Source of the DNA: Bacillota bacterium | GTDB taxonomy: Bacteria; Bacillota; Desulfotomaculia; Desulfotomaculales; Nap2-2B | NCBI GenBank assembly: GCA_040755975.1 | Contig: JBFLZY010000005.1 | Coordinates: 3,526 to 67,525 of the forward strand | Direction of reading: 5' to 3' | Length of the DNA: 64,000 bases | In this document: positions 1 to 64,000 of the stretch, piece after piece | Numbering within the stretch: position 1 is the stretch's first letter | Layout: each line of letters opens with the position of its first letter | Notes under the pieces: generated by a model | Seen by the model: only the letters and a program-made list of their open reading frames with translations | Database searches by the model: none | Told to the model about the DNA's origin: nothing | Program-made: the position numbers and the translations under genes

Positions 1-1
1 T

Positions 2-730
2 TTAGAGAAAAAACGCGGCAGCAGACTGATTACTATTATCCACCGGCAAGAGGCCATCAGTTTTCTAGGCATCCCCATTACGCGCTACATTAACGTGGAA
101 GATTCAGAAGCGGTTTTGCGGGCCATTCGCCTCACTCCCGACGAGATGCCCATCGATCTTCTTCTACACACGCCCGGCGGCCTGGTGCTGGCTGCCGAAC
201 AAATCGCCCGGGCCCTGCAAAAACATAAGGCAAAAGTCACCGTATTCGTCCCCCACTACGCCATGAGCGGCGGGACTATGATCGCCCTGGCCGCTGACGA
301 AATAGTGATGGATGAAAACGCGGTTCTCGGCCCGGTAGACCCCCAACTGGGCAATTATCCGGCGGTCTCCATCGTGGAAACCGTCCGCAACAAAGGACCG
401 GACAAGGTAGACGACCACACTCTGATTCTGGCCGACATCGCCACAAAGGCAATGAACCAGGTAGAAGATTTTATCTGCCTGCTGTTAAAAGATAAAATGG
501 CCCCGGAGAAGGCCCGGGAAATGGCTAAACTGCTGGCCGGGGGGACCTGGACGCACGATTATCCTTTAACCTGCGAGAAACTAAAAGAATTCGGCCTGAC
601 GGTTTGCGAAGGGCTGCCGGAAGAAATTTACACTTTAATGGAACTGTATCCGCAACCGCCCCAACGCCGCCCATCAGTCCAGTACATCCCCCTGCCCTAC
701 GGGCGGGAAAGAGAAAGGCCCAGGCGGTAA
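2..730 (+). CDS. SDH-family Clp-fold serine protease, 5' end outside the window
   Basis: The frame of ORF 95..730 stays open back to nt 2 (LEKKRGSRLITIIHRQEAISFLG...), so the gene starts upstream of the window. HTPGG ... HYAMSGGTMIALAADEIVMDENAVLGPVDPQ matches the Clp/SppA-fold serine-protease pattern as I remember it. Confidence 0.7.
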   Translation, partial: LEKKRGSRLITIIHRQEAISFLGIPITRYINVEDSEAVLRAIRLTPDEMPIDLLLHTPGGLVLAAEQIARALQKHKAKVTVFVPHYAMSGGTMIALAADEIVMDENAVLGPVDPQLGNYPAVSIVETVRNKGPDKVDDHTLILADIATKAMNQVEDFICLLLKDKMAPEKAREMAKLLAGGTWTHDYPLTCEKLKEFGLTVCEGLPEEIYTLMELYPQPPQRRPSVQYIPLPYGRERERPRR

Positions 731-763
731 ACTTCCTTCGGCAACACACAACCGGGAAAAAGT

Positions 764-783
764 AGATGTTCAGTGAAACCGCT
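764..783. repeat. partial copy of dispersed module AGATGTTCAGTGAAACCGCT
   Basis: The string ATGTTCAGTGAAACCGCT recurs at 3738-3755. It sits in the intergenic space after the protease gene. Confidence 0.4.
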
Positions 784-828
784 ATCAAAAAAAACATAAA
801 AAATTAATCAGTAGGGATAAGGGAGGAA

Positions 829-1044
829 ATGACGCCCCGGATCTGCCCCTTGTGCAACGCCATAGAAGAAATAACGGTGCCCTGCACCTGCGGCTCAAAA
901 ATGAGGGACGCGGGGCCGGTCAGCGATTATTACGGCCCCTACAGCCCCTATTTCAATGCGGCCTTTGCCGCGCCCGATTGCCTGCACCTGTTCACCTGCC
1001 CCCGGTGCGGGCAGGATCAACGGGTCAAAATCCTGCTCAGCTAG
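829..1044 (+). CDS. small Cys-rich (zinc-ribbon-like) hypothetical protein, 71 aa
   Basis: ATG preceded by GGGAGGAAA. Two Cys pairs at each end (CPLC...CTC ... CPRC). No family recognised. Confidence 0.45.
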   Translation: MTPRICPLCNAIEEITVPCTCGSKMRDAGPVSDYYGPYSPYFNAAFAAPDCLHLFTCPRCGQDQRVKILLS

Positions 1045-1047
1045 GGC

Positions 1048-2766
1048 CTATTCTCCGGTACTGAAAGTCCACCGCTCTGCGCCAATGCCGTCAAACTCAT
1101 TGCCTGCTTCGTCTTCCAGGAGGCCGCCGCCCACGGTCACCTGGTAGCTTTTCCTTGCCTCCAGTCCGTATTTTAGCCTGATCCTTAACGTATCGCCGTT
1201 TATGCTTACGGGATCGTCTTCCGCCAGGGCGACAACCTCGCTATCGGTAGTATTTTTTACCTTTATCCCGGCCGCCACCTCGTCCAGGTCATCCACCGCC
1301 CGAATATCCTCGGTGAATTCCACCTGCAAAGTTCTTGTGCCCGGCGGGACGTCGTCCTCTCCGTGCACGGGGGTCAGTTTGCGGATTGCCGGCGCCAGGG
1401 TGTCCCCGGTGGAAAAGACCCACTCACCCACCGCGATGCCCGGAAATTTATTTCCGTCCCTGTCCTGCAGGACGCCATTTTCAACAGTTACCTGATAGGT
1501 CTTATTATCCTCTAAATAGGTGGCGAGAGTGGCCGTCAAAACGTTGGAATGCAAAGAAACAGTTTTAATTTTCACGTCTTCATCATCTGTTACATTTTCG
1601 ATCTCTATCTCGTCCTTGACTGCGTCGAGATCATCTACCGGTTCTACTGGTTCGTTAAAAACGACTTGCAGCGAGGTTGTTTCCGGATCAACCCCGGTAG
1701 CTTTGTTGGCGGGAACCAGTTTAATAACCTGGGGGACCCTTTCCCCAGGTCGACTTGCCGGACCGCTGCTGCTTAAGATTACCAGGACCTCGCTCTCGCT
1801 CTTTGCGTTTAAGATCAGGATCACGCGCGCCTCCAAAGGAACTTCTGCGGGATCAGCCGGTTCCCCGTCGACAAAGGCGACCACATCTTCCGAGAAATTG
1901 AAGGTCCTGGTAACCGGTTGTTTCCAGAGGTCCGGCCAGTGCCCAAAGGGCGGGTACAGCCTGTAAGGGAACAACTGGATAGTGATGCTAGCGTCGTCCA
2001 CATCCTTCACAATCCCCTGCACCGCCCGGTAAACCGGGTGAAGGGGACACTGTGCCAGCAGCCTGAGCATGAGTGCAGCCATCTCTGCCCTTTTAACGGG
2101 CTGGTTGGGCCGGAAGACGTTGCCCGGATACCCCACCATGAGCTGGTTTTGGTAGGCGGCCGCAACGTACGCCCGGTATTGCCAGGGTATCCCGAAGGCA
2201 TCCAGAAAAGGCAAAGTCATGCTGGTTTCCGGTTGCAACCCTGCCGCCCGCACCAGCCAGGTGGCCACCTCGTAACGGCTTGCCGGTTCGTTGGCCCGCC
2301 AGCCGGCCAATTCGGCAGGGGTGATAACCCCTCTTTCGACAGCCAAAGCAAGGCTGTTTTGCGCCCACGCGGGAAATTCGCCGAATACTTCGCGCGCCGG
2401 CCTCGTTTTCGCTTTTTCCTGCTCCAGACCCAGCATCCGGATCAGCATGGCGACGGCTTCTTCCTTCTTAACGCTGGCTTCCGGCCGGAAACTCAGGTCG
2501 GGATAGCCCCTGACCATGCCGGCCATATACATAGCCACCATGGCCTCTTGCGCCCAGTGATTTTCAATATCCCGCAATTGAATTTTCTTTTGAAAGCGCT
2601 TTTGCATTACCCCTTTCCCTTTGTACTCCTGACCATATCCCTGGGGCGCCACAAATCTTTTTCCCTGGCCCCAATTAAAAGTGTTGGCCAAGGCGGTCTT
2701 CGTCCAAATCGTCAGAAGGAAACTCGCCAAAACCGCTGTCACCAGCAATTTGCTTCTTCTGAACAT
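1048..2766 (-). CDS. SLH-domain cell-surface protein with two tandem Ig-like C-terminal domains
   Basis: N-terminal signal peptide (LVTAVLASFLLTIWTKTALA). Three SLH-type repeats (HWAQEAM...GYPDLSFRP; ...VGYPGNVFRPNQPVKRAEMAALMLR). Two ~95-aa C-terminal repeats end in W(V/T)FSTG(D/E). Confidence 0.8.
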   Translation of the reverse strand: MFRRSKLLVTAVLASFLLTIWTKTALANTFNWGQGKRFVAPQGYGQEYKGKGVMQKRFQKKIQLRDIENHWAQEAMVAMYMAGMVRGYPDLSFRPEASVKKEEAVAMLIRMLGLEQEKAKTRPAREVFGEFPAWAQNSLALAVERGVITPAELAGWRANEPASRYEVATWLVRAAGLQPETSMTLPFLDAFGIPWQYRAYVAAAYQNQLMVGYPGNVFRPNQPVKRAEMAALMLRLLAQCPLHPVYRAVQGIVKDVDDASITIQLFPYRLYPPFGHWPDLWKQPVTRTFNFSEDVVAFVDGEPADPAEVPLEARVILILNAKSESEVLVILSSSGPASRPGERVPQVIKLVPANKATGVDPETTSLQVVFNEPVEPVDDLDAVKDEIEIENVTDDEDVKIKTVSLHSNVLTATLATYLEDNKTYQVTVENGVLQDRDGNKFPGIAVGEWVFSTGDTLAPAIRKLTPVHGEDDVPPGTRTLQVEFTEDIRAVDDLDEVAAGIKVKNTTDSEVVALAEDDPVSINGDTLRIRLKYGLEARKSYQVTVGGGLLEDEAGNEFDGIGAERWTFSTGE

Positions 2767-2924
2767 AACAAACCCCCCTTTTTGTCATCTGTCGAATCAG
2801 TTTTGGGTTGTGGTTTTAAGCAACCTTCTATTTTTCCCGGTATCAGCCCCCTTTTTTTAATATTTCTTACATTTAATTCCTTCTTTATCTAATTCTCTTA
2901 TACGTAGCAACCGGCATCTTTTTA

Positions 2925-2963
2925 GGGGGGCAAAAAAGAAAAATCCCCCGGAGAGATCGGGGG
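2925..2963 (-). terminator. rho-independent terminator downstream of the HAD hydrolase gene
   Basis: On the minus strand, CCCCCG-loop-CGGGGG (2945-2963) is followed by ATTTTTCTTTTTT. Confidence 0.5.
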
Positions 2964-3058
2964 TTGGAGATTGGAAGCGCCAAGAGTTAAGCCAACGACT
3001 TATTTTCACCCGTTCATCGCCTGCCCAACCGATGTGGATGACAGGCGCAGGGTTCAAG

Positions 3059-3703
3059 CTAAAGAGGGCGGGCGGCAAATCGCTGCGTCAAGTCATCCCA
3101 GGTCTCCAGCAACCCGTGGGGCTGCAGGGCGATTAACTCCTCCCTGGTGGCCATCCCCCAGGTAACCCCAAGGGTCACGGTCCCGGCTTTTAAACCCGCC
3201 GCGATGTCAAAATGGCTGTCGCCCACGTACAGCGCCTCCGGCGGTGAAGCGTTTAAGAGGGCGAGCGCCTTATATATAGGATCCGGAAAAGGTTTATGCC
3301 TGCCGACGTCCTGGGCCGTGACCACCACATCCAGGTAACGGCCCAGACCGGTCAATTCCACTGTCCGCCTCGTCCCGTCCCTTCCTTTCGAGGTGACGAT
3401 CCCTATGCGCAAGCCTTTTTCCTGCAAACAATCCAGCATCTCCAGCGTACCGGGGAAAAGGCGAACGCGCCGGTCATGCTCCCGGCCGTAATGATACTTG
3501 TACAGCTCCAGAAATTCCTTCTCCTTGCCCCTGGCAAAGTGAGCGGCAATGTCCTGGATCGGCAGCCCTATCCAGCGCATCACTGCGCCGTTAGACCAGG
3601 GCAGCCCCAGCAGATTAAACACCAGCTGGTAAGTCTTTTTAATAAAGGGGAGGGAATCGGCCAGAGTCCCGTCCAAATCAAATAAAACCACGGAAGTTTG
3701 CAA
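3059..3703 (-). CDS. HAD-superfamily phosphatase (phosphoglycolate phosphatase/PpaX-like)
   Basis: VLFDLDGTLADS motif I, TSK motif II, GDSHFD motif III/IV. Confidence 0.75.
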   Translation of the reverse strand: MQTSVVLFDLDGTLADSLPFIKKTYQLVFNLLGLPWSNGAVMRWIGLPIQDIAAHFARGKEKEFLELYKYHYGREHDRRVRLFPGTLEMLDCLQEKGLRIGIVTSKGRDGTRRTVELTGLGRYLDVVVTAQDVGRHKPFPDPIYKALALLNASPPEALYVGDSHFDIAAGLKAGTVTLGVTWGMATREELIALQPHGLLETWDDLTQRFAARPL

Positions 3704-3735
3704 AAGTATTCGCCCCTTTCACTCAATAAGGCATT

Positions 3736-3810
3736 AAATGTTCAGTGAAACCGCTCGACTTAAGCCGGGGGCATAATCTTTTCCGCAAAGTTAAAAACTT
3801 GCGCCGGCTG
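3736..3810. repeat. dispersed intergenic module (GTTCAGTGAAACCGCTCGACTTAAGCCGGGGGCATAA + CCGCAAAG...CTTGCG)
   Basis: Shares GAAACCGCTCGA-TTAA-CCGGGG-CATAA with 54806-54839. Shares ATGTTCAGTGAAACCGCT with 764-783. Confidence 0.5.
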
Positions 3811-3908
3811 CCGGCATCAATTTAAAAAAATCTTTTAATCGGCAGGTTTTTAAAAGAAAAGGACGAAGATGAAAATAATATATTTAAATATCGCAAGGGG
3901 GAAAGCAA

Positions 3909-5108
3909 ATGTCCATCAGCGACAAAATTAAAGAAAACCTGACCAAAGCTTCCTGGATTAGAAAAATGTTTGAAGAAGGGGCCCGCCTGCGGGCCATTTA
4001 CGGCCCCGCCAAGGTGTTTGATTTTACCCTGGGCAACCCCGGTGTTGAGCCGCCGCCGGCTTTCCGGGAAGAGTTAAAAAAGCTGGCCTTAAATCCCCTC
4101 CCAGGCATGCACGGGTACATGAGCAACGCCGGCTACGCAGAAACCAGGAAGGCTGTCGCTACAGTGCTGGCGGAAGATACCGGTTTGCCCTTTCACCCGG
4201 ATCACATCGTGATGACCTGCGGTGCGGGCGGCGGCTTAAACGTGGTGCTGAAAACCATCTTAAACCCCGGGGACGAAGTAATTGTCCTGGTTCCCTACTT
4301 TATGGAATACAGGTTTTACGTCGACAACCACGGCGGCACAATCAAGGAAGTCCGCACGCGGCCCGACTTCCAGCCCGACCTGGACGCCCTGGAAGCCGCC
4401 GTCACGCCAAAAACAAAAGCCATCATCATCAACTCGCCCAACAACCCGACCGGGGTCGTCTACCAGGAAAGCTGCCTGAATCAGTTGGGCGCTCTTTTAA
4501 GCAGAAAAGAAGCGGAACTCGGCACCACCATCTACCTTATTTCCGACGAACCCTACGCTAAAGTCGTTTACGACGGCGTAACCGTGCCCAGCGTTTTTAA
4601 GTCATTTGCCAACAGCATTGTAGTCACTTCCCACAGCAAAGACCTGGCCCTGGCCGGCGAACGCATCGGCTATATCGCCATCCACCCGGAGATTAAAGAT
4701 GCCGGTTTGCTCTTTGAAGGGCTGGTTTTTTGCAACCGCACGCTCGGTTTTGTCAACGCGCCGGCGCTGATGCAGCGGCTGGTTGCCGGTTTGCAAAGGG
4801 AAAAGGCCGATACCAAAGAATACCTGGAAAAACGCAACCTCCTTTACGACCACCTCACCTCTTTAGGTTTCACCATGGTTAAACCGCAGGGGGCCTTCTA
4901 CCTTTTCCCGCGCTCCCCTCTCCCGGACGACCTGGAGTTTGTCCGGCTGGCGCAAAAATACAACATCCTCCTCGTTCCCGGCGCCGGCTTCGGGCTGCCC
5001 GGATACTTCCGGCTTTCCTACAGCGTGCCCAGGGAAACGGTCGTTAACTCCCTGCCCGCCTTTACGGAACTGGCCAGAGAGCTTAATCTGACTCAGAAAA
5101 TAGATTAA
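3909..5108 (+). CDS. class I/II PLP-dependent aminotransferase
   Basis: 399 aa, with SPNNPTG and SHSKDLALAGERIGY (PLP-lysine motif). RBS GGGGGAAAG upstream. The last three codons and the stop lie inside a repeat element (see findings). Confidence 0.85.
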   Translation: MSISDKIKENLTKASWIRKMFEEGARLRAIYGPAKVFDFTLGNPGVEPPPAFREELKKLALNPLPGMHGYMSNAGYAETRKAVATVLAEDTGLPFHPDHIVMTCGAGGGLNVVLKTILNPGDEVIVLVPYFMEYRFYVDNHGGTIKEVRTRPDFQPDLDALEAAVTPKTKAIIINSPNNPTGVVYQESCLNQLGALLSRKEAELGTTIYLISDEPYAKVVYDGVTVPSVFKSFANSIVVTSHSKDLALAGERIGYIAIHPEIKDAGLLFEGLVFCNRTLGFVNAPALMQRLVAGLQREKADTKEYLEKRNLLYDHLTSLGFTMVKPQGAFYLFPRSPLPDDLEFVRLAQKYNILLVPGAGFGLPGYFRLSYSVPRETVVNSLPAFTELARELNLTQKID

Positions 5109-5343
5109 CCGCAAAGACGCAAAGAGCACAAAGACAAAATTATAGAGAACAGAGTTCAGATGAAAAATCGGTGATTTTCATCCCTTCATGGTGGGAACGT
5201 AAGTTTCCATGGGCAACTCCTTAAAAATAACGAAAACTGGAGCGGTAAATAACCGCAAAGACGTCAAGAACGAAAAGGATTTTTTAAAGGGTTTAAATTT
5301 CAATTTTTCTTTTATTCTTTGCGGACTTTGCGCCTTTGCGGTT
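5107..5343. repeat. imperfect palindromic intergenic element with 8-nt tandem-unit arms (GCAAAGAC type)
   Basis: Left arm AACCGCAAAGACGCAAAGAGCACAAAGA (5107-5134) matches about 24/28 of the reverse complement of TCTTTGCGGACTTTGCGCCTTTGCGGTT (5316-5343). An extra internal arm copy lies at 5251-5279. The element fills the whole convergent intergenic region. Confidence 0.7.
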
Positions 5344-5347
5344 TTAC

Positions 5348-5671
5348 TTACTCCTCCACCAGCATGAGCAGCTTTTCGTGCATGTGCAGGCTTAACTGGC
5401 GCATGACCTTTTGCAAGGTATCGGGATCGCCCAGCATCAAGCCGTCCTCCCAACGCTCCAGCAAATACTGGACAAATTCCATGAAACCGCTGGCCAGGGT
5501 CAAAGTATATAACTCCCGGTAACGGTTATTTTCCGGTTGGCACCCGCTCTTCACCTCATTTTTGTGGGTCAGCTGGAAGTTTTTAAGCACCTTTTCCTCC
5601 CTGGTCCACGAAACAATCCCGTCGATAATCTGGACCTCTTCACCGCAGGTTGCGCAGATAAATTTGGCCAT
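5348..5671 (-). CDS. hypothetical protein, 107 aa (MAKFICATCGEE...)
   Basis: The internal ATG at 5671 is preceded by GGGGGAGGG. The longer ORF start at 5743 has no RBS. No family recognised. Confidence 0.45.
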   Translation of the reverse strand: MAKFICATCGEEVQIIDGIVSWTREEKVLKNFQLTHKNEVKSGCQPENNRYRELYTLTLASGFMEFVQYLLERWEDGLMLGDPDTLQKVMRQLSLHMHEKLLMLVEE

Positions 5672-5837
5672 TTTACCCTCCCCCTCATTCTTCAAGATTC
5701 GCAATCCAAGGTTCGCAATATCCCCAATCTTAAATATACCCATATTTATATATTAGATGGTTCGCCGAAAAGTCCTCCCCGCCTTAAAAAATACCACACC
5801 GGCAAGCAGGAAAATAGACGGCTGCCTGTAGAATGTT

Positions 5838-6581
5838 TTAATCACCAGCCCAACAGGTTATTAAGCGCGGCGCAAAATTTAAATAATCAGCACTCGCCAG
5901 GTAAAAAGAAATGCCCCAGGCCTGATCCGGCAGGCGGTAACGGCAGGCCCGGGCGTGCAGGTGCCCGTAGACCACTTTTTTTACCCCGTATTTTTGAAAC
6001 AACTCGATAAATCCGCTGTATTCGTGCTTTTCGTTTGTCGGCATATAATGCATTAATACAATAACTTCCCGGGCCGGAGGGTTTACGCTTTGCAGGGAGT
6101 TTTCCATCCGGATTAACTCCCGGCGATAAATCTTCAGGTCATCTTCCTGAAAATGCATGCCGTCAGGACACAGCCACCCCCGGCTGCCGCAAACGGCCAG
6201 GTTTCCCAAACGGACGTGGTCGTTCTGAATCAGGCGCACGTCCGGCGGCAAGACGGCGCGTATTTTTGAGATGCTCTGCCACCAATAATCGTGGTTACCC
6301 TGCACACAAATTTTTAAGCCCGGCAAAAGACCCAAAAAATTCAAGTCGCTCATTGCTTCCGGCAAACGCATCGCCCAGGAAATATCCCCGGGAACCAGCA
6401 CAACATCCTCAGCACCCACGATATTGCACCAGTTCTGGTAAATTCGCCGGGCATGGCCGGTCCAGGCCGCATTGACCTCTCCCATGGGCTTATATTCTTG
6501 AAAAGTTTCCGGTTTTTTCGGATCGGGGGTCTGCCGAAAAGACAGGTGCAAATCGCCAAGGGCAAAAACTTTCATCAGCAC
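5838..6581 (-). CDS. calcineurin-like metallophosphoesterase
   Basis: GDLHLS, GDISW, GNHDYWW and GHLH motifs occur in the canonical order. Confidence 0.8.
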   Translation of the reverse strand: MLMKVFALGDLHLSFRQTPDPKKPETFQEYKPMGEVNAAWTGHARRIYQNWCNIVGAEDVVLVPGDISWAMRLPEAMSDLNFLGLLPGLKICVQGNHDYWWQSISKIRAVLPPDVRLIQNDHVRLGNLAVCGSRGWLCPDGMHFQEDDLKIYRRELIRMENSLQSVNPPAREVIVLMHYMPTNEKHEYSGFIELFQKYGVKKVVYGHLHARACRYRLPDQAWGISFYLASADYLNFAPRLITCWAGD

Positions 6582-6607
6582 GTCCCTTCAAGGTGGTGAT
6601 TTAAAAA

Positions 6608-6802
6608 ATGAACGAATACAAGCTGGTAATTGTTGTCGAAACCAAAGAACACGCTTACATCCGGATGTTCGTCAACAACGTGCTGGTTAATCCGGAAGGG
6701 CTGATCCGGCTCAAACACGAAGAACTTGACCAGTTATTTAAGGATCTTTTCAAAGGGTCGAAGGGCAAATGCATCAAATGCCACTGCCTGTACTCGCGGT
6801 AG
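6608..6802 (+). CDS. small hypothetical protein, 64 aa
   Basis: ORF only, with a CIKCHC C-terminus. No family recognised. Confidence 0.3.
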   Translation: MNEYKLVIVVETKEHAYIRMFVNNVLVNPEGLIRLKHEELDQLFKDLFKGSKGKCIKCHCLYSR

Positions 6803-6933
6803 CCTTACCTAACTTCGACGGGGTGAAGAGCAATTCCTTCCTATTGGTAATTTAAAACATATCTAGAGTATCTTTACCATATATATCATGGGGAGACGCA
6901 AAATTCCATTTAAGGGGCAGGCGAAAAAGCAGC

Positions 6934-8229
6934 ATGCTCACTCTCGCCATCCTGCTTTCAGGCTTGACCGTCCTGATTGCTTGCGCAAAGAAAATCTCCC
7001 CGCCGGATGATTCTAAACGAGGCCGGACGACGCAAATATTCTTTTCCCTTTGCACCCTGGCGCTGGTGCTGGGGATGATCACCCAGCCGAAAATTGTTTT
7101 TCAGGGCGCCCTTACCGGTCTAAACCTGTGGTGGAATATCGTTTTTCCTTCGCTCCTCCCCTTTTTTATCGTATCCGAGATATTGTTGAGCCTGGGCATA
7201 GTGCACTTTATGGGCGTCCTGCTGGAACCGGTCATGCGCCCCCTCTTCAACGTCCCGGGAACGGGCTCTTTTGTGCTGGCCGTGGGCTACACCAGCGGCT
7301 ACCCGATCGGCGCTATGATCACGGCGAAATTGCGGGCCCGGAAACTCTGTACGCGCGTGGAAGCGGAAAGACTCATAGCCTTCACCAACAATTCCAGCCC
7401 CCTTTTTATGCTGGCGGCCGTGTCGGTAGGGATGTTCAATAACCCGCAGTTAGGACCGGTAATTGCCATCGCCCACTACACGGCCAACCTCACCCTGGGC
7501 TTTCTTTTGCGTTTTTACGGACAAAACGACCCCGAAGTCGTAAACCTTCCGGCGAACCGGGAAAGCACGTTAAAAAGAGCTTTTTCCGAAATGTTTGCGG
7601 TTTATCAAAAGGACCAGCGTACTTTGGGGAAAATTATCAGTGACGCCGTCCGGAACGCCGTCCACAACCTCTTCAACATCGGCGGGTTCATTATTTTATT
7701 TGCCGTTTTGATCCATCTTTTAACGGCGGCCGGATTTATTAACTTTTTAACCCGAAAATTAAGCGTTCTCCTCACTCCTTTCGGGTTTTCCGAAGCCGTT
7801 CTGCCGGCTCTGGCCAGCGGGTTGATCGAAATGACCATCGGTGCCAAACTGGCCAGCGAGGCGGCTGCCCCCCTCCAGCAACAGGTGGTGGCAGTGAGCA
7901 TGATCCTGGCCTGGAGCGGGTTGTCCATCCACGCCCAGGCCGCCAGCATGATTGCCGAAACCGACATCCGGATGCTCCCGTTTATTCTGACGCGGGTCGC
8001 GCACGCGATTCTCGCCGCCTTGTATACTTATGCTATGTTCAACCTCCTTTCCCCCGTAGCCGGCGCCCTCGCCGCGCCCGGGCTGCCCGTGTACCGGAGC
8101 TTTTCCCTCTGGGGGGACCTGCCCCTATCCTTAATCATTTTCGGTTTAACCATCGCCCTTCTGCTCCTTGCGGCTGTTATCCTGCACTTGGGCGCCGGTT
8201 TGCGCCTCATCTTTTTCAGAATCCGGTAA
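6934..8229 (+). CDS. ylbJ: polytopic membrane protein, YlbJ-like sporulation integral membrane protein (nucleoside-recognition type)
   Basis: 431 aa with about 10 hydrophobic segments. The pattern GYTSGYPIGA ... FTNNSSPLF recalls YlbJ/SpmA-type gate domains. Assignment from memory. Confidence 0.55.
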   Translation: MLTLAILLSGLTVLIACAKKISPPDDSKRGRTTQIFFSLCTLALVLGMITQPKIVFQGALTGLNLWWNIVFPSLLPFFIVSEILLSLGIVHFMGVLLEPVMRPLFNVPGTGSFVLAVGYTSGYPIGAMITAKLRARKLCTRVEAERLIAFTNNSSPLFMLAAVSVGMFNNPQLGPVIAIAHYTANLTLGFLLRFYGQNDPEVVNLPANRESTLKRAFSEMFAVYQKDQRTLGKIISDAVRNAVHNLFNIGGFIILFAVLIHLLTAAGFINFLTRKLSVLLTPFGFSEAVLPALASGLIEMTIGAKLASEAAAPLQQQVVAVSMILAWSGLSIHAQAASMIAETDIRMLPFILTRVAHAILAALYTYAMFNLLSPVAGALAAPGLPVYRSFSLWGDLPLSLIIFGLTIALLLLAAVILHLGAGLRLIFFRIR

Positions 8230-8330
8230 TTTTATGTGCGTTAAATTACCAAAAATGTCCTGTTATATTAAATCCTTATTTGCCAATAATAAACGTTGAA
8301 ATCTAAATTGCTCAGGAGGTGCTGGCAAAA

Positions 8331-8630
8331 ATGATTCAGGCATGGAACGACTTTCCAAAGGGGGTAGAAGTAAGACCCATAGGTTTTGACGAGGTGAATA
8401 TTTGCTACAACGGCCTGCTGGCCAAATCGGGTGCCGACCAGGTGTACCTGCACTATGGTTTCGGCGACCCCAAAGGGTGGACCAATGTAAACACCATTCG
8501 GATGGACAGAAGCCACCGGGGTTGGGAAAAAACCCTGAGGATGCAAAACAACCTGATGAACTTCTGCTTTAAAGATTCGGCAAATAACTGGGACAATAAC
8601 AGCGGCTTCAACTGGACGGTCCGGGCTTAA
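8331..8630 (+). CDS. small carbohydrate-binding-module-like protein, 99 aa
   Basis: ATG at 8331 lies 11 nt after AGGAGG; the track start at 8319 overlaps the RBS. ...LHYGF...GW...FCFKDSANNWDNNSGFNW resembles starch-binding CBM25/53-type modules. Confidence 0.5.
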   Translation: MIQAWNDFPKGVEVRPIGFDEVNICYNGLLAKSGADQVYLHYGFGDPKGWTNVNTIRMDRSHRGWEKTLRMQNNLMNFCFKDSANNWDNNSGFNWTVRA

Positions 8631-8638
8631 TCCCGGAC
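8619..8638. terminator. hairpin between convergent genes (GTCCGGG-CTTAAT-CCCGGAC)
   Basis: Perfect 7-bp GC-rich stem overlapping the stop codon of the CBM-like gene. There is no clear T-tract. Confidence 0.3.
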
Positions 8639-8690
8639 CGTTAAATTTAACATCCATACTATATTTATGTTTTGGATTTTCGACAGTCTC

Positions 8691-9671
8691 CTATATGGCG
8701 GTTTTTCTTTCGGCCAGGGCGCCGGCCCACTTGCCGCAGCGGTCTCCCCAACGGGCAATGACCCGTCCTTCTTCCCTGATTTCCACCACCTCGCACGTAT
8801 TCGGGCAGCCCTCGCAGGTAAAACCTCCGGAGGCAAAATCCGTTTGCGCCACGTCAAATCCCTTAAAGCCGGAAGGCAGCCCGCGGGCCGTTTTTTCTCT
8901 GGCCAGCAGGGCGGCGCCTACCGCGCCCATGACATTATAATAGGGCGGGACCTTTACTTCCAAGCCCAGGGCCTTTTCAAAAGCGTTCCTCATGCCGGCA
9001 TTGGCCGCCACTCCGCCCTGAAACACCACCGGCGGTAAAATTTCTTTGCCCTTGCCGACGTTGTTCAGGTAGTTGCGCACCAGCGCTTCGCACAGCCCCG
9101 CCAGGATGTCCGGAAGAGCGTAACCCATTTGCTGCTTATGAATCATATCGGATTCGGCAAACACAGCGCAGCGTCCGGCAATCCGTACCGGCGCCCCGGC
9201 CTGCAAAGCTATTTCGCCGAATTTTTCAATGGGGATCCCCAAGCGGGCGGCCTGCTGGTCTAAAAAGGAACCCGTGCCGGCGGCGCAGACGGTGTTCATG
9301 GCGAAATCGGTGACGAGGGAGTTGCGCAAAATGATCATCTTCGAGTCCTGGCCGCCGATTTCCAAAATTGTCTGCACGCCCGGCACCAGGGTAGAAGCGG
9401 CGACGGCGTGGACGGTAATTTCATTTTTAACGATATCGGCGCCGGTAATTACGCCGGCTAAGTGCCGGCCGCTGCCGGTCGCCCCCACCCCCCGGACGAT
9501 CACCCTGGGTGGAAGGCTTTCAGCCAGTTGTCTTAAGCCCGTTTGAATGGCGGCGATGGGGCGCCCCTGCGTGCGCAAATAGAGTGCTTCCCTGATTCTG
9601 CCCGTTTCATCCATAAAAACGAGGTTGGTGCTTACCGAACCTACATCTATACCCAGGTAACACTTAACCAA
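8691..9671 (-). CDS. BadF/BadG/BcrA/BcrD-type ATPase (2-hydroxyacyl-CoA dehydratase activase-like) with Cys-rich C-terminal extension
   Basis: YLGIDVGSVSTNLV, GVGATGSGR and EIGGQDSK acetate/sugar-kinase-fold motifs. C-terminal CEGCPNTCEV...GDRCGKW. Confidence 0.8.
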   Translation of the reverse strand: MVKCYLGIDVGSVSTNLVFMDETGRIREALYLRTQGRPIAAIQTGLRQLAESLPPRVIVRGVGATGSGRHLAGVITGADIVKNEITVHAVAASTLVPGVQTILEIGGQDSKMIILRNSLVTDFAMNTVCAAGTGSFLDQQAARLGIPIEKFGEIALQAGAPVRIAGRCAVFAESDMIHKQQMGYALPDILAGLCEALVRNYLNNVGKGKEILPPVVFQGGVAANAGMRNAFEKALGLEVKVPPYYNVMGAVGAALLAREKTARGLPSGFKGFDVAQTDFASGGFTCEGCPNTCEVVEIREEGRVIARWGDRCGKWAGALAERKTAI

Positions 9672-9697
9672 AACAGATTCTCCTTCCTCAAAAAAGA

Positions 9698-9803
9698 TTC
9701 AGGCACGAAGGAAAATCCTCTTTACCGCGGTGCCTTTGTGCCTCTTTCACTTTTCACGTACCCTCGTTGTCTTTCTATCTCTATTTCTCCTCCTTCTCTC
9801 CAG
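9698..9803. repeat. 8-nt-unit repeat element overlapping the 3' end of the gene at 9747..10859
   Basis: AGGCACGAAGG (9700-9710) faces GTGCCTTTGTGCCTCT... Eight-nt periodicity continues to about 9803. TCTTTCTATCTCTAT closely matches CCTTTCTACCTCTAT at 60943-60957. Confidence 0.55.
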
Positions 9804-10859
9804 CAAATCCACAAAAGCCTCCAGCCGCGTCTGGATGCCCGCTTCCCCCGTTTGTTCATCGAAGGTAAGGGTGAGAACCGGAATATCCAGTTCCGCGCTT
9901 ACGACGGGCAATATACTCCGGGCAACGATCTCGGGCATACAGGTAAAGGGAAGCAACTGGATGACCCCGTCATACCCGGCGCGGGCATATAAAATGGTAC
10001 TGCCCACCGTTTCCTGGCCGTGCCCCCCGACAAAATGCTTCAGGTAGGGCAGCGCCGCCCGGCAGGCGTCGCGACGGCTGCGCAGGCCCTTGATCAGCCC
10101 GAATAACATGTGATCGTTCACCCACTCGCTCAGATATATGGAGCGATCCACCTCCACCCCCAGCCTGCCCAGGCGGCGCTCAATGTCCAGATTGGCAAAG
10201 GGTTCGAGCAGGGTAAATATTTCGCCCACAATTCCTACGCGTAAAACATCCCGTTCTTCGGTCCGCACCGACCCCATAATTTCCTCCACCCGCCTTTTCG
10301 CGGCAGCCAGCTCTTCTAAATCCGAGGCGCGTTCGATCTCTTTCAGCGCTTCCCGAAAAGCCCGGTCCGTGCTGCCCGGGGTAATTTCCCGGGGCCTCAA
10401 CCGATGGGCCGTTATTTCCAGTTCGTCTACCGCCCGGATTTTCTGGTAGCCCAGTTTCACCCCCCTGTACACCTGCTTCCAGGAGTTGTTCCCGGTAATG
10501 ACCTTGATCCTGGACAAAAGCTGGCCGGCGTGGCGCTCCGGCGGTTCAAGGACGACCAGCCGGTACTGATAGCCCAAATTCTGGAGGATGGCGTGCTCCA
10601 CCTGCGCGTAATAACCAAAGCGGCAGGGCCCGCACCCGCCCGCCATGAGGATGGTGTCGGCGCCCAGGGCGCTGGCCTCGATGAAATTGCCCAGGTTAAG
10701 CTTTAAGGGCAGGCAGGCGAATTCGGGGCCGTAGCGCGCCCCGAGGGCCAGGGTGCGCTTGCTGGAGGGGGGCGGGATGACTAAATCCACATCCAGATAC
10801 TCAAGCATGGCTTTTACGCAGAGCCAGACGTAACCCATGTGCGGAAAGGTTACTTTCAC
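9747..10859 (-). CDS. activase-associated protein (DUF2229 / 2-hydroxyacyl-CoA dehydratase-like fold)
   Basis: GTG at 10859 lies 7 nt after GGAGGTG and gives VKVTFPHMG... The product resembles the C-terminal modules of the large fused CoA-enzyme-activase proteins of Firmicutes (from memory). Confidence 0.6.
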   Translation of the reverse strand: MKVTFPHMGYVWLCVKAMLEYLDVDLVIPPPSSKRTLALGARYGPEFACLPLKLNLGNFIEASALGADTILMAGGCGPCRFGYYAQVEHAILQNLGYQYRLVVLEPPERHAGQLLSRIKVITGNNSWKQVYRGVKLGYQKIRAVDELEITAHRLRPREITPGSTDRAFREALKEIERASDLEELAAAKRRVEEIMGSVRTEERDVLRVGIVGEIFTLLEPFANLDIERRLGRLGVEVDRSIYLSEWVNDHMLFGLIKGLRSRRDACRAALPYLKHFVGGHGQETVGSTILYARAGYDGVIQLLPFTCMPEIVARSILPVVSAELDIPVLTLTFDEQTGEAGIQTRLEAFVDLLERRRRNRDRKTTRVREK

Positions 10860-11009
10860 GATTGCCCACCTCCGGAACAAAGACCCATCTATTTCGCTCC
10901 CTGCTACCCTTTTCCAAGATCAGCCTGCCCGATTTCCTGCCCATCCTTAAGAAAAGGCCTTCCGGGCATTGTTAAATGAACCTGCAGGCCAGACCGTATT
11001 TGCAACAGC

Positions 11010-12044
11010 TTAATTTAAAACCATATCCAAAAACGCTTCCAGGCGGGTAAGCATACCCGCCTCCCCGGAGTGTTCGTCCAGAACCAGATTGAGGAACGGT
11101 AAGCCCCCCGAACCCAGAACACGTCCGGCAATCAATTCACCCGTCATTGAATCAGGGCCGCAGCCGAAAGAAGTAACCTGCAGCAACCCCCGCGGATGAC
11201 CCGCGCGCAAAAAATAAAAGGCGGCCCCGATCATGCGCTGGTTCAAGGTCCAAAAGAGGTGCTTGGGCAAGGCGCCGGCTTCCCTGCGGACCGTCTCTTC
11301 CGGCACCTGATCGGCAGTAATCACCCTTGCTCCAGCCTGCTGCAACTTTTTTAAAACGTTCATGCTGATGTAAGGATCATAAAGGTTGTAAGGGTGGCCG
11401 ATCACCGCCACCACTGGTTTTTTCTCGGGCGGCTTAAGAGCCTGCTCCGTTTTACCGCGGGGATCAAGCACCTGGCGGGCATTTTTGCCGCAGACCGGCT
11501 GCTGCAAAAAGAAACCGGATTCGGCCAGGAGTTGCATTGCTTCCTCAGGCATAAACCCTTGCTCTAAAAATATCCTGTACTTCTTTTGGGCGGCCAGCCC
11601 GCGCCGGTAGGCCAGATAAATGCGCGCCTCACTGGCCGCAACAACTTTTCCCGCCTCCCGGAAAGCGGAATATAGCCGGTTTTTCCGGCGGTACAGGTTT
11701 ACGTTTACGTCGATTATCCCGGGCAGATTGGGAACAGTTTGCCTCACCACGTCGGGAAGGCCTAAAAACTTGGGACAAATATACTCCCGGGAAGCCACGC
11801 TTACCAGGCGGGGAAGAAAAAGGTAATCGACATTCCCGGCCAGTTCGGCGATATGCCCCAAAGCCAGCTTTACCGGCAAACAGGCATCTTCAACGGCCAG
11901 TTCCACTCCTTTGTTCAAAACAGCTTTGGTCGAGGGTCCGGAAACCACCACCTCCGCGCCCAACGCCTGGAAAAAGGCCTGCCACAAGGGGAAATAATAG
12001 TAATAAAGGAGCGCTCTTGGTATCCCGACGCTTATCTTCATCAA
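11010..12044 (-). CDS. activase-associated protein (DUF2229-like), second paralogous module
   Basis: MKISVGIPRALLYYYYFPLW... and the C-terminal ...SGEAGMLTRLEAFLDM parallel the preceding gene (TGEAGIQTRLEAFVDL). Confidence 0.6.
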   Translation of the reverse strand: MMKISVGIPRALLYYYYFPLWQAFFQALGAEVVVSGPSTKAVLNKGVELAVEDACLPVKLALGHIAELAGNVDYLFLPRLVSVASREYICPKFLGLPDVVRQTVPNLPGIIDVNVNLYRRKNRLYSAFREAGKVVAASEARIYLAYRRGLAAQKKYRIFLEQGFMPEEAMQLLAESGFFLQQPVCGKNARQVLDPRGKTEQALKPPEKKPVVAVIGHPYNLYDPYISMNVLKKLQQAGARVITADQVPEETVRREAGALPKHLFWTLNQRMIGAAFYFLRAGHPRGLLQVTSFGCGPDSMTGELIAGRVLGSGGLPFLNLVLDEHSGEAGMLTRLEAFLDMVLN

Positions 12045-12221
12045 GCGAAAACTCCCAGCCTCAAAAAAGACCTCACCTTTGTTATTATAGACAGTTCCCG
12101 GATCTGTTAAACCAATGCATAATTTTTATGTTAACCGGGAGGAGCAGCCGGGAAAACAGAGAAGTTTAATTAACGGGATCGCGATCAAAATCACAGATTA
12201 TTAAAAGGGGGAATTTAACAA

Positions 12222-12980
12222 ATGGGGGAATTTTCCGGCAAGGTGGCGATTGTTACGGCCGCGGCAGGCGCCGGGATCGGCCAGGCCGTAGCGAGAAGCT
12301 TCGCGCGCGAAGGGGCGCACGTAATCGTCAGCGACGCGCACGCCAAAAGGCCCTTCAGCGTGGCCGAGGAAATAACCAGGGAGTACGGGGTCAGGGCGGT
12401 GGGCAGGCAATGTGACGTCCGGGACCGCGGCCAGGTAGAGGAAATGGTCCGGACGGCCATGGAGGAATGGGGCAAAATCGATATTCTGGTTAATAACGCC
12501 GGGATAGACAGGCCCGCACCGGTCTGGGAAATGGACGACGAAACGTGGGACCTGGTGATCGACGTCAATCTCAAAGGCGTTTTCAACTGTTGCCGCGCCG
12601 TACTTCCCGTAATGATGGAACAAAAGCAGGGAAAAATAGTCAACCTTTCTTCCGTTGTCGCCTGGCTGGGGGGCAAAGAGGAAGGGGCGGCCTACGTTGC
12701 CGCCAAGGCGGGAATCCTGGGTTTAACCAGAGCACTCGCCCACCAGGTTGGGGAATACAACATCAACGTTAATGCGGTGGCGCCGGGGTTAATCTATAAT
12801 CCTTTTTTAGGCAAAGTGAGACCTCCGGCCTATTTTGAAGATGTAAGAAAACAGACTGTCCTGGGCAGGATGGGCACCCCCCAGGACGTGGCCAACGCCG
12901 TTTTATTTTTATGTTCGGAAAAGGCGGCATATGTTACCGGTGCCTGCCTGTGCGTGAGCGGCGGCTGGTACATGTACTAA
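12222..12980 (+). CDS. SDR-family oxidoreductase (FabG-like 3-oxoacyl reductase)
   Basis: TAAAGAGIGQA cofactor motif, NNAG, and YVAAK (YxxxK) active site. Confidence 0.85.
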   Translation: MGEFSGKVAIVTAAAGAGIGQAVARSFAREGAHVIVSDAHAKRPFSVAEEITREYGVRAVGRQCDVRDRGQVEEMVRTAMEEWGKIDILVNNAGIDRPAPVWEMDDETWDLVIDVNLKGVFNCCRAVLPVMMEQKQGKIVNLSSVVAWLGGKEEGAAYVAAKAGILGLTRALAHQVGEYNINVNAVAPGLIYNPFLGKVRPPAYFEDVRKQTVLGRMGTPQDVANAVLFLCSEKAAYVTGACLCVSGGWYMY

Positions 12981-13055
12981 TGTTTTGGCGCCAATCCAGG
13001 CTGCCCGAAAGGTTGCCGCGTGAACCTTTAAATTTAACGAAAAAAGCCCGTTGTT

Positions 13056-13976
13056 CTAAAAACTGTGCGCCGCCCCCACCAGTTCATTAATGTCCCCGAT
13101 CCCGTTCTCCTCCAGATAACGTTCAATCCCTTTCACTATTTCGATAGTCGCCCGGGGGTTGAGAAAATTAGCCGTGCCTACCGCCACCGCCCTGGCTCCG
13201 GCCATAATGAATTCGATGGCGTCAGCGGCGCAGGCAATTCCACCCATACCGATCAGGGGTAGTTTTACCGCCCGGTAAACCTCCCAGACCGCCCGCACGG
13301 CCACCGGCCGGATGGCCGGGCCCGAAAGGCCCCCGGTAATATTCCCCAGGACCGGACGGCGCCGGTAAATATCTATCGCCATACCAGACAGAGTGTTGAT
13401 CAGGGAAAGGGCGTCCGCGCCTGCTTCGGCCACCGTTTTGGCCATCCCGGTAATACTGGTGACATTCGGGGAAAGTTTCACGATTACGGGCAGGTCAGCC
13501 GCCCTCTTCACCGCCCGCGTCACTTCTGCAGCGCCCAAAGGGTCGACCCCGAACTGCAGGCCGCCTTGTTTCACATTCGGGCAGGATATGTTGAGCTCGA
13601 GAGCAGATACACCGTTTGCCCCGGCGAGCTTTTCAGCCGCGGCAACGTACTCCTCGATGGTGTTTCCCGCAATACTGACTATTACCGGGGTTGAAAACTG
13701 CCGCAAATAAGGGAGGTGTTCGCCCAAAAAGCGCTCGACTCCAGGGTTTTGCAAACCAATGGAGTTTAAGATGCCGGCCGGGGTCTCGACAATCCGGGGA
13801 GGCGAGTTGCCCTCCCGGGGTTTTAAGGTAAGGCTTTTGACGACAACTGCCCCCAGCCTGTTCAAATCAACAAAAGGGGTGTACTCGGCGCCGAAACCGA
13901 AGGTGCCCGAGGCAGTCAGAACGGGATTTTTTAATTTCAGGCCGGCAATTTCCACGGTTAAACTTGGTTTCCTCAC
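13056..13976 (-). CDS. pyrD: dihydroorotate dehydrogenase B (NAD+), catalytic subunit
   Basis: 306 aa with [14 protein letters not shown] and GGI...A.D...F..AGA motifs. It lies directly downstream of pyrK. Confidence 0.9.
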
Positions 13977-13994
13977 CTGGATTAGCTCCCTGTA

Positions 13995-14033
13995 AAATAG
14001 ATTAACTGCAAAGACGCAGAGAACGCAAAGGAA
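13995..14033. repeat. solo arm of the GCAAAGAC-type element between pyrK and pyrD
   Basis: AAAATAGATTAACTGCAAAGACGCAGAGAACGCAAAGGA matches about 33/39 of 5097-5135 (AAAATAGATTAACCGCAAAGACGCAAAGAGCACAAAGAC). Confidence 0.55.
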
Positions 14034-14068
14034 CTTAACAACTTGATCGGGATAGGACCGGACATGCT

Positions 14069-14878
14069 TTACCCAAAATCTTGCCAGACCACTTCGCGGG
14101 CTTTAAAAACAGGTCCTTCCAGGCAAACGCGGCGATAAGAAACATCCTGACCCTTTTTATCCCGCATTTTGCAAACGCAGGAAAGGCAGGCGCCAACACC
14201 GCAGCCCATCCGCTCCTCCAGGGAAATTTCACCGTCCACCCCGTACTGCTCCAAAAGCGAGGCAACAACCTTTAGCATGGCCGCGGGGCCGCAGGCATAA
14301 ACGATCTCCACTTTCTTCTCCGCCAAAAGCTTCGCCAGCAGTTCCGTCACCGGCGCCCGGTGTCCGTAAGAGCCGTCATCGGTTGCCGCCAGAACGGCGG
14401 CCTTGCCGGCCAACTCCCGGACCTCACTGGCCAGAAACAATTCTCCCGCCGTGCGCGCCCCCAGCAAAACGTCCGGGGAATTGCCCGCACCGGCAAGCGT
14501 TTGCAATAGAAAATACAGGGGGGCGATCCCGATTCCCCCCGCCACCAAAGCAACGTTCTGACCGGCGGCGGGAAGGGTAAACCCCCGCCCCAGAGGCCCG
14601 ATGAGATCCAGCAAATCACCTTTCTTTTTTTGAGCCAGCAGCCGGGTGCCCCGGCCAACCACCCGGTAAAGCAGAGCAATCTCGCCGGTCCTTTGGTTGA
14701 CCGCGTGGACGCTGAAGGGACGCCGCAACAAAGGCTCCAGCCCGGGATTTATCCTGACGTGCAAAAATTGTCCGGGCCTGGCCAAGCCGGCAATTTCCGG
14801 AGAGATAAAGGATATCCGGTAGCAATCAGCAGCCAGCTTTTCCTGCCGCGAAATTTCCACCGCTGGAAAATACCTCAT
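14069..14878 (-). CDS. pyrK: dihydroorotate dehydrogenase electron-transfer subunit
   Basis: FAD/NAD-binding ferredoxin-reductase fold (RPFSV, GGIGIAP) and a C-terminal 2Fe-2S motif [11 protein letters not shown]. Confidence 0.9.
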
Positions 14879-14914
14879 AGAATTTACCCTCTCCCGGTTA
14901 AAAGGTAACTCTCA

Positions 14915-15095
14915 AAAATTTTTCATTCTAAAAATATACCTGAATAAACTGGTTTGGTTGAGGCGCTCTTTTAAGGATGTTTTGGATACAAGCAACCCGA
15001 CCAGGGACAGTCCGGAGTGGGTAGTAATGTTTTCTTCAGATTGTTCGAGGAGAAATTTCACCGGGCACCTCCAAGGTGAGGTTGATATGTTTCAT
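14915..15095 (-). pseudogene. frameshifted N-terminal remnant of a transposase-like gene
   Basis: Minus strand reads MKHINLTLEVPGEISPRTI*. Shifted by one frame it reads KFLLEQSEENITTHSGLSLVGLLVSKTSLKERLNQTSLFRYIF... The (T/S)HxGLxLVGxLL pattern recalls N-termini of IS4/IS1380-type transposases (memory only). No catalytic part is present. Confidence 0.25.
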
Positions 15096-15426
15096 TTAAC
15101 TTTGATTATCTCCATTATACTTTAAATATCGTAGAATATCAAGCGTTTTAAAAAATATCTGTAACGGATTCAGGAAAAAGAAAATCAGAACAACTCGGCT
15201 GGCCCGCATGAATTTCACCCCGAGCAGATATGTTTTACACCCGGGAAAGAAAACCCTTCGGGAACCGTGTCGAAAAAAGTAAACCGATTCCCCTCCCAAA
15301 TAGTACCTGCCGGTTACGGAATCCAGTACTCCATAAACCAACGCATTAAACGTCTTTTCTACCGAAAAGACAAAAATAAAAAATTAAAATATCTCTGTAA
15401 ATTAACTATTCATTTTGTTAAAATTT

Positions 15427-15435
15427 TGATATAAT
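15427..15435 (+). promoter_or_regulatory. extended -10 box (TGATATAAT) upstream of the DivIVA-domain gene
   Basis: TGnTATAAT lies 42 nt upstream of the ATG at 15477 in an AT-rich stretch. No good -35 box at 17 nt. Confidence 0.3.
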
Positions 15436-15476
15436 TCGGTATAAGATGTCATTTTTTGCGTTAGGGGGAAACAATC

Positions 15477-15971
15477 ATGAAGTTTCGCAGATCGTTCTTC
15501 GGCTTTAAGCCGCGGGAGGTGATTACCGCCATTGAGCAAATGGATGCCGGTTACCAGGAGAAGATCGCTCAACTGGAAAAAGAAATCGAGCACGTCCAGG
15601 GGATTTTGACCGAGACTGAGCAGGAAGCAGGGCAACTGAGGAAGCAACTTTCAGAATACGAGGAACAGAAAGCGCTGATTTCCGAAATTTTAATCAAAGC
15701 CCACCAGGAAGCCCGGCAAATTGAAGCCGAAGCAAGGGAAAACGCCCGTGCGGCTCTAGAGCAGGTAAATGCCCAGATCCGCGTCAAGGAGCAGGAGTTG
15801 AGCGTACTCAAAGCCAGGGTTGAAAAGTTCAAGGAAGAATTTAAAGAGGTGCTCGAGCGCTACCGTTACTCGCTGGAGAATTTTCCCGGCACCGGCGAGG
15901 AAAAACAGGCAACCGTCTTTTTGCTTAAGGACTCCAGGCAGGCCGCCTCTTCCCAGACAGGAGGAAAGTAG
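15477..15971 (+). CDS. DivIVA-domain coiled-coil protein, 164 aa
   Basis: N-terminus MKFRRSFFGFKPREVITAIEQMD is DivIVA-like, followed by heptad-rich E/K/Q sequence. RBS GGGGGAAAC upstream. Confidence 0.8.
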   Translation: MKFRRSFFGFKPREVITAIEQMDAGYQEKIAQLEKEIEHVQGILTETEQEAGQLRKQLSEYEEQKALISEILIKAHQEARQIEAEARENARAALEQVNAQIRVKEQELSVLKARVEKFKEEFKEVLERYRYSLENFPGTGEEKQATVFLLKDSRQAASSQTGGK

Positions 15972-16075
15972 CCATTAGCGGTCGCGCGCGGGAACACGAG
16001 TTAAAACAGGAGCTGGCCCGCCTGCAAACAAGGCTGGCCCAAAAAAGAGACGAGGTAGAGGAGCTAAGAAAAGAT

Positions 16076-19000
16076 TTGCGGAACCGGGAAGCGGAACTGG
16101 CAGGGGCTTCCGGAGCAGTGGAGCACGCCCGCAAGCTGGCTGCAGAAGTAACGGCCGCGGCTTCCGCCAGGGCACACACTGCCGCCAGGGAGCTGAATAA
16201 AACCCTGGAAGAGCCGATGGCTTATTTGTCTCAACTAAACGGCGAGATCGACGCACTGAAAAAAGAGATGTCCTTACTGGAGCAGATTACCGGCCAGGCC
16301 GGATCTCCTAAAGAAACGGCCGCTGCAGGAGGTGTCCGCAAATCCGGGGAACCCCAGAACCCGCCTCATTCAACAGGTCCTTTAGTTTCTTGTTACCTCA
16401 TCCGGCTGGTCGCTTTTTTAAACGCAAGGCACTTCCTGGTTACCAAATCACGTAAAGGATCGGTTCACGCCCACTCCTGGCAGTTCCAGGTAGAAACCGA
16501 GGTTCCTTACGGGGAAGAATTTTTCGTCATGTTCAGGGAACTTCAGGAGAAAATCCAGCAGGCGCTGGCCCCCTTCGAAAATACCCTGTTAAACGAAAAA
16601 AGCCCCTTTGACAAAATACCGCCGGTGACGGAAAATATCGGCGCATATTTCTACCAGGTCCTGAGCAAGGAACTGGAAGGGTTGGGAGTCCGGCTGCGGA
16701 AGCTGACGGCGTGGGAGTCGCCCATAAAAGGGGTGGAAGTTTCCGGGAAGCTGCCGGGGTACATCTGCCCCGTGCTGGAGGGTGCCGGAAAGACCGGAGA
16801 CCCTCCGGAAACCGAAAAGGCGGCTGCGGAAGCCGCCGCTTCCCGGGCGGCGGCACACGAAGGTCAAGACTTGAAACTCTCTGCCGCCGGAACGGCGGCG
16901 GAGAAAGAACTCACTTCCCCGGAAGCGCGCTCATACCCGCCGGTGCAGTACGTCGCGGCGGCCTGTTTAATTCTCGGGGCGGCCCTGCTTGCCTACCACC
17001 GGATCCTTTTTGCCCCGCCCCAAGCGCTATGCCCTTGGGGATCGGACACCTGGGGACACCTCTACAAAGCGGAGTTCCTGGCCGGCGAGATAGGGAAGGG
17101 AAACCTTTACCCGTCGTTGTCGGCCCAATGGTACAACGGCTGCCAGCCCTTCCGTTACTGGGCGCCGTTATCCTATTATCTTGTTGCAGCCGTAAAAAGT
17201 TGGGCGGCAAACGTTTTTCTGGCCGGAAACATTTACTTTTTCCTTTGCGCCTTCCTGGGAGGGCTGGGGTGGCTCCTTCTGGCCGGAAAACTCGGCCTCT
17301 GGCCGGCGGCCCTGGCCGGGGCAGCCTGGATCTTTTGGCCGGATAACCTCCGTGTAGCCTTTTCCGAGGGCAACCTGCCGCGGGTTGCCGCCACGGCGCT
17401 TTTGCCGTTTCTCTTCGCCTTCTTTCTTCGAACCCTGGAAGAAAGGGGCCGCCTGCGGGAACCGGCGTTTTTTGTTGCGCTTACCCACGGCGTGATCCTT
17501 TGCCACGCCATGATAGGGGCCGTCTACATAACCTCCCTTTCGGCCTTTTCTCTTCTGCTCTTTCTCTTCGGCGGCTGCTCCCTGGCAGGGGTTCTGAGGG
17601 GGGCGGCGGCCCTGGCGGCGGGAGTGGCAACCTCGGCCTGGTGGCTTCTGCCGTCCCTAAAGGGCGGCCTGGCGGAAATGGGCCGGGAAGCAGCCTCCGG
17701 GGGTATCCAGTTTATTCCGGCCGCCATCTCTTTTAACCCGCTGGCCCGGTTCGCCGACGCGGAAGTCTTTTACTGGAGCTTTGCAACGGTAATCATCGCT
17801 CTGGCAATCCTCTGGAAATGGCGGACGAGGCCGCCGTGGGTCAAGGGGGTTTTCACGCTGGGAATTTTACTGGTGCTCATTACTATCCCCGCCTTCGAAC
17901 CGCTCTACAGGCTGCTCCCCCTTCACCACCTTCTCTGGCCGCAACGCTTTTCAAGCGTTGCCGGGCTGGCCTTCCTGGCGGGCGGGTTTGCGGTGGCGGC
18001 CAGGGGCAGGGAAAAGGGGCGCCTATTCAAGCGGCTGGCCGGAGGAATCCTCCTGCTCGCCATCTCCGGGGTTATCCTGCTGGACGGTTCCCTTTCCGCC
18101 CGCCTGCTGGCAGTCGCCCGCCCCGAGCCCCGCCTCATAGTCCAGGCGGCAGACAGGCTAAAGGAGGTGCCCGGCTGGAAGGTCGCCACTTTGGATTTGA
18201 GTCAGCTCGGTTCTTCCCCGGCCTACTATTTTTCTGCCCGCTCCGGGCGGGAGCAGGTATTCGGCTGGGCCTGGCAGGGGGCCGTCACGGCCCAAAACAT
18301 CATGCTTTTAAACACCTCTTTCGAATTCGGCCACTACCCTTTTTTGTTCCGGTCGCTCCTATTCCTGGGCGCCACCGACCTCGTGGCGAAAGAAGACCTG
18401 GTTAAAGATCCCGGTTCTTTTGAAAAGCTGGCCGGGGCCGCGGGTTACCAAAAACTTTCCTCGGCCGGCGGGATCGGCCTGTGGCACGGGAGGGCAAACG
18501 GCCCCTACCTGATAATCAAAAAAGACCGCGGCCTTGCGGTGGGGAAGCACGCCAGCATATACGCCCTCCAGTTCCCGGCCCTGGAGATCGGCCGCAGCGT
18601 TTATATAGACGACTACACCCCCGAGGAGCTGGCGCGCCACCCCGTGCTCATCCTCTCCGGCGCCTCCTGCCATTCCCGGGAAAGGGCCGAAAGGCTGGTC
18701 GTGGACTACGCGAAAGGAGGAGGCAGGGTCGTCGTCGACCTCACCGGCTTTCCGCCGGACGTCTGGAGCCGGCAGCCGAAGTTCCTGGGCGTTTACGGCG
18801 AGGAAATAACCCTCGCCGGGGAGATCAAAACCCGCAGCGACGGCCGCTCCCCGCAGTTCGCCCCCTTCGCCGGGGAGTTTCAGGCGTGGAAGTGCTACGC
18901 ACCCCACGGCCTGGACGAGGTGGACCTCGCGGCCGATTACTTCAACAAAGAAGTTGCCCTGTGGGGGTATAAAAACGTCGGGGGTTCCAAGATCGGCTTT

Positions 19001-19423
19001 TTGGGCTTGAACCTGGCGTACCACGCTTACCTCACCGGGGACCCCGCGGCAAGAAAAATGCTGGCGGATGTTACCGGACTGGCGGAGGAATTCAGCCCTC
19101 CCGAAATCGTTCCCCTGGAAGAATACCAGGTTAAGGATAATGGATATTTAATCACTTATGTGCTGGAGCGCGAGGTGCGGGCAGTCATCCCTGTGGCCGC
19201 CCTGGAAGGGATGCAGGCGGAGGTTGACGGCGAGCCGGTTCCCCTGGAAAAATTCGAGAACCTCGTCCTCGTGAAGCTGCCCGCCGGGCGCCACTTCCTG
19301 GATCTAACCCTCAAAGAGCCGCCGGTCTACGCCCTGGGCAGGGCGGTTTCCCTTACCAGCCTTGCCCTTGCGCCCGCTTCCCTCTTCTGGCTCTACGGAA
19401 GGAAAAGGAGGGAAAAGGTGTGA
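16076..19423 (+). CDS. giant membrane protein: coiled-coil N-terminus + QueD/PTPS-like domain + PTPS_related (GT-C-like) polytopic domain + large C-terminal domain + terminal TM anchor
   Basis: The TTG start at 16076 is the track start (GAGGAG 12 nt upstream). The frame is open from 15929, with an alternative ATT at 15974 lying 9 nt after GGAGG. Residues ~103-225 read NARHFL...SVHAHSWQFQVE...ENTLLN...PPVTENIG...LTAWESP, which follows the PTPS/QueD pattern (HGHSY, DHxxLN, PTxENIA, ET). About 13 hydrophobic helices follow. The C-terminus is ...SLALAPASLFWLYGRKRREKV. Confidence 0.8.
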   Translation: MRNREAELAGASGAVEHARKLAAEVTAAASARAHTAARELNKTLEEPMAYLSQLNGEIDALKKEMSLLEQITGQAGSPKETAAAGGVRKSGEPQNPPHSTGPLVSCYLIRLVAFLNARHFLVTKSRKGSVHAHSWQFQVETEVPYGEEFFVMFRELQEKIQQALAPFENTLLNEKSPFDKIPPVTENIGAYFYQVLSKELEGLGVRLRKLTAWESPIKGVEVSGKLPGYICPVLEGAGKTGDPPETEKAAAEAAASRAAAHEGQDLKLSAAGTAAEKELTSPEARSYPPVQYVAAACLILGAALLAYHRILFAPPQALCPWGSDTWGHLYKAEFLAGEIGKGNLYPSLSAQWYNGCQPFRYWAPLSYYLVAAVKSWAANVFLAGNIYFFLCAFLGGLGWLLLAGKLGLWPAALAGAAWIFWPDNLRVAFSEGNLPRVAATALLPFLFAFFLRTLEERGRLREPAFFVALTHGVILCHAMIGAVYITSLSAFSLLLFLFGGCSLAGVLRGAAALAAGVATSAWWLLPSLKGGLAEMGREAASGGIQFIPAAISFNPLARFADAEVFYWSFATVIIALAILWKWRTRPPWVKGVFTLGILLVLITIPAFEPLYRLLPLHHLLWPQRFSSVAGLAFLAGGFAVAARGREKGRLFKRLAGGILLLAISGVILLDGSLSARLLAVARPEPRLIVQAADRLKEVPGWKVATLDLSQLGSSPAYYFSARSGREQVFGWAWQGAVTAQNIMLLNTSFEFGHYPFLFRSLLFLGATDLVAKEDLVKDPGSFEKLAGAAGYQKLSSAGGIGLWHGRANGPYLIIKKDRGLAVGKHASIYALQFPALEIGRSVYIDDYTPEELARHPVLILSGASCHSRERAERLVVDYAKGGGRVVVDLTGFPPDVWSRQPKFLGVYGEEITLAGEIKTRSDGRSPQFAPFAGEFQAWKCYAPHGLDEVDLAADYFNKEVALWGYKNVGGSKIGFLGLNLAYHAYLTGDPAARKMLADVTGLAEEFSPPEIVPLEEYQVKDNGYLITYVLEREVRAVIPVAALEGMQAEVDGEPVPLEKFENLVLVKLPAGRHFLDLTLKEPPVYALGRAVSLTSLALAPASLFWLYGRKRREKV

Positions 19424-20103
19424 AGTCTTTTTTAAGCCGTCCGGCCGTTTTCGTCCTCCTCATCCTGTTCATCCTGGCCGGGCCGGCCTCCGCCGCCGAC
19501 AAAATCGTGATGGACGGCAAGTTCGGCGACTGGGACGGCCAGGCGCACATAACCGACCCCGCCGGCGACGGCGGGGTCGGCGGGGACGTCATGGTCTTCT
19601 ACTGGGCCACCAACCCCGGAGAATCCAACCTTTACTTCATGGTTGAGCGCGCTTTCCCGGGTTACAACCCCGTTTCCGTTTCGTACCAGCAAAACTTCGA
19701 CATCAACAACAACGGTTCTTACACGGACTCCGTCGACCGCTACGCGGTTATCACCTATTCCCCCACCCGGAGCAAGGGTTACGTGCAGGTGAGGGTCTAC
19801 CGCGCCGACGGCACCCTTATCGCCGGTTACGGCGGCAATTGGGGGGAAGGAACAAACAAGGGGCAAAACTACTGCGAGTACTACGTCACCATGACGTACC
19901 TGGGCATTGATCCGGGCCAGACCATCAGGATGTACCTGAGCAGCCAGGCAATGCCTTCCGACCGCTGCCCGGATACTGGCGACATCCAGTGGTCGCCCGT
20001 ACCCTTTATGGGTCCGGCGGGCCTGGCGGCTCTTCTAATCCTGAGCGCAACGCTCATCGTTATCTTCTTAAAGAAAAAGGGGGAGAAGGGTTGGCTTTCT
20101 TAA
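19420..20103 (+). CDS. secreted protein with C-terminal sorting-signal-like tail (motif + TM + basic cluster), candidate exosortase substrate
   Basis: The GTG start overlaps the upstream stop (GTGTGA), with AGGAGGG 6 nt upstream. Signal peptide VFVLLILFILAGPASA|ADK. C-terminus SPVPFMGP-AGLAALLILSATLIVIFL-KKKGEK. This resembles what NCBI names a Firmicu-CTERM sorting domain (memory). Confidence 0.75.
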   Translation: MKSFLSRPAVFVLLILFILAGPASAADKIVMDGKFGDWDGQAHITDPAGDGGVGGDVMVFYWATNPGESNLYFMVERAFPGYNPVSVSYQQNFDINNNGSYTDSVDRYAVITYSPTRSKGYVQVRVYRADGTLIAGYGGNWGEGTNKGQNYCEYYVTMTYLGIDPGQTIRMYLSSQAMPSDRCPDTGDIQWSPVPFMGPAGLAALLILSATLIVIFLKKKGEKGWLS

Positions 20104-20681
20104 TGGCGGCCGCTTTATTATGGGTAGTTGGGCTGGCATTTTTCAGGAGCCACCGCATCTGGGTGTTCTACTTCCCCTGGGGGGCGGTAGGCCTGACACT
20201 CCTCCTTATTCTCTTCCTGCGGGGCTCCCCGGTGGAATACCACCTGGAACGAGCAACGGCCCTTCTCCTCCAACAGGTAATGGGCCTTTTAAGCATCCCC
20301 GCCAGCGTCTTCGACCGCGCGGCGGGGATGGTGCTGGTCTTTATCGAGGCGGAGAAAAGCTGGACAGCCCTCGGTATCGATATAGAATGCTCGGGTCTCC
20401 TGGAGAGCTGCGTCTTTTTGGGGCTGGTCTTTTTTTACCCGGCCTTTTCCCTGCCGAAAAGAATCTTCTACGCTTCAACCGGGATTCTCGCCATCTACCT
20501 CATCAACCTGCTCAGGCTGTGCACCATCGTCTTTCTCATCAACGCATGCGGGCGGCAGGCCATTTACCTGGCCCACACCCTGGCCGGGCGGCTGGTGTTC
20601 TTTTTCCTGATCGTGGCCCTGTACTGGGCGATTTTCTCCCGGCCCACCCTGGCGGCCTTGAGGGGGCACCTGCATGACTGA
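20103..20681 (+). CDS. xrtG: exosortase/archaeosortase-family transpeptidase (XrtG-like), 192 aa
   Basis: The ATG at 20103 overlaps the upstream TAA (TAATG). About 6 TM helices. Ordered Cys96 (IDIECSG, codon 20388-20390), Arg138 (INLLRL) and His158 (LAHTLAGR) match the exosortase Cys/Arg/His signature. Confidence 0.8.
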   Translation: MAAALLWVVGLAFFRSHRIWVFYFPWGAVGLTLLLILFLRGSPVEYHLERATALLLQQVMGLLSIPASVFDRAAGMVLVFIEAEKSWTALGIDIECSGLLESCVFLGLVFFYPAFSLPKRIFYASTGILAIYLINLLRLCTIVFLINACGRQAIYLAHTLAGRLVFFFLIVALYWAIFSRPTLAALRGHLHD

Positions 20682-22020
20682 GCTCTTCCTTGAAAGGGCG
20701 GCAGGCGTCCTCTTTTTCTGGGGAGTCTTTTTGCTGGCTCCCCTGCTTATCGACCTCTCCACGGCAGTAATTCACCTCGCCGCCGTCCTCCTGTTCTTAT
20801 CGCCGTCCAGGAAGGGCCCGGCGGCGGAGGTGCCGGCCAACCCGCCCTTCATTTCCGTCGTGGTCCCCGTCTACAATTCTTCCGCCACCCTTTACCAGTG
20901 CCTGAACTCGATCGTCCACCAGACCTACCCGCAAAACCGGATGGAGATCATCTGCGTGGACAACGGCAGCACGGACGACAGCTTCAGCGTCTACAAGAAA
21001 TTCCAGCTCGACCACCCCGAGGCGGTAATTTCCTGGGCCAGCCTGTCCCGCCCCTGCAAGTCCTCGGCCTTGAACGCGGGGTTCTCCTTAAGCCGGGGTG
21101 TATACTTGGTCAATGTCGACTCGGATGTGCGGGTGGAAAAGGACGCGGTGAGGAAAATGATAGCGGCTTTTGAAAACGACCCGCTTCTCGTCGCCGCCAC
21201 GGGGGAAATCCGCATCGACAAGGACCTCGGTGCGGGGAAAAATTTAATAGACGTAATTCACTACTGTGAGGCCCTGGAGTACCTGATCGCTTTTTCCATC
21301 GGGAGGCGTTTTCAAACCCTCACCAACACCATCTTTACCCTTTCGGGGGCGCTTACCGCCTTCCGCCGGGAAGCCCTCTACTGCTCGCACCTGTACTCCA
21401 GCCGCACCCTCTCCGAGGACACGGACCTCTCCTACCGCCTGCGCGACGCCCGGAAGAAAGGCTGCCGGCTGGGCTGCGTGGCGGGGGCCGTGGCCTACGT
21501 AGAACCCATTTCCTCCCTGGACCGGCTCTACTCGCAAAGGGTGAGGTGGCAGCGGGGCGAACTGGAGGTGGCCTCTTTATACAGGTGGGACACCGGCTTT
21601 TTCACGGCCTTGACCCGCTTTACCGGGCGCATCCTGATCTCCGACCACACGTTGAGCCTTTCCCGGTTAACCTGGACCTTCCTGATCCCCTTCCTGTACC
21701 TTCTGGGCTACCCCCTGCCGCTGGTTCTGGCCGCCCTGGTGGGGCTCTACATCTGCTACCTGGCCCTGGACTTCATCTATTACCTGACCGCCTGCCGGTA
21801 CGTCCCTGCGGATTACCGGACCGGGCTGAAGAAGATATGGTGGGCGGTCTTCTTCCTTCCCGTGTTTCGCTGGACCGTCTACTGGTTCCGGCTGGCGGGA
21901 ATCATCCTGGCCCTCCAGGAGCCGGGCGCGTGGAGGGTGGAAAACCCCCTTCGGAAAGCAAAGGAAGCGCTCCGGCATCTAGTTCAAAAAGTGCACAACC
22001 CGGCTTCAAAAAACTGTTAA
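20674..22020 (+). CDS. membrane-embedded processive family-2 glycosyltransferase (polysaccharide synthase type)
   Basis: ATG overlaps the xrtG stop (ATGACTGA). Motifs VVVPVYN, DNGSTDDS, VDSDV, SEDTDLSYR and QRVRWQRG (QxxRW). TM helices flank the catalytic domain. Confidence 0.85.
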   Translation: MTELFLERAAGVLFFWGVFLLAPLLIDLSTAVIHLAAVLLFLSPSRKGPAAEVPANPPFISVVVPVYNSSATLYQCLNSIVHQTYPQNRMEIICVDNGSTDDSFSVYKKFQLDHPEAVISWASLSRPCKSSALNAGFSLSRGVYLVNVDSDVRVEKDAVRKMIAAFENDPLLVAATGEIRIDKDLGAGKNLIDVIHYCEALEYLIAFSIGRRFQTLTNTIFTLSGALTAFRREALYCSHLYSSRTLSEDTDLSYRLRDARKKGCRLGCVAGAVAYVEPISSLDRLYSQRVRWQRGELEVASLYRWDTGFFTALTRFTGRILISDHTLSLSRLTWTFLIPFLYLLGYPLPLVLAALVGLYICYLALDFIYYLTACRYVPADYRTGLKKIWWAVFFLPVFRWTVYWFRLAGIILALQEPGAWRVENPLRKAKEALRHLVQKVHNPASKNC

Positions 22021-22028
22021 ACTGAAGG

Positions 22029-22403
22029 GTGTTCTCTGTGAAAAACGAATTTCTCTGGTTGATCTCATCAATTCTCCTTGGCGCCATCGGTCAGTGCCTC
22101 CTTAAGCTTTCGGTGCTCAAGATGGACGGCGTTGTTTTCAATTGGCCGAATTTCCTCCCTGTTTTGGCGAAAATATTCACCAACAGCGGGATCATTTCAG
22201 GTCTAATCATTTTTGCCGCAAGTATGATCCTGTGGTTGAAAGTTCTCTCCGAAATGGAGTTAAGCAGAGCTTATCCGTCTGTGAGTTTGGCTTATTTAGT
22301 TGTTTTCTTTTTTTCCGTTCTTTTCCTGGGAGAAAAAGTTACCGCCTGGAAGTTGGCCGGACTGGCTTGCATCATTATTGGGATCTATTTTATTCACCAC
22401 TAG
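22029..22403 (+). CDS. 4-TM SMR/EamA-like small membrane protein (ArnE/ArnF-type flippase candidate)
   Basis: 124 aa with four hydrophobic helices and the motif SRAYPSVSLAYLVV typical of the EamA/SMR fold. It lies next to a polyprenyl-phosphate glycosyltransferase gene. Confidence 0.6.
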   Translation: MFSVKNEFLWLISSILLGAIGQCLLKLSVLKMDGVVFNWPNFLPVLAKIFTNSGIISGLIIFAASMILWLKVLSEMELSRAYPSVSLAYLVVFFFSVLFLGEKVTAWKLAGLACIIIGIYFIHH

Positions 22404-22501
22404 CACCAGATAGTTAGAAAAGCCCGTATCAAACAAATTTGGCGTCATATCGCCGTAAGTGCTCCTCCCCTCCCTCGAAAATAGAAACAATAACCATAAT
22501 T

Positions 22502-22609
22502 ATGCAGAAAACTTGGGATCGAGCACGAAAGGAACATGCCGCACTACGAAGATATCATCTATCTGTGCCGGAAGCCATGGCCTGCGGAACACCTTCACCA
22601 ATGAACTGA
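22502..22609 (+). pseudogene. possible remnant of a GT4-type glycosyltransferase C-terminus
   Basis: The short frame ...RRYHLSVPEAMACGTPSPMN* resembles the GT-B motif (G)LxxLEAMACGTPV. Only about 35 codons, no RBS. Confidence 0.2.
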
Positions 22610-22646
22610 AGATAGAGTTTAATCGTTAATCCTGGGGGTTTCAGTT

Positions 22647-23612
22647 ATGGAGGATAAAAGGTATGAACCATGTGAAGCGAAGGAATTTCCCACAATATCG
22701 ATCATTGTTCCTATGTACAACGAAGCCGAGAATATTGGACCGTTTTACGAGCGGCTTAGAAAGGTCCTCGATGAGATTGGCGAGCCCTATGAGATAATCT
22801 GCGTAAACGATGGTTCAACCGATGCAACTCTGGAGAAGCTCTTGAAGCTGCGAGAAAAAGACCAGAATGTAAAGGTTATCGACTTTTCGCGAAACTTCGG
22901 CAAGGAGATAGCCCTGACGGCAGGTCTTGACTTCTCCTCAGGGATGGCAATTATTCCCATCGATGCGGATCTTCAGGACCCGCCTGAGCTGATTCCGCAT
23001 CTCGTGGCTAAGTGGAAAGAGGGTTACGAGGTGGTTTATGCTACCCGGAAAAGCCGTCATGGAGAATCTTGGTTTAAAAAGCTGGCGGCTCATGCCTTTT
23101 ACCGGCTCGCAGAAAAGATTATGGATATCAACATCCCCCGCGATACCGGTGACTTCCGCCTGATGGACAGGTCTGTGGTGGAAGCCTTAAAAGCCCTGAG
23201 GGAAAGAAACCGCTTCATGAAAGGCCTGTTTGCCTGGGTGGGTTTTAAACAGGCTGCCGTCCATTATGAGAGAGAACCTCGCCATAAGGGAAAAACCAAG
23301 TGGAATTATTTTAAGCTCTGCAACCTTGCCATAGAAGGTATTACCTCTTTTAGTTATGTTCCTCTTCGGCTGGCTACCTATGTAGGGCTTGTGGTTGCAC
23401 TCCTGGCTTTTCTTTATGCTGCTTATATCGTAATGGTCACCCTGATTTATGGCAATCCTGTGCCTGGTTGGCCCTCACTGGTTACCATTGTATTATTTTT
23501 GGGTGGGGTGCAGCTTATCTGCACCGGGATCCTTGGTGAATACATCGGGCGGATCTATAACGAGGTAAAGCAAAGGCCCGTGTATATGGTCAGACAAAAA
23601 TGGGGGTTATAG
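22647..23612 (+). CDS. family-2 glycosyltransferase, polyprenyl-phosphate sugar transferase type (GtrB/CsbB/ArnC-like)
   Basis: ISIIVPMYNE, NDGSTD, IDADLQDPPE, plus two C-terminal TM helices. RBS GGGGG upstream. Confidence 0.85.
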   Translation: MEDKRYEPCEAKEFPTISIIVPMYNEAENIGPFYERLRKVLDEIGEPYEIICVNDGSTDATLEKLLKLREKDQNVKVIDFSRNFGKEIALTAGLDFSSGMAIIPIDADLQDPPELIPHLVAKWKEGYEVVYATRKSRHGESWFKKLAAHAFYRLAEKIMDINIPRDTGDFRLMDRSVVEALKALRERNRFMKGLFAWVGFKQAAVHYEREPRHKGKTKWNYFKLCNLAIEGITSFSYVPLRLATYVGLVVALLAFLYAAYIVMVTLIYGNPVPGWPSLVTIVLFLGGVQLICTGILGEYIGRIYNEVKQRPVYMVRQKWGL

Positions 23613-23960
23613 AAAAATTATGAAAGACCTTATTAGTACAGCTCCACATAATTAAGAATCCATTTAGGCGCTTACGGTGCCTCGAACGACAACATATTGT
23701 CTAAAACTCGTTCCCGTGTCATCCCAAGGTCATAGCCAGGGGTTACTGGAGGAGCACCTGGCCCTGGTGGAAAGGCACTTTCCCGATGAGGAGTCTCTGC
23801 TTAACAATATTGGCAACAGGGGTATTAAGTTTGGAAAAGAGCAGTTAGGGAGTAATGGGGTTATCTTTTGGAACCGCCTTCTTTTTACGCCGCTACCTCA
23901 GCAATTTAACAGCCAGCGAAGTAATTCTCTAGTTCCCACCTTCTACTAAATAAAGAGAAA

Positions 23961-23983
23961 ATAGGGGTCGCTTTCGACAACCC
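23961..23983. terminator. hairpin AGGGGT-N11-ACCCCT between convergent transcription units
   Basis: 6-bp stem followed by TAAAATTAATTTT. It lies just outside the 3' end of the FAD-oxidoreductase gene. Confidence 0.3.
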
Positions 23984-24016
23984 CTTAAAATTAATTTTAC
24001 ATATTTTTTTACTTGT

Positions 24017-25870
24017 TTATCCTCGACAGTGCTCTACAAACCGTTTCACAAGCATATAACCGGCGCCGCGGCTTATTTTTCCTTCCTTGCGCACGTGCTC
24101 CAAAACAACGGGCGGCCAGAAGCCTTTTTCTTCCAGATGACGGTATGCCTGCTCAGGAGAAAGCTGGTGTCCCTGAAAGGCGCAAACTATTTCGGCAACT
24201 CTTTCCAGGGTTAGTTTTTTCCCCTGAGGATATTTTTTTATCGGCGGGGGATTAAGGCCGGCCAGACCGTTCATCCTCAGGACGGCCCAAAGGGAGTTTC
24301 GGAAGCTCTCCTCTTTCATTTCCTCGTCCAGCCGGTAGTTGTTGGTATAGCCGCCGGAAGCCAGCCCCCATTGCCGCATAAACTTAAGCCCCGGGTACGC
24401 CCAGTGATCTCCGGAAGGAATTGGCGCTTGAAAGGGTTGGAGTTCCATCCCCTGGGAATTGAGCCTGTTTTGCAACTCTTCAATAACTTCGCGAGAACTG
24501 CTCATTTCTTGAAAAGATAAATTTTTTTCAATACTTAAAGCCGCTGCAGCCCCGGCCGCCTGTCCGGTGGCCATCCCCACCGGAATCACCCTGGCGCTGC
24601 CGGCCGCCAGGGAGTCAAAGCTGGCCGAACGGCCCACCACCAGCAAGTTTTCCACCTCCCGCGGAACAAGGCACCGGAAGGGGATGGCGTATTTTGCCGG
24701 CTTGCCGATTACGTCTCCGGTGAAGTGCGGCCCGGTGGCCTGGATATCTACCGGATAGGAGCCAAAGGCGATGCGGTCCCGAAAATCCCTGTTTTCCATG
24801 ACGTCGTTGACGCTTAACCGGTAGAGGCCCTGGATGTGCCGGGAATCGCGGACGTACAACTCCGGGGCCGCGCCTTCCAGTTCCGCCCTCTCCAGACCCG
24901 GAACGTGTGTTTTGAGATAGGCGACCAGACGGGGGATTTCCTGTTCCGCTAAAAGGCGGGCCTCCTTCCGGGAATCCGGACTTAAAGGATCCACGCCAAA
25001 GATATGCAGGGCGTTTATTAAAACCCAATTACCCCGCAGGCGGCCGACATTTAAACCGCGCACGCCCAGGCGGCCGTTCGTGGGCCGGTACCCTTTCATG
25101 GTTTGCGCAAATCCCCAGGCGCTCAAATCATTGGCGCCGGTATGCGGCTCCCCGTGCTCCGCGATGGCCCGCCGCAGCCTCTGCCACTCCTCTTCCCCCA
25201 CGCCCCGCAACTTAAAAATAAGGGTGGCGGCGATGCGCTCATCCGTTCGGCCGCAGTCGCTCAAGCCCACGGTGCAGGGAACGCCCGCGGCGGCGGCGAG
25301 ATCCGCGTCCTGGGTGGCGTCGATGATCCGGCGGGCAAAAATCTCTTTTCTCTGCCCGGAAGGCAAAACCACCGCGATCCCCGTCAACACTGTTTTGCCT
25401 TCGGTTTTTTCAACCAAGGGTGTTATTTCCCGGACAGCAAGTAATTGTTCGAGCCTGTCTTCTTTGTCGAGCAAGGAACGAAAAGTCCTTGCCGCTGTTT
25501 CCAGGTCAAAAGAATCCCCTTCCACCTGTTGAAAAAACTCGAGAAAAATACCTTTATTCAGGATTTTCCGGTCCGGCCCGTAATTCATATCGATACTGTT
25601 CAGCCAGCCGCGAGTCATCAATCCGCCCGGCTCGGGGCGCGTGTCGATCAGCAGGGTGCGCAAGCCGTTGCGCGCTCCGGAAACGGCCGCCGCGATCCCT
25701 TCCGGATCGCTGCCGACCACCAAAAGATCGCAGATTGCCCCAGGCGGTAATTTTTTTTGCCCGGCGGAAAAAGAAGACGCGTTGCGCTGGTAAAAAAACC
25801 AGCCCAGCACCCACCCGGACAGAAAGAGAAATAAGAGAAGATAAAGAGCGGCTTTTTTCTGTAAAAGCAT
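24017..25870 (-). CDS. membrane-anchored FAD-dependent oxidoreductase (FAD_oxidored-type), 617 aa
   Basis: N-terminal TM (LYLLLFLFLSGWVLGWFFY), then DLLVVGSDPEGIAAAVSGARNGLRTLLID as the dinucleotide-binding fold. A C-terminal domain of ~150 aa has unknown type. Confidence 0.65.
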   Translation of the reverse strand: MLLQKKAALYLLLFLFLSGWVLGWFFYQRNASSFSAGQKKLPPGAICDLLVVGSDPEGIAAAVSGARNGLRTLLIDTRPEPGGLMTRGWLNSIDMNYGPDRKILNKGIFLEFFQQVEGDSFDLETAARTFRSLLDKEDRLEQLLAVREITPLVEKTEGKTVLTGIAVVLPSGQRKEIFARRIIDATQDADLAAAAGVPCTVGLSDCGRTDERIAATLIFKLRGVGEEEWQRLRRAIAEHGEPHTGANDLSAWGFAQTMKGYRPTNGRLGVRGLNVGRLRGNWVLINALHIFGVDPLSPDSRKEARLLAEQEIPRLVAYLKTHVPGLERAELEGAAPELYVRDSRHIQGLYRLSVNDVMENRDFRDRIAFGSYPVDIQATGPHFTGDVIGKPAKYAIPFRCLVPREVENLLVVGRSASFDSLAAGSARVIPVGMATGQAAGAAAALSIEKNLSFQEMSSSREVIEELQNRLNSQGMELQPFQAPIPSGDHWAYPGLKFMRQWGLASGGYTNNYRLDEEMKEESFRNSLWAVLRMNGLAGLNPPPIKKYPQGKKLTLERVAEIVCAFQGHQLSPEQAYRHLEEKGFWPPVVLEHVRKEGKISRGAGYMLVKRFVEHCRG

Positions 25871-25926
25871 GGCTGCCCCGTCTTTCTGGGAACTGACAAA
25901 TTTTTAAATTAAAGATCAGGCACAAA

Positions 25927-26020
25927 GCTTCCCAGCCACAATGGCACAAAGTTAATCTTCCCGGTACATTTCTCTTTGTGCCTCTGTGCCTTTGCGCCTT
26001 CGTGCCTTTATTTATGGCTT
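25927..26020. repeat. palindromic element with GGCACAAA 8-nt units immediately 3' of carB
   Basis: Left arm is GGCACAAAGCTTCCCAGCCACAATGGCACAAAG. The right arm, reverse-complemented, reads GGCACGAAGGCGCAAAGGCACAGAGGCACAAAGAGA. Confidence 0.6.
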
Positions 26021-26030
26021 TACGGACTGC

Positions 26031-29000
26031 TCAGGATATTTCCTGCAGGGGGATCAATTCGATCGGATCGCCCTCCTTGATGGCCGTCAACACCTCCAGA
26101 ATGGCCCGGGCGGTGTCCAGCGAAGTCAGGCAGGGGACCCCGTGCTCCACGGCCGCCCGGCGGATGCGGAAACCGTCGCGCTCGGGCATTTTTCCCCTGG
26201 TAAGCGTATTAATTACCAGATTGATTTTCCCGCTGCGGATTAAATCCACGATGTTCGGTGAACCTTCCCGCACCTTTTTTACCCGCTCCACCGGCAGCCC
26301 GGCCCGGCGCAAGAAATCAGCCGTTCCCGCGGTAGCGCAGAGCCGGTAGCCCAAACCGGCCAGGCCCTGGATGACCGGCAACGCTTCATCTTTGTCCTTG
26401 TCGGCGATGGTGGCCAGAACGGTGCCGTTTTTGGGAACGGCGTACCCGGCCGCCACCAGCGATTTGTAAAGAGCTACCGGGTAACTCCGGTTGATTCCCA
26501 TTACCTCCCCGGTAGACTTCATTTCCGGCCCCAGGGTTACGTCCACCTGGAGCAGCTTGGCAAAGCTGAAGACGGGCGCCTTTACGCCGATCAGGGATCC
26601 CTCGGGATAGAGGCCTCCCCGGTAGCCCATTTCTTTCAAAGTGCGCCCCAGGATTACTTTCGTGGCCAGGTTGACCATCGGAATGCCCGTGATTTTGCTC
26701 ATGTACGGCACGGTCCGGCTGGCGCGCGGGTTGACTTCCAGCACATAAACCTTTCCGTTATGCAAAACGTACTGGATGTTAATCATCCCGCGGACGTTTA
26801 AAGCCAGAGCCAGGCGCGTGGTATAATCCACGATTCGCCGTTTAACGGCATCATCCAGGGAGGAAACAGGGTAAGCCGCAATGCTGTCCCCGGAATGAAC
26901 GCCCGCGCGCTCCACGTGCTTCATGATCCCCGGGATAAACACCGTTTCCCCATCCGCAATGGCGTCTACCTCCAGCTCCTCACCCTGCAGATATTTATCC
27001 ACCAGCACGGGATGTTCGGGGGTTACTTTCACGGCGCTGGCCATGTAGTTGAGCAACTCCTCGTTGTTGTCGACTATTTCCATGGCCCGCCCGCCCAGCA
27101 CGTAAGAAGGCCTGACCAGAACGGGAAAGCCGATTTGGGCGGCAATGGCGGTGGCTTCCGCGACGGAAAAGGCCGCTTTCCCCGGAGGCTTGGGAATATC
27201 CAGTTCAATGAGCAACTGATCAAAACGCTCCCTGTCCTCCGCGCGGTCGATATCCTCAACGGAAGTGCCAAGAATATTGACTCCCAAGCGGGCCAGGGGC
27301 CAGGCCAGGTTGATCGCCGTTTGCCCGCCGAACTGCACGATCACCCCTTCCGGCCTTTCTTTCTCCAGAACGCCGAGCACGTCCTCGACGGTCAAAGGCT
27401 CGAAGTAGAGGCGGTCGGCGGTGTCAAAGTCGGTACTCACCGTTTCCGGGTTGTTGTTGACGATGATGGCTTCCACCCCCTCCTGGCGCAGGGCCCAGAC
27501 GGAATGCACCGAGCAGTAATCAAATTCAATACCCTGGCCGATGCGAATGGGTCCGGCGCCCAGCACCACTACCTTCTTGTTCGGGGTGGGGGGAGCTTCG
27601 TCTTCGGAATCGTAACAGGAATAATAATACGGGGTGACGGCTTCAAACTCGGCCGCGCAGGTATCGACCATTTTATAAACGGGACGGATCCCGTGCCGGC
27701 GGCGCAGCGTCCGTACTTCCTCCTCGCCGGTTCCCGCCGCCTGGGCCAGATACGCGTCGGCAAAACCCATTTTCTTCGCTATTCCCAGCAGTTCGGCAGT
27801 CAAGAGCGCTTTACCATGCTTGCGGATCTTTACTTCCAGGTCGACTATATTCCTTATCTTGTCCAGGAAGAAAAGATCGATTTTGGTCAACCGGTGGATG
27901 TGCGAAACCAGCATCCCCCGCCGCAGCGCCTCGGCGATTATAAAAATGCGCGTATCGTCAGCGCGGATCAGCTTTTCCTCGATCTCTTCATCGGTTAACC
28001 TGGCGAGATCCGGCCAGTCAAGACCTTTTAAGCCGGTTTCCAGGGAACGTACTGCCTTCAGCAGCGCCCCCTCCAAAGTGCGGTCGATGGCCATCACCTC
28101 GCCGGTGGCTTTCATCTGGGTGCCCAGCTTCCGGTCGGCCAGGGTAAATTTGTCGAAGGGCCAGCGGGGAAACTTAACCACCACGTAGTCTATGGAAGGC
28201 TCAAAACAGGCGTAGGTTTTGCCGGTGACGACGTTTCTAATTTCGTCCAGGTTTAAGCCGATGGCGATTTTGCTGGCCACTTTGGCAATCGGGTAGCCGG
28301 TGGCCTTGGAAGCCAGGGCCGAAGAACGGGATACGCGGGGGTTTACCTCGATCACATAGTACCGGTTGCTGTCCGGATCCAGGGCAAACTGGATGTTGCA
28401 GCCCCCTTCCACGCCCAGCGCCCGGATAATTTTCAGCGCTGCGGTGCGCAGCATCTGGTAGTCGTGATCGCTTAAAGTTTGCACCGGGGCGACGACAATG
28501 CTGTCCCCTGTATGAATGCCCATCGGATCGATGTTCTCCATGCTGCAGACAGTGATGCAGTTGTCGGCGCCGTCCCGCATTACTTCAAACTCGATTTCTT
28601 TCCACCCGACCACGCTTTTTTCAATCAACGCCTGGTTGATGATGCTCGCCCGCAAGCCTCTTGTGGCCACGGCGATTAACTCATCGAGGCTATAAACCAT
28701 GCCTCCGCCCGTGCCGCCCAGCGTGTAAGCCGGACGAACCACCAGCGGAAAGCCGGTTTCTTTGGCGAATGCCACAGCCTCTTCCACACTCTGGACAATG
28801 GTGCTGGCCGGAACCGGTTCACCGATTCTTTCCATGGTGGCTTTAAACTCTTCGCGATCTTCCGCCCTTTTGATCGCTTCCAGGGGAGTACCCAGCAGCC
28901 TTACTCCTGCAGCCTCCAGTACCCCCCCTTCGGCCAGCTGCAGGGCCATGTTCAACCCTACCTGTCCGCCCAAAGTGGGCAGCAGGCCGTCCGGCTTTTC

Positions 29001-29252
29001 CTTTCTGATTACCGCGGCAACAAACTCGATAGTCAAGGGTTCAATGTAAATCCGGTCGGCCATGTTGGTATCGGTCATGATGGTGGCCGGATTGCTGTTG
29101 ATCAGCACCACCTTCAGACCTTCTTCGCGCAAAGCGCGGCAGGCCTGGGTCCCGGCGTAATCAAACTCCGCCGCCTGGCCGATAATAATCGGACCCGAGC
29201 CAATTACCATTACCTTGCGGAGATCTTTTTTGATTGGCATTTCTTGTGTCAC
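26031..29252 (-). CDS. carB: carbamoyl-phosphate synthase large subunit
   Basis: 1073 aa with duplicated ATP-grasp halves ([19 protein letters not shown] / [19 protein letters not shown]) and a C-terminal MGS-like domain. Confidence 0.95.
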
Positions 29253-29324
29253 TTTCCTCCCCAGAAAATAGCTTAACTTCAGCCATCGGGCTGGAATCGT
29301 CCGGCTCGCTCCGACGATACCAAG

Positions 29325-30404
29325 TCATCCCTGCCCAACTCCCATGAGCTCCATGAACCGGTCGAACAGGTAAGCGGACTCTTGCGGCCCGGGGGATGCC
29401 TCCGGGTGGTACTGCACAGAAAAAACCGGCAGGTGCCGGTGCCGGATTCCTTCGACGGTGTGATCATTTAAATTCCGGTGCGAAACAAATACCGGCAACT
29501 CCCTTAAGGACTCTTCGTCTACTGAAAAACCGTGGTTGTGGGAAGTTATGTATACCTTTCCGGTTTCCAGATCCTTCACGGGGTGGTTGGCGCCCCGGTG
29601 GCCGAATTTCATTTTATAGGTTTTGGCGCCCAGGGCCAGTGCAATTACCTGGTGCCCCAAACAAATACCGAATATGGGCAGGCACCCGATTAACTCCCTG
29701 GTCGTCGCGATGGTCGCGGGCACGTCCACCGGGTCCCCCGGCCCGTTGGAAATCAAAATTCCCTGGGGATTGAGCGAAATTATTTCGCGGGGAGGGGTTT
29801 TAGGCGGCACCACGACCACTGCGCAGTCTCTTTTCTGCAGATGGCGGATTATATTCAATTTCGAACCCAGGTCAATCAAGACTACCCGGGGGCCGTTTCC
29901 TTCTAAAACGTAAATTTCTTTGGTCGCCGCTTCGGGAACCAGTTCCTGGCCGGTCAGGTGAGGGGAGTTCCGGGCTTTTTCGACCAGTTTCTGCGGATCG
30001 GCCGCCAGCGTGCTGATTACGCCGCGCATGGTCCCAAAATTACGCAGATGACGGGTTAAGGCGCGCGTGTCCACACCGGAGAGACCGATCACCCCTTCCC
30101 GGGCCAAAAAGTCGGCCAGGCGGTAGCTGGCCCGCCAGTTGCTGGGCCGGGCGCACTCCTCGTGGACGACAAAGCCGCGCACGTAGGATTTTTTCGCTTC
30201 AAAATCCTCCCGGTTAATCCCGTAGTTGCCGATGAGCGGGTAGGTCATGACGACTATTTGCCCGCAGTAGGAGGGATCGGTAAGGATTTCCTGGTAACCG
30301 GTCATCCCGGTGTTGAAGACCACTTCGCCCCATTGTTCCCCGGTGGCGCCAAAAGCGCGGCCTTGAAAGATGGTACCGTCCTCCAGGGCTAGGGTTGCCT
30401 GCAT
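29325..30404 (-). CDS. carA: carbamoyl-phosphate synthase small (glutaminase) subunit
   Basis: ATG at 30404 lies 8 nt after GGAGGAGG and gives MQATLALEDGTIFQG. GICLGHQ catalytic Cys motif; HRGANHPV. Confidence 0.9.
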   Translation of the reverse strand: MQATLALEDGTIFQGRAFGATGEQWGEVVFNTGMTGYQEILTDPSYCGQIVVMTYPLIGNYGINREDFEAKKSYVRGFVVHEECARPSNWRASYRLADFLAREGVIGLSGVDTRALTRHLRNFGTMRGVISTLAADPQKLVEKARNSPHLTGQELVPEAATKEIYVLEGNGPRVVLIDLGSKLNIIRHLQKRDCAVVVVPPKTPPREIISLNPQGILISNGPGDPVDVPATIATTRELIGCLPIFGICLGHQVIALALGAKTYKMKFGHRGANHPVKDLETGKVYITSHNHGFSVDEESLRELPVFVSHRNLNDHTVEGIRHRHLPVFSVQYHPEASPGPQESAYLFDRFMELMGVGQG

Positions 30405-30466
30405 TAGATACGCCTCCTCCAATCGAAAATAGTTTCTGCCATCATTTCATCTTCATAGAGAGAATA

Positions 30467-31768
30467 CTAGTCCTCACGGGCAACTTCCCGCTGATACACC
30501 ACCCGGCCGCCGACAATGGTCGCCACGGGGAGCCCCTTCAGGCGCCAGCCGGCGAAGGGGGTGTTTCGCCCCAGGCTTTTGAACCGGGCCGGGTCCACGA
30601 CCTCTTCCAGTTCTGGATCGATAATGGTAATATCGGCCGCCGCCCCCACCTCCAGGGTGCCCTTCGGGATGCCCAGGATGCGGGCGGGGTTAACCGTCAT
30701 CTTGGCGACGGCCTCGACCGGGTCGAGAATGCCGGTATGCACCAGCTTCGTCCAGACCAGCCCCACGGCTGTTTCCAGGCCCACCATCCCGAAGGGGGCG
30801 TTGCCGTATTCCACGTCTTTTTCCTCCGGAGTGTGCGGCGCGTGGTCGGTGGCGATCACATCGATGGTGCCGTCCCGCAGCCCCGCGCAAACGGCCTCCA
30901 CGTCAGCGGTGCTGCGCAGGGGCGGGTTTACTTTGGTGTTGGGATCAAAGCCGGCCACCGCCTCATCGGTCAGGGAAAAATGGTGAGGGGTCGCTTCCGC
31001 GGTCACGGGGAGCCCTTTCGCTTTGGCCTGCCGGACCAGTTCCACCGCCCCGGCCGTGCTGACGTGGGCGATGTGCAACCGGCAGCCGGTCGCCTCGGCC
31101 AAAATAATATCCCGGGCTACCATTACTGTTTCGGCCGCCGCCGGGATACCTTTCAATCCCAACATTGTGGATAGATAACCTTCGTGAACGAGCCCGCCTG
31201 CCGATAAAGTGATGTCTTCACAATGAGCAACGATGGGCAAACCCACCATCGCGGCGTACTGCATCGCCCGGTACATTACTCCGGAATCGGCCACGCAGCG
31301 GCCGTCGTCGGAAAAAGCCACCGCTCCCGCCTCTTTTAAGTCCGCCATTTCGCAAAGCTCTTTACCGGCGCAACCGGCGGTGATGGCGCCGATTGGAAAA
31401 ACGTTCACCATCCCCAGCTCTTTCGCTTTGCTCCGGATATAATTAATCACCGTTTGGTTATCCGCCACCGGATTGGTGTTGGGCATGCAGGCGATACTGG
31501 TGAACCCCCCGCAGGCCGCGGCGCGCGTACCCGATTCAATAGTTTCTTTGGCCTCAAAGCCGGGGTCTCTTAGATGCACGTGCAGGTCAATAAGCCCGGG
31601 AACGACCAGCTTTCCCGAAGCATCAATGACGTCCCCCCCGTCGCCCACGGCGTCGTCAAGACTCTCACCCAAAGCCGCAATCTTCCCTTCGCCGACCAGC
31701 ACGTCGCCGGAAAACATCCTCCGGGAAACGGGATCAACGATTGTGCCACCCTTGATGAGCAGTCTCAT
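30467..31768 (-). CDS. pyrC: dihydroorotase
   Basis: 433 aa with [10 protein letters not shown] and DHAPH metal-binding motifs. Positioned between pyrB and carA. Confidence 0.9.
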
Positions 31769-31771
31769 CGG

Positions 31772-32695
31772 TTAATCTTCCCCTCCGCTAAGCAGGTACA
31801 GAATAGCCATCCGGACCGCTACCCCGTTGGTAACTTGCTCGTTAATTACCGATCGGGCATGTTCGGTTATTTCGGCGCTGATCTCTACCCCCCGGTTAAC
31901 CGGCCCGGGGTGCATGATCAGAGCATCCGGCTTGGCCAGAGACAGCCTTTCGGGAGTCAAACAATAAAGGCGGCTGTATTCCCGTAAACTCGGGAAAAAA
32001 GCCGCCTTTTGCCTTTCCAGCTGGATGCGCAACATCATAACGACGTCCGCTCCTGACAGCGCTTCTTCCATGCTGTGGTGGACACTTACGCCCATCCGTT
32101 CCACATCCTTCGGAATCAAGGTCGCCGGGCCGCAAACCGCCACTTTCGCGCCCATTTTTCGAAAGCCCCAGATATTGGACCGGGCTACCCGGCTATGCAA
32201 AATGTCCCCGACGATGACCACCTTGATCCCCTTTAAGTTGCCTCTTTTTTCTTTAACAGTAAACAGGTCCAGGAGCGCCTGGGTAGGGTGTTCATGGGCG
32301 CCGTCTCCTGCGTTTACCACCGCGGCGGCAATTGTGTTGGCCAGCAAATGCGCCGCCCCGGCCAGCGGGTGGCGGAGCACAACCACGTCTGCCCCGAGAG
32401 CCTCGATGGTGCGGGCGGTATCCTTTAAACTTTCCCCTTTAACGACACTGCTGGCGGAAGCGGAAATATTTATGCAATCGGCGCTTAAGTACTTGGCGGC
32501 CAGTTCGAAGGAAACACGCGTGCGGGTGCTGGGCTCGTAAAAAACGTTGATGACCGTGCGTCCGCGCAAAGCGGGCACCTTTTTAATGGGCCGGGAAAGA
32601 ATTTCCTTCATCCGGGCCGACGTATCCAGGATGAGTTCGATTTCTTCGGTTGTGATCGTCGCCAGTCCCAGCAGATCTTTTCCTTGTGGTCTCAT
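31772..32695 (-). CDS. pyrB: aspartate carbamoyltransferase catalytic subunit
   Basis: ATG at 32695 is preceded by GGAGG and gives [11 protein letters not shown]... Motifs STRTR and HPxQ (EHPTQALLD). The 39 upstream codons of the track ORF look non-coding. Confidence 0.9.
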
Positions 32696-32830
32696 CGCTA
32701 CCTCCAAAAAACGGTCACCAGCCGTGCCTGCCGTTGCCGTCCGGCGCGGGACGACTGACGGCCGATCCCGCCGGCCCCCCCGCCCGTGACGCTCCTTGCA
32801 AACGAACGGCAAAGCGGGAATTTTCGCACT

Positions 32831-33400
<570 letters not shown>

Positions 33401-33403
33401 TTA

Positions 33404-33437
33404 GCAAAAATGCCTGCTTACACCGGTAAGCAGGCAT
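33404..33437 (-). terminator. pyr leader attenuator terminator
   Basis: Minus-strand RNA AUGCCUGCUUACCGGUGUAAGCAGGCAU followed by UUUUU, about 15 nt before the pyrR ATG. Confidence 0.75.
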
Positions 33438-33467
33438 AGTATAGCCATCCTTTTAGCTTTCCTATGT

Positions 33468-33502
33468 TCCTTACCGGCCTCGCTGGACCGGGTTTAAAGG
33501 AT
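33468..33502 (-). promoter_or_regulatory. PyrR-binding stem-loop (anti-antiterminator)
   Basis: The RNA AUCCUUUAAACCCGGUCCAGCGAGGCCGGUAAGGA contains UCCAGCGAGGC. This is one mismatch from the UCCAGAGAGGC core known from Bacillus pyr leaders. Confidence 0.75.
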
Positions 33503-33515
33503 TTATTTCAGATAA

Positions 33516-33544
33516 AGATTATCAAAAACCGCCCCGGGTGTCAA
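33516..33544 (-). promoter_or_regulatory. sigma-A-type promoter of the pyr operon
   Basis: Minus strand TTGACA (33544-33539), 17-nt spacer, TAATCT (33521-33516). Confidence 0.5.
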
Positions 33545-33566
33545 GGGAATTTTTCTTGAATTTTTC

Positions 33567-33596
33567 TTGACAGAAGCAGTTTTAACAAACTAAAAT
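33567..33596 (+). promoter_or_regulatory. sigma-A-type promoter of the wHTH / radical SAM unit
   Basis: TTGACA (33567-33572), 18-nt spacer, TAAAAT (33591-33596). The -35 box is created by the second copy of a perfect 11-nt tandem duplication AATTTTTCTTG (33548-33569). Confidence 0.5.
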
Positions 33597-33691
33597 TTAT
33601 ATACATAATACATTCTAAATCAAATTAATGTGATGTAGATAACAATTTGGCCTTTGTAGGTATAAAATACAAAGCAGGAGGGAGGGGGAGA

Positions 33692-34387
33692 GTGACTTTA
33701 ACCAGGCGGCGGAAAGAATTTTTGGCCAAAATTATGAAAATATACGCCAGGACTGGTGAACCTGTCCATTACGCAACGGTCGCCCAATCCTTAGGAGTCA
33801 GCAAGTGGACCGCTTACGATGTTCTCCGGGAGTTGGAGAAAGAAGGCCTTTTAATTATGGAATACGCCATCAACCGGGAGGAGCGCTTTCCCGGGCGTTC
33901 ACAGGTTTTATTCCGGCCAACCCCGGTGGCCGTGCGGATGTTAGAAATCGGGCAGGTCGAAAATCTGCCCGGTGAAGATTGGCTGCTGGTTAAAAAACGG
34001 CTGCTGGGCATCCTTGACAACATTAAGAACCTGGATCCCAAAAAAATCATTGATGAATTGCTCGAAGAAATGCATACTATCGAAAAACCGATTACCTACA
34101 GTGCATACACCATCGCCTTGCTGACCGCCTACCTGTCCTCCCTGGGCAACCGGGGAATTCAGCTGATGGAAAGCTACCTCCACCTCGCTCCCAGGCCGGA
34201 ATTAATTCTGAGTCTGTTTGCCGGCACGGTATTGGGGGTGGCCATTAAAAGCATGAAAGAGGCAATGACCGCAAAATTAGCCACAAAAATTGAGATCTTC
34301 CAAAAACACGTTTCCGAATTTAGCAGAAACGAAAGAAAGCTCCTGGTCAGTTTCCTCGGGGAAACCTTGCAACGGGCAACAGTATAA
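33692..34387 (+). CDS. winged-helix DNA-binding protein (MarR/DtxR-like N-terminus) with helical C-terminal domain
   Basis: The GTG at 33692 closely follows GGAGGGAGGGGGAG. YATVAQSLGVSKWTAYDVLRELEKEGLL is a typical wHTH recognition unit. Confidence 0.55.
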   Translation: MTLTRRRKEFLAKIMKIYARTGEPVHYATVAQSLGVSKWTAYDVLRELEKEGLLIMEYAINREERFPGRSQVLFRPTPVAVRMLEIGQVENLPGEDWLLVKKRLLGILDNIKNLDPKKIIDELLEEMHTIEKPITYSAYTIALLTAYLSSLGNRGIQLMESYLHLAPRPELILSLFAGTVLGVAIKSMKEAMTAKLATKIEIFQKHVSEFSRNERKLLVSFLGETLQRATV

Positions 34388-34584
34388 ATTTTTGCATATT
34401 TATTTGGTCTTTTGGGTACGCTGATCGCAACAAAAAATGGTTGCGCAGTAAATCTTGGGAGGTGGGACCAAGATGGATAAATGATCGTTTTATATTAAGT
34501 ATTCAACAGGAAGCACGCGGTACGTGGCGGCATTACCGGAAGGTTTATTTTGCCCATCGAAAAAAACTTCAGGGAGGGAAAATC

Positions 34585-35967
34585 ATGCGCAGGGCACCGT
34601 TTAATCTCTTTCACGCCCGGAACTTCCTGGCCGCACAAATTTTATTCCGCATCATCGCTTACCTGGAGAAAAATCCGGAAGTTAACTTCCCCAGGCTCTT
34701 AGCTATCGCCAGAAAAATAGCTGTTTTACAAAAACACAAGGAACAGGTAGACCGGGTCGCCGCAGTTTACCGGGAGAACCAGGCCATCCGCAGGTACGTT
34801 AACCACCTGCTGACAAACATCCATCCGAATGTGAAAAAACGCCTGGGTCATAACTGGTTCATCAGTGCCATGCTGCTGGGGATTCCTTACCGGCAAAGCC
34901 TGGCTTCCAAAATTGGCGTCCACATCCCCAATTTCATCCTGGTCGATCCAACCAGTGCCTGCAATTTGGGCTGCGCAGGCTGTTGGGCCGGGAAATATTC
35001 CCAGAAGAACGCGCTGAGTTTTGAACGGCTGGACCGTCTTTTTGCGGAAGCAAAAGACCTGGGTATCTATTGGATTGTCTTCTCGGGCGGGGAACCGCTT
35101 TGCTACCCCCACCTGTTTGATTTGCTGGCCAGGCACAACGATATGGCCTTCATGTCCTTTACCAACGGAACACTGATCAACGCGAAGATCGCCGATAAAA
35201 TAATCGCAGTGGGCAACTTTACCCCGGCCATCAGCCTGGAAGGATGGAAAGAGACCACCGACGCCCGCCGGGGAGCCGGAACTTTTGACAAAATAACGCG
35301 GGCCATGGATTTATTGAAAGAAAGAGGAGCGGTTTTCGGGGTATCAATCACCATCACCCGGCATAACGTCGAGGAGGTAACCAGCGACGAATTTATCGAT
35401 TTTCTGGTTGACAAGGGCGCCGTTTACGGCTGGACTTTTCATTACATCCCCATCGGACGCAATCCCGACGTCGATCTAATGGTTACGCCGGAACAGAGGG
35501 CTTACCTGGCCGAACGCATCCCGTACATCAGGACCCACAAGCCGATCCAGATTGCCGACTTCTGGAACGACGGCGAACTGGTGGGAGGCTGCATTTCCGG
35601 GGGACGCAGTTACTTCCATATTACCGCCAGGGGTGACGTGGAACCCTGCGCTTTCGTCCACTTCGCCCTGGATAACATCAACGAGAAAAGCTTGCTGGAA
35701 GTATTGGATTCACCTCTGTTTAAGGCTTTTCAGAAACGGCAACCCTTCCATCCCAACTTGCTGTGCCCCTGCCCGGTTATTGACGTTCCGCAGGCGCTCC
35801 GGGAGATCGTCCGCGAGACCGGCGCCCGCCCCACCCACGAGGGTGCGGAAACCGTCCTGGAAGGAACCATTGCCCGCTTCCTGGACCGCCGCTCCACAGA
35901 ATGGGGCAAGGTGGCCGACGACATCTGGGCGGCGCAGCACGGGACAAAAAAGGCGGAAGGGTTTTAA
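34585..35967 (+). CDS. radical SAM enzyme with N-terminal helical extension and C-terminal Cys motif, 460 aa
   Basis: ATG at 34585 follows AGGGAGGG. CNLGCAGCWAG is the CX3CX2C cluster motif, FSGGEPL is the SAM-binding motif, and the C-terminal Cys residues (CAFVHF ... LLCPCPVID) suggest an auxiliary cluster. Confidence 0.8.
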   Translation: MRRAPFNLFHARNFLAAQILFRIIAYLEKNPEVNFPRLLAIARKIAVLQKHKEQVDRVAAVYRENQAIRRYVNHLLTNIHPNVKKRLGHNWFISAMLLGIPYRQSLASKIGVHIPNFILVDPTSACNLGCAGCWAGKYSQKNALSFERLDRLFAEAKDLGIYWIVFSGGEPLCYPHLFDLLARHNDMAFMSFTNGTLINAKIADKIIAVGNFTPAISLEGWKETTDARRGAGTFDKITRAMDLLKERGAVFGVSITITRHNVEEVTSDEFIDFLVDKGAVYGWTFHYIPIGRNPDVDLMVTPEQRAYLAERIPYIRTHKPIQIADFWNDGELVGGCISGGRSYFHITARGDVEPCAFVHFALDNINEKSLLEVLDSPLFKAFQKRQPFHPNLLCPCPVIDVPQALREIVRETGARPTHEGAETVLEGTIARFLDRRSTEWGKVADDIWAAQHGTKKAEGF

Positions 35968-36008
35968 TGGCACCGGCGGACAAAGAAAACTTGCCAAAGC
36001 AGCGATTC

Positions 36009-36050
36009 AAAAACCGGGGGGCTTCTTTTTAGAGACCCCCCGGTTTTTTC
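36009..36050 (+). terminator. strong rho-independent terminator after the radical SAM gene
   Basis: AAAACCGGGGGG-N14-CCCCCCGGTTTTTT is a perfect GC stem with a T-tract. Confidence 0.85.
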
Positions 36051-36134
36051 ATCAATCCTCAACATTTTTCCCTTGTCTATCCTTCCAGGTTATATTAAAA
36101 TTGTTTCGTAAATATGCCCGCCGGGAGGAAGACC

Positions 36135-37490
36135 ATGGCAACCATCGCACCAATAAAGGGATTGCGCTATGCAGCCAAGGCCGGTCCAATGAACCGTCTC
36201 GTCACCCCCCCCTACGACGTTATTGATCAGGACGCGCAGGATAAGTATTACCGCCGCCACCCCTACAACATTATTCGCCTGGAATACGGGAAAATTTACC
36301 CTGCCGACGACGAACAAAATAACCGGTACACGCGGGCGGCGGCGGATTTTAAAACCTGGCAACAAGCAGGTATTCTGGTAAGGGAGCCGGTTCCGGCCCT
36401 GTACCGCTACGAACAAAAGTTTACCCACGCCGGCCAATTAAAAACCCGCCGGGGTTTAATCTGCGGCGTAAAGCTGGAACCCTACGAAAAAGGGGTAGTC
36501 CTGCCCCACGAAGAAACCCTGCCCAAACACAAGGCCGACCGTTTGGCTCTAATGCTTGCCTGCCGGGCTAATTTCAGCCCTATTTTTGGTCTCTTCGCCG
36601 ATCAGGAAAAAATTGTGGAACAAGATCTGGCAAACGCCGGCAAGCGTTCTCCGGACGTTTCCTTCACCGACGAAAACGGTCAGCAGCATGATTTATGGGT
36701 AATCACGGAGCCGGAAACAATTACCCGGGTGCAGCAGGCCATGACCAGTAAACGCATTTACATAGCCGACGGCCACCACCGTTACGAAACCGCTCTTCAC
36801 TATCGAAACGAACGCCGGGAACAAGAAAAAATCATTAATGAATGGGAACAGCCCTACGACTATGTCTTGATGACCCTGGTCAACCTTTACGACCCTGGTC
36901 TGGTGATCCTGCCCACCCACCGGCTGGTCCGCAACGTGCCGGACCTGGACATGGGAAGACTGCTCGCCGGCATAGAAGAAAATTTCCGGATAGAAACTTT
37001 TTCGTTGCCCGCGGACTTGCAAGCGTTCCGGAAAACACTGCAAGAACGGGGGAAAGTCATCCCCAACGCGTCCGGAAAATCTTCCGGACCGGCCCGCCGC
37101 CCCCATGCCTTTGGCCTGTACGGCGGAGGCGAAACGATCCACATATTGACTTTGAAGGAAGCAACTGCTCCGGATCAACGAAACGGCGACAAGCACTCCC
37201 CCGCCCGGCAAGATCTGGATGTCACCGTGCTGCACACTTTAATCCTGGATAAGCTTCTGGGCATCGGGGAAGAACAGTTAGCCGGGGAAGGTCACGTAGC
37301 ATATACCAGGGAAGAGGAAAAAGCACTGGCGGCGGTGGCCGACGGCCGGTATCAGCTGGCGTTTTTCCTGAACCCCCCAATGGTGGAAGAGGTTATTGCA
37401 GTGGCCGCCCGGGGGGAGAAAATGCCTCAAAAATCTACTTATTTTTACCCGAAGCTGATCACCGGTCTGGTGATTAACCCCCTGGATTAA
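36135..37490 (+). CDS. DUF1015-family protein
   Basis: ATG at 36135 follows GGGAGGAAG and gives MATIAPIKGLRY... The motif IADGHHRYETAL is the hallmark I recall for DUF1015. Confidence 0.7.
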   Translation: MATIAPIKGLRYAAKAGPMNRLVTPPYDVIDQDAQDKYYRRHPYNIIRLEYGKIYPADDEQNNRYTRAAADFKTWQQAGILVREPVPALYRYEQKFTHAGQLKTRRGLICGVKLEPYEKGVVLPHEETLPKHKADRLALMLACRANFSPIFGLFADQEKIVEQDLANAGKRSPDVSFTDENGQQHDLWVITEPETITRVQQAMTSKRIYIADGHHRYETALHYRNERREQEKIINEWEQPYDYVLMTLVNLYDPGLVILPTHRLVRNVPDLDMGRLLAGIEENFRIETFSLPADLQAFRKTLQERGKVIPNASGKSSGPARRPHAFGLYGGGETIHILTLKEATAPDQRNGDKHSPARQDLDVTVLHTLILDKLLGIGEEQLAGEGHVAYTREEEKALAAVADGRYQLAFFLNPPMVEEVIAVAARGEKMPQKSTYFYPKLITGLVINPLD

Positions 37491-39095
37491 TTAAGACAAG
37501 AAAGGCTTTTTGCGGAGAAGGCCGAAGACGAGCTCCATTTCTTTGACCCTAAACAGCCGGCAGCACAAAGCGTAAACCAGAGCGCCGCCGGCAATTAAAA
37601 CAACGAGGCGCAATCCCTGCAGCACAAAACCCCCCGGTCCGCCGTCCCCGGCAAGGCCCAACCGGATCAGCACAGCCGTCCAGCCGGCGGCCTCCAGACC
37701 GCAAACAGCAAGCCACCGGACTACCACCCCCATGCAAAGGGTGGCCGCCATAATGCGCGCGGTTTCCCGCAACAAATGCAGGCCGCCGATGTGCCCCAGA
37801 CGGCGGCGCAGGAAAATAAACAACAGCAGGCAGGCTAAGACGGCAGCCAGCGAGGAGGCCAGAGCCAACCCCCCGTGCGCCAGATAACGGACCAGGATGA
37901 GGTTTAAGACAACGTTGCTGATTACGGCGGCCACGCCTGTCCACATCGGGGTCACGGTGTCCTGGAGAGCGTAAAAAGCCCTGTTGAGCAAATCGCGCCA
38001 GACCAGAAAAATCAAGCCCGGCGAATAAAAAAACAGCGCGATTGCGGTCATCCAGGTATCGTTGGCGTCAAAAGCGCCGCGTTGGAAAAGGAACTGGACG
38101 AGATCTTGCCTTAAGACGATTAATCCGGCAGTTAAAGGAAGAATCAAAAAAGCCAACAGGGTGGCGCCGCGTCCCAACGCTCTCCGCAAGCCATCAAGAT
38201 CGGCAAGCGCCGTTCTCTCGGTCAGCGATGGATACAAAACGGTAATCAGGGGAACGGCAAAGAGCCCCTGCGCAATGCCCAAGGCCCGCTGCGCGTAGCT
38301 CAGCGCCGAGATGCTCCCTTCCGCCAGGCCGGAGGCCAGCATCCGGTCGACGACTATATTTAACTGGTTGGCCCCTACGCCCACGATCACCGGTCCGGCC
38401 AGCAAAAGCATTCGGCGTAAAGCAGGGTGGCGCCAGTGCCACGTCCAGCGATAGGCAATTCCGTGCCGATACAACGCCGGCACCTGGATGAAAAACTGGC
38501 TGACCGTAGCCAGCACCGTCGCCCAGGCTACGCCGGCAATACCCCCGAAGGTGCCGGCGAGAAAGATGCCGCCGATCATAATCAGGTTGTATGGAATGCC
38601 CATTAAGGCCGGCATTGTAAAATGCTGATGAGCATTGAGCACTCCTTGCGCCCAGCCCACCAGCCCCATCAGGATCACCATGGGCAGCATTATCCTGACC
38701 AGCCCGACAGTTAAAGAAGCCTGAGCGGAGGAAAAGCCGGGGGCCAGTATTTTCACCAGCCACGGGGCCAGCGGCAAACCGATCAAAACCACCGCCGCAA
38801 AAACAACCAGCAGAACGTGAAAAGTTGCCCAGATGATTCCGCCCAAGTCCCCGCGCTTTTCCGGCCGGTGGATATACTCACTGAAAACCGGGATGCCCAC
38901 GGTGGTGATGGTGCTGCCCACAATCCCGAAAAGGACCGCCGGAATAATCAAGGCCACCAGGTAGGCATCGGTAACCGCGCTGGCCCCGAAAACCGCGGCC
39001 AGCGCCATTTCCCGGCCAAAACCCAGGATTTTGCTGAAAATTGTCGCTCCCGTCACGATCGCCGTGGCGCGGGCAATTTTTCCTCCGTCCAGCAC
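37491..39095 (-). CDS. murJ: lipid II flippase MurJ (MviN)
   Basis: GTG at 39095 follows GGGAGGAAAG. 534 aa with about 14 TM helices. The N-terminal pattern ATIFSKILGFGREMALAAVFG is typical of MurJ. Confidence 0.85.
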   Translation of the reverse strand: MLDGGKIARATAIVTGATIFSKILGFGREMALAAVFGASAVTDAYLVALIIPAVLFGIVGSTITTVGIPVFSEYIHRPEKRGDLGGIIWATFHVLLVVFAAVVLIGLPLAPWLVKILAPGFSSAQASLTVGLVRIMLPMVILMGLVGWAQGVLNAHQHFTMPALMGIPYNLIMIGGIFLAGTFGGIAGVAWATVLATVSQFFIQVPALYRHGIAYRWTWHWRHPALRRMLLLAGPVIVGVGANQLNIVVDRMLASGLAEGSISALSYAQRALGIAQGLFAVPLITVLYPSLTERTALADLDGLRRALGRGATLLAFLILPLTAGLIVLRQDLVQFLFQRGAFDANDTWMTAIALFFYSPGLIFLVWRDLLNRAFYALQDTVTPMWTGVAAVISNVVLNLILVRYLAHGGLALASSLAAVLACLLLFIFLRRRLGHIGGLHLLRETARIMAATLCMGVVVRWLAVCGLEAAGWTAVLIRLGLAGDGGPGGFVLQGLRLVVLIAGGALVYALCCRLFRVKEMELVFGLLRKKPFLS

Positions 39096-39231
39096 TTTTG
39101 CTTTCCTCCCGGTTTATTTTACCTTACCGGATCGTCCTCGACAAGCCGGGGAAAAATTAAACTTCCGGAAGGATTAATTTCTTCTTTGCAGAATTAGTTT
39201 ATACATAAGCTAAGGAAAGGGGGAAGACAAA

Positions 39232-40026
39232 ATGCCGGAAAAGTTAACCCCGCTGAGTGAAACCCGGAAATTTTTTCCAAACGGCAGCACCATCGCCATC
39301 GGCGGCCAGTCTGTCTTCTTAAACCCCATGGGTTTAATTAAAGAATTAATCAAAAGCGGCTGCAGCTCCTTAAAGCTCGTTGCTTCCCCGGTGGGCGGGC
39401 TTGGTATAGACCTTTTGATCGGCGCGGACCTGGTTGAGTCTGTAGAGTTCGCCCAAATAAGTTTATGGGAATACGGTCTGGCCCCCAACATGAGGCGCTA
39501 CGCAGAAAGCGGCCGGATCAAAACCAGAGAACACGCCTGAACGAGTTTTTTTGCCGGGCTCCAGGCTGGAGCCATCGGTTTGCCTTTCCTGCCCGTCCGC
39601 GGCCTGATCGGCACCGACTACCTGCGCATCCGCCCGGATTTTAAAGTCATCAAAAATCCTTACGGAGAGGACGACCTGGTCGCCATTCCGGCAATCAAGC
39701 CGGACTTGCTGCTGATGCACGCTTACAAAGCAGACCCGGCCGGCAACGTGATGACCGACAAGCGGGAAAGCGACCCCCTGCTGGCCAGGGCGGCAGAGCG
39801 CACCATCGCTGCGGTGGAGGAAGTCGTTCCCGCTTTAGAACCGGAGGCAGACAAAATTATTATCCCCGGTATTTACATCGACGCCGTCGTGCATTTGCCC
39901 GGCGGGGCGAAACCGACGGCCTGCCCGGGATACTACGAAATCAATGACGAAGAGATCCGGCGCTACCTGCAGGCGGCCAAAACGCCGGAAACTTTCCGCC
40001 GGTACCTGGAAGAGCTTCTTGCTTAA
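39232..40026 (+). CDS. CoA-transferase subunit A (glutaconate CoA-transferase-like) interrupted by a single in-frame TGA at 39538-39540
   Basis: Track ORFs 39232..39540 and 39580..40026 are in the same frame. Read-through gives ...IKTREHA-[TGA]-TSFFAGLQAGAIGLPFLPVRGLIGTDY..., a continuous subunit-A-like sequence. This is either a Sec codon or a nonsense mutation. Confidence 0.6.
39554..39578 (+). other. hairpin 16 nt downstream of the in-frame TGA (SECIS-like candidate)
   Basis: CCG-GGCTCC-AGGCU-GGAGCC-AU-CGG: a perfect 6-bp upper stem, a 5-nt loop containing GG, and a 3-bp lower stem with a 2-nt bulge. Confidence 0.3.
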
Positions 40027-40042
40027 GCCGGAGGTGAAAAAT

Positions 40043-40771
40043 ATGTCTGAACTGGCCTATACCCCTGAAGAGTTAATGGCCGTGCTGATCAGCCGGGAAG
40101 TGCGCGACTTCGAGCGGGTCGGAGTAGGTACCATTTCCCCCGTGGTGGCCGCCGGATGCATTCTGGCCCACAACACGCACGCCCCCAACGCCACCCTGGC
40201 CATCTGGCGGTTCAACGAATACTGGCCCTTTACGGAAGGGATGAAAGAATTATTCGATTACGGCCAACGCGGCAAGCTTGACTTATTTTTCTTCAGCGGC
40301 GCGCAAATCGACCAGTACGGCAACACAAACCTGGTCGCCATCGGGGATTACAACCACCCCAAGGTCAGACTGCCCGGCGGGGCGGGATCGGGAACCTTGT
40401 CTTATACCGTCCCCCGCATTATATTATTCCAGACTAACCACTCCAAACGGACATTCGTTGAAAAAGTAGATTTTATCACCGCAACGAATAATCCGCCGCC
40501 AAACGTGTACCGCCGGGGGAAATTTACCAAATGCATTACGCCGCTGGCCGTATTAAACTTTGCGGGCGAAAAGCCCGTATTGGAGGCCGTCAACCCCGGC
40601 GCAACGGTGCAGCAGGTAGTGGAGAACACGGGCTTCACCCTGGTCATCCCCGCCCGGGTGCGCACAACCCCGCCGCCAACCGAAGAAGAATTACAGGTCT
40701 TGCGCAATGTTGTGAAAGAAAAGGTGCAAACCGTTTACCCCGAGTTTTGCGCCACCGCTTTTCGTAATTAA
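40043..40771 (+). CDS. CoA-transferase subunit B (GctB-like)
   Basis: ATG at 40043 follows GGAGGTG and gives MSELAYTPEELMAV... It contains ...QIDQYGNTN... and GGAGSG, typical of beta subunits. Confidence 0.75.
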   Translation: MSELAYTPEELMAVLISREVRDFERVGVGTISPVVAAGCILAHNTHAPNATLAIWRFNEYWPFTEGMKELFDYGQRGKLDLFFFSGAQIDQYGNTNLVAIGDYNHPKVRLPGGAGSGTLSYTVPRIILFQTNHSKRTFVEKVDFITATNNPPPNVYRRGKFTKCITPLAVLNFAGEKPVLEAVNPGATVQQVVENTGFTLVIPARVRTTPPPTEEELQVLRNVVKEKVQTVYPEFCATAFRN

Positions 40772-40863
40772 GGATATTTTCCATAATATACCATATCTTG
40801 ACTTGCTTCGCAACTGATGATAAAGTTTAATTACGTTAAATTTTTGGGAGGAAGGTAAAAATC

Positions 40864-41007
40864 ATGCCGGTAGACTGGAGCCCTTTTTATGCCGCCTTAT
40901 TGGTTGTCGGTTTGCTCGGCGCCCTGGCGGGGATTTTTGCCCGGCCAATAAACCGCATCATGGAAAAGGTTGAAGAAAAAGCGTCGGGAAGAACCATTCA
41001 TTCTTAA
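40864..41007 (+). CDS. unlisted small membrane protein, 47 aa (MPVDWSPFYAALLVVGLLGALAGIFARPINRIMEKVEEKASGRTIHS)
   Basis: ATG lies 9 nt after GGGAGGAAGG. One TM helix. Below the length cut-off of the ORF track. Confidence 0.4.
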   Translation: MPVDWSPFYAALLVVGLLGALAGIFARPINRIMEKVEEKASGRTIHS

Positions 41008-41058
41008 TATATAATCCCGGATAAGGAGAATCACTTATCCCCCTTGGGGAAAAATGTA

Positions 41059-42057
41059 ATGCTTGAACTTCTTTGGCGAGGCAAGCTAAGGGTTATCCTG
41101 GGGACTTTGTTCATCGTTTTTGGTCTCTTATCTTCCGCAGCCTGTTTCCTGGTTAATTATCTCTCCACTAAACCGACAATCCTCCAGGAAATTAACGAAA
41201 CAAGGTTAATCGCTTGCGCTGTATTGGGCGTAGTTATAACAGCGCTATTACTCCTGTTTTCGTTTTTTCTTCTTCGTCAAATTTCAAAATTTATCGACGA
41301 ATTACGACAAAGCATCGAGCAAATTACGGCGGGCAACTTTGGTATTTCCTGCCAGCCATCCTATTTTGCTGAACTCGATCAACTCCTGGAAAGCTTCAAT
41401 GCCATGTCTTATTACCTTGTTTTTACCTATCGAAAGCTGGTGAACCAAATTAATACGCTGGAAAAGCAAAACGAGCAAGCGCAAGCCGCCCATCAAAACG
41501 TAGTGAAGAACAACCTCAAACTCAAGGAATTGATCATGCAGGATCCCCTCACGGGGGTATTTAACCGGCGCTACCTGATGCAGCAGCTGTACCGCCAGGT
41601 TAATTTTTCCATCAGGCACAAACAACCGATGGCCGTTCTCTTTATTGACATCGACTACTTTAAGGACATAAACGATACCTACGGCCACCAGGTTGGGGAC
41701 GAGATCTTAAGAGAGTTTGTCCGGCTTTTGATGCTGGCCATCCGCAGCACGGACATCCTGACTAGGTACGGAGGAGAGGAATTTATTATCCTGGCTCCGC
41801 AGACGGACCTGGACAACGCCACCCGGCTGGCGGAAAGAATCCGGGAAACCATCGCCACCAATGCCTTCCGCACGAATAAAGGGACCATCCATTTTACCGT
41901 AAGCGTAGGTGTTTCCACATTCAAAGGCGAGGAAACGAAAGAACCAGGGGCAATCGTGGAAAAACTGCTGAACTTAGCGGACCGCCGCTGCTACGAAGCA
42001 AAAGCAAAGGGGCGCAACCAGGTGAATATTATGTGCTTAGAAGACACAGTAAGATAA
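41059..42057 (+). CDS. membrane-bound diguanylate cyclase (2 TM + HAMP-like linker + GGDEF)
   Basis: GGEEF active site, RxxD-type region, and two N-terminal TM helices. The start could be ATG 41059 or TTG 41044. Confidence 0.8.
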   Translation: MLELLWRGKLRVILGTLFIVFGLLSSAACFLVNYLSTKPTILQEINETRLIACAVLGVVITALLLLFSFFLLRQISKFIDELRQSIEQITAGNFGISCQPSYFAELDQLLESFNAMSYYLVFTYRKLVNQINTLEKQNEQAQAAHQNVVKNNLKLKELIMQDPLTGVFNRRYLMQQLYRQVNFSIRHKQPMAVLFIDIDYFKDINDTYGHQVGDEILREFVRLLMLAIRSTDILTRYGGEEFIILAPQTDLDNATRLAERIRETIATNAFRTNKGTIHFTVSVGVSTFKGEETKEPGAIVEKLLNLADRRCYEAKAKGRNQVNIMCLEDTVR

Positions 42058-42138
42058 ATTTTTGCATTAACTTTGTATTGATGGTATACTTGATGTATAA
42101 TAAATTTATCTTTTTAGTCCTGAAGAGGTGTTTTCTGG

Positions 42139-42987
42139 TTGTTGGCCTGGAAAAAATACATTGCGGCCACCATGGTCGTCATGTTGATTGGCGGCCTATC
42201 GGGATGCGCGGCGATAAAAGAAAGAACAACTAAAAAAGCCCACATCGAGTCAAACCAGGAACCGTTGAACGTAGCTGTCTATTACGTCAAAATTCACAAC
42301 CAGGAGGAATACCTGGTCAGAGAAATCCACCGCCTTCCTTATACAACGGACAGCCTGAAAGCGGCGGCCCAGGAATTAATCCAGGGCCGGCCGTTAACAA
42401 AAGGCGCCGAAAAGATTTTTCCTCCCGGAACAAAAATACTTGGCCTAACCGTCGAAAACGGGCTGGCCACCGTCAATTTTTCCCGGGAAGTGCTTTCGGC
42501 CAGTGTCGGCTCGGAAGGAGAAGCCCTGGGCATCCAGAGCATGGTGAACACGTTAACGGAATTTCCGGAAATCCGGGCGGTTTCCTTTCAGGTGGAAGGC
42601 AAGCTGGATAACCGGACAAAAGACTGGTGGGGCCACGTCGGTTTATATAACCAACCCTTTCACAGAGACCTCTCCAAAGTATACGAGCCCGCCATCTGGG
42701 TGACCCACCCGGCGGAAAACCAGTTAATCAGCATCCCCCTGCTGGTAAAAGGCAACGCTAGAGTATTTGAAGGCACCGTTTACGTCAGGCTGGTGGACAA
42801 AAACGGGAAGGTCCTCGCCGAAGGCCATACCACCGCGTTAAAAGGCGCCCCTGAACGCGGCGATTTCGAGTTGCGATTGAAATTCGAACCGCCTCCGGCC
42901 GGGCAGGGTTTTCTTGAAGTCTTTGAGAAAAGCGCCAAAGACGGGAGCGAACTCAATAAAGTAACCGTGCCGGTAAGGTGGCAGTAG
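42139..42987 (+). CDS. GerMN + Gmad2 Ig-like domain lipoprotein (spore germination/sporulation associated)
   Basis: Lipobox LIGGLSGC. GerMN-like central region (LTVENGLATVNFSREV...). C-terminal Gmad2-like beta domain (VKGNARVFEGTVYVRLVD...GDFELRLKF). Confidence 0.7.
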   Translation: MLAWKKYIAATMVVMLIGGLSGCAAIKERTTKKAHIESNQEPLNVAVYYVKIHNQEEYLVREIHRLPYTTDSLKAAAQELIQGRPLTKGAEKIFPPGTKILGLTVENGLATVNFSREVLSASVGSEGEALGIQSMVNTLTEFPEIRAVSFQVEGKLDNRTKDWWGHVGLYNQPFHRDLSKVYEPAIWVTHPAENQLISIPLLVKGNARVFEGTVYVRLVDKNGKVLAEGHTTALKGAPERGDFELRLKFEPPPAGQGFLEVFEKSAKDGSELNKVTVPVRWQ

Positions 42988-42993
42988 ATTCGG

Positions 42994-43021
42994 TCGTTAG
43001 TCGTCAGAGGTCAGAAATCAG
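42994..43021. repeat. four tandem heptamers (TCGTTAG TCGTCAG AGGTCAG AAATCAG)
   Basis: Read directly. Located a few nt after the gerM-like stop codon. Confidence 0.5.
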
Positions 43022-43082
43022 AACCATTTCTTTGGAGTTTCTTTTGTGAACATGCATTCTCTCCATAACCAATGAAAATAGA

Positions 43083-43321
43083 GGGCTGGAATTTATCCGG
43101 GCGAGCGACATATGCGAAGGGCCGGTAACGAAACACGGCGCAGGTGAGGCAAGCGAACCGGCAGCGCAATTGAGAAGTGAGATGCGAGAAGTTGGAGGTG
43201 GGATTTAAAATTCTCACTTCTAACCTCTCGCCTCTCACCTCTCAATTGCTTGGTTCGCTCCGAACCAAGCCGCTGTTTCGTCGGCCCGGAGCATCGGAGC
43301 GAGCCGGATAAATTCCAGCCC
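43083..43321. repeat. ~240-bp imperfect palindromic element with perfect 18-bp terminal inverted repeats and heptamer-unit inner arms (MITE/REP-like)
   Basis: GGGCTGGAATTTATCCGG (43083-43100) is the exact reverse complement of CCGGATAAATTCCAGCCC (43304-43321). The inner arms GAGAAGTGAGATGCGAGAAGTTGGAGGTG / CACTTCTAACCTCTCGCCTCTCACCTCTC pair when G-U pairs are allowed. Confidence 0.75.
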
Positions 43322-43366
43322 GATGGGAAATGATGGCAGAAAGCTATTTTCGAGGAGATAGATCGT

Positions 43367-43537
43367 ATGACAACGAAAAGCAGAACAATAAAAAAAGTTG
43401 CGGTTCCGGAAAAACCGCCGGGCGAAACGAACGAGCAACTGGTCCGGCGGGTGAAAAGGGATATGCTCTGGGTTTTGGTAAGCAGCCTGGTGGCGATGGG
43501 GCTGGGGTTGGCCGCCGGCCGGCTGATCAAATTTTAA
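43367..43537 (+). CDS. unlisted small membrane protein, 56 aa (MTTKSRTIKKVAVPEKPPGETNEQLVRRVKRDMLWVLVSSLVAMGLGLAAGRLIKF)
   Basis: ATG lies 9 nt after GAGGAG. One C-terminal TM helix. It is in a different frame from the 70-aa track ORF, which lacks an RBS. Confidence 0.4.
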   Translation: MTTKSRTIKKVAVPEKPPGETNEQLVRRVKRDMLWVLVSSLVAMGLGLAAGRLIKF

Positions 43538-43538
43538 C

Positions 43539-45563
43539 CTAACCCGCTTCTTCAGTAACCGGCAGCAGCCGGCTGTCTCTTCCCTGCAGCTCCAGGCGCA
43601 ATTCAATGAGCAAATCCCGCAGCTCGGCGGCCCGTTCAAATTCCAGGTGCCGGGCGCATTCCCGCATTTCCTTTTCCAGCCTGGCGATCATCTGCCGGAG
43701 CTCTTTTTTGGTCCGTTTTGCTTTTTTCGCTCCCTGCTCGACCGAAACAACCGGTTTTTGGTGGACGGGCCGGGTGGCCTCAATAATTTCGCGCACGGCT
43801 TTCTGAACCGTCTGCGGGGTAATCCCGTTCTGGCGATTATACTCCATCTGCAAACGGCGGCGGCGCTCCGTTTCTTCTATAGCCGTGCGCATGGAAGCGG
43901 TTACCTGGTCGGCGTACATAATCACCTTCCCTTCCACGTTGCGCGCCGCCCGGCCGATGGTTTGAATAAGGGAGCGCTCTGAACGCAGATAACCCTCTTT
44001 GTCGGCGTCCAGAATGGCTACCAGGCTGACTTCCGGCAAATCAAGCCCTTCCCGCAGCAAGTTGATCCCCACGAGCACATCAAAGGTGCCCAGGCGCAAG
44101 TCCCGGATGATTTCCATCCGCTCGATGGCGTTGATGTCCGAATGCATGTAACGGACCTTAATCCCCACCCCGCGCAAATAATCGGTCAGGTCCTCGGCCA
44201 TTTTTTTGGTCAGGGTGGTGATCAGCACCCTCTGTTTTTTGGCCACCCGGCCGCGGATTTCGCCCAGCAGGTCATCGATTTGCCCCCTGGTCGGGCGGAC
44301 GGACAACTCCGGGTCCACCAGCCCCGTCGGCCGGATGATTTGTTCCACCACCTGCCGGCTGTGCGCCAGTTCGTAAGGCCCGGGGGTGGCGGAAACAAAG
44401 ATCGCCTGGTTAATCCGCCGTTCGAACTCAGCGAACGTCAGCGGCCGGTTGTCAAAGGCGCTGGGGAGCCGGAAGCCGTACTCCACCAGGGCGGCTTTCC
44501 GCGACCGGTCCCCTTCGTACATCCCTCTGACCTGCGGGAGGGCCACGTGAGATTCGTCAACAAACAGCAAAAAGTCGTCCGGAAAATAATCGATTAAGGT
44601 ATACGGGGGCTCCCCCGGCGCGCGCCCCGTAAGGTGCCGGGAATAGTTTTCAATCCCCTTGCAATACCCCATCTCCCGCATCATCTCGATTTCGAAGCCA
44701 ACCCGTTGCTCCAGGCGTTGGGCTTCCAGCAGTTTACCCTGGCTGCGCAGTTCCGCCAGGCGCCCGGCCAGTTCTTCTTCAATCGCGGCGATGGCCCGCT
44801 CCATCCGGGGGCGCGAAACCGTGTAGTGACTGGCCGGAAAAATCGAAACGTGCTGGCGCTCGCCCAAAACTTCCCCGGTGAGCACGTCGAATTCCAAAAT
44901 ACGCTCGATCTCGTCGCCAAAGAAATCCAGCCGGATCGCGCGGTCGGTGTACGAGGCGGGATATACTTCAATAACGTCGCCCAAGACGCGAAACGTCCCG
45001 CGCTTAAAATCAACGTTGTTCCGCTGGTACTGGATGTCCACCAGCTTGCGCAAGACGGCATCCCGGTCGTAAACCTGGCCGCAGCGCAGGGAAACAACCA
45101 GATCCCTGTACTCGCCCGGGTCGCCCAGGCCGTAAATGCAGGATACGCTGGCCACGATGATCACGTCCCGGCGCTCAAAAAGGGCGCAGGTGGCCGAGTG
45201 GCGCAATTTGTCTATTTCGTCGTTAATGGAGGAATCCTTTTCGATATAGGTGTCCGTTTGGGGAATGTAAGCCTCCGGCTGATAATAATCATAGTAACTG
45301 ATAAAATATTCAACCGCATTATCCGGGAAAAATTCTTTAAACTCGCTGCAGAGCTGGGCGGCCAGCGCCTTGTTCGGCGCCAGAACCAGCGTAGGGCGCT
45401 GAACGGTGGCAATCACCTGGGCCATCGTGTAAGTCTTCCCGCTGCCCGTCACTCCCAACAACGTTTGCATTCTATAACCCCGCCTGAGGCCCTCCACCAG
45501 GGCGGCAATGGCCTGGGGCTGGTCTCCTTTGGGTTCAAAATCCGATTTCAAACGAAAGCGCAT
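43539..45563 (-). CDS. uvrB: excinuclease ABC subunit B
   Basis: GVTGSGKT Walker A, DESH box, C-terminal UVR domain ([11 protein letters not shown]). The ATG at 45563 follows GGGAGAG. Confidence 0.95.
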
Positions 45564-45659
45564 GATCATCACTCTCCCGGATTCTCGGTGCAGCGCGCTC
45601 CGGTGGTCAAGTTCGCCGCAACAATCCACCGACATTATACCATAAATGAACCACTTTGC

Positions 45660-46943
45660 TTAAGCGCCCCCCGCCCCCTCCTGCTTTGCCTGCCCTTCCC
45701 GGGACGATTCAATGCGCTTGATCTCTCCCGGTATCTCTACCTCGATTGTTTTCCCTTCCTGGGTAGTAATCCGCAACTTCGTCTTTGCTTTTTGCCGGTC
45801 GCCTTCAGGCTGCTTTCCCTCGCCTTCCTGTCCCCCCTGCCCGCCTTCGCTTTGGCCTTCTTCACCTGCCCCTTCCGCATCTCCCCCGCTGCCCCCTTCA
45901 CCCTGGTGCTGCCCGGCGCTCCGTCCCTCCTCCTTGCGCAGTTCTTTGCCCCACCGCTGTTCCAAAAGGTATCCATTGGTTTGGTCAATCAAGCGCACGG
46001 GCGTTATTTTGGCCGGCACGCTGTAATTACCGTTGCTTACCTGCGTGTCGTATTGCCAGTGCCCCGTTTTGGCCAGGCTGACCGCCGCATCCAAAATATA
46101 CTGGCCCATTAACTCGGGCATGGTGTCCACCTCGGCATCGTGCTCACCGGCGATTAAAGCGCGGGCGGCGGTCCGGTCGGCCCCTACCCCGGCAGTGATC
46201 ACCTGTTCGCTCAAGCCGGCAGATTTTAAAGCCGCCGCGGCCCCCGCGGCAAGGCGGCTGTCCGTGGCAAAAATAACCTCAATTTTGTTTTCCTTGAGGG
46301 CCTGCTGCACGTTAAGGGTGGCCCTGCCCTGGTCGTTGCGTACATGTTCCACTTCTTTGACTACCCGTATATTTTCATTAAAAACGCTGCGGATACCCTC
46401 TGCAATTTCCCGGGCCGCCGGGTCTCCGGGGTCTCCCTTTAAGATAAGCACGTTAAGAGGCTTTCGGGTACCGGCTGCACTTAATCCGTAGCGGGCCTGT
46501 AACTGTCCCGCCTGGAAGTGGTCGAAAGCTATATACCCGTCAAGAGGAGCATTGGGAATCAAATTTTCCAGGGCGAGTACTTTAATCCTGGCCCTGGCCA
46601 GATTTTCCACAAGGGGGGAGCTTTGCAACGGGTCAACCGCCTGCAAAACGACGACTTTTGCCTTCTGCCGCCCGGTCTTTTTAAGCAATTGTTCGATCTG
46701 CTTTTTTTGTTCCCGGGGGTCGTTTTTGGCGTCGAGCCAGGTTACGTCCAAGCGCTCGTTTTTGCTCCTTTTCTCCAAAGTTTTCCGCATAACTTGCATA
46801 CCGTCCCACTCCAGGTCAGAAACGGCAACAGCTATCTTCAGACGCGGCGGAAGGGGCTTCTTTTGCGGTTTGGGGCTGCAGCCGCCCATCAACAACATTA
46901 AGGCAGTTATTAATCCCAACCATTTAAAAGTTAAATTGCCCAT
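45660..46943 (-). CDS. lipoprotein with periplasmic-binding-protein (sugar-binding, type I) fold and a low-complexity Gly/Glu/Gln-rich C-terminal extension
   Basis: Lipobox LLMGGC. PBP1-like body (KIAVAVSDLEWDG...VVVLQAVD...). A ~110-aa tail reads EGGSGGDAEGAGEEGQSEGGQGGQEGEGKQPEGD... No transporter genes are adjacent. Confidence 0.6.
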   Translation of the reverse strand: MGNLTFKWLGLITALMLLMGGCSPKPQKKPLPPRLKIAVAVSDLEWDGMQVMRKTLEKRSKNERLDVTWLDAKNDPREQKKQIEQLLKKTGRQKAKVVVLQAVDPLQSSPLVENLARARIKVLALENLIPNAPLDGYIAFDHFQAGQLQARYGLSAAGTRKPLNVLILKGDPGDPAAREIAEGIRSVFNENIRVVKEVEHVRNDQGRATLNVQQALKENKIEVIFATDSRLAAGAAAALKSAGLSEQVITAGVGADRTAARALIAGEHDAEVDTMPELMGQYILDAAVSLAKTGHWQYDTQVSNGNYSVPAKITPVRLIDQTNGYLLEQRWGKELRKEEGRSAGQHQGEGGSGGDAEGAGEEGQSEGGQGGQEGEGKQPEGDRQKAKTKLRITTQEGKTIEVEIPGEIKRIESSREGQAKQEGAGGA

Positions 46944-47105
46944 CTCTTTCCCCTCCCTGTTTTATTTGTATTATGCTTAATCGCCAGGGAAATATGAGAC
47001 AGGCAATTACCTGCCAGTAATTAACAACTATTAACGTACATATAAATATTTTTAAAGAAATATTTAGTTTGGTTGGTGAGTTCCGGCCAATTCAGGGGTA
47101 TCAGC

Positions 47106-47423
47106 ATGTTGAAATTTATCCGGGCAAATATCTATAACTGGTTCGTCAGACAATCTGTCTACCACCGTTCAAAGCAGGCCAGCTTGCTGGACATGGTTGA
47201 CGAATCGCGCCTTTCCTGGCAAAATGCCCTCCAGGAATTCAACCTGGGTGACCAGGAAGTAGCCGACTATTTGATTTACAAAATTAATGCCGCGGAAAAA
47301 AGATACATGGTTTTGCTCAAACAAGCCCGCGCGCAAGGAATAACGGCCTGGCCTGGAGAGCAACTCAAGCCGGTTATTCCGGGGATAGCTAGCAGTGGGG
47401 AGAGTAGTGATGAGGATCGATGA
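47106..47423 (+). CDS. YaaL/DUF2508-family protein
   Basis: MLKFIRANIYNW... The pattern W..A..EF.....D..D..IY.I.AAEKRY..LLK.AR matches what I recall of DUF2508. Confidence 0.55.
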   Translation: MLKFIRANIYNWFVRQSVYHRSKQASLLDMVDESRLSWQNALQEFNLGDQEVADYLIYKINAAEKRYMVLLKQARAQGITAWPGEQLKPVIPGIASSGESSDEDR

Positions 47424-48027
47424 GCTCCCGGTACCTGGCGACCACTTGCTTGAAATCCTCCCAACTCTCCCGTTTCAGGCCGGGATTCCGGAGCAAGGCC
47501 GCCGGGTGGTAAGTAGGGAGGATAAAAACGCCCGCCCGGTTCACCCATTTTCCCCGGTCGCGCGTGATTTTTCCCTTCGGATCGAGAACTGCCTGCAGGG
47601 CGGCAGCGCCCAACAGGACCAAAATTTTGGGCTGTAAAATGCGCAACTGCGCATTTAAATTCGGGCGGCAGGCGGCTACCTCTTCTTCCGTAGGGGTGCG
47701 GTTCCCCGGAGGCCGGCATTTCACCACGTTGAGAATGTAAACGTGCTGGAAGCGTTCAAACCCGCAAACCTCCAAAATTTTATCCAACAGTTGGCCGGCC
47801 CGGCCCACAAAAGGGCGTCCCACCAGATCTTCGTCTGCCCCCGGCCCTTCTCCGCACAACACCACCCGGGCCTGCGGGTTCCCTTCGCCAAAAACCACGC
47901 CCCGGCAACCGGCCCTTAAATTACATCGCGTACACTCCTTAACCTTTTTCTCCAGTTCGTCCAGGTTCGTAATGCCGGATAGATCCCAATCCGGATCAGC
48001 GAATAAGCTGGTTTCCCCAAACAGCAT
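47389..48027 (-). CDS. family-4 uracil-DNA glycosylase
   Basis: CTRCNL...R...[21 protein letters not shown] and ...HPAALLR motifs. The ATG at 48027 follows GGGAGAG. Confidence 0.85.
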
Positions 48028-48089
48028 AGAGCACTCTCCCTTGCAAAGATCGGGCATAAAGAAAACATTCGAGCAAAAAATAAATTTTC

Positions 48090-48302
48090 GTTGCGCCTTA
48101 AGCCCGGCACTCACCGGCACTCAGTATGCTTACTGTTCTACTGTCTCAAATAGCACCGGCTGACCACGAAGCATCGCCAGTGAGTGCCGGAGTTCTTGAA
48201 TGCCCTACTGTTCCAGATCGCCCTGCCTGATGCCGAAGCAACCCGATTACCGGTGAGTGCCGGGTCGCTCGCCCGGACTAATTCCAGCCCTCTATTATCA
48301 TG
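48090..48302. repeat. second member of the 43.1-kb element family (opposite orientation), with 10-nt-unit arms CGGCACTCAC
   Basis: 48264-48302 matches 35/39 of the reverse complement of 43071-43109. CCCGGCACTCACCGG (48103-48117) is the exact reverse complement of CCGGTGAGTGCCGGG (48250-48264). Confidence 0.7.
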
Positions 48303-48414
48303 CTTTAAGGCTCGTCATAGGAAACCTTTTTCCTGCTTAGGCAACGAAAGCCGAATGCTGTTTGTTCTTTTTCTTTTCGCCAAAAACAGGCAAAATCCTC
48401 CTTATAAAGTCTCC

Positions 48415-48448
48415 CCAAAAAGCAAAAATCCCCCTCTTCCCGAGGGGG
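48415..48448 (-). terminator. rho-independent terminator downstream of the CooT-like gene
   Basis: On the minus strand, CCCCCTC-GGGAA-GAGGGGG is followed by ATTTTTGCTTTTT. Confidence 0.65.
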
Positions 48449-48465
48449 ACAAATTCCTCCGCAGG

Positions 48466-48654
48466 TTATTCTTTTTCTAAAATTATCCGGTGGTCAACCA
48501 GCGCAAGCTCGGCTATTCTGGCCTTGATAATTTTCCGCCGGCCGAAAATATCTTCCAGTATTAAACCATCCTCGTGCGGAACAACCTTATCTACCGCCTC
48601 CAAAAACAGTTCCTCCTGACCGTCCTTGCGCAGGTATGCGTTGGCTTCACACAT
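48466..48654 (-). CDS. CooT-family nickel-binding protein, 62 aa
   Basis: ATG at 48654 follows AGAGGTG. The N-terminus MCEANAYL is characteristic of CooT-like proteins. Confidence 0.65.
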   Translation of the reverse strand: MCEANAYLRKDGQEELFLEAVDKVVPHEDGLILEDIFGRRKIIKARIAELALVDHRIILEKE

Positions 48655-48804
48655 GGCCCATGCACCTCTTTGTTCAATAAAATCTATTGGCTGAGCAAGG
48701 CTCCCTGCCTGGCTTTCCATACCCGACCTCCGTGGTTCTCGCCTATTTCTGATTATATTACCTGCTCCTGTTCAAGTCAACGGCTAGCAAGGATCCTTTT
48801 TATT

Positions 48805-50046
48805 TCACTGCCTGTGCCGCTTCCAAAACTCTCCCCACCACTTCCCCAGGGGTCCGGCAGTGCTCAGCTCCACGAATGCTTCCTCAGTCCCCTCGGGAAC
48901 GGACAGCACGCCGAAAGCCCGGGGATTGTCGGCCACCGGGGCCACTTCCCGGCGGTAAATTTGCTCCCGGCCATGCAAAAATTCCACTTCCACCGGCCAG
49001 AAGAACCCCGCCAAAGCCGCCTGCAGGCCGGCGCGGTTAAACACTCGCTGCCCGTTTACGGATAAAATCAGATCTCCCGAGCGAATCCCCGCTTTCCAGG
49101 CGGGAGTGCCAGTAATCGTATCCAGCACGCGCACCCCCTGGGAAGAAGGAACGTAAACCGGACGCTCATGTAACTCCATCTTCTTCCCAACGTGGATAAC
49201 CAGTTCATGCCCCAGGGGCGAAAAGAAAGCCGCAGCCAGGGCGGCAAAACGGGAAGTCTGGGCTAAAACACTCAACAGCAGCAAAAGCAAACTATATATT
49301 CCCAGATATAACGCCGAAAGCCTGCTTTTTTGCCACGGGTTACGGGCGATGGCCAGGTCCCCGTACCCCAAACCGGCCACAACAGGGATCATGCTGTAAA
49401 CAACATTTTCCAGATTCTCCACCCCGGTAGGTTTGAACAGCGGCCACCAGTCCGGCATGTTGATCCCTTCGGGAGCCAGGGCATGCCCTACCACCACCAG
49501 CGCCACAATCGGGATGGGCCAGAACTTCTGCAGGGTAAATCCCCCCACCACCCGGCCATGCCTGTCTTTAAAATAGCCGGGCACCGCGCCTAAGTGACCG
49601 GAAGCCAGAATGAGCATACTTTCAACCATGTGCAAGATGGCAACCAGAGCCAGGATCTGGGCAACATTTAAGACTGGAAAACCAAAAACCAAACTTGTTA
49701 AAGCCAGCACCCCGCCGGCGTAGGCGAAACACAAAAAGCGCGCGTTAATCAGCATTAAGAGAATGGCCAACGGCCATAAATAAAGCAAGCCCGGGCCGGA
49801 TAGAGTAAGGCCCGCCACGACGATCAGCAAACTTCCGACCAGGCCGCCTACTGCCCCGCAGGCGGTGGCCACCACCGTATCCGACCAGACGTGGCGGGTT
49901 TTGACGCCAAAAAGGCCCTTCTTTACCGCGGACATCCGGTGATATTGCAGGGCTACCAGCAACACCACCACCCAAAATAAGGGCTCAAAAAACACTTTGG
50001 CCATTGAACCCAGCAGCAGCGGCAGGATGCGCTCAAAGGGGAACAT
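48805..50046 (-). CDS. polytopic membrane protein with C-terminal PDZ domain
   Basis: About 8 TM helices followed by GTPAWKAGIRSGDLILSVNGQRV (PDZ). It lies directly downstream of the Ctp protease gene. Confidence 0.7.
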   Translation of the reverse strand: MFPFERILPLLLGSMAKVFFEPLFWVVVLLVALQYHRMSAVKKGLFGVKTRHVWSDTVVATACGAVGGLVGSLLIVVAGLTLSGPGLLYLWPLAILLMLINARFLCFAYAGGVLALTSLVFGFPVLNVAQILALVAILHMVESMLILASGHLGAVPGYFKDRHGRVVGGFTLQKFWPIPIVALVVVGHALAPEGINMPDWWPLFKPTGVENLENVVYSMIPVVAGLGYGDLAIARNPWQKSRLSALYLGIYSLLLLLLSVLAQTSRFAALAAAFFSPLGHELVIHVGKKMELHERPVYVPSSQGVRVLDTITGTPAWKAGIRSGDLILSVNGQRVFNRAGLQAALAGFFWPVEVEFLHGREQIYRREVAPVADNPRAFGVLSVPEGTEEAFVELSTAGPLGKWWGEFWKRHRQ

Positions 50047-50061
50047 TATTTCACCAGCCTT

Positions 50062-51222
50062 TTAAGCTGCCTGCTTAAGCTTATCTTTGAGGATCTCCAC
50101 AGCTTTTCGCAGCTGCAAATCTTCCTTTCCGGGGTCCTGCCGAACAACCACGTCAGGTTCGATTCCCTTCTTGTGAATGTCGTGCCTGGCCGGCGTCAAA
50201 TACCGGCCAGTGGTTAACTTCAAACCGGCGCCGTTATCCAGCCTGAACAACTCCTGAACAATTCCCTTGCCGAAAGTTTTCTCGCCCACCAGAACACCGG
50301 CTTCGGTATCTTTGATCGCTCCGGCTAAAATTTCGGCCGCGCTCGCACTCGCCCTGTTTACCAGCACAACCAGCGGAATGCCCAGCCTATGGCCGTTAAC
50401 CGTATATGTTTCGTCCTTTCCCGCACGGTAGTGAATATAAACCACCGGTCCGCGGGGAATAAAATGCTCGGCCACCTTAACCGCCGCCCGCAATTCACCC
50501 CCGGGGTTATCCCGCAAATCTAAAAGCAGTCCCCGCATACCTTGCTTTTGCAAGCGCCTCAGCATGGCCTCCACTTCTTCCGGAGTCTTCATCGTAAATT
50601 GGGTCAGGGCCAGATAACCGATCCCCGTATTCGGGATCATGTAACCCTCCACGGTGGGCACGCTGATTTGTTCCCGGACAATCTCCAACTCACGGACTGC
50701 GGAATTGTCTTTCCGGGTAAGGGTTAACTTTATTTTGCTGCCCACCGGCCCCCGCATCAGGCCGACCGCCGTTTCCAGGTCCAACCCTTGCGTATCCCGG
50801 CCGTCTATTTTCACAATTATATCGCCCTCCGAAATCCCTTCCCGCTTAGCCGGCGTCCCCGGGTACGCCCGCACCACTGTTAAAACACCGTCCTTAACCG
50901 TGACCACAATACCCAACCCGCCGAACGTCCCGCTGATTTGTTCTTCCAGTTGGGCAAACATTTTGGGATTGAGATACACCGAATAAGGATCGTCCAGGGC
51001 CTCAACGAGCCCGCGGATAGCACCGTCCACCAGGTCGGTTACGTTGACGGGTTCCAAATAGCGGGAATTGATCAGCGACACCACTTTAAATAGATTCCCG
51101 AAATGTTTATAATTTGTCGCGATTATTCCTCCCGCCCCGATGATGACGAAAAAAATGAGGGCAGCGAGAACAATCAAACCACGCCAGAGCCAGCTCCTGG
51201 TGCTGTAAGGGTAATAACGCAA
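50062..51222 (-). CDS. S41-family carboxy-terminal processing protease
   Basis: PDZ (GTPAKREGISEGDIIVKIDG), LDLRDNPGG, and SASAAEI with GEKTFGKG motifs. Confidence 0.9.
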   Translation of the reverse strand: MRYYPYSTRSWLWRGLIVLAALIFFVIIGAGGIIATNYKHFGNLFKVVSLINSRYLEPVNVTDLVDGAIRGLVEALDDPYSVYLNPKMFAQLEEQISGTFGGLGIVVTVKDGVLTVVRAYPGTPAKREGISEGDIIVKIDGRDTQGLDLETAVGLMRGPVGSKIKLTLTRKDNSAVRELEIVREQISVPTVEGYMIPNTGIGYLALTQFTMKTPEEVEAMLRRLQKQGMRGLLLDLRDNPGGELRAAVKVAEHFIPRGPVVYIHYRAGKDETYTVNGHRLGIPLVVLVNRASASAAEILAGAIKDTEAGVLVGEKTFGKGIVQELFRLDNGAGLKLTTGRYLTPARHDIHKKGIEPDVVVRQDPGKEDLQLRKAVEILKDKLKQAA

Positions 51223-51436
51223 GCGGTTTCACCTGCCAGTTTCGGAATTGGGCGCAAAGCTTCCGGGCCAAAGGCACGAAAGAAAAGGGTGCCTTGATCA
51301 AATTCAGGCTTGCCTGACCGGTTCCTCAAAAGATACAGTATTATACTATACCAATCATACCACAATTAAAACCATAAATTTGGACAATAGGTGAAGTGGC
51401 GAAAAAAGACCGGCAAAAATCCAGTTTCCTAAATCA

Positions 51437-51532
51437 GGAATTGGGAATCAGGGATTGAGCATTAGGGAAATAAAGCCCGCCATTTTCCATCTCTTTCTTT
51501 TCCCCAATTCCCAATTCCCAATTCCCAATTCC
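51437..51532. repeat. hairpin element with GGGAATT heptamer arms (4 perfect CCCAATT repeats on the right arm)
   Basis: Left arm is GGAATTGGGAATCAGGGATTGAGCATTAGGGA. The reverse complement of CCCCAATTCCCAATTCCCAATTCCCAATTCC gives GGAATTGGGAATTGGGAATTGGGAATTGGGG. Confidence 0.7.
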
Positions 51533-51572
51533 ATAGACACCAGGGGAGTTAGCTTAAATGGCCTTATCCGGG

Positions 51573-52700
51573 TTACAAATACGAATTGGGGTCAACCGCC
51601 GAACCGTTAACCATAACCGTAAAGTGAAGGTGCGGACCGGTGGACATGCCTGTGCTGCCGACGCGGGCGATGGCCTGTCCCTTGACAACTTCCTGGCCTT
51701 CCGACACTAACTGCGCGGAAAGGTGGGCGTACAGGGTAACCACTCCCCCGCCGTGATCAAGCATCACCACCCGCCCGTAGCCGCTCATGTTGCCCACGTG
51801 CATAACCGTGCCGTCCTGGGCAGCGACCACCCTGGTTCCCGTGGGAGCAGGGATGTCAATCCCGTTATGAAAGCGGCTTACGCGCAGAATCGGGTGAATG
51901 CGGTAACCGTAACCGGAGGACACGGTGGTATATCCGGGCACGGGCCAGGTAAAGGCACCCTCTTTACGCGGAGTTTTCTTGGCCCGTTCCAGGGCGATTT
52001 GCCTTAAAATTTCCCTTTCCTGCGCTTCCAGCCGGTCGACTTCTTCCTGGTGCCGGCTTAGCTCGGCCTGGGCCGAGGCAACCAACGTTCTCTGTTGCAC
52101 CCGGTCTTGTTCCAGCTTTTGGCGGATTGCCTCCTGCTCCTGAATGAGCCCGGCAATCTGGTTGCGCTTATTTTCCAGTTCAGTTTTTGTTCTTAGAATA
52201 GCCTCCTGCTCCGCCTTCGCAAGACTGACCAGGCGGGCGTCGTGGGCAACAACCCGCTTGAGCAATTCGTAACGGTTAAGAAAGTCCCAAAAATCTTGAG
52301 AGTTAAAAAGCACTTCCAGGTAGCTTACCTGCCCGTAAAGATAAACGTCGTATAAACGCTTACCCAATTCCTGCCTGTTTTTGGCCAGCCTTGCTTCTGC
52401 TTCCTGCAGTGTCCTTTCCGCCTCCCGCAGGTCGGCCAGGGCAATCTGCAGGTTATCATTAAGCTCGAAAATTTTATTTTCCTTTTCGTTAATTACCCGG
52501 TTGATCTCGGTTAAACGATTGATATAGCGGTTAACTTCCTGCTTGTCGCGGCTTACTTCCTGTCTCTTCTGAAAAAGCTTGTCCCTGGTCTGCTGGAGTT
52601 TTTCTTCCAGACTGAGACCATAGGCTGCGTGCACCGAACTAAAGGCAAAGACGAACGTTAAAAAAAAGACGCAAATTTTTCGCCAGCCCGCTCCGGCCAC
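51573..52700 (-). CDS. coiled-coil M23-family peptidoglycan metalloendopeptidase (EnvC/PcsB-like partner of FtsEX)
   Basis: GTG at 52700 follows GCGGGGGGA. Signal/TM segment, ~230-aa coiled coil, then HNGIDI...GTRV...LDHGGG...YAHL...[12 protein letters not shown] as the LytM motifs. Confidence 0.85.
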
Positions 52701-52717
52701 TGCGTGATCCCCCCGCT

Positions 52718-53596
52718 TTAAACATTTAAGAAACGATGGACGGAAAGAACGCTGCCCGCCGCGCCAATAACGAACCCCAGGCCAATAACACAAAGAAAAA
52801 CAGGAATTAGCTCACTTAATTGGTAAACTACGGGAAGAAAAGGCATTAACCCATTTATCTCCCTGATCACAAGGAGGTAACCGTAATAAACGGTCACGGA
52901 AGCCAAAATTGCGCCGGCCAAACCCAGGAACATTCCTTCTAAAAGAAAAGGGAAGCGGATAAACCAGTTAGTTGCACCCAGAAACTTCATGATGCCGATT
53001 TCTTTCCGCCTGGAAAAAACAGAAACCCTGATAGTAGTAGAAATAAGGAACACCGCCGCCCCCCCCAGGATGACCATGGCTACCCAGCCGGCTACGCGGA
53101 TCCCGCGGGTGACGGTCAATAACTTTTCGACCAATCCCTGCCCGTAACGTACCTCCTCCACACCGGCCAGCTTCGCGATTTCCCCGGCCACCTGGGGAAC
53201 CTGCTGCGGCGCGTAGGTTTTCACCCGGAAAGCATCGGGCAGCGGGTTGTAATCCAGGCCCGCAAGCTTTTCGGCGCCAATGCTTTCCTGCATCCTTTCC
53301 AAAGCTGCTTCTTTCGAAATAAACTCTACTTCCGCCACCCCGGGCAAAAACTTAATCTTTTCGTTAAGCTGCTTGATCTCCTCGTTTTCAATGTTATTAA
53401 CTAAAAATACATTTATTTCCAGCATATTTTCCAGCGCAGCGGCTACTTTGTTAGCATTGAGCACCAGCAGCAAAGAGCATCCCAGAATAAACAAGGAAAC
53501 AGTCACCGTACCTACCGAGGCCAAAGAAAGCCAGCCGTTGCGCCGCATGGAGGCAAAAGCTTCCCGGAAATAATAACGGACCGTATTAAGCCCCAT
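52718..53596 (-). CDS. ftsX: cell-division ABC transporter permease FtsX
   Basis: [14 protein letters not shown]..., 4 TM helices and a large extracellular loop. The ATG at 53596 overlaps the ftsE 3' end by 11 nt. Confidence 0.85.
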
Positions 53597-54272
53597 AACT
53601 GTAAGCCCCGCTTTCTTCATCGCGGACTACCCGGCCTTTGGCGAGCGCAACCACCCGTTTCTTCATGGCATCCACAATATCCCACGCATGCGTGGCCATG
53701 ATAATGGTCGTTCCCTGTTCATTAATCTTTTGAAAAAGCCGCATTAAATCCCAGGAAGTGTCGGGATCGAGATTGCCCGTGGGTTCATCGGCAATCAACA
53801 ACAGCGGGTTATTCACCAGCGCCCTGGCCACGCAAACCCTTTGCTGCTCGCCGCCGGAAAGCTGGTGGGGAAGCATTTTCGCTTTTCCTTCCAAACCGAC
53901 CAGTTTTAATACTTCCGGTACCCGCCTCTTGATTTCCTTTGGAGACGCTCCGGTTACCTCGAGGGCAAAAGCTACATTTTCGTATACATTTTTTTGCGGC
54001 AGCAGGCGAAAATCCTGAAAAACCATCCCGATTTTCCGGCGGTGGAAAGGAACCTCCCGGGAGCGCATCCGCACGACATTTTTCCCGTTAAAAATGATTT
54101 GCCCCCGCGTAGGCAATTCCTCGCGAAAAACAAGTTTCGCCAGGGTGGTTTTACCAGCCCCGCTGGGACCAACCAGAAATAAAAAATCTCCTTTGCGCAC
54201 GTGGAGGTTAACGTTCTCCAGCGCGATGACCCCGTTCGGGTATACCTTGGAGACGTTGTAAAGCCGGAGCAC
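53586..54272 (-). CDS. ftsE: cell-division ATP-binding protein FtsE
   Basis: GPSGAGKTT, LSGGEQQR and LLIADEP motifs, 228 aa. Confidence 0.9.
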   Translation of the reverse strand: MLRLYNVSKVYPNGVIALENVNLHVRKGDFLFLVGPSGAGKTTLAKLVFREELPTRGQIIFNGKNVVRMRSREVPFHRRKIGMVFQDFRLLPQKNVYENVAFALEVTGASPKEIKRRVPEVLKLVGLEGKAKMLPHQLSGGEQQRVCVARALVNNPLLLIADEPTGNLDPDTSWDLMRLFQKINEQGTTIIMATHAWDIVDAMKKRVVALAKGRVVRDEESGAYSYGA

Positions 54273-54341
54273 AAAAGAACACCTCAGGGTTTTATTTCGA
54301 CACTAAATCAGCAAGATCCTCTCGAAAAAGCAAAATATTAC

Positions 54342-54725
54342 TTAATTGATCGTTAAAAATTTTGCCGTGGCCCGGACGGCCTGCCGGCCATCGGGCAAGA
54401 TTATCCGGGCAGCCAGCTGGTAGAGCCGCCGGTAGTTTTTTTCACAGAAAGCTTCCACGGTTATTTCCTGCCCGATCGCCACGGGCAGGCTGAACCGGAC
54501 GTTCATTTCCGCCGTCATCGCCTTGATCTGTTTCCGCCACAGCCATTGAGCCATGGCTTCGTCCAGCAGAGTGACGAGCAGCCCGCCGTGAACATGCCCG
54601 TCCCACCCCTGGTGGTTTTCGTTCCCGGTAAAAACGGCGCGGCAGATTTCATCCTCCAGGTCAAATTTTAAGTGCAAACCGACGGGATTTTGCGGACTGC
54701 AGGCAAAGCACATACTGTCCCGCAT
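54342..54725 (-). CDS. PaaI-type hotdog-fold thioesterase
   Basis: ATG at 54725 follows GGAGGAGGGG. HGGLLVTLLDEAM is the PaaI-like motif. Confidence 0.7.
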   Translation of the reverse strand: MRDSMCFACSPQNPVGLHLKFDLEDEICRAVFTGNENHQGWDGHVHGGLLVTLLDEAMAQWLWRKQIKAMTAEMNVRFSLPVAIGQEITVEAFCEKNYRRLYQLAARIILPDGRQAVRATAKFLTIN

Positions 54726-54743
54726 GAGGGACCCCTCCTCCAC

Positions 54744-54839
54744 AAAATAAATAACTGCAAAGATTTAAAGAATTAAAAGTAAGGCTTAATTATTGGCAAC
54801 TATTTAAAGAAACCGCTCGAATTAATCCGGGGCATAAGG
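54744..54839. repeat. composite copy of dispersed modules (AAAATAAATAACTGCAAAGA... + GAAACCGCTCGAATTAATCCGGGGCATAA)
   Basis: The first block is similar to 13995-14020 and 5097-5120. The second block is similar to 3746-3778. Confidence 0.5.
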
Positions 54840-54861
54840 TTGTCCTTCATGTGGGCAGGCG

Positions 54862-55776
54862 TTAGAGTCCGAAGACACTTTGTCCCGGAGAGCAACCCAG
54901 CAAAATATCGACAAAGGCGCTCTTGAACGAATTAAGGATTTTATCTTTGCGCATTACCACCGCTATGTAGCCAGGCTCGAAGATGTGGCCTAAGGAGACA
55001 AATACCAGCTTTCTTTGCTTGAGTCCCGGTAGGTCCCTTACTACGGTAGCGAAAGAAATGCCCAGGCCTGCTTCTACGTAGAGGGAGCTTAATTCAACGT
55101 TAGAAGACTCCATGATTATACGGTAATTGATCCCCAGTTCCCGGAAGAGTTCCTCCAGCTTGATACGGCTGGTGTATTCACTGGTTTTGGGGGGCAAAAT
55201 GAGGGGATATTGCGCGATCTGCCTGATCGTAACCCGTTTTGCCTCGGCCAGGGGGTGTCCTATGGGTGTCAGCAGGACAGCCTCCACCTTTTTCCAGCGG
55301 AGCTTCGCAAGTTCTTTTGGCACAACAGATTCAAGCGCCAGTCCAAAGTCAACCTCGCCGTTTTTTACGAGCTCAATCACGCTTTTCTGGGAACGGTCAA
55401 GCACGGTCAACTCGACCCAAGGGAATCGTTTAACGTATTCCTTCAGCACTTCCGGAAAAAGGTGGTAAAGTGTCGTAAAAGGGGCGGCGATGCTCAGCTT
55501 CCCTTTTTGGAGGCCTCTCAGTTCGGCCAGTTCCTCCAGCAAAGAATCATATTTATACATAATCTCCTCCGCAAAAGCAAGGAACTTTTCGCCTGCCGAC
55601 GTGAGCCTCAATTTTCTTTTCCCGATCCTCTCAAAGAGCAGGCAGCCCAACTCCTCTTCCAAGGCTTTAATCTGCTGGGTCAGGGCGGACTGGGTTCGAA
55701 AGATAACCCCAGCAGCCCTGGTGAAACTCCCCAGCCTAGCCACGTGATAAAAACTCATAATCTGCTTCCATTCCAT
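54862..55776 (-). CDS. LysR-family transcriptional regulator
   Basis: The HTH reads MEWKQIMSFYHVARLGSFTRAAGVIFRTQSALTQQIKALE. It is followed by a LysR substrate-binding domain. Confidence 0.85.
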   Translation of the reverse strand: MEWKQIMSFYHVARLGSFTRAAGVIFRTQSALTQQIKALEEELGCLLFERIGKRKLRLTSAGEKFLAFAEEIMYKYDSLLEELAELRGLQKGKLSIAAPFTTLYHLFPEVLKEYVKRFPWVELTVLDRSQKSVIELVKNGEVDFGLALESVVPKELAKLRWKKVEAVLLTPIGHPLAEAKRVTIRQIAQYPLILPPKTSEYTSRIKLEELFRELGINYRIIMESSNVELSSLYVEAGLGISFATVVRDLPGLKQRKLVFVSLGHIFEPGYIAVVMRKDKILNSFKSAFVDILLGCSPGQSVFGL

Positions 55777-55973
55777 TTTTGCTCCGCTCACCAACTAATC
55801 AGTGTTCAGGTTATTATTAACAATTTTAATCAGCCCCATCTTAAAACGAGGCCGCCTGCCCTGTCAAATTTTTTCTTCTTCAGGTTTAACAGGCAACCCG
55901 GATATTTCATTAAGAATGGGCGCAATCATTTAATTTTGCCGGTAAACTTGGCTAAATATATTAAGTGTACTAA

Positions 55974-55986
55974 TTGATAATATCAA
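55974..55986. promoter_or_regulatory. perfect T-N11-A palindrome TTGATA-A-TATCAA in the divergent LysR/thioesterase promoter region
   Basis: Read directly. It lies 96 nt upstream of the thioesterase ATG, and LTTR boxes are typically T-N11-A dyads. Confidence 0.35.
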
Positions 55987-56081
55987 AATAAATAATTTAT
56001 CTTATTATAAAACCCATGCTAAACTATAGCCAGCCTGACTTCACGTTTTAATAAAAATTAAAACGAAGGGGAAGTGAATCG

Positions 56082-56522
56082 ATGAAAGACACTTTACAAC
56101 CCGGCTTAACCTATGAGTTTAAATTTAAGGTCCCGGAAAACAAAACCGTACCCTACCTTTATCCTGAAGCACCGGAATTTCAGGTCATGCCTAAAGTTCT
56201 GGCTACGGGGTTTATGGTCGGTCTGTTCGAATGGACCTGTATCCAGGCCATCAACCCACACCTTGACTGGCCCGGTGAACAAACCGTGGGCACTGGCGTT
56301 AATCTGAGCCACTTGGCGGCCACTCCGCCGGGTCTGACCGTGACTGTAAAAGTTAAACTGGAGAAAGCGGAAGGCAGAAAGCTCACTTTTTCCATCGTCG
56401 CCGATGACGGCGTCGACAAGATTTCCGAGGGCACCCACGAGAGATTTATCATCGACGCGGTCAAATTCAATGCCAAGGCAGCGGCCAAAGCTGCCCGCGC
56501 ACCTCAGGGGCAGGCGCCATAG
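56082..56522 (+). CDS. hotdog-fold thioesterase (FlK/YbgC-like), 146 aa
   Basis: RBS GAAGGGGAAG. ...VLATGFMVGLFEWTCIQA...GTGVNLSHLAATPPG... resembles fluoroacetyl-CoA-thioesterase-type proteins (memory). Confidence 0.6.
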   Translation: MKDTLQPGLTYEFKFKVPENKTVPYLYPEAPEFQVMPKVLATGFMVGLFEWTCIQAINPHLDWPGEQTVGTGVNLSHLAATPPGLTVTVKVKLEKAEGRKLTFSIVADDGVDKISEGTHERFIIDAVKFNAKAAAKAARAPQGQAP

Positions 56523-56717
56523 TGTCGGGCGGTCCTCGCCGCGCGGGTGCCGTGGGGAACGGGGATTGTCTTTACTGCAATTTCTAAGACACGCCAGAAA
56601 ACAGCTAAAATCGATAAACCCGGTAGCTATGGGCAATGGTCTCTGCAAGTGTAACCCGATGTCTGTCTATAACATATCCCGGATCTCCTCTCCCGGCGCC
56701 GGAAAAAGGATTTTTCC

Positions 56718-57083
56718 TTGAGCTTGCCCAAAGAAAAGGTCAGTACTCGGGTATCCACATTACTGGCCAAAGGTTTCGAGACTTATTACGTTGGTCTATT
56801 CTTAATCATCCCCTTCCTTTTGCAAGCCGAAGTCTGGCGGTTTGCCGAATGTTTGTGGAACAATTTCTCCCGAAAAGGGCTCGGTTCTTTACAGGTTTTT
56901 CTGCTTTTATTCTTTGCCGCTTTGGGCAAGATCAAGAACATCAACCGGCTCAAAAACATCCAGGATATCTGTTTGGCAATGCTGGCTGTGTTGCCAAAAG
57001 CATTGCAAAAGCAAGAGCTGGGCCGGCAGCCCAGCTCAAAAAGCGGGTTAATCTATTTGTTAGCGGACGATACCATAGATTAA
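56718..57083 (+). pseudogene. probable N-terminal fragment of a transposase-like gene
   Basis: ...YYVGLFLIIPFLLQAEV...GSLQVFLLLFFAALGKIKNINRLKNIQDICLAMLAVLPK... resembles the GLFLLLPFL...LLSLLALKLLGK.R.S...D..LALFAGLN.LPK N-terminal region of a transposase family I recall only loosely. It has no catalytic domain and runs 24 nt into the hppA 3' end. Confidence 0.3.
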
Positions 57084-59081
57084 GGGCACCAGGAGCAGCG
57101 CCACGATATTGACCACCTTGATCATCGGGTTGATTGCCGGGCCGGCGGTATCCTTCAGCGGGTCGCCTACGGTATCGCCGGTGACCGCCGCCGCGTGGGC
57201 CGGGGTCCCCTTGCCGCCGTACATGCCCTCTTCAATGTACTTTTTCGCGTTGTCCCAGGCACCGCCGCCCGCGGTCTGAAAGATGGCCAGGAACAAACCG
57301 CTGATGATCGCGCCAAGCAGCATCCCGCCTAACCCGTCGCGACCCAGAATCAAACCGAAAATAATCGGGGCCAACACGGGAATCAAAGCGGGCAGGATCA
57401 TTTCTTTCAGCGCTCTTCTGGTAACGATATCCACGCAGCGGCCGTACTCCGGACGGGCTTTGCCTTCCATCAGGCCTTTAATTTCCCGGAACTGCCGGCG
57501 GACTTCGTTAACCACCTCGTAGGCGGCCCGCCCCACCGCGCCGATGGCCAGTGAGGAGAAGAGGAAAGGCAGCGCCGCGCCGACCAAAAGACCGGCCAGC
57601 ACCCACGGGTTGTTAATCGAGAAAGTAAGTTCTTGGGCGGGCACGAAGTCTTTTAAATGGTAAGTGTAGTCGGCAAACAACACAATGGCCGCCAGGCCGG
57701 CCGAACCGATGGCGTACCCCTTGGTAACCGCCTTGGTGGTGTTCCCGACCGCGTCCAGGGGGTCGGTAATGTTCCGGATCTCTTCCGGCAGTTCGGCCAT
57801 TTCGGCGATGCCGCCGGCATTGTCGGTAATCGGCCCGTAGGAGTCGATGGCGACAATTATCCCGGTCATGGAAAGCATGGCCATGGAGGCCACCGCAATG
57901 GCGTACAACCCGCCGCCGCCGTCACCGCCGCCGACCACGTAAGAAACCAGAATCCCGGCGATGATCACCAGGGCCGGCAAAACCCCCGCTTCCATGGCTA
58001 CCGACAGGCCGGTGATGATGTTCGTCGCGTGGCCGGACTGGGAAGCGTTGGCGATCGACTTAACCGGCCGGAAAGATTTCGAAGTGTAATAATCGGTTAT
58101 ATAAACGATTGCCAAGGTTACCGCCACGCCGATTAAAGCGGGAATAAAAAATACGTTGGAACCCATAATCGAAGGGGTGACAAAGAAAAAGCCGACCAGC
58201 GCCAGAATCGCCGAAGCCCACAAACCTTTATACAGGGCGCCCATGATATTTTGCCCGCCGCCCATGCGGACAAAAAAGCTACCGATAATGGAGGCGATAA
58301 TCGCCACCGCGCCCAGCAAAATGGGATAGACGACGACCAACGGGTTATTCGGAAAAACCAGGTGGCCCAGCAACATGGCCCCGATGGCCGTGACGGCGTA
58401 CGTTTCAAACAGGTCGGCCGCCATCCCGGCGCAGTCGCCCACATTGTCGCCCACGTTATCGGCAATCACCGCCGGGTTGCGCGGGTCGTCCTCGGGGATC
58501 CCCGCTTCTACCTTCCCCACCAAGTCGGCGCCCACGTCCGCGCTCTTCGTGTAGATACCGCCGCCCAGACGGGCGAACACGCTGATCAGGCTGCCGCCAA
58601 AACCCATCCCAACCAGAGAAACCGGGTCTTGAAAAATCAGGTACAAACCGGAAACGCCCAGCAGAGCCAGGCTGACGCAAATCATCCCCGTCACCGCGCC
58701 GCCTTTAAAAGCCACCTGCAGGGCGTAACCAATGCCGCTCTTAGCCGCTTCGGCCACCCGGGTGTTCCCGCGGGTGGTCACGTACATTCCGACGTAACCG
58801 CATAAAGCAGAAAAAACGGCGCCCACGATAAACCCTATGGCCGTCGTCGCGCCCAGGCCCACCCAAATTAAAATAGCCACGATTATACCGGCAATTGCGA
58901 TCGTCCTGTATTGACGGTTCAGGTAGGCCATGGCGCCTTCTTGAATAGCCGCCGAGATTTCCTGCATCCGCTGCGAACCGGCGGGACGGCTCAAAACCCA
59001 GGAAATCAGATAAACGGCAAATAAAAGCCCAATCACCGAAGCAATAATACCTATCCACGTAATTAAATTTACCTGATCCAA
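57060..59081 (-). CDS. hppA: membrane-bound ion-translocating pyrophosphatase
   Basis: 673 aa with about 16 TM helices. Motifs [29 protein letters not shown] and [11 protein letters not shown]. Confidence 0.95.
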
Positions 59082-59224
59082 GGCAATTCACCTGGCGGCC
59101 TCATTCACCAGGCTTTCTCCACTCCTTTCCCCACTGGATTGGCCCCAAAAAAGCGGGGGCACCAACAAGCATTAGAGGCCTGTTAAAAACGCAAAACTAC
59201 CTCCTCATCCCTTTTCCGCCCTGC

Positions 59225-59452
59225 TTATTGCCAAAAGCCCAGCAACAACGCCGTTACCCCAAACAAGACAGCTACGACCGTAGTCATCTTGCCCAGCAAC
59301 TCGTCTAATCCTTTCTTTTTTCCAAAAATCGCTTCGGCGCCGCCGGCAATTGTTCCGGATAGACCGGCGCTCCGCCCCGACTGCAAAAGCACAACGGCAA
59401 TTAAAAACAAACTCAAAAGAACGTGCAGGACGGTTACCAGGCTTTTCACCAT
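59225..59452 (-). CDS. secG: preprotein translocase subunit SecG
   Basis: 75 aa with two TM helices. LLQSGRSAGLSG is the typical SecG motif. Confidence 0.8.
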   Translation of the reverse strand: MVKSLVTVLHVLLSLFLIAVVLLQSGRSAGLSGTIAGGAEAIFGKKKGLDELLGKMTTVVAVLFGVTALLLGFWQ

Positions 59453-59523
59453 TTAATCACCCCCCATCTCATCTGTGTCCCTTTGCCAATTATAACATGA
59501 TGCACAGAAAATGACAAATCATA

Positions 59524-59877
59524 TTATAATTGGGCAATATTCAGTTCCCCGGCATCCCCCCACAGGCGCTCCAAATTATAAAATTGCCTTTCTTCTTCAA
59601 CAAAAATATGAATGACCAGATCACCGTAATCCAAAAGCACCCACCGGCCTTCCCGCAAACCTTCTATGCGGGGGTGAAGGCCTGTTTCTTTGGCAATTTC
59701 TCCGATCACTTCCCTGGCGATCCCTTTTACGTGGATTGGCGACCTCCCCGTACAGATTAAAAAATAGTCGCTAATGATGGAAATTTTGCTGATCTCCAGA
59801 ATAGTAACATCGTAGGCTTTTTTGTCCTCGGCGACCCGCACGGCAATTTTTAATAATGCCTGTGGGTTTAATCCCAA
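59524..59877 (-). CDS. rsfS: ribosome silencing factor RsfS (iojap family)
   Basis: 117 aa. ...DYFLICTGRSPIHVKGIA...W.LLDYGDLVIHIF....R.FYNLE.LW. Confidence 0.85.
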   Translation of the reverse strand: MGLNPQALLKIAVRVAEDKKAYDVTILEISKISIISDYFLICTGRSPIHVKGIAREVIGEIAKETGLHPRIEGLREGRWVLLDYGDLVIHIFVEEERQFYNLERLWGDAGELNIAQL

Positions 59878-59961
59878 ACGAACTCCCCCTATAAATTTGA
59901 TTTTTTATACTATATTCTCCTTTTGGCGCATAGTTCCTCCTCTGCAGGGAAGTAAATTTCA

Positions 59962-60216
59962 TTATCTTCCCTCCCTTCCCCTGGCCTCGCTGACGGTGAT
60001 GATCCGGCCGCCGAACTCTTTGCCGTTTAGGGCGGTAATAATTGCCTCGGCGTCAGCATCGGCCACTTCCACAAAACCAAAGCCCCGCGATCTCCCCGTC
60101 TGGCGGTCCCTGATAATCCGGCTGTCGAGTACCTCACCGTATTGGGAAAAGGCTTCGGTGAGGTCTTCAGCACTGGTCGACCAGGGGAGGTTGCCCACGT
60201 ATAAAGTGCGGACCAT
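59962..60216 (-). CDS. RRM-type RNA-binding protein, 84 aa
   Basis: RNP2 LYVGNL and RNP1 RGFGFVEV. Confidence 0.85.
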   Translation of the reverse strand: MVRTLYVGNLPWSTSAEDLTEAFSQYGEVLDSRIIRDRQTGRSRGFGFVEVADADAEAIITALNGKEFGGRIITVSEARGREGR

Positions 60217-60304
60217 AGTTTTTTCACCTCTTTTCTAGAGCATATTATTTGCAATCGCGCCACCGGCAATGCAAATTTATTGTGCCCTTCCGCCTGTCCG
60301 CTGA

Positions 60305-60916
60305 TCAATCCTCCTTGTACAAACCCTGTTCCGTGATGTAATTTTCTACCACCTCCGGCAGCAAATATTTAATTGGCCGGCCCGTGAGCACGCGCTCCCG
60401 GATGTCCGTTGAGGATATCGCCAGCGCCGGCACCTCCATCACAATAATCCGCTTCAACTGCTCTTCTTGAATACCCGGCAGTTTCTTCCCCAGCCTGCCC
60501 AGCCTGTAGCCGGGGCGCTTGGCGGCAATAAAACAACACTGGTTAAGCAATTCATCAATGTGCTTCCAGCTCAAAATCTCCAATACGGCATCCGCCCCGG
60601 TAATAAAAAAAATTTCGGCCAGGGGATAGATTTTGCGCATATCCCTGACCGTATTGATTGTATAGGATAAACCGGGTCTCTCGATCTCAATGGCGGAAGC
60701 ACTAAAAAAGGGGTTGCTCTGAATGGCTAACTGCGTCATGGCCAGGCGGTGACGGGCGTCCGAAATCCTTCTGGAAACCTTGTGGGGGGGTTGCCCGGCC
60801 GGGATAAAAATCACCTGCTCGAGCCCAAACTGGTAACGGGCTTCTTCCGCGGCCACCAGGTGGCCATGATGAATGGGATCAAAAGTTCCGCCCATAATAC
60901 CGACTCTCTGCACCAA
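60305..60916 (-). CDS. nadD: nicotinate-nucleotide adenylyltransferase
   Basis: GIMGGTFDPIHHGH and ...ISSTDIR motifs. The TTG (or adjacent GTG) start lies 7 nt after AAGGAG. Confidence 0.85.
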   Translation of the reverse strand: MVQRVGIMGGTFDPIHHGHLVAAEEARYQFGLEQVIFIPAGQPPHKVSRRISDARHRLAMTQLAIQSNPFFSASAIEIERPGLSYTINTVRDMRKIYPLAEIFFITGADAVLEILSWKHIDELLNQCCFIAAKRPGYRLGRLGKKLPGIQEEQLKRIIVMEVPALAISSTDIRERVLTGRPIKYLLPEVVENYITEQGLYKED

Positions 60917-60924
60917 ATCAATAC

Positions 60925-60987
60925 TCCTTTGTCCCTTTGTGCCTTTCTACCTCTATCCCTCTGTCCCTTTGTGCCTTTCCCCTCACT
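60925..60987. repeat. solo arm of the 8-nt-unit family (CCCTTTGT GCCTTTCT ACCTCTAT CCCTCTGT CCCTTTGT GCCTTTCC)
   Basis: Read directly between proB and nadD. No inverted partner within 150 nt. Its distal end contributes the nadD RBS. Confidence 0.6.
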
Positions 60988-61077
60988 GCCCGGCCTCTTT
61001 GGCGCGGGCCGCCTTGTCCCTGACTTCCCGCTCAAAACTCAATTCGCCTTGCCTCCCTACCACAAAATGTCAGGTTG

Positions 61078-62160
61078 TTATCCACTCAACACCAGGTTAT
61101 TCCGGTGAACAACCTCTTCGTACCCTTTGTGACCAAGCAGCTTTTCGATATCTCTTGTCTTCGCGCCCTTAATTGTGTTGATTTCCTCAGCGGAAAAGTT
61201 GCTTATCCCGCGGGCGATTTCCCTGCCGGCGGAATCGTAAATGCTTACCGTGTTACCCATTTCAAAGTCACCCTCCACCCCGACGACGCCTGACGGCAAG
61301 AGGCTTTTTCCCCTGTGCACCAGGGCCGCGGCGGCCCCCTCGTCGACGTATATCTTCCCGTGCACGTTGGCGCTGTAGGCAATCCACCGCTTTTTATTCT
61401 CCAGCCGCACCACGGGCCAGAAGACCGTCCCCAGCGACTCCCCGCTTGCCACCCGGCGAACTACGTCTTTTTCGGCCGCCGCAGCCAGAACCATAATCAT
61501 TCCGGAATGCATGGCAATTTTCGCGGCCTGGATTTTGGTGACCATGCCGCCGGTACCCAGGCTGTTCCGCGTGCCGGCGGCAATTTGCTCCAATTCCGGC
61601 GTGATTTCTTTAACCTCGGGAATCAGCCTGGCCGAACCGCAACGCGGGTCGCCCTCGTAAAAACCGTCGATATCGGAAAGCATGATTAATAAATCGGCGT
61701 CAACGAGGCCGCCCACCAGCGCGGCCAGGTTGTCGTTATCCCCCAGCTTGATTTCTTCCACGGCCACCGTATCGTTTTCGTTGATGACCGGCAGCACACC
61801 CATACGCAGCAACGTATACAGAGTGTTGCGGGCGTTTAAAAAACGCTTCCGGTCGGCAAAATCCTCCCTGGTTAACAGCACCTGCCCGACCGGTATGTTA
61901 TATTCGGCAAAGCATCTTTCGTAAATATGGATCAGGATGCCCTGTCCAACCGCCGCCGCTGCCTGTTTTTCCGGAATTGTCTTGGGCCGCCGGGCATAGC
62001 CGAGCCTGTTTAAGCCTACCCCGATTGCGCCGGAAGTAACCAGGAGGACCTCTTTCCCCTGGTTATGCAGGTCAGCCAGCTGGCGAACCAGGTTTTCGAT
62101 CTGGGCGAGGTTCGGGCGTCCGGTAGGGTAAACCAGGGAACTTGAACCAATTTTAACCAC
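61078..62160 (-). CDS. proB: glutamate 5-kinase with C-terminal PUA domain
   Basis: VKIGSSSL, VTSGA and the PUA tail. The conserved N-terminal KRIVVKIGSS begins upstream of the GTG at 62160, so the true start may be the ATT at 62199 (see findings). Confidence 0.85.
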   Translation of the reverse strand: MVKIGSSSLVYPTGRPNLAQIENLVRQLADLHNQGKEVLLVTSGAIGVGLNRLGYARRPKTIPEKQAAAAVGQGILIHIYERCFAEYNIPVGQVLLTREDFADRKRFLNARNTLYTLLRMGVLPVINENDTVAVEEIKLGDNDNLAALVGGLVDADLLIMLSDIDGFYEGDPRCGSARLIPEVKEITPELEQIAAGTRNSLGTGGMVTKIQAAKIAMHSGMIMVLAAAAEKDVVRRVASGESLGTVFWPVVRLENKKRWIAYSANVHGKIYVDEGAAAALVHRGKSLLPSGVVGVEGDFEMGNTVSIYDSAGREIARGISNFSAEEINTIKGAKTRDIEKLLGHKGYEEVVHRNNLVLSG

Positions 62161-62252
62161 AATCCGTTTTAGTACCGGAAACTGCCTTTGGGCCGAAATA
62201 CGCGCTCACTCCCGGGGTTAAATCTAAAAACCAGTATAAACAATAAATGGAT

Positions 62253-64000
<1,748 letters not shown>

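What the first reader, a model, noticed from the sequence alone, without database searches (positions are those of the whole stretch)
15477..23612. Translationally coupled exosortase (XrtG-like) envelope cluster with a complete lipid-linked glycosylation module and a DivIVA-domain protein
Seven co-directional genes: a DivIVA-domain protein; a 1115-aa coiled-coil/PTPS-like/GT-C-like membrane protein; a secreted protein with a C-terminal sorting tail; a 192-aa exosortase-family protein with ordered Cys96/Arg138/His158; a QxxRW processive GT2; a 4-TM SMR/EamA-like protein; and a GtrB/CsbB/ArnC-like polyprenyl-phosphate glycosyltransferase. The core four genes are coupled by overlapping stop/start codons (GTGTGA at 19418-19423, TAATG at 20101-20105, ATGACTGA at 20674-20681). 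From memory, comparative genomics (the TIGRFAMs/NCBI exosortase classification) links XrtG with a GT2 and a PTPS-related protein in Gram-positives. I know of no experimental characterisation of any member. New here is the combination in one locus of three things. First, a sugar-lipid donor synthase, a flippase candidate and a GT-C-like transferase, which is the logic of the CsbB/GtcA/YfhO and ArnC/ArnEF/ArnT extracytoplasmic glycosylation systems. Second, a polymer synthase. Third, a sortase-like transpeptidase with its substrate and a curvature/pole-targeting DivIVA module. Working hypothesis: a machine that glycosylates and covalently anchors (or releases) a surface protein or glycopolymer at defined cell sites.
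Basis: partly seen in the sequence, partly recalled or inferred. Interest (0 to 1): 0.85.

Follow-up and report, generated by a model that had tools for sequence, protein, structure and literature searches.

The report
XrtG exosortase envelope-glycan gene cluster
This is a real seven-gene operon of the XrtG exosortase type, known only from comparative genomics, in which a membrane cysteine protease, its single client protein, a sugar-polymer synthase and a lipid-linked sugar transfer pathway appear to act together at the cell surface of an uncultured Bacillota bacterium; nobody has tested what such systems do.

Summary
Seven co-directional genes lie at 15477-23612, and g2/g3, g3/g4 and g4/g5 overlap. 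g4 passes the curated XrtG model, with Cys96, Arg138 and His158 invariant. g2 combines a coiled coil, a PTPS fold that keeps its zinc triad, and a GT-C transferase (AF2 pLDDT 87; Foldseek hits to AftD, STT3 and ArnT). g5 is the XrtG-associated QxxRW GT2, 10 bits under its cutoff. g6 and g7 are an ArnF-like 4-TM protein and a PgfS/ArnC-like polyprenyl-phosphate sugar synthase.

This is the XrtG system that NCBIfam already defines, so it is not a new kind. Several points go beyond what the curated models capture:
- g3 fails the Firmicu-CTERM model but is a remote homologue (hhalign 99.9%) with its own tail, DRxPDxGDIQWSPVP + TM + basic.
- The g3 domain is repeatedly fused to the GT-C protein (11 of 150 representatives) or to XrtG (Swol_2159 of S. 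wolfei).
- The ArnF-like/GT2 pair recurs in about a dozen related loci, with non-orthologous GT2s.
- The DivIVA-like gene occurs only in the window's sub-clade.

The function is inferred. Verdict: a new variant of a known, uncharacterised system, of moderate interest.

The parts
15427..15435 (+). Extended -10 promoter-like element TGaTATAAT about 40 nt upstream of g1 (inferred operon promoter)
   Evidence: Read directly from the sequence. No Rfam family, including riboswitches, matches anywhere in 14700-24100.
15477..15971 (+). g1: 164-aa cytoplasmic coiled-coil protein, DivIVA-like, with N-terminal F-R-R-S-F-F-G-F-K-P-x-E-V motif
   Evidence: Pfam DivIVA 21.1 bits, below the gathering score of 28. 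All 6 family members hit PF05103, best E = 2e-7. Orthologues lie directly upstream of g2 in L001, L002, L011, L041, L042 and L043.
15959..15976 (+). g1/g2 junction: AGGAGG, then AAAG-TAG (g1 stop), then ATT 15974, which is in the g2 frame; probable non-canonical start of g2 or, less likely, a -1 slip site
   Evidence: The g2 frame is open and its amino-acid sequence is conserved from this point in the window, L041 and L042, with no ATG/GTG/TTG. No RNA structure follows (z = 0.07, -1.0, 0.3).
16076..19423 (+). g2: 1115-aa protein (probably about 1149 aa from 15974) with N-terminal cytoplasmic coiled coil, PTPS/QueD-fold domain (res. 106-222; zinc triad H119/H131/H133 and T185-E186-N187 kept; no conserved Cys where I place QueD's catalytic Cys from memory), GT-C membrane domain (res. 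289-680; invariant G322, D324, H328), extracytoplasmic domain (700-1080) and a last TM helix (1083-1114)
   Evidence: TIGR03112 74.4 bits, PF01242 and PF10131 at 1.9e-144. AF2 mean pLDDT 87.3. Foldseek: AftD 1.7e-9, STT3 6e-8, AglB, DPY19, AftA, ArnT, PglB; PTPS/QueD TM-score 0.8-0.86. Residue conservation. PF10131 is listed in the Pfam GT-C clan with function unknown (PMC7801869).
19420..20103 (+). g3: 227-aa secreted beta-sandwich protein with signal peptide (ASA|AD); the dedicated XrtG client; a remote homologue of Firmicu-CTERM proteins
   Evidence: TIGR04145 only 11.6 bits against a cutoff of 50. A family profile finds 349 representatives, and 27 of 79 scanned hit TIGR04145. hhalign against the STxSTYP class gives 99.9%, E = 3.5e-33. 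AF2 pLDDT 76.9 with core above 90. No significant PDB fold match and no Pfam family. It is the only such protein in the window.
19960..20100 (+). Tripartite C-terminal sorting signal of g3: D181-R-C-P-D-T-G-D-I-Q-W-S-P-V-P195, TM helix about 199-218, basic tail KKKGEK
   Evidence: D181, R182, P184, D185, G187, D188, I189, W191, P193, P195 and G198 are invariant in A2. 104 of 123 complete family members end in a TM helix plus basic residues.
20103..20681 (+). g4: XrtG exosortase, 192 aa (196 aa if TTG 20091 is the start); Cys96 (20388-20390), Arg138 (20514-20516), His158 (20574-20576)
   Evidence: TIGR03110 123.1 bits over a cutoff of 102.75; TIGR04178 55.5 bits over 23. The triad is invariant in A1.
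20674..22020 (+). g5: 448-aa membrane GT2 with the motifs of a processive synthase (VDNGS, DSD, SED, QRVRW); XrtG-associated family, closest characterised relatives PgaC/IcaA
   Evidence: TIGR03111 354.2 bits (cutoff 363.95); PgaC_IcaA 119.4 bits. Adjacent to XrtG in 40 of 40 genome loci. Motifs read from the translation.
22029..22403 (+). g6: 4-TM ArnF/ArnE-like, EamA-type small membrane protein (likely start 22038, 121 aa); candidate flippase for polyprenyl-phosphate-sugar
   Evidence: ArnF 61.1 bits (cutoff 99), ArnE 29 bits, EamA 33.6 bits over 28.2. 73% identical to the L041 orthologue, with the same low GC in both. Recurs next to a GT2 in L001, L002, L003, L009, L010, L012, L018, L041 and L043.
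22647..23612 (+). g7: 321-aa GtrB/CsbB/ArnC/PgfS-type GT2 with two C-terminal TM helices; polyprenyl-phosphate sugar synthase; a non-orthologous replacement of the 253-263-aa GT2 found in the closest relatives
   Evidence: PgfS 315.7 bits (cutoff 500), ArnC 196.7 bits. Only 34% identical to the short GT2 of L041 and L043. Those short GT2s belong to the same enzyme class (PgfS 67, PpgS 63, ArnC 53 bits). Closest copies are in L007 and L009.

Best explanation
This is an operon for an XrtG-type envelope assembly complex. Shown by computation: XrtG (g4) is a polytopic membrane cysteine enzyme of the exosortase/archaeosortase family with its Cys/Arg/His triad intact. g3 is its single, adjacent client, a Sec-exported beta-sandwich protein ending in a conserved motif (DRxPDxGDIQWSPVP), one TM helix and a basic tail. 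g2 is a GT-C-fold glycosyltransferase with a cytoplasmic coiled coil and a zinc-site-bearing PTPS-fold domain. g5 is a membrane GT2 with the motifs of a processive synthase, related to PgaC/IcaA. g7 and g6 belong to the polyprenyl-phosphate sugar synthase class and the ArnE/F-like small-transporter class. Inferred mechanism: g5 polymerises and exports a beta-linked (HexNAc-type) glycan. g7 loads a sugar onto undecaprenyl phosphate on the cytoplasmic face, g6 flips it, and the GT-C domain of g2 transfers it outside the membrane, most likely onto the g5 polymer rather than onto g3. g3 sits next to the GT-C and XrtG proteins as a partner domain. XrtG cuts g3 after the conserved motif, forms a thioester, and passes the new C-terminus to an amine acceptor (a lipid head group or the glycan), so that g3 changes from a TM-anchored to a covalently tethered surface protein. 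g1 and the coiled coil of g2 form a cytoplasmic scaffold whose targeting role is unproven.
For: Curated-model hits for XrtG, the PTPS-related domain, PF10131, EamA and GT2. Invariant catalytic triad. GT-C fold of g2 from a confident model, with D324 and H328 invariant after TM1. Tripartite tail conserved in 349 family representatives. Homology of g3 to the Firmicu-CTERM class. XrtG and GT2 adjacent in 40 of 40 loci, and the g2-g3-g4-g5 order with overlapping genes present from the closest to the most distant relatives. Rosetta-stone fusions: GT-C::g3 in 11 of 150 representatives and g3::XrtG in 4, including Swol_2159 of an isolate genome with 33 cluster members. The ArnF-like + GT2 pair recurs at different positions in about a dozen loci, with two non-orthologous GT2 types of the same class, which argues for selection on the function rather than inherited adjacency. 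Homologue precedent: ArtA uses an active-site Cys and is proposed to form a thioester resolved by a lipid amine (PMC7157517). Analogue precedent: three-component GT-C glycosylation systems (PMC8035078, PMC5836110, PMC7389260, PMC5856776).
Against: No biochemical or genetic data exist for any XrtG system. The sugar, the polymer, the GT-C acceptor, the XrtG cleavage site and the XrtG acceptor are all inferred. g3 has no significant structural match (best Foldseek E = 0.057), so its proposed glycan-binding role is weak. g5 is 10 bits below the TIGR03111 cutoff, and g3 is far below the TIGR04145 cutoff. g7 follows a 244-nt gap and was swapped in, so it could be transcribed separately. Chloroflexota XrtG loci lack the GT-C, g6 and g7 genes yet keep a stand-alone PTPS-fold protein, so the GT-C branch is not essential to XrtG function, and the role of the PTPS-fold domain is unexplained by this model.
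Confidence: 0.5

Rival explanations
1. Protein O- or N-glycosylation and sorting machine. g3 is the acceptor substrate of the GT-C enzyme g2, which uses the Und-P-sugar made by g7 and flipped by g6, as in the Pgf system of Streptococcus mutans. XrtG then anchors or releases the glycoprotein.
For: g7's best curated hit is PgfS (315.7 bits). Pgf systems glycosylate sortase-anchored adhesins with a GT2, small membrane protein and GT-C set (PMC5856776 and bioRxiv 10.1101/2024.05.05.592596). STT3, PglB and AglB oligosaccharyltransferases are among g2's best structural matches. Archaeosortase substrates such as the S-layer glycoprotein are glycoproteins (my own knowledge).
Against: g3 has no Ser/Thr-rich disordered linker, which is what Pgf- and PMT-type systems modify (read from the translation). 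g3 is repeatedly fused in-frame to the GT-C enzyme (11 of 150 representatives), which is unusual for a multiple-turnover enzyme and its substrate. Foldseek's best match is AftD, a polymer-building GT-C.
Confidence: 0.2
2. g3 is a permanent BcsB-like accessory subunit of the g5 synthase: a signal peptide, an extracytoplasmic beta-sandwich that guides the polymer, and a C-terminal TM anchor packed against the synthase. XrtG acts only as a maturation or quality-control protease, or as a scaffold. No transfer to lipid or glycan occurs.
For: g3's topology matches that of BcsB-type partners (my own knowledge of cellulose synthase). g3, g4 and g5 are translationally coupled. In the GT-C and XrtG fusions, g3 stays physically attached to the complex. 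g3's weak structural matches include CBM56 and CBM9 carbohydrate-binding modules.
Against: The invariant Cys/Arg/His triad and the strongly conserved motif just outside the TM helix are the hallmarks of a cleaved sorting signal. The homologous enzyme ArtA cleaves its substrates, which become lipid-modified (PMC7157517). The CBM-like similarity is not significant (best E = 0.057) and no Pfam carbohydrate-binding family recurs in the family.
Confidence: 0.15
3. g6 and g7 (and possibly g1) are neighbours serving another envelope pathway, such as teichoic acid or S-layer glycosylation, and do not feed the XrtG system.
For: A 244-nt gap lies before g7. g7 is not orthologous to the GT2 in the closest relatives. 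L042 lacks both genes and has UbiA, DUF362 and LPG_synthase_TM genes instead. Chloroflexota loci lack them.
Against: An ArnF-like gene next to a polyprenyl-phosphate-type GT2 occurs inside or beside the XrtG cluster in L001, L002, L003, L009, L010, L012, L018, L041 and L043, sometimes between g2 and g3. A GT-C enzyme needs a lipid-linked donor, and no other donor synthase is in the cluster. L007 pairs a second PTPS-related paralogue directly with a PgfS-type GT2.
Confidence: 0.1

Closest known systems
XrtG / Firmicu-CTERM system as defined by NCBIfam/TIGRFAMs (TIGR03110, TIGR03111, TIGR03112, TIGR04145); annotated for example in Lactiplantibacillus plantarum LP_RS09075-09090 (PMC12854382)
   Same: Same four-part core in the same order, with overlapping genes: PTPS-related membrane protein, small secreted protein with a C-terminal TM tail, XrtG, GT2. 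XrtG and the PTPS-related domain pass their curated cutoffs.
   Different: g3 fails TIGR04145 (11.6 bits against 50) and has a different tail motif (GDIQWSPVP rather than the STxSTYP seen in the class that TIGR04145 recognises). g5 is just under the TIGR03111 cutoff. Added genes: DivIVA-like g1, ArnF-like g6 and PgfS-like g7. The clade is high-GC Bacillota (relatives include Syntrophomonadaceae, Peptococcaceae and Thermincola), and related loci reach Chloroflexota and Coriobacteriia.
Archaeosortase A (ArtA) and PGF-CTERM substrates of Haloferax volcanii
   Same: A homologous enzyme family with an active-site Cys; a tripartite C-terminal signal; cleavage coupled to covalent lipid attachment; the machinery is localised at a defined cell site, midcell (PMC7157517).
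   Different: ArtA serves many substrates encoded elsewhere in the genome, whereas XrtG has one adjacent client. Here there are no PssA/PssD-type partners. No GT2 or GT-C genes are coupled to artA. Cleavage and lipidation are untested for XrtG.
Three-component extracytoplasmic glycosylation systems: CsbB/GtcA/YfhO, ArnC/ArnEF/ArnT, GtrA/B/V, PgfS/M1/M2
   Same: A GT2 that makes polyprenyl-phosphate-sugar (g7), a small 4-TM membrane protein (g6) and a GT-C transferase (g2). g7's best curated hits are PgfS and ArnC, and g6's is ArnF.
   Different: None reaches equivalog cutoffs. The GT-C belongs to PF10131, which has no characterised member and carries a cytoplasmic coiled coil and PTPS-fold domain. 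The module is embedded in an exosortase and polymer-synthase operon. The acceptor is unknown.
PEP-CTERM/exosortase (EpsH, XrtA) systems of Gram-negative bacteria
   Same: Exosortase genes sit within exopolysaccharide loci; the Cys/Arg/His triad is conserved; the sorting signal is a motif, a TM helix and basic residues (PMC1569441).
   Different: Those systems have many clients per genome and occur in bacteria with an outer membrane. XrtG systems are one-to-one and occur mostly in monoderm lineages.
PgaC/IcaA poly-beta-1,6-GlcNAc synthases
   Same: g5 shares the membrane GT2 architecture and the D, DxD, ED and QxxRW motifs, and PgaC_IcaA is its best characterised-family hit (119 bits).
   Different: It scores far below the equivalog cutoff (422 bits). 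No PgaD/IcaD, deacetylase or porin genes are in the cluster. The product is unknown.

Membership tests
XrtG exosortase (TIGR03110) | Whole-protein score at or above the curated cutoff | tested here: met
   123.1 bits against a cutoff of 102.75; model positions 7-181 of 187 covered.
XrtG exosortase (TIGR03110) | Exosortase/archaeosortase signature region with ordered, conserved Cys, Arg and His | tested here: met
   TIGR04178 55.5 bits against 23, over residues 92-178. C96, R138 and H158 are invariant in 16 homologues. A direct alignment to the mutated ArtA residues was not made.
XrtG exosortase (TIGR03110) | Peptidase or transpeptidase activity on the C-terminal signal | not testable with these tools
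   Needs mass spectrometry of g3 in wild type and in a Cys96 mutant.
XrtG system (gene-neighbourhood definition) | Adjacent TIGR03111 XrtG-associated GT2 | tested here: inconclusive
   354.2 bits against a cutoff of 363.95, so formally below it. However, it is the top hit by more than 230 bits, and the orthologue is adjacent to XrtG in 40 of 40 loci.
XrtG system (gene-neighbourhood definition) | Adjacent protein with the TIGR03112 PTPS-related domain | tested here: met
   74.4 bits against 69.35; PF10131 at E = 1.9e-144.
Firmicu-CTERM sorting-domain proteins (TIGR04145) | Score at or above the curated cutoff of 50 bits | tested here: not met
   11.6 bits, E = 0.2. Even the intermediate class reaches only 44.7 bits.
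Firmicu-CTERM sorting-domain proteins (TIGR04145) | Homology over the whole protein, position immediately upstream of xrtG, and a tripartite tail | tested here: met
   hhalign 99.9%, E = 3.5e-33 over 191 columns against a class of which 16 of 17 members hit TIGR04145. Position and tail shown.
GT-C glycosyltransferases (Pfam clan CL0111) | Multi-TM GT-C fold with a conserved acidic residue in the first extracytoplasmic loop | tested here: met
   Foldseek hits to AftD, STT3, AglB, DPY19, AftA, ArnT and PglB, E from 1.7e-9 to 1e-4, probability 1.0. D324 is invariant in 70 of 70 sequences just after TM1. Clan listing in PMC7801869.
GT-C glycosyltransferases (Pfam clan CL0111) | Use of a polyprenyl-phosphate-linked sugar donor | not testable with these tools
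   Inferred from the fold and from the co-located g6 and g7.
PTPS / QueD T-fold enzymes | Fold and zinc-binding His triad | tested here: met
   PF01242 55.8 bits. TM-score 0.8-0.86 to PTPS and QueD structures. H119, H131, H133 and T-E-N are conserved in at least 60 of about 62 sequences that have the domain.
PTPS / QueD T-fold enzymes | Catalytic Cys four residues before the HxH motif | tested here: not met
   Position 127 is variable (K, A, P, Q) and has no Cys. The position was mapped from my memory of the E. coli QueD sequence, not from an alignment. QueD model TIGR03367 gives 26.9 bits against a cutoff of 89. It is therefore not a canonical PTPS or QueD enzyme.
DivIVA (PF05103) | Score at or above the Pfam gathering threshold | tested here: not met
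   21.1 bits against 28 for the window protein.
DivIVA (PF05103) | Family-level similarity, including the N-terminal domain | tested here: inconclusive
   All 6 family members hit PF05103 (best E = 2e-7), and the window match spans model positions 10-131. However, a family profile found only generic coiled coils in the PDB. Membrane-curvature binding was not tested.
Polyprenyl-phosphate sugar synthases (GtrB/CsbB/ArnC/PgfS) | GT2 domain followed by two C-terminal TM helices; similarity to curated members | tested here: met
   PgfS 315.7 bits over positions 3-304 of 308, and ArnC 196.7 bits over 5-310 of 316. Both are below equivalog cutoffs, so this is membership of the class, not of either named enzyme.
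ArnE/ArnF-type small flippase subunits | About 110-125 aa, four TM helices, EamA/SMR-like | tested here: inconclusive
   ArnF 61.1 bits against a cutoff of 99; EamA 33.6 bits against 28.2. The architecture fits, but flipping activity is untestable here.

The most novel reading that the evidence does not exclude
XrtG, its beta-sandwich client and the PF10131 GT-C enzyme form one membrane complex in which the exosortase joins the client's new C-terminus covalently to the nascent GT2-made glycan or to a membrane lipid. That would be the first described protein-to-glycan or protein-to-lipid 'glyco-sortase' of monoderm bacteria. A DivIVA-like scaffold would position it at specific cell sites, and the zinc-binding PTPS-fold domain would act as a cytoplasmic sensor or donor-modifying module.
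Probability: 0.2. Interest if true: 0.8.

Novelty: new variant of a known kind. Interest (0 to 1): 0.55.

Why it matters
Exosortases are widespread, yet apart from archaeal ArtA almost nothing about them has been shown biochemically, and I found no experiment on any XrtG system. This locus and its relatives give concrete, testable handles:
- a one-enzyme, one-client pair with a sharply defined tail motif;
- natural fusions implying that the client, the sortase and a GT-C glycosyltransferase are in physical contact;
- a self-contained lipid-linked sugar supply.

The analysis also shows that the curated Firmicu-CTERM model misses most of the client family. The window protein and about two thirds of the 79 members scanned do not hit it, and the best hit stays below its cutoff. 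XrtG systems also extend into Chloroflexota and Coriobacteriia, with different cargo. PF10131 is a large GT-C family with no known function, and this context suggests where to look for its acceptor. L. plantarum has an annotated XrtG system and S. wolfei is a cultured isolate, so experiments are feasible.

Tried and rejected
- Regulatory RNA: an Rfam scan of 14700-24100 at E <= 1 found nothing relevant, so there is no riboswitch or leader.
- Programmed -1 frameshift fusing g1 to g2: a slippery A-AAR before the stop is conserved, but no stable or conserved downstream structure follows, and more distant loci have ordinary starts. Kept only as a minor alternative to an ATT/ATC start.
- g3 as a recognisable carbohydrate-binding module: Foldseek's best E was 0.057. 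A Pfam scan of 79 family members gave only weak GEVED hits in 7 and no CBM family. Not supported.
- A remnant of the short GT2 in the 244-nt gap: tblastn found none.
- g6/g7 as a recent foreign insert, on the basis of low GC: rejected for g6, whose orthologue in L041 is 73% identical with the same low GC. g7 really is a replacement.
- DivIVA fusion to g2 in relatives: the PF05103 hits in P0058 and P0063 lie in the coiled coil, and those proteins lack the g1 N-terminal motif, so they are not evidence of a g1-g2 fusion.
- Profile search of g1 against PDB sequences: only generic coiled coils.
- Haft et al. 2012, the founding XrtG description: not held by DOI or by PMC3256604. What it says is therefore cited only from memory and from NCBIfam model names.
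- Canonical Lactobacillales or Enterococcus XrtG loci could not be fetched. The single genome scan used a motif specific to this sub-family.

Full report

Yes. Seven ORFs lie on the + strand exactly where stated:
- g1: 15477-15971, 164 aa
- g2: 16076-19423, 1115 aa
- g3: 19420-20103, 227 aa
- g4: 20103-20681, 192 aa
- g5: 20674-22020, 448 aa
- g6: 22029-22403, 124 aa
- g7: 22647-23612, 321 aa

The three overlaps (GTGTGA, TAATG, ATGACTGA) are in the sequence. The same 4-nt and 8-nt overlaps recur in relatives from 85% down to about 35% identity, so the coupling is conserved.

Three small corrections apply. g6 probably starts at GTG 22038, giving 121 aa like its orthologues. XrtG may start at TTG 20091, as in the 196-aa public gene call. 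g2 almost certainly starts upstream of TTG 16076 (section 5).

**2. What each gene is**

- **g4** passes the curated XrtG model (TIGR03110, 123.1 against 102.75 bits) and the exo/archaeosortase signature (55.5 against 23 bits). Cys96, Arg138 and His158 are invariant in 16 homologues.
- **g2** carries the TIGR03112 domain (74.4 against 69.35 bits), Pfam PTPS, and PF10131 at E = 1.9e-144.
  - A 70-sequence AlphaFold2 model is confident, with mean pLDDT 87.3. It shows a long N-terminal helix, a PTPS fold (106-222), a multi-TM domain (289-680), a large extracytoplasmic domain and a last TM helix.
  - Foldseek matches the membrane part to AftD, STT3, AglB, DPY19, AftA, ArnT and PglB (E from 1.7e-9 to 1e-4). 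It matches the N-terminal domain to PTPS and QueD with TM-score 0.8-0.86.
  - G322, D324 and H328 (PWGSDTWGH), just after TM1, are invariant in 70 of 70 sequences. That is the usual place for the GT-C catalytic acid.
  - The PTPS-fold domain keeps the zinc triad (H119, H131, H133) and the T-E-N motif. It has no Cys where I place QueD's catalytic Cys from memory of the E. coli sequence. It is probably a ligand-binding or altered-function domain.
  - Pfam lists PF10131 in the GT-C clan with function unknown (PMC7801869).
- **g5** is the XrtG-associated GT2 (TIGR03111, 354.2 against 363.95 bits, just under). It has the VDNGS, DSD, SED and QRVRW motifs, and PgaC/IcaA is its nearest characterised family at 119 bits.
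- **g6** is a 4-TM ArnF/ArnE-like EamA protein.
- **g7** is a GtrB/ArnC/PgfS-type GT2 with two C-terminal TM helices (PgfS 315.7 bits, ArnC 196.7 bits).
- **g1** is a coiled-coil protein. Its DivIVA score is 21.1 bits, below the Pfam threshold of 28, but all six family members hit that model.

**3. The client protein g3**

g3 matches no Pfam or NCBIfam family at normal thresholds. The Firmicu-CTERM model (TIGR04145), which spans a whole protein of about 190 aa, gives only 11.6 bits against a cutoff of 50.

Its nine close homologues share three features:
- a signal peptide;
- a conserved core;
- an almost invariant C-terminus, DRxPDxGDIQWSPVPxxG, followed by one TM helix and a basic tail.

A profile search of 1.84 billion representative proteins found 349 relatives at E <= 0.001. 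Of 123 complete ones among the best 150, 104 end in a TM helix plus basic residues.

Of 79 members scanned, 27 hit TIGR04145 at E <= 0.001. These belong largely to a class with the tail DRxPDxGxIxISTxSTYP:
- 16 of 17 of that class hit the model, though the best scores only 44.7 bits.
- hhalign between the window's clade and that class gives 99.9%, E = 3.5e-33, over the full length.

g3 is therefore a remote homologue of Firmicu-CTERM proteins that the curated model does not reach.

Its predicted structure is a beta-sandwich (pLDDT 76.9, core above 90). It has no significant PDB match; the best, at E = 0.057, include CBM56 and CBM9. It is the only such protein in the 64-kb window.

**4. Conservation and fusions**

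A genome scan gave 40 XrtG loci, and four more came from protein look-ups.

- XrtG and the GT2 are adjacent in 40 of 40 loci.
- The full-length PTPS-related GT-C and g3 accompany them in Bacillota and in some Chloroflexota.
- Dehalococcoidia and Tepidiforma loci differ. They have a stand-alone PTPS-fold protein and a different, Pro/Thr-rich secreted protein that also ends in a TM helix plus basic tail, and they have no GT-C.
- g1 occurs only in the window's sub-clade: L001, L002, L011, L041, L042 and L043, always directly upstream of g2.
- An ArnF-like gene next to a polyprenyl-phosphate-type GT2 occurs in L001, L002, L003, L009, L010, L012, L018, L041 and L043. Its position varies: upstream of g2, between g2 and g3, or downstream of g5.
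- The window's g6 is orthologous to L041's (73% identity). The window's g7 is only 34% identical to the 263-aa GT2 that occupies that place in L041 and L043. That short GT2 belongs to the same enzyme class. Replacement by a different gene of the same class argues that the function is what selection keeps.

The fusions are the most informative result:
- In L043 the g3 domain is fused in-frame to the C-terminus of g2 (51% identity, E = 1e-68).
- Among the best 150 family representatives, all mutually below about 50% identity, 11 are such GT-C::g3 fusions and 4 are g3::XrtG fusions.
- One g3::XrtG fusion is Swol_2159 of the isolate Syntrophomonas wolfei Goettingen. Its cluster has 33 members from many assemblies, so the fusion is not an assembly artefact.

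These fusions tie the client, the sortase and the GT-C enzyme into one physical unit.

**5. The g1/g2 junction**

The g2 reading frame is open, and its amino-acid sequence is conserved, from immediately after the g1 stop. This holds in the window and in its 75% and 71% relatives, with no ATG, GTG or TTG present.

A conserved ATT/ATC codon lies 3 nt after the stop and 9 nt after AGGAGG. Alternatively, a -1 slip on A-AAG or A-AAA before the stop would fuse g1 to g2. No stable or conserved RNA structure follows, and more distant loci have ordinary starts. A non-canonical ATY start is the simpler reading.

**6. How it most likely works**

The following is inferred.
1. g5 makes and exports a beta-linked glycan.
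2. g7 charges undecaprenyl phosphate with a sugar, g6 flips it, and the GT-C domain of g2 transfers it outside the membrane.
3. The likely acceptor is the polymer rather than g3, for three reasons. g3 has no Ser/Thr-rich linker. g3 is repeatedly fused to the enzyme. The best structural match, AftD, builds polymers.
4. XrtG cleaves g3 after the conserved motif through a Cys96 thioester and transfers the new C-terminus to an amine acceptor. This follows the model proposed for its homologue ArtA, which has an active-site Cys and lipid-modified substrates (PMC7157517).
5. g1 and the g2 coiled coil form a cytoplasmic scaffold. ArtA's midcell localisation is a precedent for site-specific action, but here this is conjecture.

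The PTPS-fold domain is unexplained. It travels with XrtG and the GT2 even where the GT-C is absent.

**7. Comparison with what is known, and novelty**

The core is the XrtG system already encoded in NCBIfam models and used in genome annotation. An L. plantarum transcriptomics paper lists a 'complete Exosortase G system' (PMC12854382).

Full-text searches for XrtG, Firmicu-CTERM, the TIGR accessions and PF10131 found no functional study. The founding paper (Haft et al. 2012) was not available to me.

The locus is therefore a new variant of a known but uncharacterised kind. Its client is divergent, and it carries an added lipid-linked sugar module and a DivIVA-like gene.

What I did not find in the curated models or the searchable literature:
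- the breadth of the client family;
- the fusions;
- the recurrence of the sugar-donor module;
- the reach into Chloroflexota and Coriobacteriia.

**8. Context**

The cluster and an FAD-dependent oxidoreductase gene (24017-25870, minus strand) lie between carA/carB and pyrK/pyrD, all on the minus strand. They therefore split what is normally one pyr operon. Relatives have the cluster in other contexts.

Noticed in passing
window 13056-30422: The XrtG cluster (+ strand) and an FAD_oxidored gene (24017-25870, - strand) lie between carA/carB (26031-30422, -) and pyrK/pyrD (13056-14878, -). A normally contiguous pyrimidine biosynthesis operon is thus split by an insert of about 11 kb. Close relatives carry the cluster in unrelated contexts: next to sleB/ypeB and dsr genes in L041, and next to UbiA in L042.
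   Followed up: partly
window 15959-16078; L041 2020-2181; L042 780-895: g2's conserved coding sequence begins right after the g1 stop without any ATG, GTG or TTG in three relatives. Either a non-canonical ATT/ATC start lies 9 nt after AGGAGG, or a -1 slip on A-AAR before the stop fuses g1 to g2. No downstream RNA structure was found. Gene callers place the start 100-150 nt too far downstream, at different codons.
   Followed up: yes
P0142/P0270 (Swol_2159, Syntrophomonas wolfei); also P0137, P0224, P0197: These are natural fusions of the Firmicu-CTERM-like client with XrtG in one polypeptide, so the tripartite signal is internal. RefSeq calls a 387-aa version 'exosortase family protein XrtG'. 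ArtA is reported to process an internal tripartite signal (reference 12 of PMC7157517).
   Followed up: partly
L043 954-5123 (P0031); P0120, P0126, P0149, P0167, P0176, P0188, P0192, P0198, P0212, P0235: The client domain is fused to the C-terminus of the PF10131 GT-C protein in 11 of 150 mutually divergent representatives. The client's signal peptide becomes an extra TM helix.
   Followed up: yes
L035 7894-11930 (Tepidiforma flava) and L021-L040: Chloroflexota XrtG loci have a stand-alone 173-aa PTPS-fold protein, a 538-aa Pro/Thr-rich secreted protein ending GAPTMGW + TM + NRK, then XrtG and the GT2. They have no GT-C, ArnF-like or GtrB-like genes. The PTPS-fold partner is therefore more tightly linked to XrtG and the GT2 than the GT-C is.
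   Followed up: partly
L007 447-4821: A second full-length PTPS-related GT-C paralogue sits directly next to a PgfS-type GT2 (683 bits to the g7 profile), upstream of the XrtG core. This suggests that the GT-C and the donor synthase travel as a pair.
   Followed up: no
L042 7012-10054: In the 71%-identical relative, the place of g6/g7 is taken by UbiA prenyltransferase, DUF362 and LPG_synthase_TM genes, possibly an alternative lipid-carrier module.
   Followed up: no
window 22029-22403 and 20091-20105: Likely start-codon corrections. g6 would start at GTG 22038 (121 aa, spacing to GAAGGG fits, same length as orthologues). XrtG might start at TTG 20091 (196 aa, GGGGGAG 5 nt upstream), which would make the g3/g4 overlap 13 nt rather than 1 nt.
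   Followed up: partly
window 19420-20103 (g3 residues 94-106): A conserved D-x-N-N-N-G-x-x-x-D-x-x-D loop resembles calcium-binding loops of FG-GAP or dockerin type. One fusion homologue gave a weak FG-GAP_3 hit. Metal binding by the client is possible but untested.
   Followed up: no

Follow-up and report, generated by a model that had tools for sequence, protein, structure and literature searches.

The gene at positions 16076-19423 of the analysed window, a stretch of 64,000 nucleotides of Bacillota DNA, encodes a protein of 1115 amino acids as called, in which a coiled coil, a T-fold domain of the PTPS/QueD type and a polytopic domain resembling GT-C glycosyltransferases are joined. This fusion is already known and is the usual form of the protein in related bacteria. 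The three-part architecture read from the sequence by the initial annotation was borne out by HMM searches, AlphaFold2 modelling and Foldseek comparison, which agree with one another. With moderate confidence, the protein can be regarded as a GT-C transferase of lipid-linked-sugar glycosylation, serving the glycan or the cargo of the XrtG system and carrying a tethered cytoplasmic zinc module of non-pterin role. All features described below lie on the forward (+) strand.

The protein begins with a long helix or coiled coil (residues 1-72, 16076-16291), which probably extends upstream to 15974. It is followed by the T-fold domain, assigned to the TIGR03112 type by HMM, structure and alignment (residues 103-225, 16382-16750), a linker rich in Ala, Glu and Pro (residues 226-288, 16751-16939), the GT-C-fold membrane module (residues 289-680, 16940-18115), an extracytoplasmic domain (residues 681-1082, 18116-19321) and a C-terminal transmembrane (TM) anchor with a basic cytoplasmic tail, RKRREKV, and the stop codon (19322-19423). 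The AlphaFold2 model of the 1115 residues, built on an alignment of 67 sequences (pLDDT 87, pTM 0.75), shows a single helix at residues 2-72, the beta-alpha T-fold at 106-222 and disorder at 74-100 and 231-275, the latter with pLDDT below 50. Most homologues likewise have a coiled-coil extension at the N-terminus.

The assignment of residues ~103-225 to the PTPS/QueD fold stands. PF01242 (PTPS) matches residues 115-223 in Pfam (E 5.5e-15, 55.8 bits against a cut-off of 22.4), TIGR03112 matches residues 112-219 in NCBIfam (74.4 bits against a curated cut-off of 69.35), and Foldseek pairs the domain with PTPS PH0634 of P. horikoshii (2DJ6, TM 0.84) and QueD of E. coli (4NTK, TM 0.81). The motifs quoted in support of the fold are also real and conserved: the metal triad consists of H119 (16430-16432), H131 (16466-16468) and H133 (16472-16474), each kept in 59 of 60 homologues, and the two glutamates are E186 in VTENIG (16631-16633) and E214 in AWES (16715-16717). 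In alignment A2, H119, H131, H133, N173, E186, E214 and P216 are invariant in fused and free-standing copies alike. The free-standing members of TIGR03112 have this signature of H, HxH, N, E and E-P in common with the domain in the window; many of them are stand-alone proteins of 120-175 amino acids, whereas the window copy forms part of a 1115-residue protein and stands after a coiled coil.

Comparison with QueD/PTPS enzymes (4NTK, 2DJ6 and rat PTPS, 1GTQ) shows a shared T-fold (TM 0.74-0.84), His3 zinc triad, PTxEN glutamate and C-terminal glutamate. The domain in the window differs from them in lacking the catalytic Cys, in having Glu-Asn for Asp-His, in being membrane-tethered and in the absence of que or fol genes from its context. 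The loss of the Cys had been suspected earlier, and the alignment with QueD/PTPS places the QueD residue, four positions before HxH, at K127, a variable position in the subfamily (K, A, P or Q). The QueD Asp-His pair aligns with E168-N169, and Glu-Asn replaces Asp-His across the 60 homologues. Since PTPS/QueD chemistry requires the Cys and the Asp-His pair, both missing here, the domain is not expected to be a pterin or queuosine enzyme. The contrary reading, in which it would be a working QueD/PTPS that provides queuosine or pterin and is only incidentally joined to the membrane part, could appeal to the PF01242 match, the T-fold, the triad and both glutamates; it is very improbable, given that the QueD equivalog TIGR03367 scores only 26.9 bits against a cut-off of 89.25, that the catalytic residues are replaced throughout the 60 homologues and that in the surveyed loci the domain is linked to XrtG and GT2 genes, not to que or fol. 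Given the lost Cys and Asp-His, a QueD score below threshold and the constant linkage to XrtG, a role of the domain in the glycan system, and not in pterin or queuosine synthesis, is a reasonable proposal. Stand-alone copies of the TIGR03112 domain are routinely mis-named 6-carboxytetrahydropterin synthase.

T-folds are obligate trimers or hexamers. A T-fold without chemistry of its own might act as an oligomerisation scaffold, or as a sensor of a ligand such as a guanine- or pterin-like metabolite, that clusters or regulates the GT-C module. Several observations are in keeping with such a role: a coiled coil precedes the domain, the model has a long N-terminal helix and a flexible tether, a coiled-coil partner is encoded upstream in 24 of 77 loci, the catalytic Cys and Asp-His are gone and E186, the pterin-anchoring glutamate of the PTxEN motif, is kept. 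One homologue, P0081, retains the T-fold domain without the His triad, which shows that not every member needs the metal site. Such invariance of three His and two Glu in fused and free-standing copies, however, speaks more for an active metal centre than for a scaffold, and a purely scaffolding or sensing domain is considered a possible but minority explanation.

The membrane part had been described as GT-C-like, and this was upheld by structure and by family. PF10131 (PTPS_related) matches residues 359-983 over the whole model, positions 1-621 of 621 (E 1.9e-144, 482.9 bits against 26.4); this family is placed in the GT-C clan CL0111, with its function listed as unknown (PMC7801869). Foldseek relates the membrane part to the GT-C enzymes AftD, STT3, AglB, AftA, DPY19, ArnT and PglB. 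The best matches, over residues ~290-1080 with E values of 1e-9 to 1e-5, are the solved structures of AftD, STT3, AglB, ArnT and PglB, which like the window protein have an acidic residue directly after TM1; sequence identity to them is 9-14% and the outer domains differ. The acidic residue of the window protein is D324 (17045-17047), in the motif WGSDTWGH, and it is invariant among 67 homologues together with H328, W352, Y353, R360 and others.

About 11 TM helices and one C-terminal anchor were counted, fewer than the roughly 13 helices first estimated. Lys and Arg are abundant in the loops at residues 581-588 and 643-653 and in the C-terminal tail, a positive-inside pattern. Based on this rule and on analogy with the fold, the topology sought in the initial annotation is predicted as follows: the T-fold domain and the coiled coil before it would lie in the cytoplasm, and the GT-C catalytic loop, which is the first extracytoplasmic loop and bears D324, would face outwards together with the C-terminal domain. 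In the model, the T-fold hangs on a disordered tether of about 55 residues. A physical action of this domain on the membrane glycosyltransferase, as suggested in the initial annotation, is conjectural. The C-terminal domain of ~400 residues that had been noted earlier corresponds to residues 681-1082; modelled separately (pLDDT 94), it consists of an alpha/beta part and a beta-sandwich and resembles the non-catalytic domains of GH42, GH164 and GH29 glycosidases, ThuA-like proteins and the GIFT domain of IFT52. The protein is not a member of the YfhO family, as PF09586 matches the C-terminal anchor region only, at 11.7 bits against 28.5.

The fusion had been thought unusual, which does not hold. 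In a survey of 77 related loci from species-representative genomes, the PTPS-like and GT-C parts were fused in 60, encoded by adjacent separate genes in 11 and apart in 2. About 70 database proteins have the PTPS plus PTPS_related architecture, and no other database sequence is more than 75% identical to the window protein. The name "PTPS_related" in Pfam, the 'domain' type of TIGR03112 and the PGAP product name '6-pyruvoyl-tetrahydropterin synthase-related protein' indicate that the fusion has been described before; between PF10131 proteins under this PGAP name and the window protein there is no architectural difference, and the XrtG neighbourhood is the same. The statement that the PTPS-like protein near XrtG is a separate small gene was correct insofar as free-standing TIGR03112-type copies of 120-175 amino acids are also abundant, but the fused form is the commoner one in the 77 loci. 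An assembly or frameshift artefact joining two genes could be imagined from the 11 loci with adjacent overlapping reading frames, which a single indel could fuse. It is hardly credible, as the reading frame is continuous in 60 of the 77 independent genomes, about 70 database proteins have the same architecture and the linker of about 60 residues is continuous, with confident model on both sides.

The open reading frame of 16076-19423, with its 1115 amino acids, is present as called, but its start is another matter. The frame is open from 15929, and the gene probably starts, judging from the sequence, at ATT 15974, which would give a protein of 1149 amino acids. This codon (15974-15976) lies 9 nt after a Shine-Dalgarno sequence, GGAGG (15960-15964). 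The same arrangement of Shine-Dalgarno, 9 nt and ATT or ATC was seen in at least 14 of 19 junctions and is conserved in relatives, and the motif is retained in loci whose upstream stop codon lies 80-390 nt away. The 34 codons 5' of TTG 16076 are conserved at the protein level in loci L078 and L079. In these two, the closest orthologues, TTG 16076 aligns with an internal Leu codon, CTC, and it is therefore unlikely to be the true start. Another link was considered for the window and L078-L080, where the fusion gene is offset by -1 from the reading frame of the upstream coiled-coil protein (15477-15971) and a GGA-AAG/AAA-stop motif occurs: a frameshift, or -1 slippage, could join the two. This was set aside because the frame relation is 0, +1 or +2 in other loci and because the Shine-Dalgarno, 9 nt and ATT motif persists.

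A G+C content of 71% had been given for positions 17561-17660, and recomputation returned the same value; the whole reading frame of 16076-19423 has 60.7%, against 54.3% for the window. The G+C content was rejected as evidence that the fusion gene alone is foreign, as the whole operon at 16-22 kb has 58-63% G+C and the gene is thus not distinct from its neighbours.

The gene stands in an XrtG locus, in a recurring order of coiled-coil gene, PTPS plus GT-C gene, cargo gene, XrtG and TIGR03111-like GT2. The first of these (15477-15971) encodes a coiled-coil protein of 164 amino acids with weak similarity to DivIVA (Pfam, E 3e-4, below the cut-off); a sequence search of the PDB returned only generic coiled coils for it (keratin, ATP synthase b subunit). 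Its homologue lies directly 5' of the fusion gene in 24 of the 77 loci and in L078-L080. The exosortase XrtG (20103-20681) was identified by TIGR03110 (122-123 bits against a cut-off of 102.75) and was found in 71 of the 77 loci. Between the fusion gene and XrtG lies the gene of a probable XrtG cargo of 227 amino acids (19420-20103), with a signal peptide, a domain of ~170 amino acids and a C-terminal SPVPFMG followed by a TM segment and KKKGEK; its match to the Firmicu-CTERM model TIGR04145 is 11.6 bits against a cut-off of 50. Its start overlaps the stop codon of the fusion gene (GTGA), and its own stop codon is overlapped by the ATG of XrtG at 20103. Cargo homologues occur in 49 loci. In P0005 the GT-C protein carries the cargo homologue as a fusion at its C-terminus (51% identity, E 4e-69), and in L010 and L038 the two form single stop-to-stop reading frames, which links the GT-C module to the cargo.

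Downstream of XrtG, a membrane GT2, probably of the XrtG-associated family (20674-22020; PF00535), has TIGR03111 as its best match by far, over the full length (354.2 bits, slightly below the cut-off of 363.95), and also matches PgaC/IcaA, NodC and chitin-synthase models; such a TIGR03111-like GT2 is present in 68 of the 77 loci. Next are a small EamA/ArnF-like membrane protein, a candidate flippase of lipid-linked sugar (22029-22403; ArnF 61.1 bits, cut-off 99; Pfam EamA 33.6, cut-off 28.2), and a PgfS/ArnC-like GT2, a candidate polyprenyl-phosphate sugar synthase (22647-23612; PgfS 315.7 bits, cut-off 500; ArnC 196.7 of 529). These two genes have a G+C content of 0.44-0.48, against about 0.60 for the core operon. 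Of the 77 loci, 45 have a PgfS-type GT2 near the GT-C gene and 21 have an ArnF-like gene there. Promoter and terminator scanning of 14.8-24.2 kb gave nothing that delimits an operon.

In the preferred reading, the fusion protein would be a bitopic-plus-polytopic envelope enzyme of the XrtG locus, whose GT-C module uses a polyprenyl-phosphate-sugar as its donor. The PgfS/ArnC-like GT2 may synthesise this donor and the small ArnF/EamA-like protein flip it, unless equivalent proteins encoded at other sites in the genome do so, and the sugar would be transferred on the outer face to a product of the XrtG system, either the polysaccharide of the TIGR03111-like GT2 or the sorted cargo protein encoded next door. 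The T-fold would most likely be a zinc-dependent cytoplasmic module that forms oligomers and either binds or processes some pathway-specific ligand or precursor, and fusion or adjacent encoding would hold it to the GT-C module at 1:1. A scheme of GT-A enzyme, flippase and GT-C enzyme is established in Gram-positive envelope glycosylation (PMC8035078), with the Pfg system as a further precedent (PMC5856776). As in these multi-component transmembrane systems, a GT-C fold with a large outer domain and a last TM helix is found in the window beside a GT2 and a small candidate flippase; the window protein differs in not being YfhO, in its cytoplasmic T-fold module and in its exosortase locus. Against the proposed pathway, the PgfS-like and ArnF-like genes score under their equivalog cut-offs, have the lower G+C content given above and lack a counterpart close to the fusion gene in many relatives. 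The donor, the acceptor and whatever activity the T-fold may have are named here as candidates.

As to the acceptor, the GT-C module might glycosylate the XrtG-sorted cargo, in the manner of Pgf-like protein O-glycosylation, and not a polysaccharide. This narrower option is plausible, if not the expected one. The PgfS-like GT2 in the locus (315.7 bits), the overlap of the cargo gene with the GT-C stop codon, the fusions of cargo and GT-C in P0005, L010 and L038 and the Pgf precedent in S. mutans (PMC5856776) point to it. The cargo has no obvious Ser/Thr-rich region, though, and both the presence of a membrane GT2 with PgaC/IcaA, NodC and chitin-synthase matches in 68 of 77 loci and the likeness of the C-terminal domain to accessory domains of glycosidases fit a glycan acceptor.

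A bolder proposal, which is doubtful as a whole, treats the TIGR03112 T-fold as a distinct, still-active subfamily with His3-Zn, two Glu and no Cys, doing or sensing a cytoplasmic step of the XrtG glycan and held on the GT-C module by fusion; its target could be a nucleotide-sugar or second messenger of guanine- or pterin-like character. Its separate second part is a conserved AUU/AUC start exactly 9 nt after a strong Shine-Dalgarno sequence, which, if true, would suggest that translation of an envelope glycosyltransferase is deliberately throttled or under IF3-type control.

The main value of the analysis is corrective. What looked like a surprising fusion is how an XrtG-associated GT-C family of anaerobic Bacillota is normally built, under a name that databases already give it, and by itself it is therefore no discovery. 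Because the ATT/ATC start is apparently conserved, public gene models of the PF10131/TIGR03112 fusion family may be systematically truncated at the N-terminus. In the literature searched (XrtG, Firmicu-CTERM, exosortase or GT-C with 6-pyruvoyl), no functional study of PF10131 or TIGR03112 members was found, and the two families mark a real gap in functional knowledge. The conserved zinc site without the PTPS/QueD catalytic residues points to undescribed chemistry or sensing on the cytoplasmic side of a glycan pathway linked to an exosortase.

The ORF at 16076-19423 (+) translates into 1115 residues, in agreement with the initial annotation, and residues are numbered here from the TTG at 16076. 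Pfam assigns residues 115-223 to PF01242 (PTPS; E 5.5e-15) and residues 359-983 to PF10131 (PTPS_related; E 1.9e-144), with the whole of the latter model covered. The NCBIfam model TIGR03112 scores 74.4 bits over residues 112-219 (cut-off 69.35); the QueD equivalog score is only 26.9 bits as against the 89.25 required. An AlphaFold2 model built on a 67-sequence alignment (mean pLDDT 87, pTM 0.75) begins with a single long helix at residues 2-72. Residues 74-100 are disordered, 106-222 form a beta-alpha T-fold, and 231-275 are a disordered linker rich in Ala, Glu and Pro. The helical membrane bundle runs from 289 to about 680; a mixed alpha/beta and beta-sandwich domain that ends at about 1080 and a last helix (1083-1114) complete the model. 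In Foldseek searches of the PDB, the small domain matched the PTPS of P. horikoshii (TM 0.84), E. coli QueD (0.81) and human and rat PTPS, and the membrane part matched GT-C glycosyltransferases, namely AftD (E 1e-9), yeast and human STT3, AglB, AftA, DPY19, ArnT and PglB. Since HMM and structure agree on a T-fold/PTPS domain at residues 100-230 and the membrane part resembles GT-C enzymes, both fold assignments proposed from the sequence are correct, and the alternatives, a small domain of another fold and a transporter-like membrane part, are not borne out. The C-terminal domain was modelled separately with a pLDDT of 94. Its matches are to alpha/beta and beta-sandwich domains, non-catalytic ones, of GH42, GH164 and GH29 glycosidases, and also to ThuA-like proteins and the GIFT domain of IFT52; the domain is of the accessory type and lacks the glycosidase catalytic barrel. 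The ORF has a G+C content of 60.7% and the window one of 54.3%; the entire 16-22 kb operon is likewise G+C-rich. The hand count of 71% for 17561-17660 proves correct.

The fused architecture is widespread and has been catalogued before. A word-indexed search gave 86 homologues, about 70 of which are 1000-1200 aa long with PF10131 and PF01242; most carry the N-terminal coiled-coil extension, and several are named '6-pyruvoyl-tetrahydropterin synthase-related protein' by NCBI. PF10131 itself already belongs to the GT-C clan, where its function is given as unknown (PMC7801869). When 1.84 billion cluster representatives were scanned exhaustively with HMMER, 285 clusters matched at E <= 1e-30, with lengths in two groups of about 800-850 and about 1000-1200 aa. 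Among species-representative genomes, 180 relatives were matched and 77 loci were retrieved and compared by scoring the window's proteins against stop-to-stop ORFs; these include Peptococcaceae, Syntrophomonas wolfei, Pelotomaculum, Thermincola, Clostridium ljungdahlii, C. aciditolerans, Anaerosporobacter and Bacillus yunxiaonensis. The survey of fused and separate arrangements called for in the initial annotation found the PTPS-like and GT-C parts in one ORF in 60 of the 77 loci, as adjacent and mostly overlapping ORFs in 11 and apart in two, with truncated contigs in four. Free-standing copies of 120-175 aa, the separate small genes described in the initial annotation, are abundant as well. 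A domain-only profile matched 1123 proteins at E <= 1e-5, and the best 120 of these are all free-standing, 120-175 aa long, and several are labelled '6-carboxytetrahydropterin synthase'. A second, free PTPS-like gene accompanies the fusion in 10 of the 60 fused loci. The clostridial loci L051, L067, L052, L059, L060, L062-L064, L071, L073 and L074 have a free-standing second paralogue as well as the fused copy; those at L051 758-1393 and L067 7525-8184 end in a TM helix of their own and so are membrane-anchored. At L055 12603-13802 (-), a soluble protein of 400 aa consists of the coiled coil and the PTPS-like domain, and its gene is divergent from a GT-C gene without a PTPS domain; the cytoplasmic module can therefore be separated as one unit.

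The T-fold retains its metal ligands. H119, H131 and H133 are each present in 59 of the 60 homologues having the domain, and E186 (in the PTxEN motif), E214 and P216 in all 60; these six, together with N173 and F178, are invariant once the free-standing copies join the alignment. The metal site and both Glu residues are therefore under selection. In the profile alignment with P. aeruginosa PTPS/QueD, the His triad is kept, the catalytic Cys falls opposite residue 127, which is K, A, P or Q in the family, and the Asp-His pair falls opposite E168-N169. The missing Cys noted earlier is real, and the proton-abstraction apparatus of PTPS/QueD is absent from the entire subfamily. In one distant homologue, P0081, the His triad has been lost. 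NCBI and UniRef records give the name '6-carboxytetrahydropterin synthase' to five free-standing TIGR03112-type proteins (P0104, P0140, P0158, P0168 and P0205) that also have no catalytic Cys, which is probably an over-annotation.

No signal peptide precedes the 288 N-terminal residues. Immediately past TM1 (residues 289-311) comes WGSDTWGH, an invariant motif that includes D324. Lys and Arg are abundant in two short loops (581-588 and 643-653) and in the RKRREKV tail at the C-terminus. From these features we infer a cytoplasmic location for the coiled coil and T-fold and, in keeping with other GT-C enzymes, an external one for D324, for the first loop, which is long, and for the C-terminal domain of 400 residues; the T-fold would thus lie across the membrane from the GT-C catalytic face. 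About 11 membrane helices plus the terminal anchor were counted, rather than the roughly 13 first proposed.

The frame is open from 15929. The 34 codons ahead of TTG 16076 encode what reads as coiled coil, and the two closest orthologues conserve them; there, this TTG is an internal Leu (CTC) and gene callers picked different internal starts. In the window, a GGAGG Shine-Dalgarno sequence lies directly past the stop of the upstream gene and is followed by 9 nt and ATT 15974. Of 19 junctions examined, at least 14 show the same arrangement with an in-frame ATT (ATC in five loci), and a canonical start (ATG/GTG/TTG) is absent for up to 85 codons downstream; other family members have ATG at a comparable position. 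The spacing of exactly 9 nt was noted at the 5' end of the fusion gene in the window and in L001, L002, L007, L008, L011, L012, L015, L016, L023, L027, L044, L046 and L078-L080. A start at 15974 would give 1149 aa with HxH at residue 165, and full-length relatives have it at 165-180. Given the conserved signal, the conserved protein stretch and the absence of a canonical start, the public gene models look N-terminally truncated, and a non-AUG start is apparently conserved in the family.

The gene preceding the fusion (15477-15971) encodes a coiled-coil protein with weak DivIVA-like similarity. Downstream, a 227-aa secreted protein (19420-20103) begins with a signal peptide and ends in IQWSPVPFMG, TM and KKKGEK. 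Lying directly upstream of XrtG (20103-20681; TIGR03110, above cut-off), it is the probable XrtG cargo, although its score with the Firmicu-CTERM HMM is only 11.6 bits. It also has a weak fucose-lectin-like match (E 0.018). A membrane GT2 (20674-22020) scores 354 of 364 bits with TIGR03111 and also matches PgaC/IcaA, NodC and chitin-synthase models. XrtG is found in 71 of the 77 loci and the TIGR03111-like GT2 in 68, and the gene order is common to the three closest relatives. In L079, the locus of the closest relative, the downstream flanking genes differ from those of the window. In L080 the cargo homologue is fused to the GT-C C-terminus (P0005; 51% identity, E 4e-69), and in L010 and L038 both lie within a single stop-to-stop ORF. 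The GT-C is thereby linked with the cargo, or with what is borne by it. Cargo and XrtG share one stop-to-stop ORF in about 30 loci (among L001-L048); such one-ORF cases may be real fusions or an effect of overlapping stop and start codons.

Further downstream are genes for an ArnF/EamA-like protein of small size (22029-22403) and a PgfS/ArnC-like GT2 (22647-23612). With the GT-C, they fit the established scheme of a polyprenyl-phosphate sugar synthase, flippase and GT-C transferase (PMC8035078; Pgf system, PMC5856776). Both, however, score under equivalog cut-offs, and the PgfS/ArnC-like gene is near the GT-C in only 45 of 77 loci and the ArnF/EamA-like gene in only 21. Their G+C is 0.44-0.48 (0.45 for the 22-24 kb region; 0.58-0.63 for the core XrtG operon), a gap of 244 bp separates them, and they may be a separately acquired module. 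About 11 kb holding the plus-strand XrtG locus and an FAD oxidoreductase (24017-25870) split a pyrimidine cluster (13056-33504, -), with the PyrR RNA element (33403-33504), pyrR, pyrB, pyrC, carA and carB (to 26031) on one side and pyrK (14069-14878) and pyrD (13056-13976) on the other.

No experimental study of the PF10131 or TIGR03112 family was found in the literature searched. Beyond the folds, conservation and synteny observed here, we infer a donor, an acceptor and a catalytic or regulatory role for the T-fold. The reading to which we commit is that an extracytoplasmic GT-C transferase would take a lipid-linked sugar and decorate the glycan or cargo of the XrtG system, and that a cytoplasmic Zn-binding T-fold module, probably oligomeric, would be tethered to it; this module would not be a pterin or queuosine enzyme. 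The interest that is left lies in the role of a conserved Zn T-fold on the cytoplasmic side of a glycosylation machine linked to an exosortase, and in the apparently conserved non-AUG start of its gene.

Follow-up and report, generated by a model that had tools for sequence, protein, structure and literature searches.

A divergent relative of Firmicu-CTERM proteins encoded directly before xrtG, a predicted single client of its exosortase

The exosortase XrtG encoded in the 64,000-nucleotide stretch of Bacillota DNA analysed here (the window) probably has a single dedicated client, namely the product of the gene directly before it, whose clade is a divergent one within the Firmicu-CTERM superfamily. 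This gene ('DOM', here the partner gene; 19420..20103, + strand) had been put forward as encoding a candidate cognate substrate of the exosortase in an earlier reading of the window made from sequence alone (the sequence-only reading), and its open reading frame and translation of 227 aa are as described there. The proposal itself is supported by four observations: a partner homologue lies directly before XrtG, or is fused to it, in 47 of 47 related loci, which span Bacillota and Chloroflexota; in a sample of 401 genomes, the full partner domain occurs only in those that have XrtG; the source genome holds a single tail of this kind; and the nucleophile of XrtG co-varies with that tail.

The partner gene is tightly embedded among its neighbours. 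Its reading frame opens with GTG, which is preceded 8 nt to the 5' side by GGAGG (19407-19411) and overlaps the TGA stop of an upstream 1115-aa gene (GTGA, 19420-19423). At the other end, the TAA stop (20101-20103) has its last base in common with the ATG of xrtG at 20103 (TAATG). Since the TIGR03110 match starts two residues past the Met encoded by this ATG, the overlap, already noticed in the sequence-only reading, is genuine and one base long. With these overlaps, the partner gene is translationally coupled to both neighbours. The upstream gene (16076..19423, + strand) encodes a PTPS and PTPS_related polytopic membrane protein (PF10131, E = 1.9e-144; TIGR03112 score 74.4, cut-off 69.35), which we take to be GT-C-like; a faint YfhO-like match was also seen. 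Downstream, xrtG (20103..20681, + strand) encodes 192 aa that score 122.2 bits against TIGR03110 (cut-off 102.75) and 54.9 bits against the TIGR04178 signature, and the motif columns of the alignment place the Cys, Arg and His of the family at Cys96 (20388-20390), Arg138 (20514-20516) and His158 (20574-20576), all on the + strand. The end of xrtG is overlapped by the start of the gene for the XrtG-associated processive family-2 glycosyltransferase (GT2; 20674..22020, + strand), a protein with a PF00535 match for which TIGR03111 is by far the top match, yet at 354.2 bits just below the cut-off of 363.95. The window therefore holds, beside an XrtG above its own cut-off, both the adjoining GT2 and the PTPS-related protein of an XrtG system. 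They are followed on the same strand by an ArnE/F-like small EamA transporter (22029-22403) and a PgfS/ArnC/GtrB-like polyprenyl-phosphate glycosyltransferase (22647-23612), both assigned from NCBIfam and Pfam matches; these are probable accessory genes (22029..23612), and the pair is also found downstream in L001, the window and that locus being the two places checked. A scan of the + strand from 16076 to 20103, which is not counted as evidence, returned no terminator-like site of more than 6 stem pairs.

The protein begins with a signal peptide (residues 1-25; 19420..19494, + strand) of n-h-c layout, in which MKSFLSRPAVFVLLILFILAGPASA ends in an AxA site and is followed by ADK, with cleavage predicted between ASA and ADK; the AF2 model has a helix at residues 4-19. 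A hydrophobic N-terminus is common to all homologues and the AxA site to most of the stand-alone ones, in agreement with the cleavable signal peptide previously suggested. At the extreme C-terminus, residues 192-227 run SPVPFMG-PAGLAALLILSATLIVIFL-KKKGEK-GWLS, so that a motif is followed by a 19-residue hydrophobic helix (residues 199-217; 20014..20070, + strand, assigned from the sequence; AF2 helix 198-224) and then by the basic cluster KKKGEK (20071..20088, + strand), also assigned from the sequence and predicted to lie on the cytoplasmic side. Combined with the N-terminal signal peptide, this is the layout of a tripartite C-terminal sorting signal of the LPXTG / PEP-CTERM / PGF-CTERM class. 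Of what had been claimed for the tail, the layout stands, being conserved among the homologues, while the motif proved to be longer, with DRxPDxGDIQWSPVPxxG as its full conserved form. It spans D181-G198 (DRCPDTGDIQWSPVPFMG; 19960..20013, + strand), as defined by the invariant columns of the closest homologues and a 31-sequence tail alignment. D181, R182, P184, D185, G187, D188, I189, W191, P193, P195 and G198 are invariant across the 10 closest homologues, the core [IV][QT][WY][STA]P with TM helix and R/K cluster is present in about 45 further loci, and every tail-bearing homologue of the 31-sequence alignment has the R/K cluster. No segment of the partner is more conserved than the tail motif, and tail conservation, as estimated from the alignments, far exceeds chance. 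D181-G198 is a candidate region for recognition or cleavage by XrtG.

Between these two signals, residues 26-191 (19495..19992, + strand) form an extracytoplasmic beta-sandwich of about 10 strands in the AF2 model (mean pLDDT 89.6, with 10-residue block means of 93-98 in the core), so that the beta-rich body expected from the sequence is confidently modelled. It opens with an invariant DGxFxDW, and its DxNNNG...D loop may bind Ca2+. The first half of the tail motif, strand 189-191, is part of this folded body in the model. The more specific likening of the body to carbohydrate-binding or DOMON-like modules was dropped, since Pfam gave no match, a sequence search of the PDB gave nothing significant, and Foldseek gave no PDB match at E <= 0.001 (the top neighbour was CBM56, 5t7a, at a non-significant E = 0.05 with TMq 0.26). 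Against the Ralstonia fucose-lectin model, the partner scored 15 bits, which is noise level.

The sequence-only reading had suggested the name Firmicu-CTERM for such tails and had proposed a search with the corresponding model. That model (NCBIfam TIGR04145.2, an equivalog_domain with 191 positions and a cut-off of 50 bits) covers the whole domain of about 190 aa and not only the tail. When it was run with hmmscan, it matched neither the partner (E <= 0.1), nor the tail alone (E <= 10), nor anything in the whole genome (E <= 10), and close relatives of the partner reached 14-23 bits. Because these direct scans were empty, the link to Firmicu-CTERM was made through intermediates. By hhalign, the alignment of the partner clade (A2) matched that of near-TIGR04145 proteins (A4) at 99.94% and E = 5.9e-37 over 193 columns, tail included, with the partner motif aligned to DRvPDxGxIxISTVSTyP. 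The A4 proteins have TIGR04145.2 as their sole NCBIfam match, over positions 1-190 with 29-45 bits, and since these bridging sequences themselves lie below the cut-off, the kinship is one of superfamily rather than of equivalog membership. The homology extends over the whole domain and its tail, the partner is present in one copy per genome adjoining XrtG, and Firmicu-CTERM proteins are already paired with XrtG in NCBI annotation (PMC12854382), so the suggested name was right in spirit. On these comparisons, the partner belongs, as a divergent and hitherto unannotated relative, with the Firmicu-CTERM proteins, and is a largely anticipated member of a known, predicted sorting system. Homologues numbered 9 among 5.8 G proteins, and homologue clusters 365 among 1.84 G representatives; when P0117 was used as a query to look for canonical Firmicu-CTERM proteins with that name, just one more protein came up, itself unnamed.

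The genomic coupling to XrtG is strict. Wherever the 47 loci have enough flank, a PTPS_related protein is upstream (or fused) and a processive GT2 follows XrtG, and L001-L004 share the order PTPS_related, partner, XrtG, GT2. A second gene in L004 (274 aa) was considered as a partner paralogue and rejected, as it is not one. Across a phylum sample of 401 genomes, the full partner domain was found in 10 of the 11 that are XrtG-positive and in 0 of the 390 with no strong XrtG match. The genome-wide search for further tail-bearing proteins, also proposed in the sequence-only reading, yielded no second one in the source genome, whether its six-frame ORFs were all scanned by regular expression or with a tail HMM; in this 92%-complete genome the HMM gave the partner E = 2e-19 and the next match 0.086. 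With a single tail in the genome, the XrtG system is one-to-one, and a many-to-one sorting system was rejected.

The state of the XrtG nucleophile follows that of the tail. At loci where the partner bears a tail, the nucleophile position, in the E-x-S-G motif, is Cys in 28/42 and Ser in 14/42, accompanied by Arg and His. Twelve loci forming one clade (support 100/99) instead have the partner fused to XrtG with no TM/basic tail of its own, TM1 of XrtG standing in for the TM helix of the partner, and there the nucleophile position is occupied by Asn (10/12), Ser (1/12) or His (1/12). The only XrtG with no partner gene, G016, has Ala at this position, and its terminal branch is 3.11 long where the median is 0.22; a search of its order returned no other partner-less XrtG. 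Loss of Cys together with loss of the tail has been counted as two independent events only. In the archaeosortase ArtA, Cys173, homologous to the XrtG Cys, is required for activity (PMC9263693).

The same fusions are central to a different explanation, in which the partner, never cleaved, would be a permanent member of a membrane complex with the PTPS_related protein, XrtG and the GT2, its tail acting as a plain anchor and its motif docking a scaffold-like XrtG. We regard this as rather unlikely. In addition to the 12 fusions with XrtG, the partner is naturally fused to PTPS_related at 9 loci (L018-L021, L037, L042, L045, L068 and L069), and at L039 to both, in a protein of 1564 aa; these fusions point to the three proteins being physically associated. 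Moreover, the Cys-less fusion clade retains the motif, as DRLPDQGDIQW(A/S)PFP, and a well-conserved XrtG moiety with its Arg and His, which implies a role for both that does not need the nucleophile. In the fusions, the N-terminal hydrophobic segment has no AxA site, so that both ends of the partner domain are probably anchored there, and the partial inclusion of the motif in the fold as a strand also suits a subunit that stays uncut. AF2 modelled both halves of a natural partner-XrtG fusion confidently but placed them relative to each other with moderate confidence (pTM 0.59, pLDDT about 70-75 at the junction); no solved structure was found for any XrtG relative. The fusions to XrtG and to PTPS_related show that the partner is no less a fixed component of the machine than it is a cargo to be released. 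However, a pure scaffold would not require the Cys or Ser with Arg and His that 42 of 42 loci with a separate tail keep, and loss of the nucleophile is confined to loci that have nothing to cleave. A motif, TM helix and basic C-terminus encoded beside an exosortase gene also has the look of dedicated sorting, as in a preprint on such systems (bioRxiv 10.1101/2023.06.07.544157). The preference for a client of XrtG has its own difficulties. In the AF2 model, part of the motif lies in the folded body, unlike the free linkers that precede typical sorting signals. The retention of the motif and of a conserved XrtG moiety in Cys-less fusions, the count of only two independent losses of Cys with the tail, the lack of a TIGR04145.2 match and the moderate confidence of the fusion model also speak against it.

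It is improbable that the partner serves mainly as an acceptor or carrier of the glycan made by the cluster, for instance through O-glycosylation by way of the PgfS-like and GT-C-like proteins or through binding to the polymer of the GT2, with XrtG coupling protein and polysaccharide covalently. The inventory of the cluster would suit such a role (a processive GT2, the PTPS_related protein with its faint YfhO-like match, an ArnE/F-like flippase and a PgfS/ArnC-like transferase), as would the rank of CBM56 as top, though non-significant, fold neighbour. Pfam, PDB sequences and Foldseek nevertheless offer no significant lectin or CBM match, and the flippase and PgfS-like pair is documented from the window and L001. 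A glycan-carrying partner is in any case compatible with its being a client of XrtG rather than opposed to it. A chance neighbourhood, with a tail that looks like a sorting signal by accident, is hardly credible, for it has in its favour only the absence of a direct Firmicu-CTERM model match and is contradicted by the universal adjacency or fusion across two phyla, the XrtG-only occurrence and the gene fusions.

If the partner is the client of XrtG, it would be exported by Sec and its signal peptide removed. The beta-sandwich would then be held at the outer face of the membrane by the TM helix, with KKKGEK in the cytoplasm, as sequence and fusion architectures suggest. By analogy with ArtA, Cys96, Arg138 and His158 of XrtG would recognise ...GDIQW-SPVP-xxG and remove the TM/basic tail, and the new C-terminus would be passed through an acyl-enzyme to an acceptor in the envelope. 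The partner domain would thereby become the membrane-proximal part of the polysaccharide or glycosylation machine encoded around it, made up of the PTPS_related protein, the processive GT2, the flippase and the polyprenyl-phosphate sugar transferase. More speculatively, and as a tentative suggestion, the XrtG systems may trace an evolutionary path that starts with a separate enzyme and substrate and ends with the two permanently fused and the nucleophile dead. Were this so, the reaction would normally end with the partner domain still tethered at the membrane beside XrtG. XrtG would replace the peptide anchor by one of lipid or glycan, or would hold the domain as a long-lived acyl-enzyme, and the partner would do its work outside the cytoplasm as a module of a polysaccharide machine with GT-C-like and GT2 parts, instead of being released cargo. 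The window would then hold the ancestral form, still competent for catalysis, and its clade would be one that also reaches Chloroflexota and includes a Ser-nucleophile branch.

The closest known system is Firmicu-CTERM (TIGR04145) with XrtG (TIGR03110), which shares with the partner a secreted domain of about 190 aa, the DGxFxDW start and the DRxPDxG... end with TM helix and basic residues, as well as its occurrence once per genome, directly before xrtG and beside a TIGR03111-type GT2 and a TIGR03112 protein (PMC12854382). The two differ in that the partner has IQWSPVPxxG where Firmicu-CTERM has IxISTVSTxP, in the DxNNNG...D loop, found in the partner clade and not in the near-canonical Firmicu-CTERM clade, and in the reach of the partner clade into Chloroflexota, beyond the Firmicutes of the name. 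PGF-CTERM and ArtA of Haloferax volcanii likewise combine a motif, TM and basic signal with a polytopic enzyme of the exosortase family, and the ArtA product is held at the membrane by a lipid (PMC9263693). ArtA, however, has many unrelated substrates with another motif, in contrast to the one-to-one XrtG here, and the partner motif, unlike that of PGF-CTERM, abuts and partly belongs to a folded domain, its processing being predicted from sequence. PEP-CTERM with XrtA (EpsH) resembles the partner and XrtG in superfamily, linkage to exopolysaccharide genes, and a motif, TM and Arg/Lys-rich tail; it belongs to diderm bacteria, where a genome typically encodes numerous targets (over 14 on average, with a median of 8; PMC1569441), whereas the partner system has one, with an unrelated motif. 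Among dedicated one-to-one sorting systems, JDVT-CTERM also has a single target in each strain, encoded in the same operon as the enzyme that processes it and scattered sporadically among taxa, the evidence being a conserved two-gene neighbourhood (bioRxiv 10.1101/2023.06.07.544157); its enzyme family and motif are different, and a term search of that preprint found no mention of enzyme-substrate fusions with a lost nucleophile.

A full-text literature search found no published experiments on the processing of a Firmicu-CTERM protein by XrtG, their pairing so far being a curated prediction. Since the NCBI model misses the whole partner clade, its members are labelled "hypothetical". What is new here is the extension of the XrtG system from Firmicutes to Chloroflexota by that clade, the proteins in which the partner is naturally joined to XrtG or to PTPS_related, and a natural "mutagenesis" series in which loci with a cleavable tail retain the nucleophile and those without such a tail have lost it. 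The finding is a useful refinement and no surprise; the locus and its relatives offer a simple, testable model for exosortase action and client attachment in monoderms. The C-terminus of the PTPS_related protein (PPVYALG, TM helix, GRKRREKV) was considered as a second XrtG signal and not adopted, as relatives have no conserved W-S-P-type motif there; what these relatives do have is a TM helix with basic residues.

The 227-aa partner protein, candidate substrate of the adjacent exosortase XrtG, is encoded at 19420-20103 (+) from a GTG start with a GGAGG box 8 nt upstream. In the sequence GTGA this start overlaps the TGA that ends the upstream 1115-aa gene, and the last base of the partner's TAA stop (20101-20103) is the first base of the ATG at 20103 (TAATG), where XrtG begins two residues ahead of its TIGR03110 match. 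The end of xrtG in turn overlaps the start of a family-2 glycosyltransferase gene (GT2, 20674-22020), so that all four genes are translationally coupled. The ORF, its overlap with xrtG and the tripartite layout of its product's C-terminus are all as a sequence-only reading had described them. The N-terminus, MKSFLSRPAVFVLLILFILAGPASA followed by ADK, has the n-h-c layout and AxA site of a predicted signal peptide, the beta-rich body begins with an invariant DGxFxDW, and the tail, comprising a conserved motif, a TM helix and a basic cluster, reads ...DRCPDTGDIQWSPVPFMG-PAGLAALLILSATLIVIFL-KKKGEK-GWLS. AlphaFold2, run with 34 homologues, models the protein with confidence (mean pLDDT 89.6, pTM 0.80; 10-residue block means of 93-98 in the core) and places a helix at 4-19, a sandwich of about 10 strands (42-191) and a helix at 198-224. 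As strand 189-191 (IQW) is part of the modeled fold, the linker to the membrane helix would be limited to SPVPxxG.

The neighboring genes were assigned from profile matches. XrtG (192 aa) scores 122.2 bits with TIGR03110 (cut-off 102.75) and 54.9 bits with the TIGR04178 signature. The 1115-aa upstream protein has a PTPS domain (TIGR03112, 74.4; cut-off 69.35), a PF10131 PTPS_related match (E = 1.9e-144) and a faint YfhO-like match; from its Pfam clan assignment we take this membrane protein to be GT-C-like. The GT2 is of the XrtG-associated TIGR03111 type and PgaC/NodC-like (354.2 bits, cut-off 363.95), and is followed by an ArnE/F-like small transporter (22029-22403) and a PgfS/ArnC-like polyprenyl-phosphate glycosyltransferase (22647-23612).

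A scan with one genome per species returned 47 true homologue loci, from Syntrophomonadaceae, Peptococcaceae and Pelotomaculum on the Firmicute side, with many from Chloroflexota (Anaerolineae, Dehalococcoidales, Herpetosiphonaceae, Oscillochloris, Ktedonobacterales and Ca. Lucifugimonas). The partner domain lies directly upstream of XrtG or is fused with it in 47/47, and wherever the contig extends, PTPS_related precedes (or is fused to) the partner and GT2 follows XrtG; gene order is identical in four metagenomic loci (L001-L004). XrtG was clearly present in 11 genomes of an even sample of 401 from the window's phylum. The full partner domain occurred in 10 of these and in 0/390 of the remainder; two weak partial matches both lacked the tail. 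The window's own genome (92% complete) has a single tail protein by regex and tail HMM (E = 2e-19, next 0.086), so the search proposed earlier for further tail-bearing proteins found none besides the partner. Strict adjacency or fusion, co-occurrence and a single tail per genome therefore indicate a dedicated one-to-one pair. The earlier proposal of a cognate substrate is strengthened accordingly, and similar tails were not abundant in the sampled genomes lacking the exosortase.

Besides the window's stand-alone partner, three fused architectures occur. In the first, the partner follows the PTPS_related C-terminus in proteins of about 1070-1300 aa (816 aa from the first start codon in L021), found in four Firmicute genomes (L018-L021, in G161, G145, G105 and G271) and five Chloroflexota loci (L037, L042, L045, L068, L069). 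All four Firmicute proteins were read, and in each the former signal peptide with its AxA site lies between both parts as an additional TM segment and the partner's own tail is kept. XrtG at these fusion loci keeps its Cys, with Ser in L037, L042 and L045. In the second, seen at 12 Syntrophomonadaceae-type loci, partner and XrtG form one protein of about 400 aa with the partner at the N-terminal end. Such in-frame fusions include L025 at 2974-4176 (-), L026, L032, L033, L041, L046, L047, L052, L054, L055 and L073, and a frameshifted one is L071. Here the motif DRLPDQGDIQW(A/S)PFP leads directly into XrtG TM1, the partner's TM helix and basic cluster are absent, and the hydrophobic stretch at the N-terminus lacks an AxA site. 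The third is a single 1564-aa frame of PTPS_related, partner and XrtG in a Pelotomaculum MAG (L039, 1467-6158 (+)), with His at the Cys position. Predicted topologies agree across the fusions, with the domain outside, the tail helix and XrtG TM1 running out-to-in and the basic residues inside, and such natural fusions argue that the three proteins physically act together. AlphaFold2 of a natural fusion gave confident halves but a pTM of 0.59, a junction pLDDT of about 70-75 and no fixed interface.

The XrtG alignment places Cys96 of the window's enzyme within the motif I-E-C-S-G and also shows Arg138 and His158. Archaeosortase ArtA needs the homologous Cys173 to be active (PMC9263693). Where the partner has its own TM/basic tail (42 loci), the position is Cys (28) or Ser (14); where it is fused to XrtG with no tail of its own (12 loci), Asn (10), Ser (1) or His (1). 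Among the listed partner-XrtG fusions the Ser belongs to L047 and the others have Asn. The 14 Ser-type enzymes (E-S-S-G; L037, L042, L045, L057, L059-L066, L070, L072) form a single Chloroflexota clade with the partner tail retained, and may be serine-nucleophile exosortases. The partner-XrtG fusions are also one clade (support 100/99), and are therefore counted as one evolutionary event with later drift at the nucleophile site. The only XrtG locus without a partner is in G016, a 98% complete genome from which the partner gene is absent throughout. Its XrtG (L023, G016:C42, about 60830-61369) has Ala in place of Cys, falls outside the fusion clade and sits on a terminal branch 3.11 substitutions per site long (median 0.22), as if it had decayed after the partner was lost. 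Of 17 additional XrtG sequences of stand-alone length from the databases, 16 have E-C-S-G; the most distant, P0176, gave no match in the motif search.

The nucleophile is thus retained wherever the tail exists and lost in both independent tail-less cases. Of the indirect evidence, this co-variation, which comprises two independent events only, speaks most clearly for a catalytic action of XrtG on the tail. In the Cys-less fusion clade the motif, the Arg, the His and the remainder of XrtG are still conserved, so motif and enzyme would also have a function beyond catalysis, for instance docking or scaffolding. Half of the motif, moreover, lies within the folded domain. We regard it as rather doubtful that the partner is an uncleaved subunit. 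We favor, with some reserve, cleavage of the tail by XrtG and transfer of the domain to an envelope acceptor. In this pathway, Sec would export the partner and the signal peptide would be removed, after which the C-terminal helix would keep the beta-sandwich at the outer face of the membrane. XrtG would then recognize ...IQW-SPVP-xxG, Cys96 would attack, the TM/basic tail would be discarded and the domain passed to a candidate envelope acceptor, to operate with the PTPS_related protein and the processive GT2. If ArtA is a guide, the product probably remains attached to the membrane or the envelope, and a bound end product fits one lineage having replaced the reaction by permanent fusion. A main role as glycan acceptor or carrier, itself compatible with cleavage, seems most improbable.

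The body had been likened to CBM/DOMON modules. Pfam and PDB sequence searches with the partner gave no match and a PDB fold search nothing significant (best CBM56, E = 0.05, TMq 0.26), so this is unsupported. The family is rare, with 9 homologues in 5.8 billion proteins (the nearest an NCBI "hypothetical protein" from a Bacillota MAG) and 365 clusters for its profile in 1.84 billion representatives. The name Firmicu-CTERM, used earlier for such tails, belongs to a model (NCBI TIGR04145.2, 191 positions, cut-off 50 bits) that covers the complete domain instead of a tail. The window protein does not match it; its relatives score 14-23 bits, all in register between the start of the mature protein and the tail, and weaker full-length matches of the partner profile (about 210 aa) reach 29-45 bits over positions 1-190 and match no other model. 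Aligning the profile of the window's clade to that of these near-TIGR04145 proteins (99.94% probability, E = 5.9e-37, 193 columns) pairs DRxPDsGDIQWSPvp with DRvPDxGxIxISTVSTyp. The kinship thus stands and the membership does not: the partner belongs to a divergent sister clade of Firmicu-CTERM below the curated threshold. The window's clade carries a conserved DxNNNG...D loop (19699-19737, residues 94-106, DINNNGSYTDSVD), whereas the near-canonical Firmicu-CTERM clade does not. D94 and D106 are invariant in 34 sequences and N96, N98 and G99 in the 10 closest; with further invariant residues D32, D37, D46 and D56, it resembles a Ca2+-binding loop. The Firmicu-CTERM/XrtG pairing is already in NCBI annotation, quoted for Lactiplantibacillus plantarum (PMC12854382), and our literature search on both names found no experimental study of processing. 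The system type is therefore known as a curated prediction, and the window partner is a new divergent member of it, overlooked by current models. The searchable literature on XrtG/Firmicu-CTERM held no mention of the fusions, the nucleophile loss or the Chloroflexota spread.

Several loci show further variation. L040 has two tandem partner paralogues (4187-4870 and 4917-5648) ahead of one XrtG, the first with a degenerate motif (SSDSTSSVQWSPIP). L040 and L048 come from MAGs labelled Deltaproteobacteria and Methylocystaceae; because their XrtG nests within the Syntrophomonadaceae clade, mis-binning or recent transfer is probable. Partners of 477-591 aa in Dehalococcoidales and Ca. Lucifugimonas (L059, L062, L064, L066, L070) carry, ahead of the conserved domain, an additional domain at the N-terminus and a linker rich in Pro and Thr. 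L022 (G015:C33, 6601-8488) looks degenerate: its partner is in frame only over the C-terminal 138 aa, and XrtG and GT2 share a single 482-aa frame with portions of each missing. The PTPS_related C-terminus in the window (19318-19423), PPVYALG + TM + GRKRREKV, is superficially like the partner's tail; relatives keep the TM helix and basic residues without a conserved W-S-P-type motif. In the metagenomic locus L004 (2657-3403) the PTPS domain and a response-regulator receiver domain together make up a 248-aa protein of their own (PF00072 + PF01242), and a separate small PTPS ORF is likewise present in many Chloroflexota loci.
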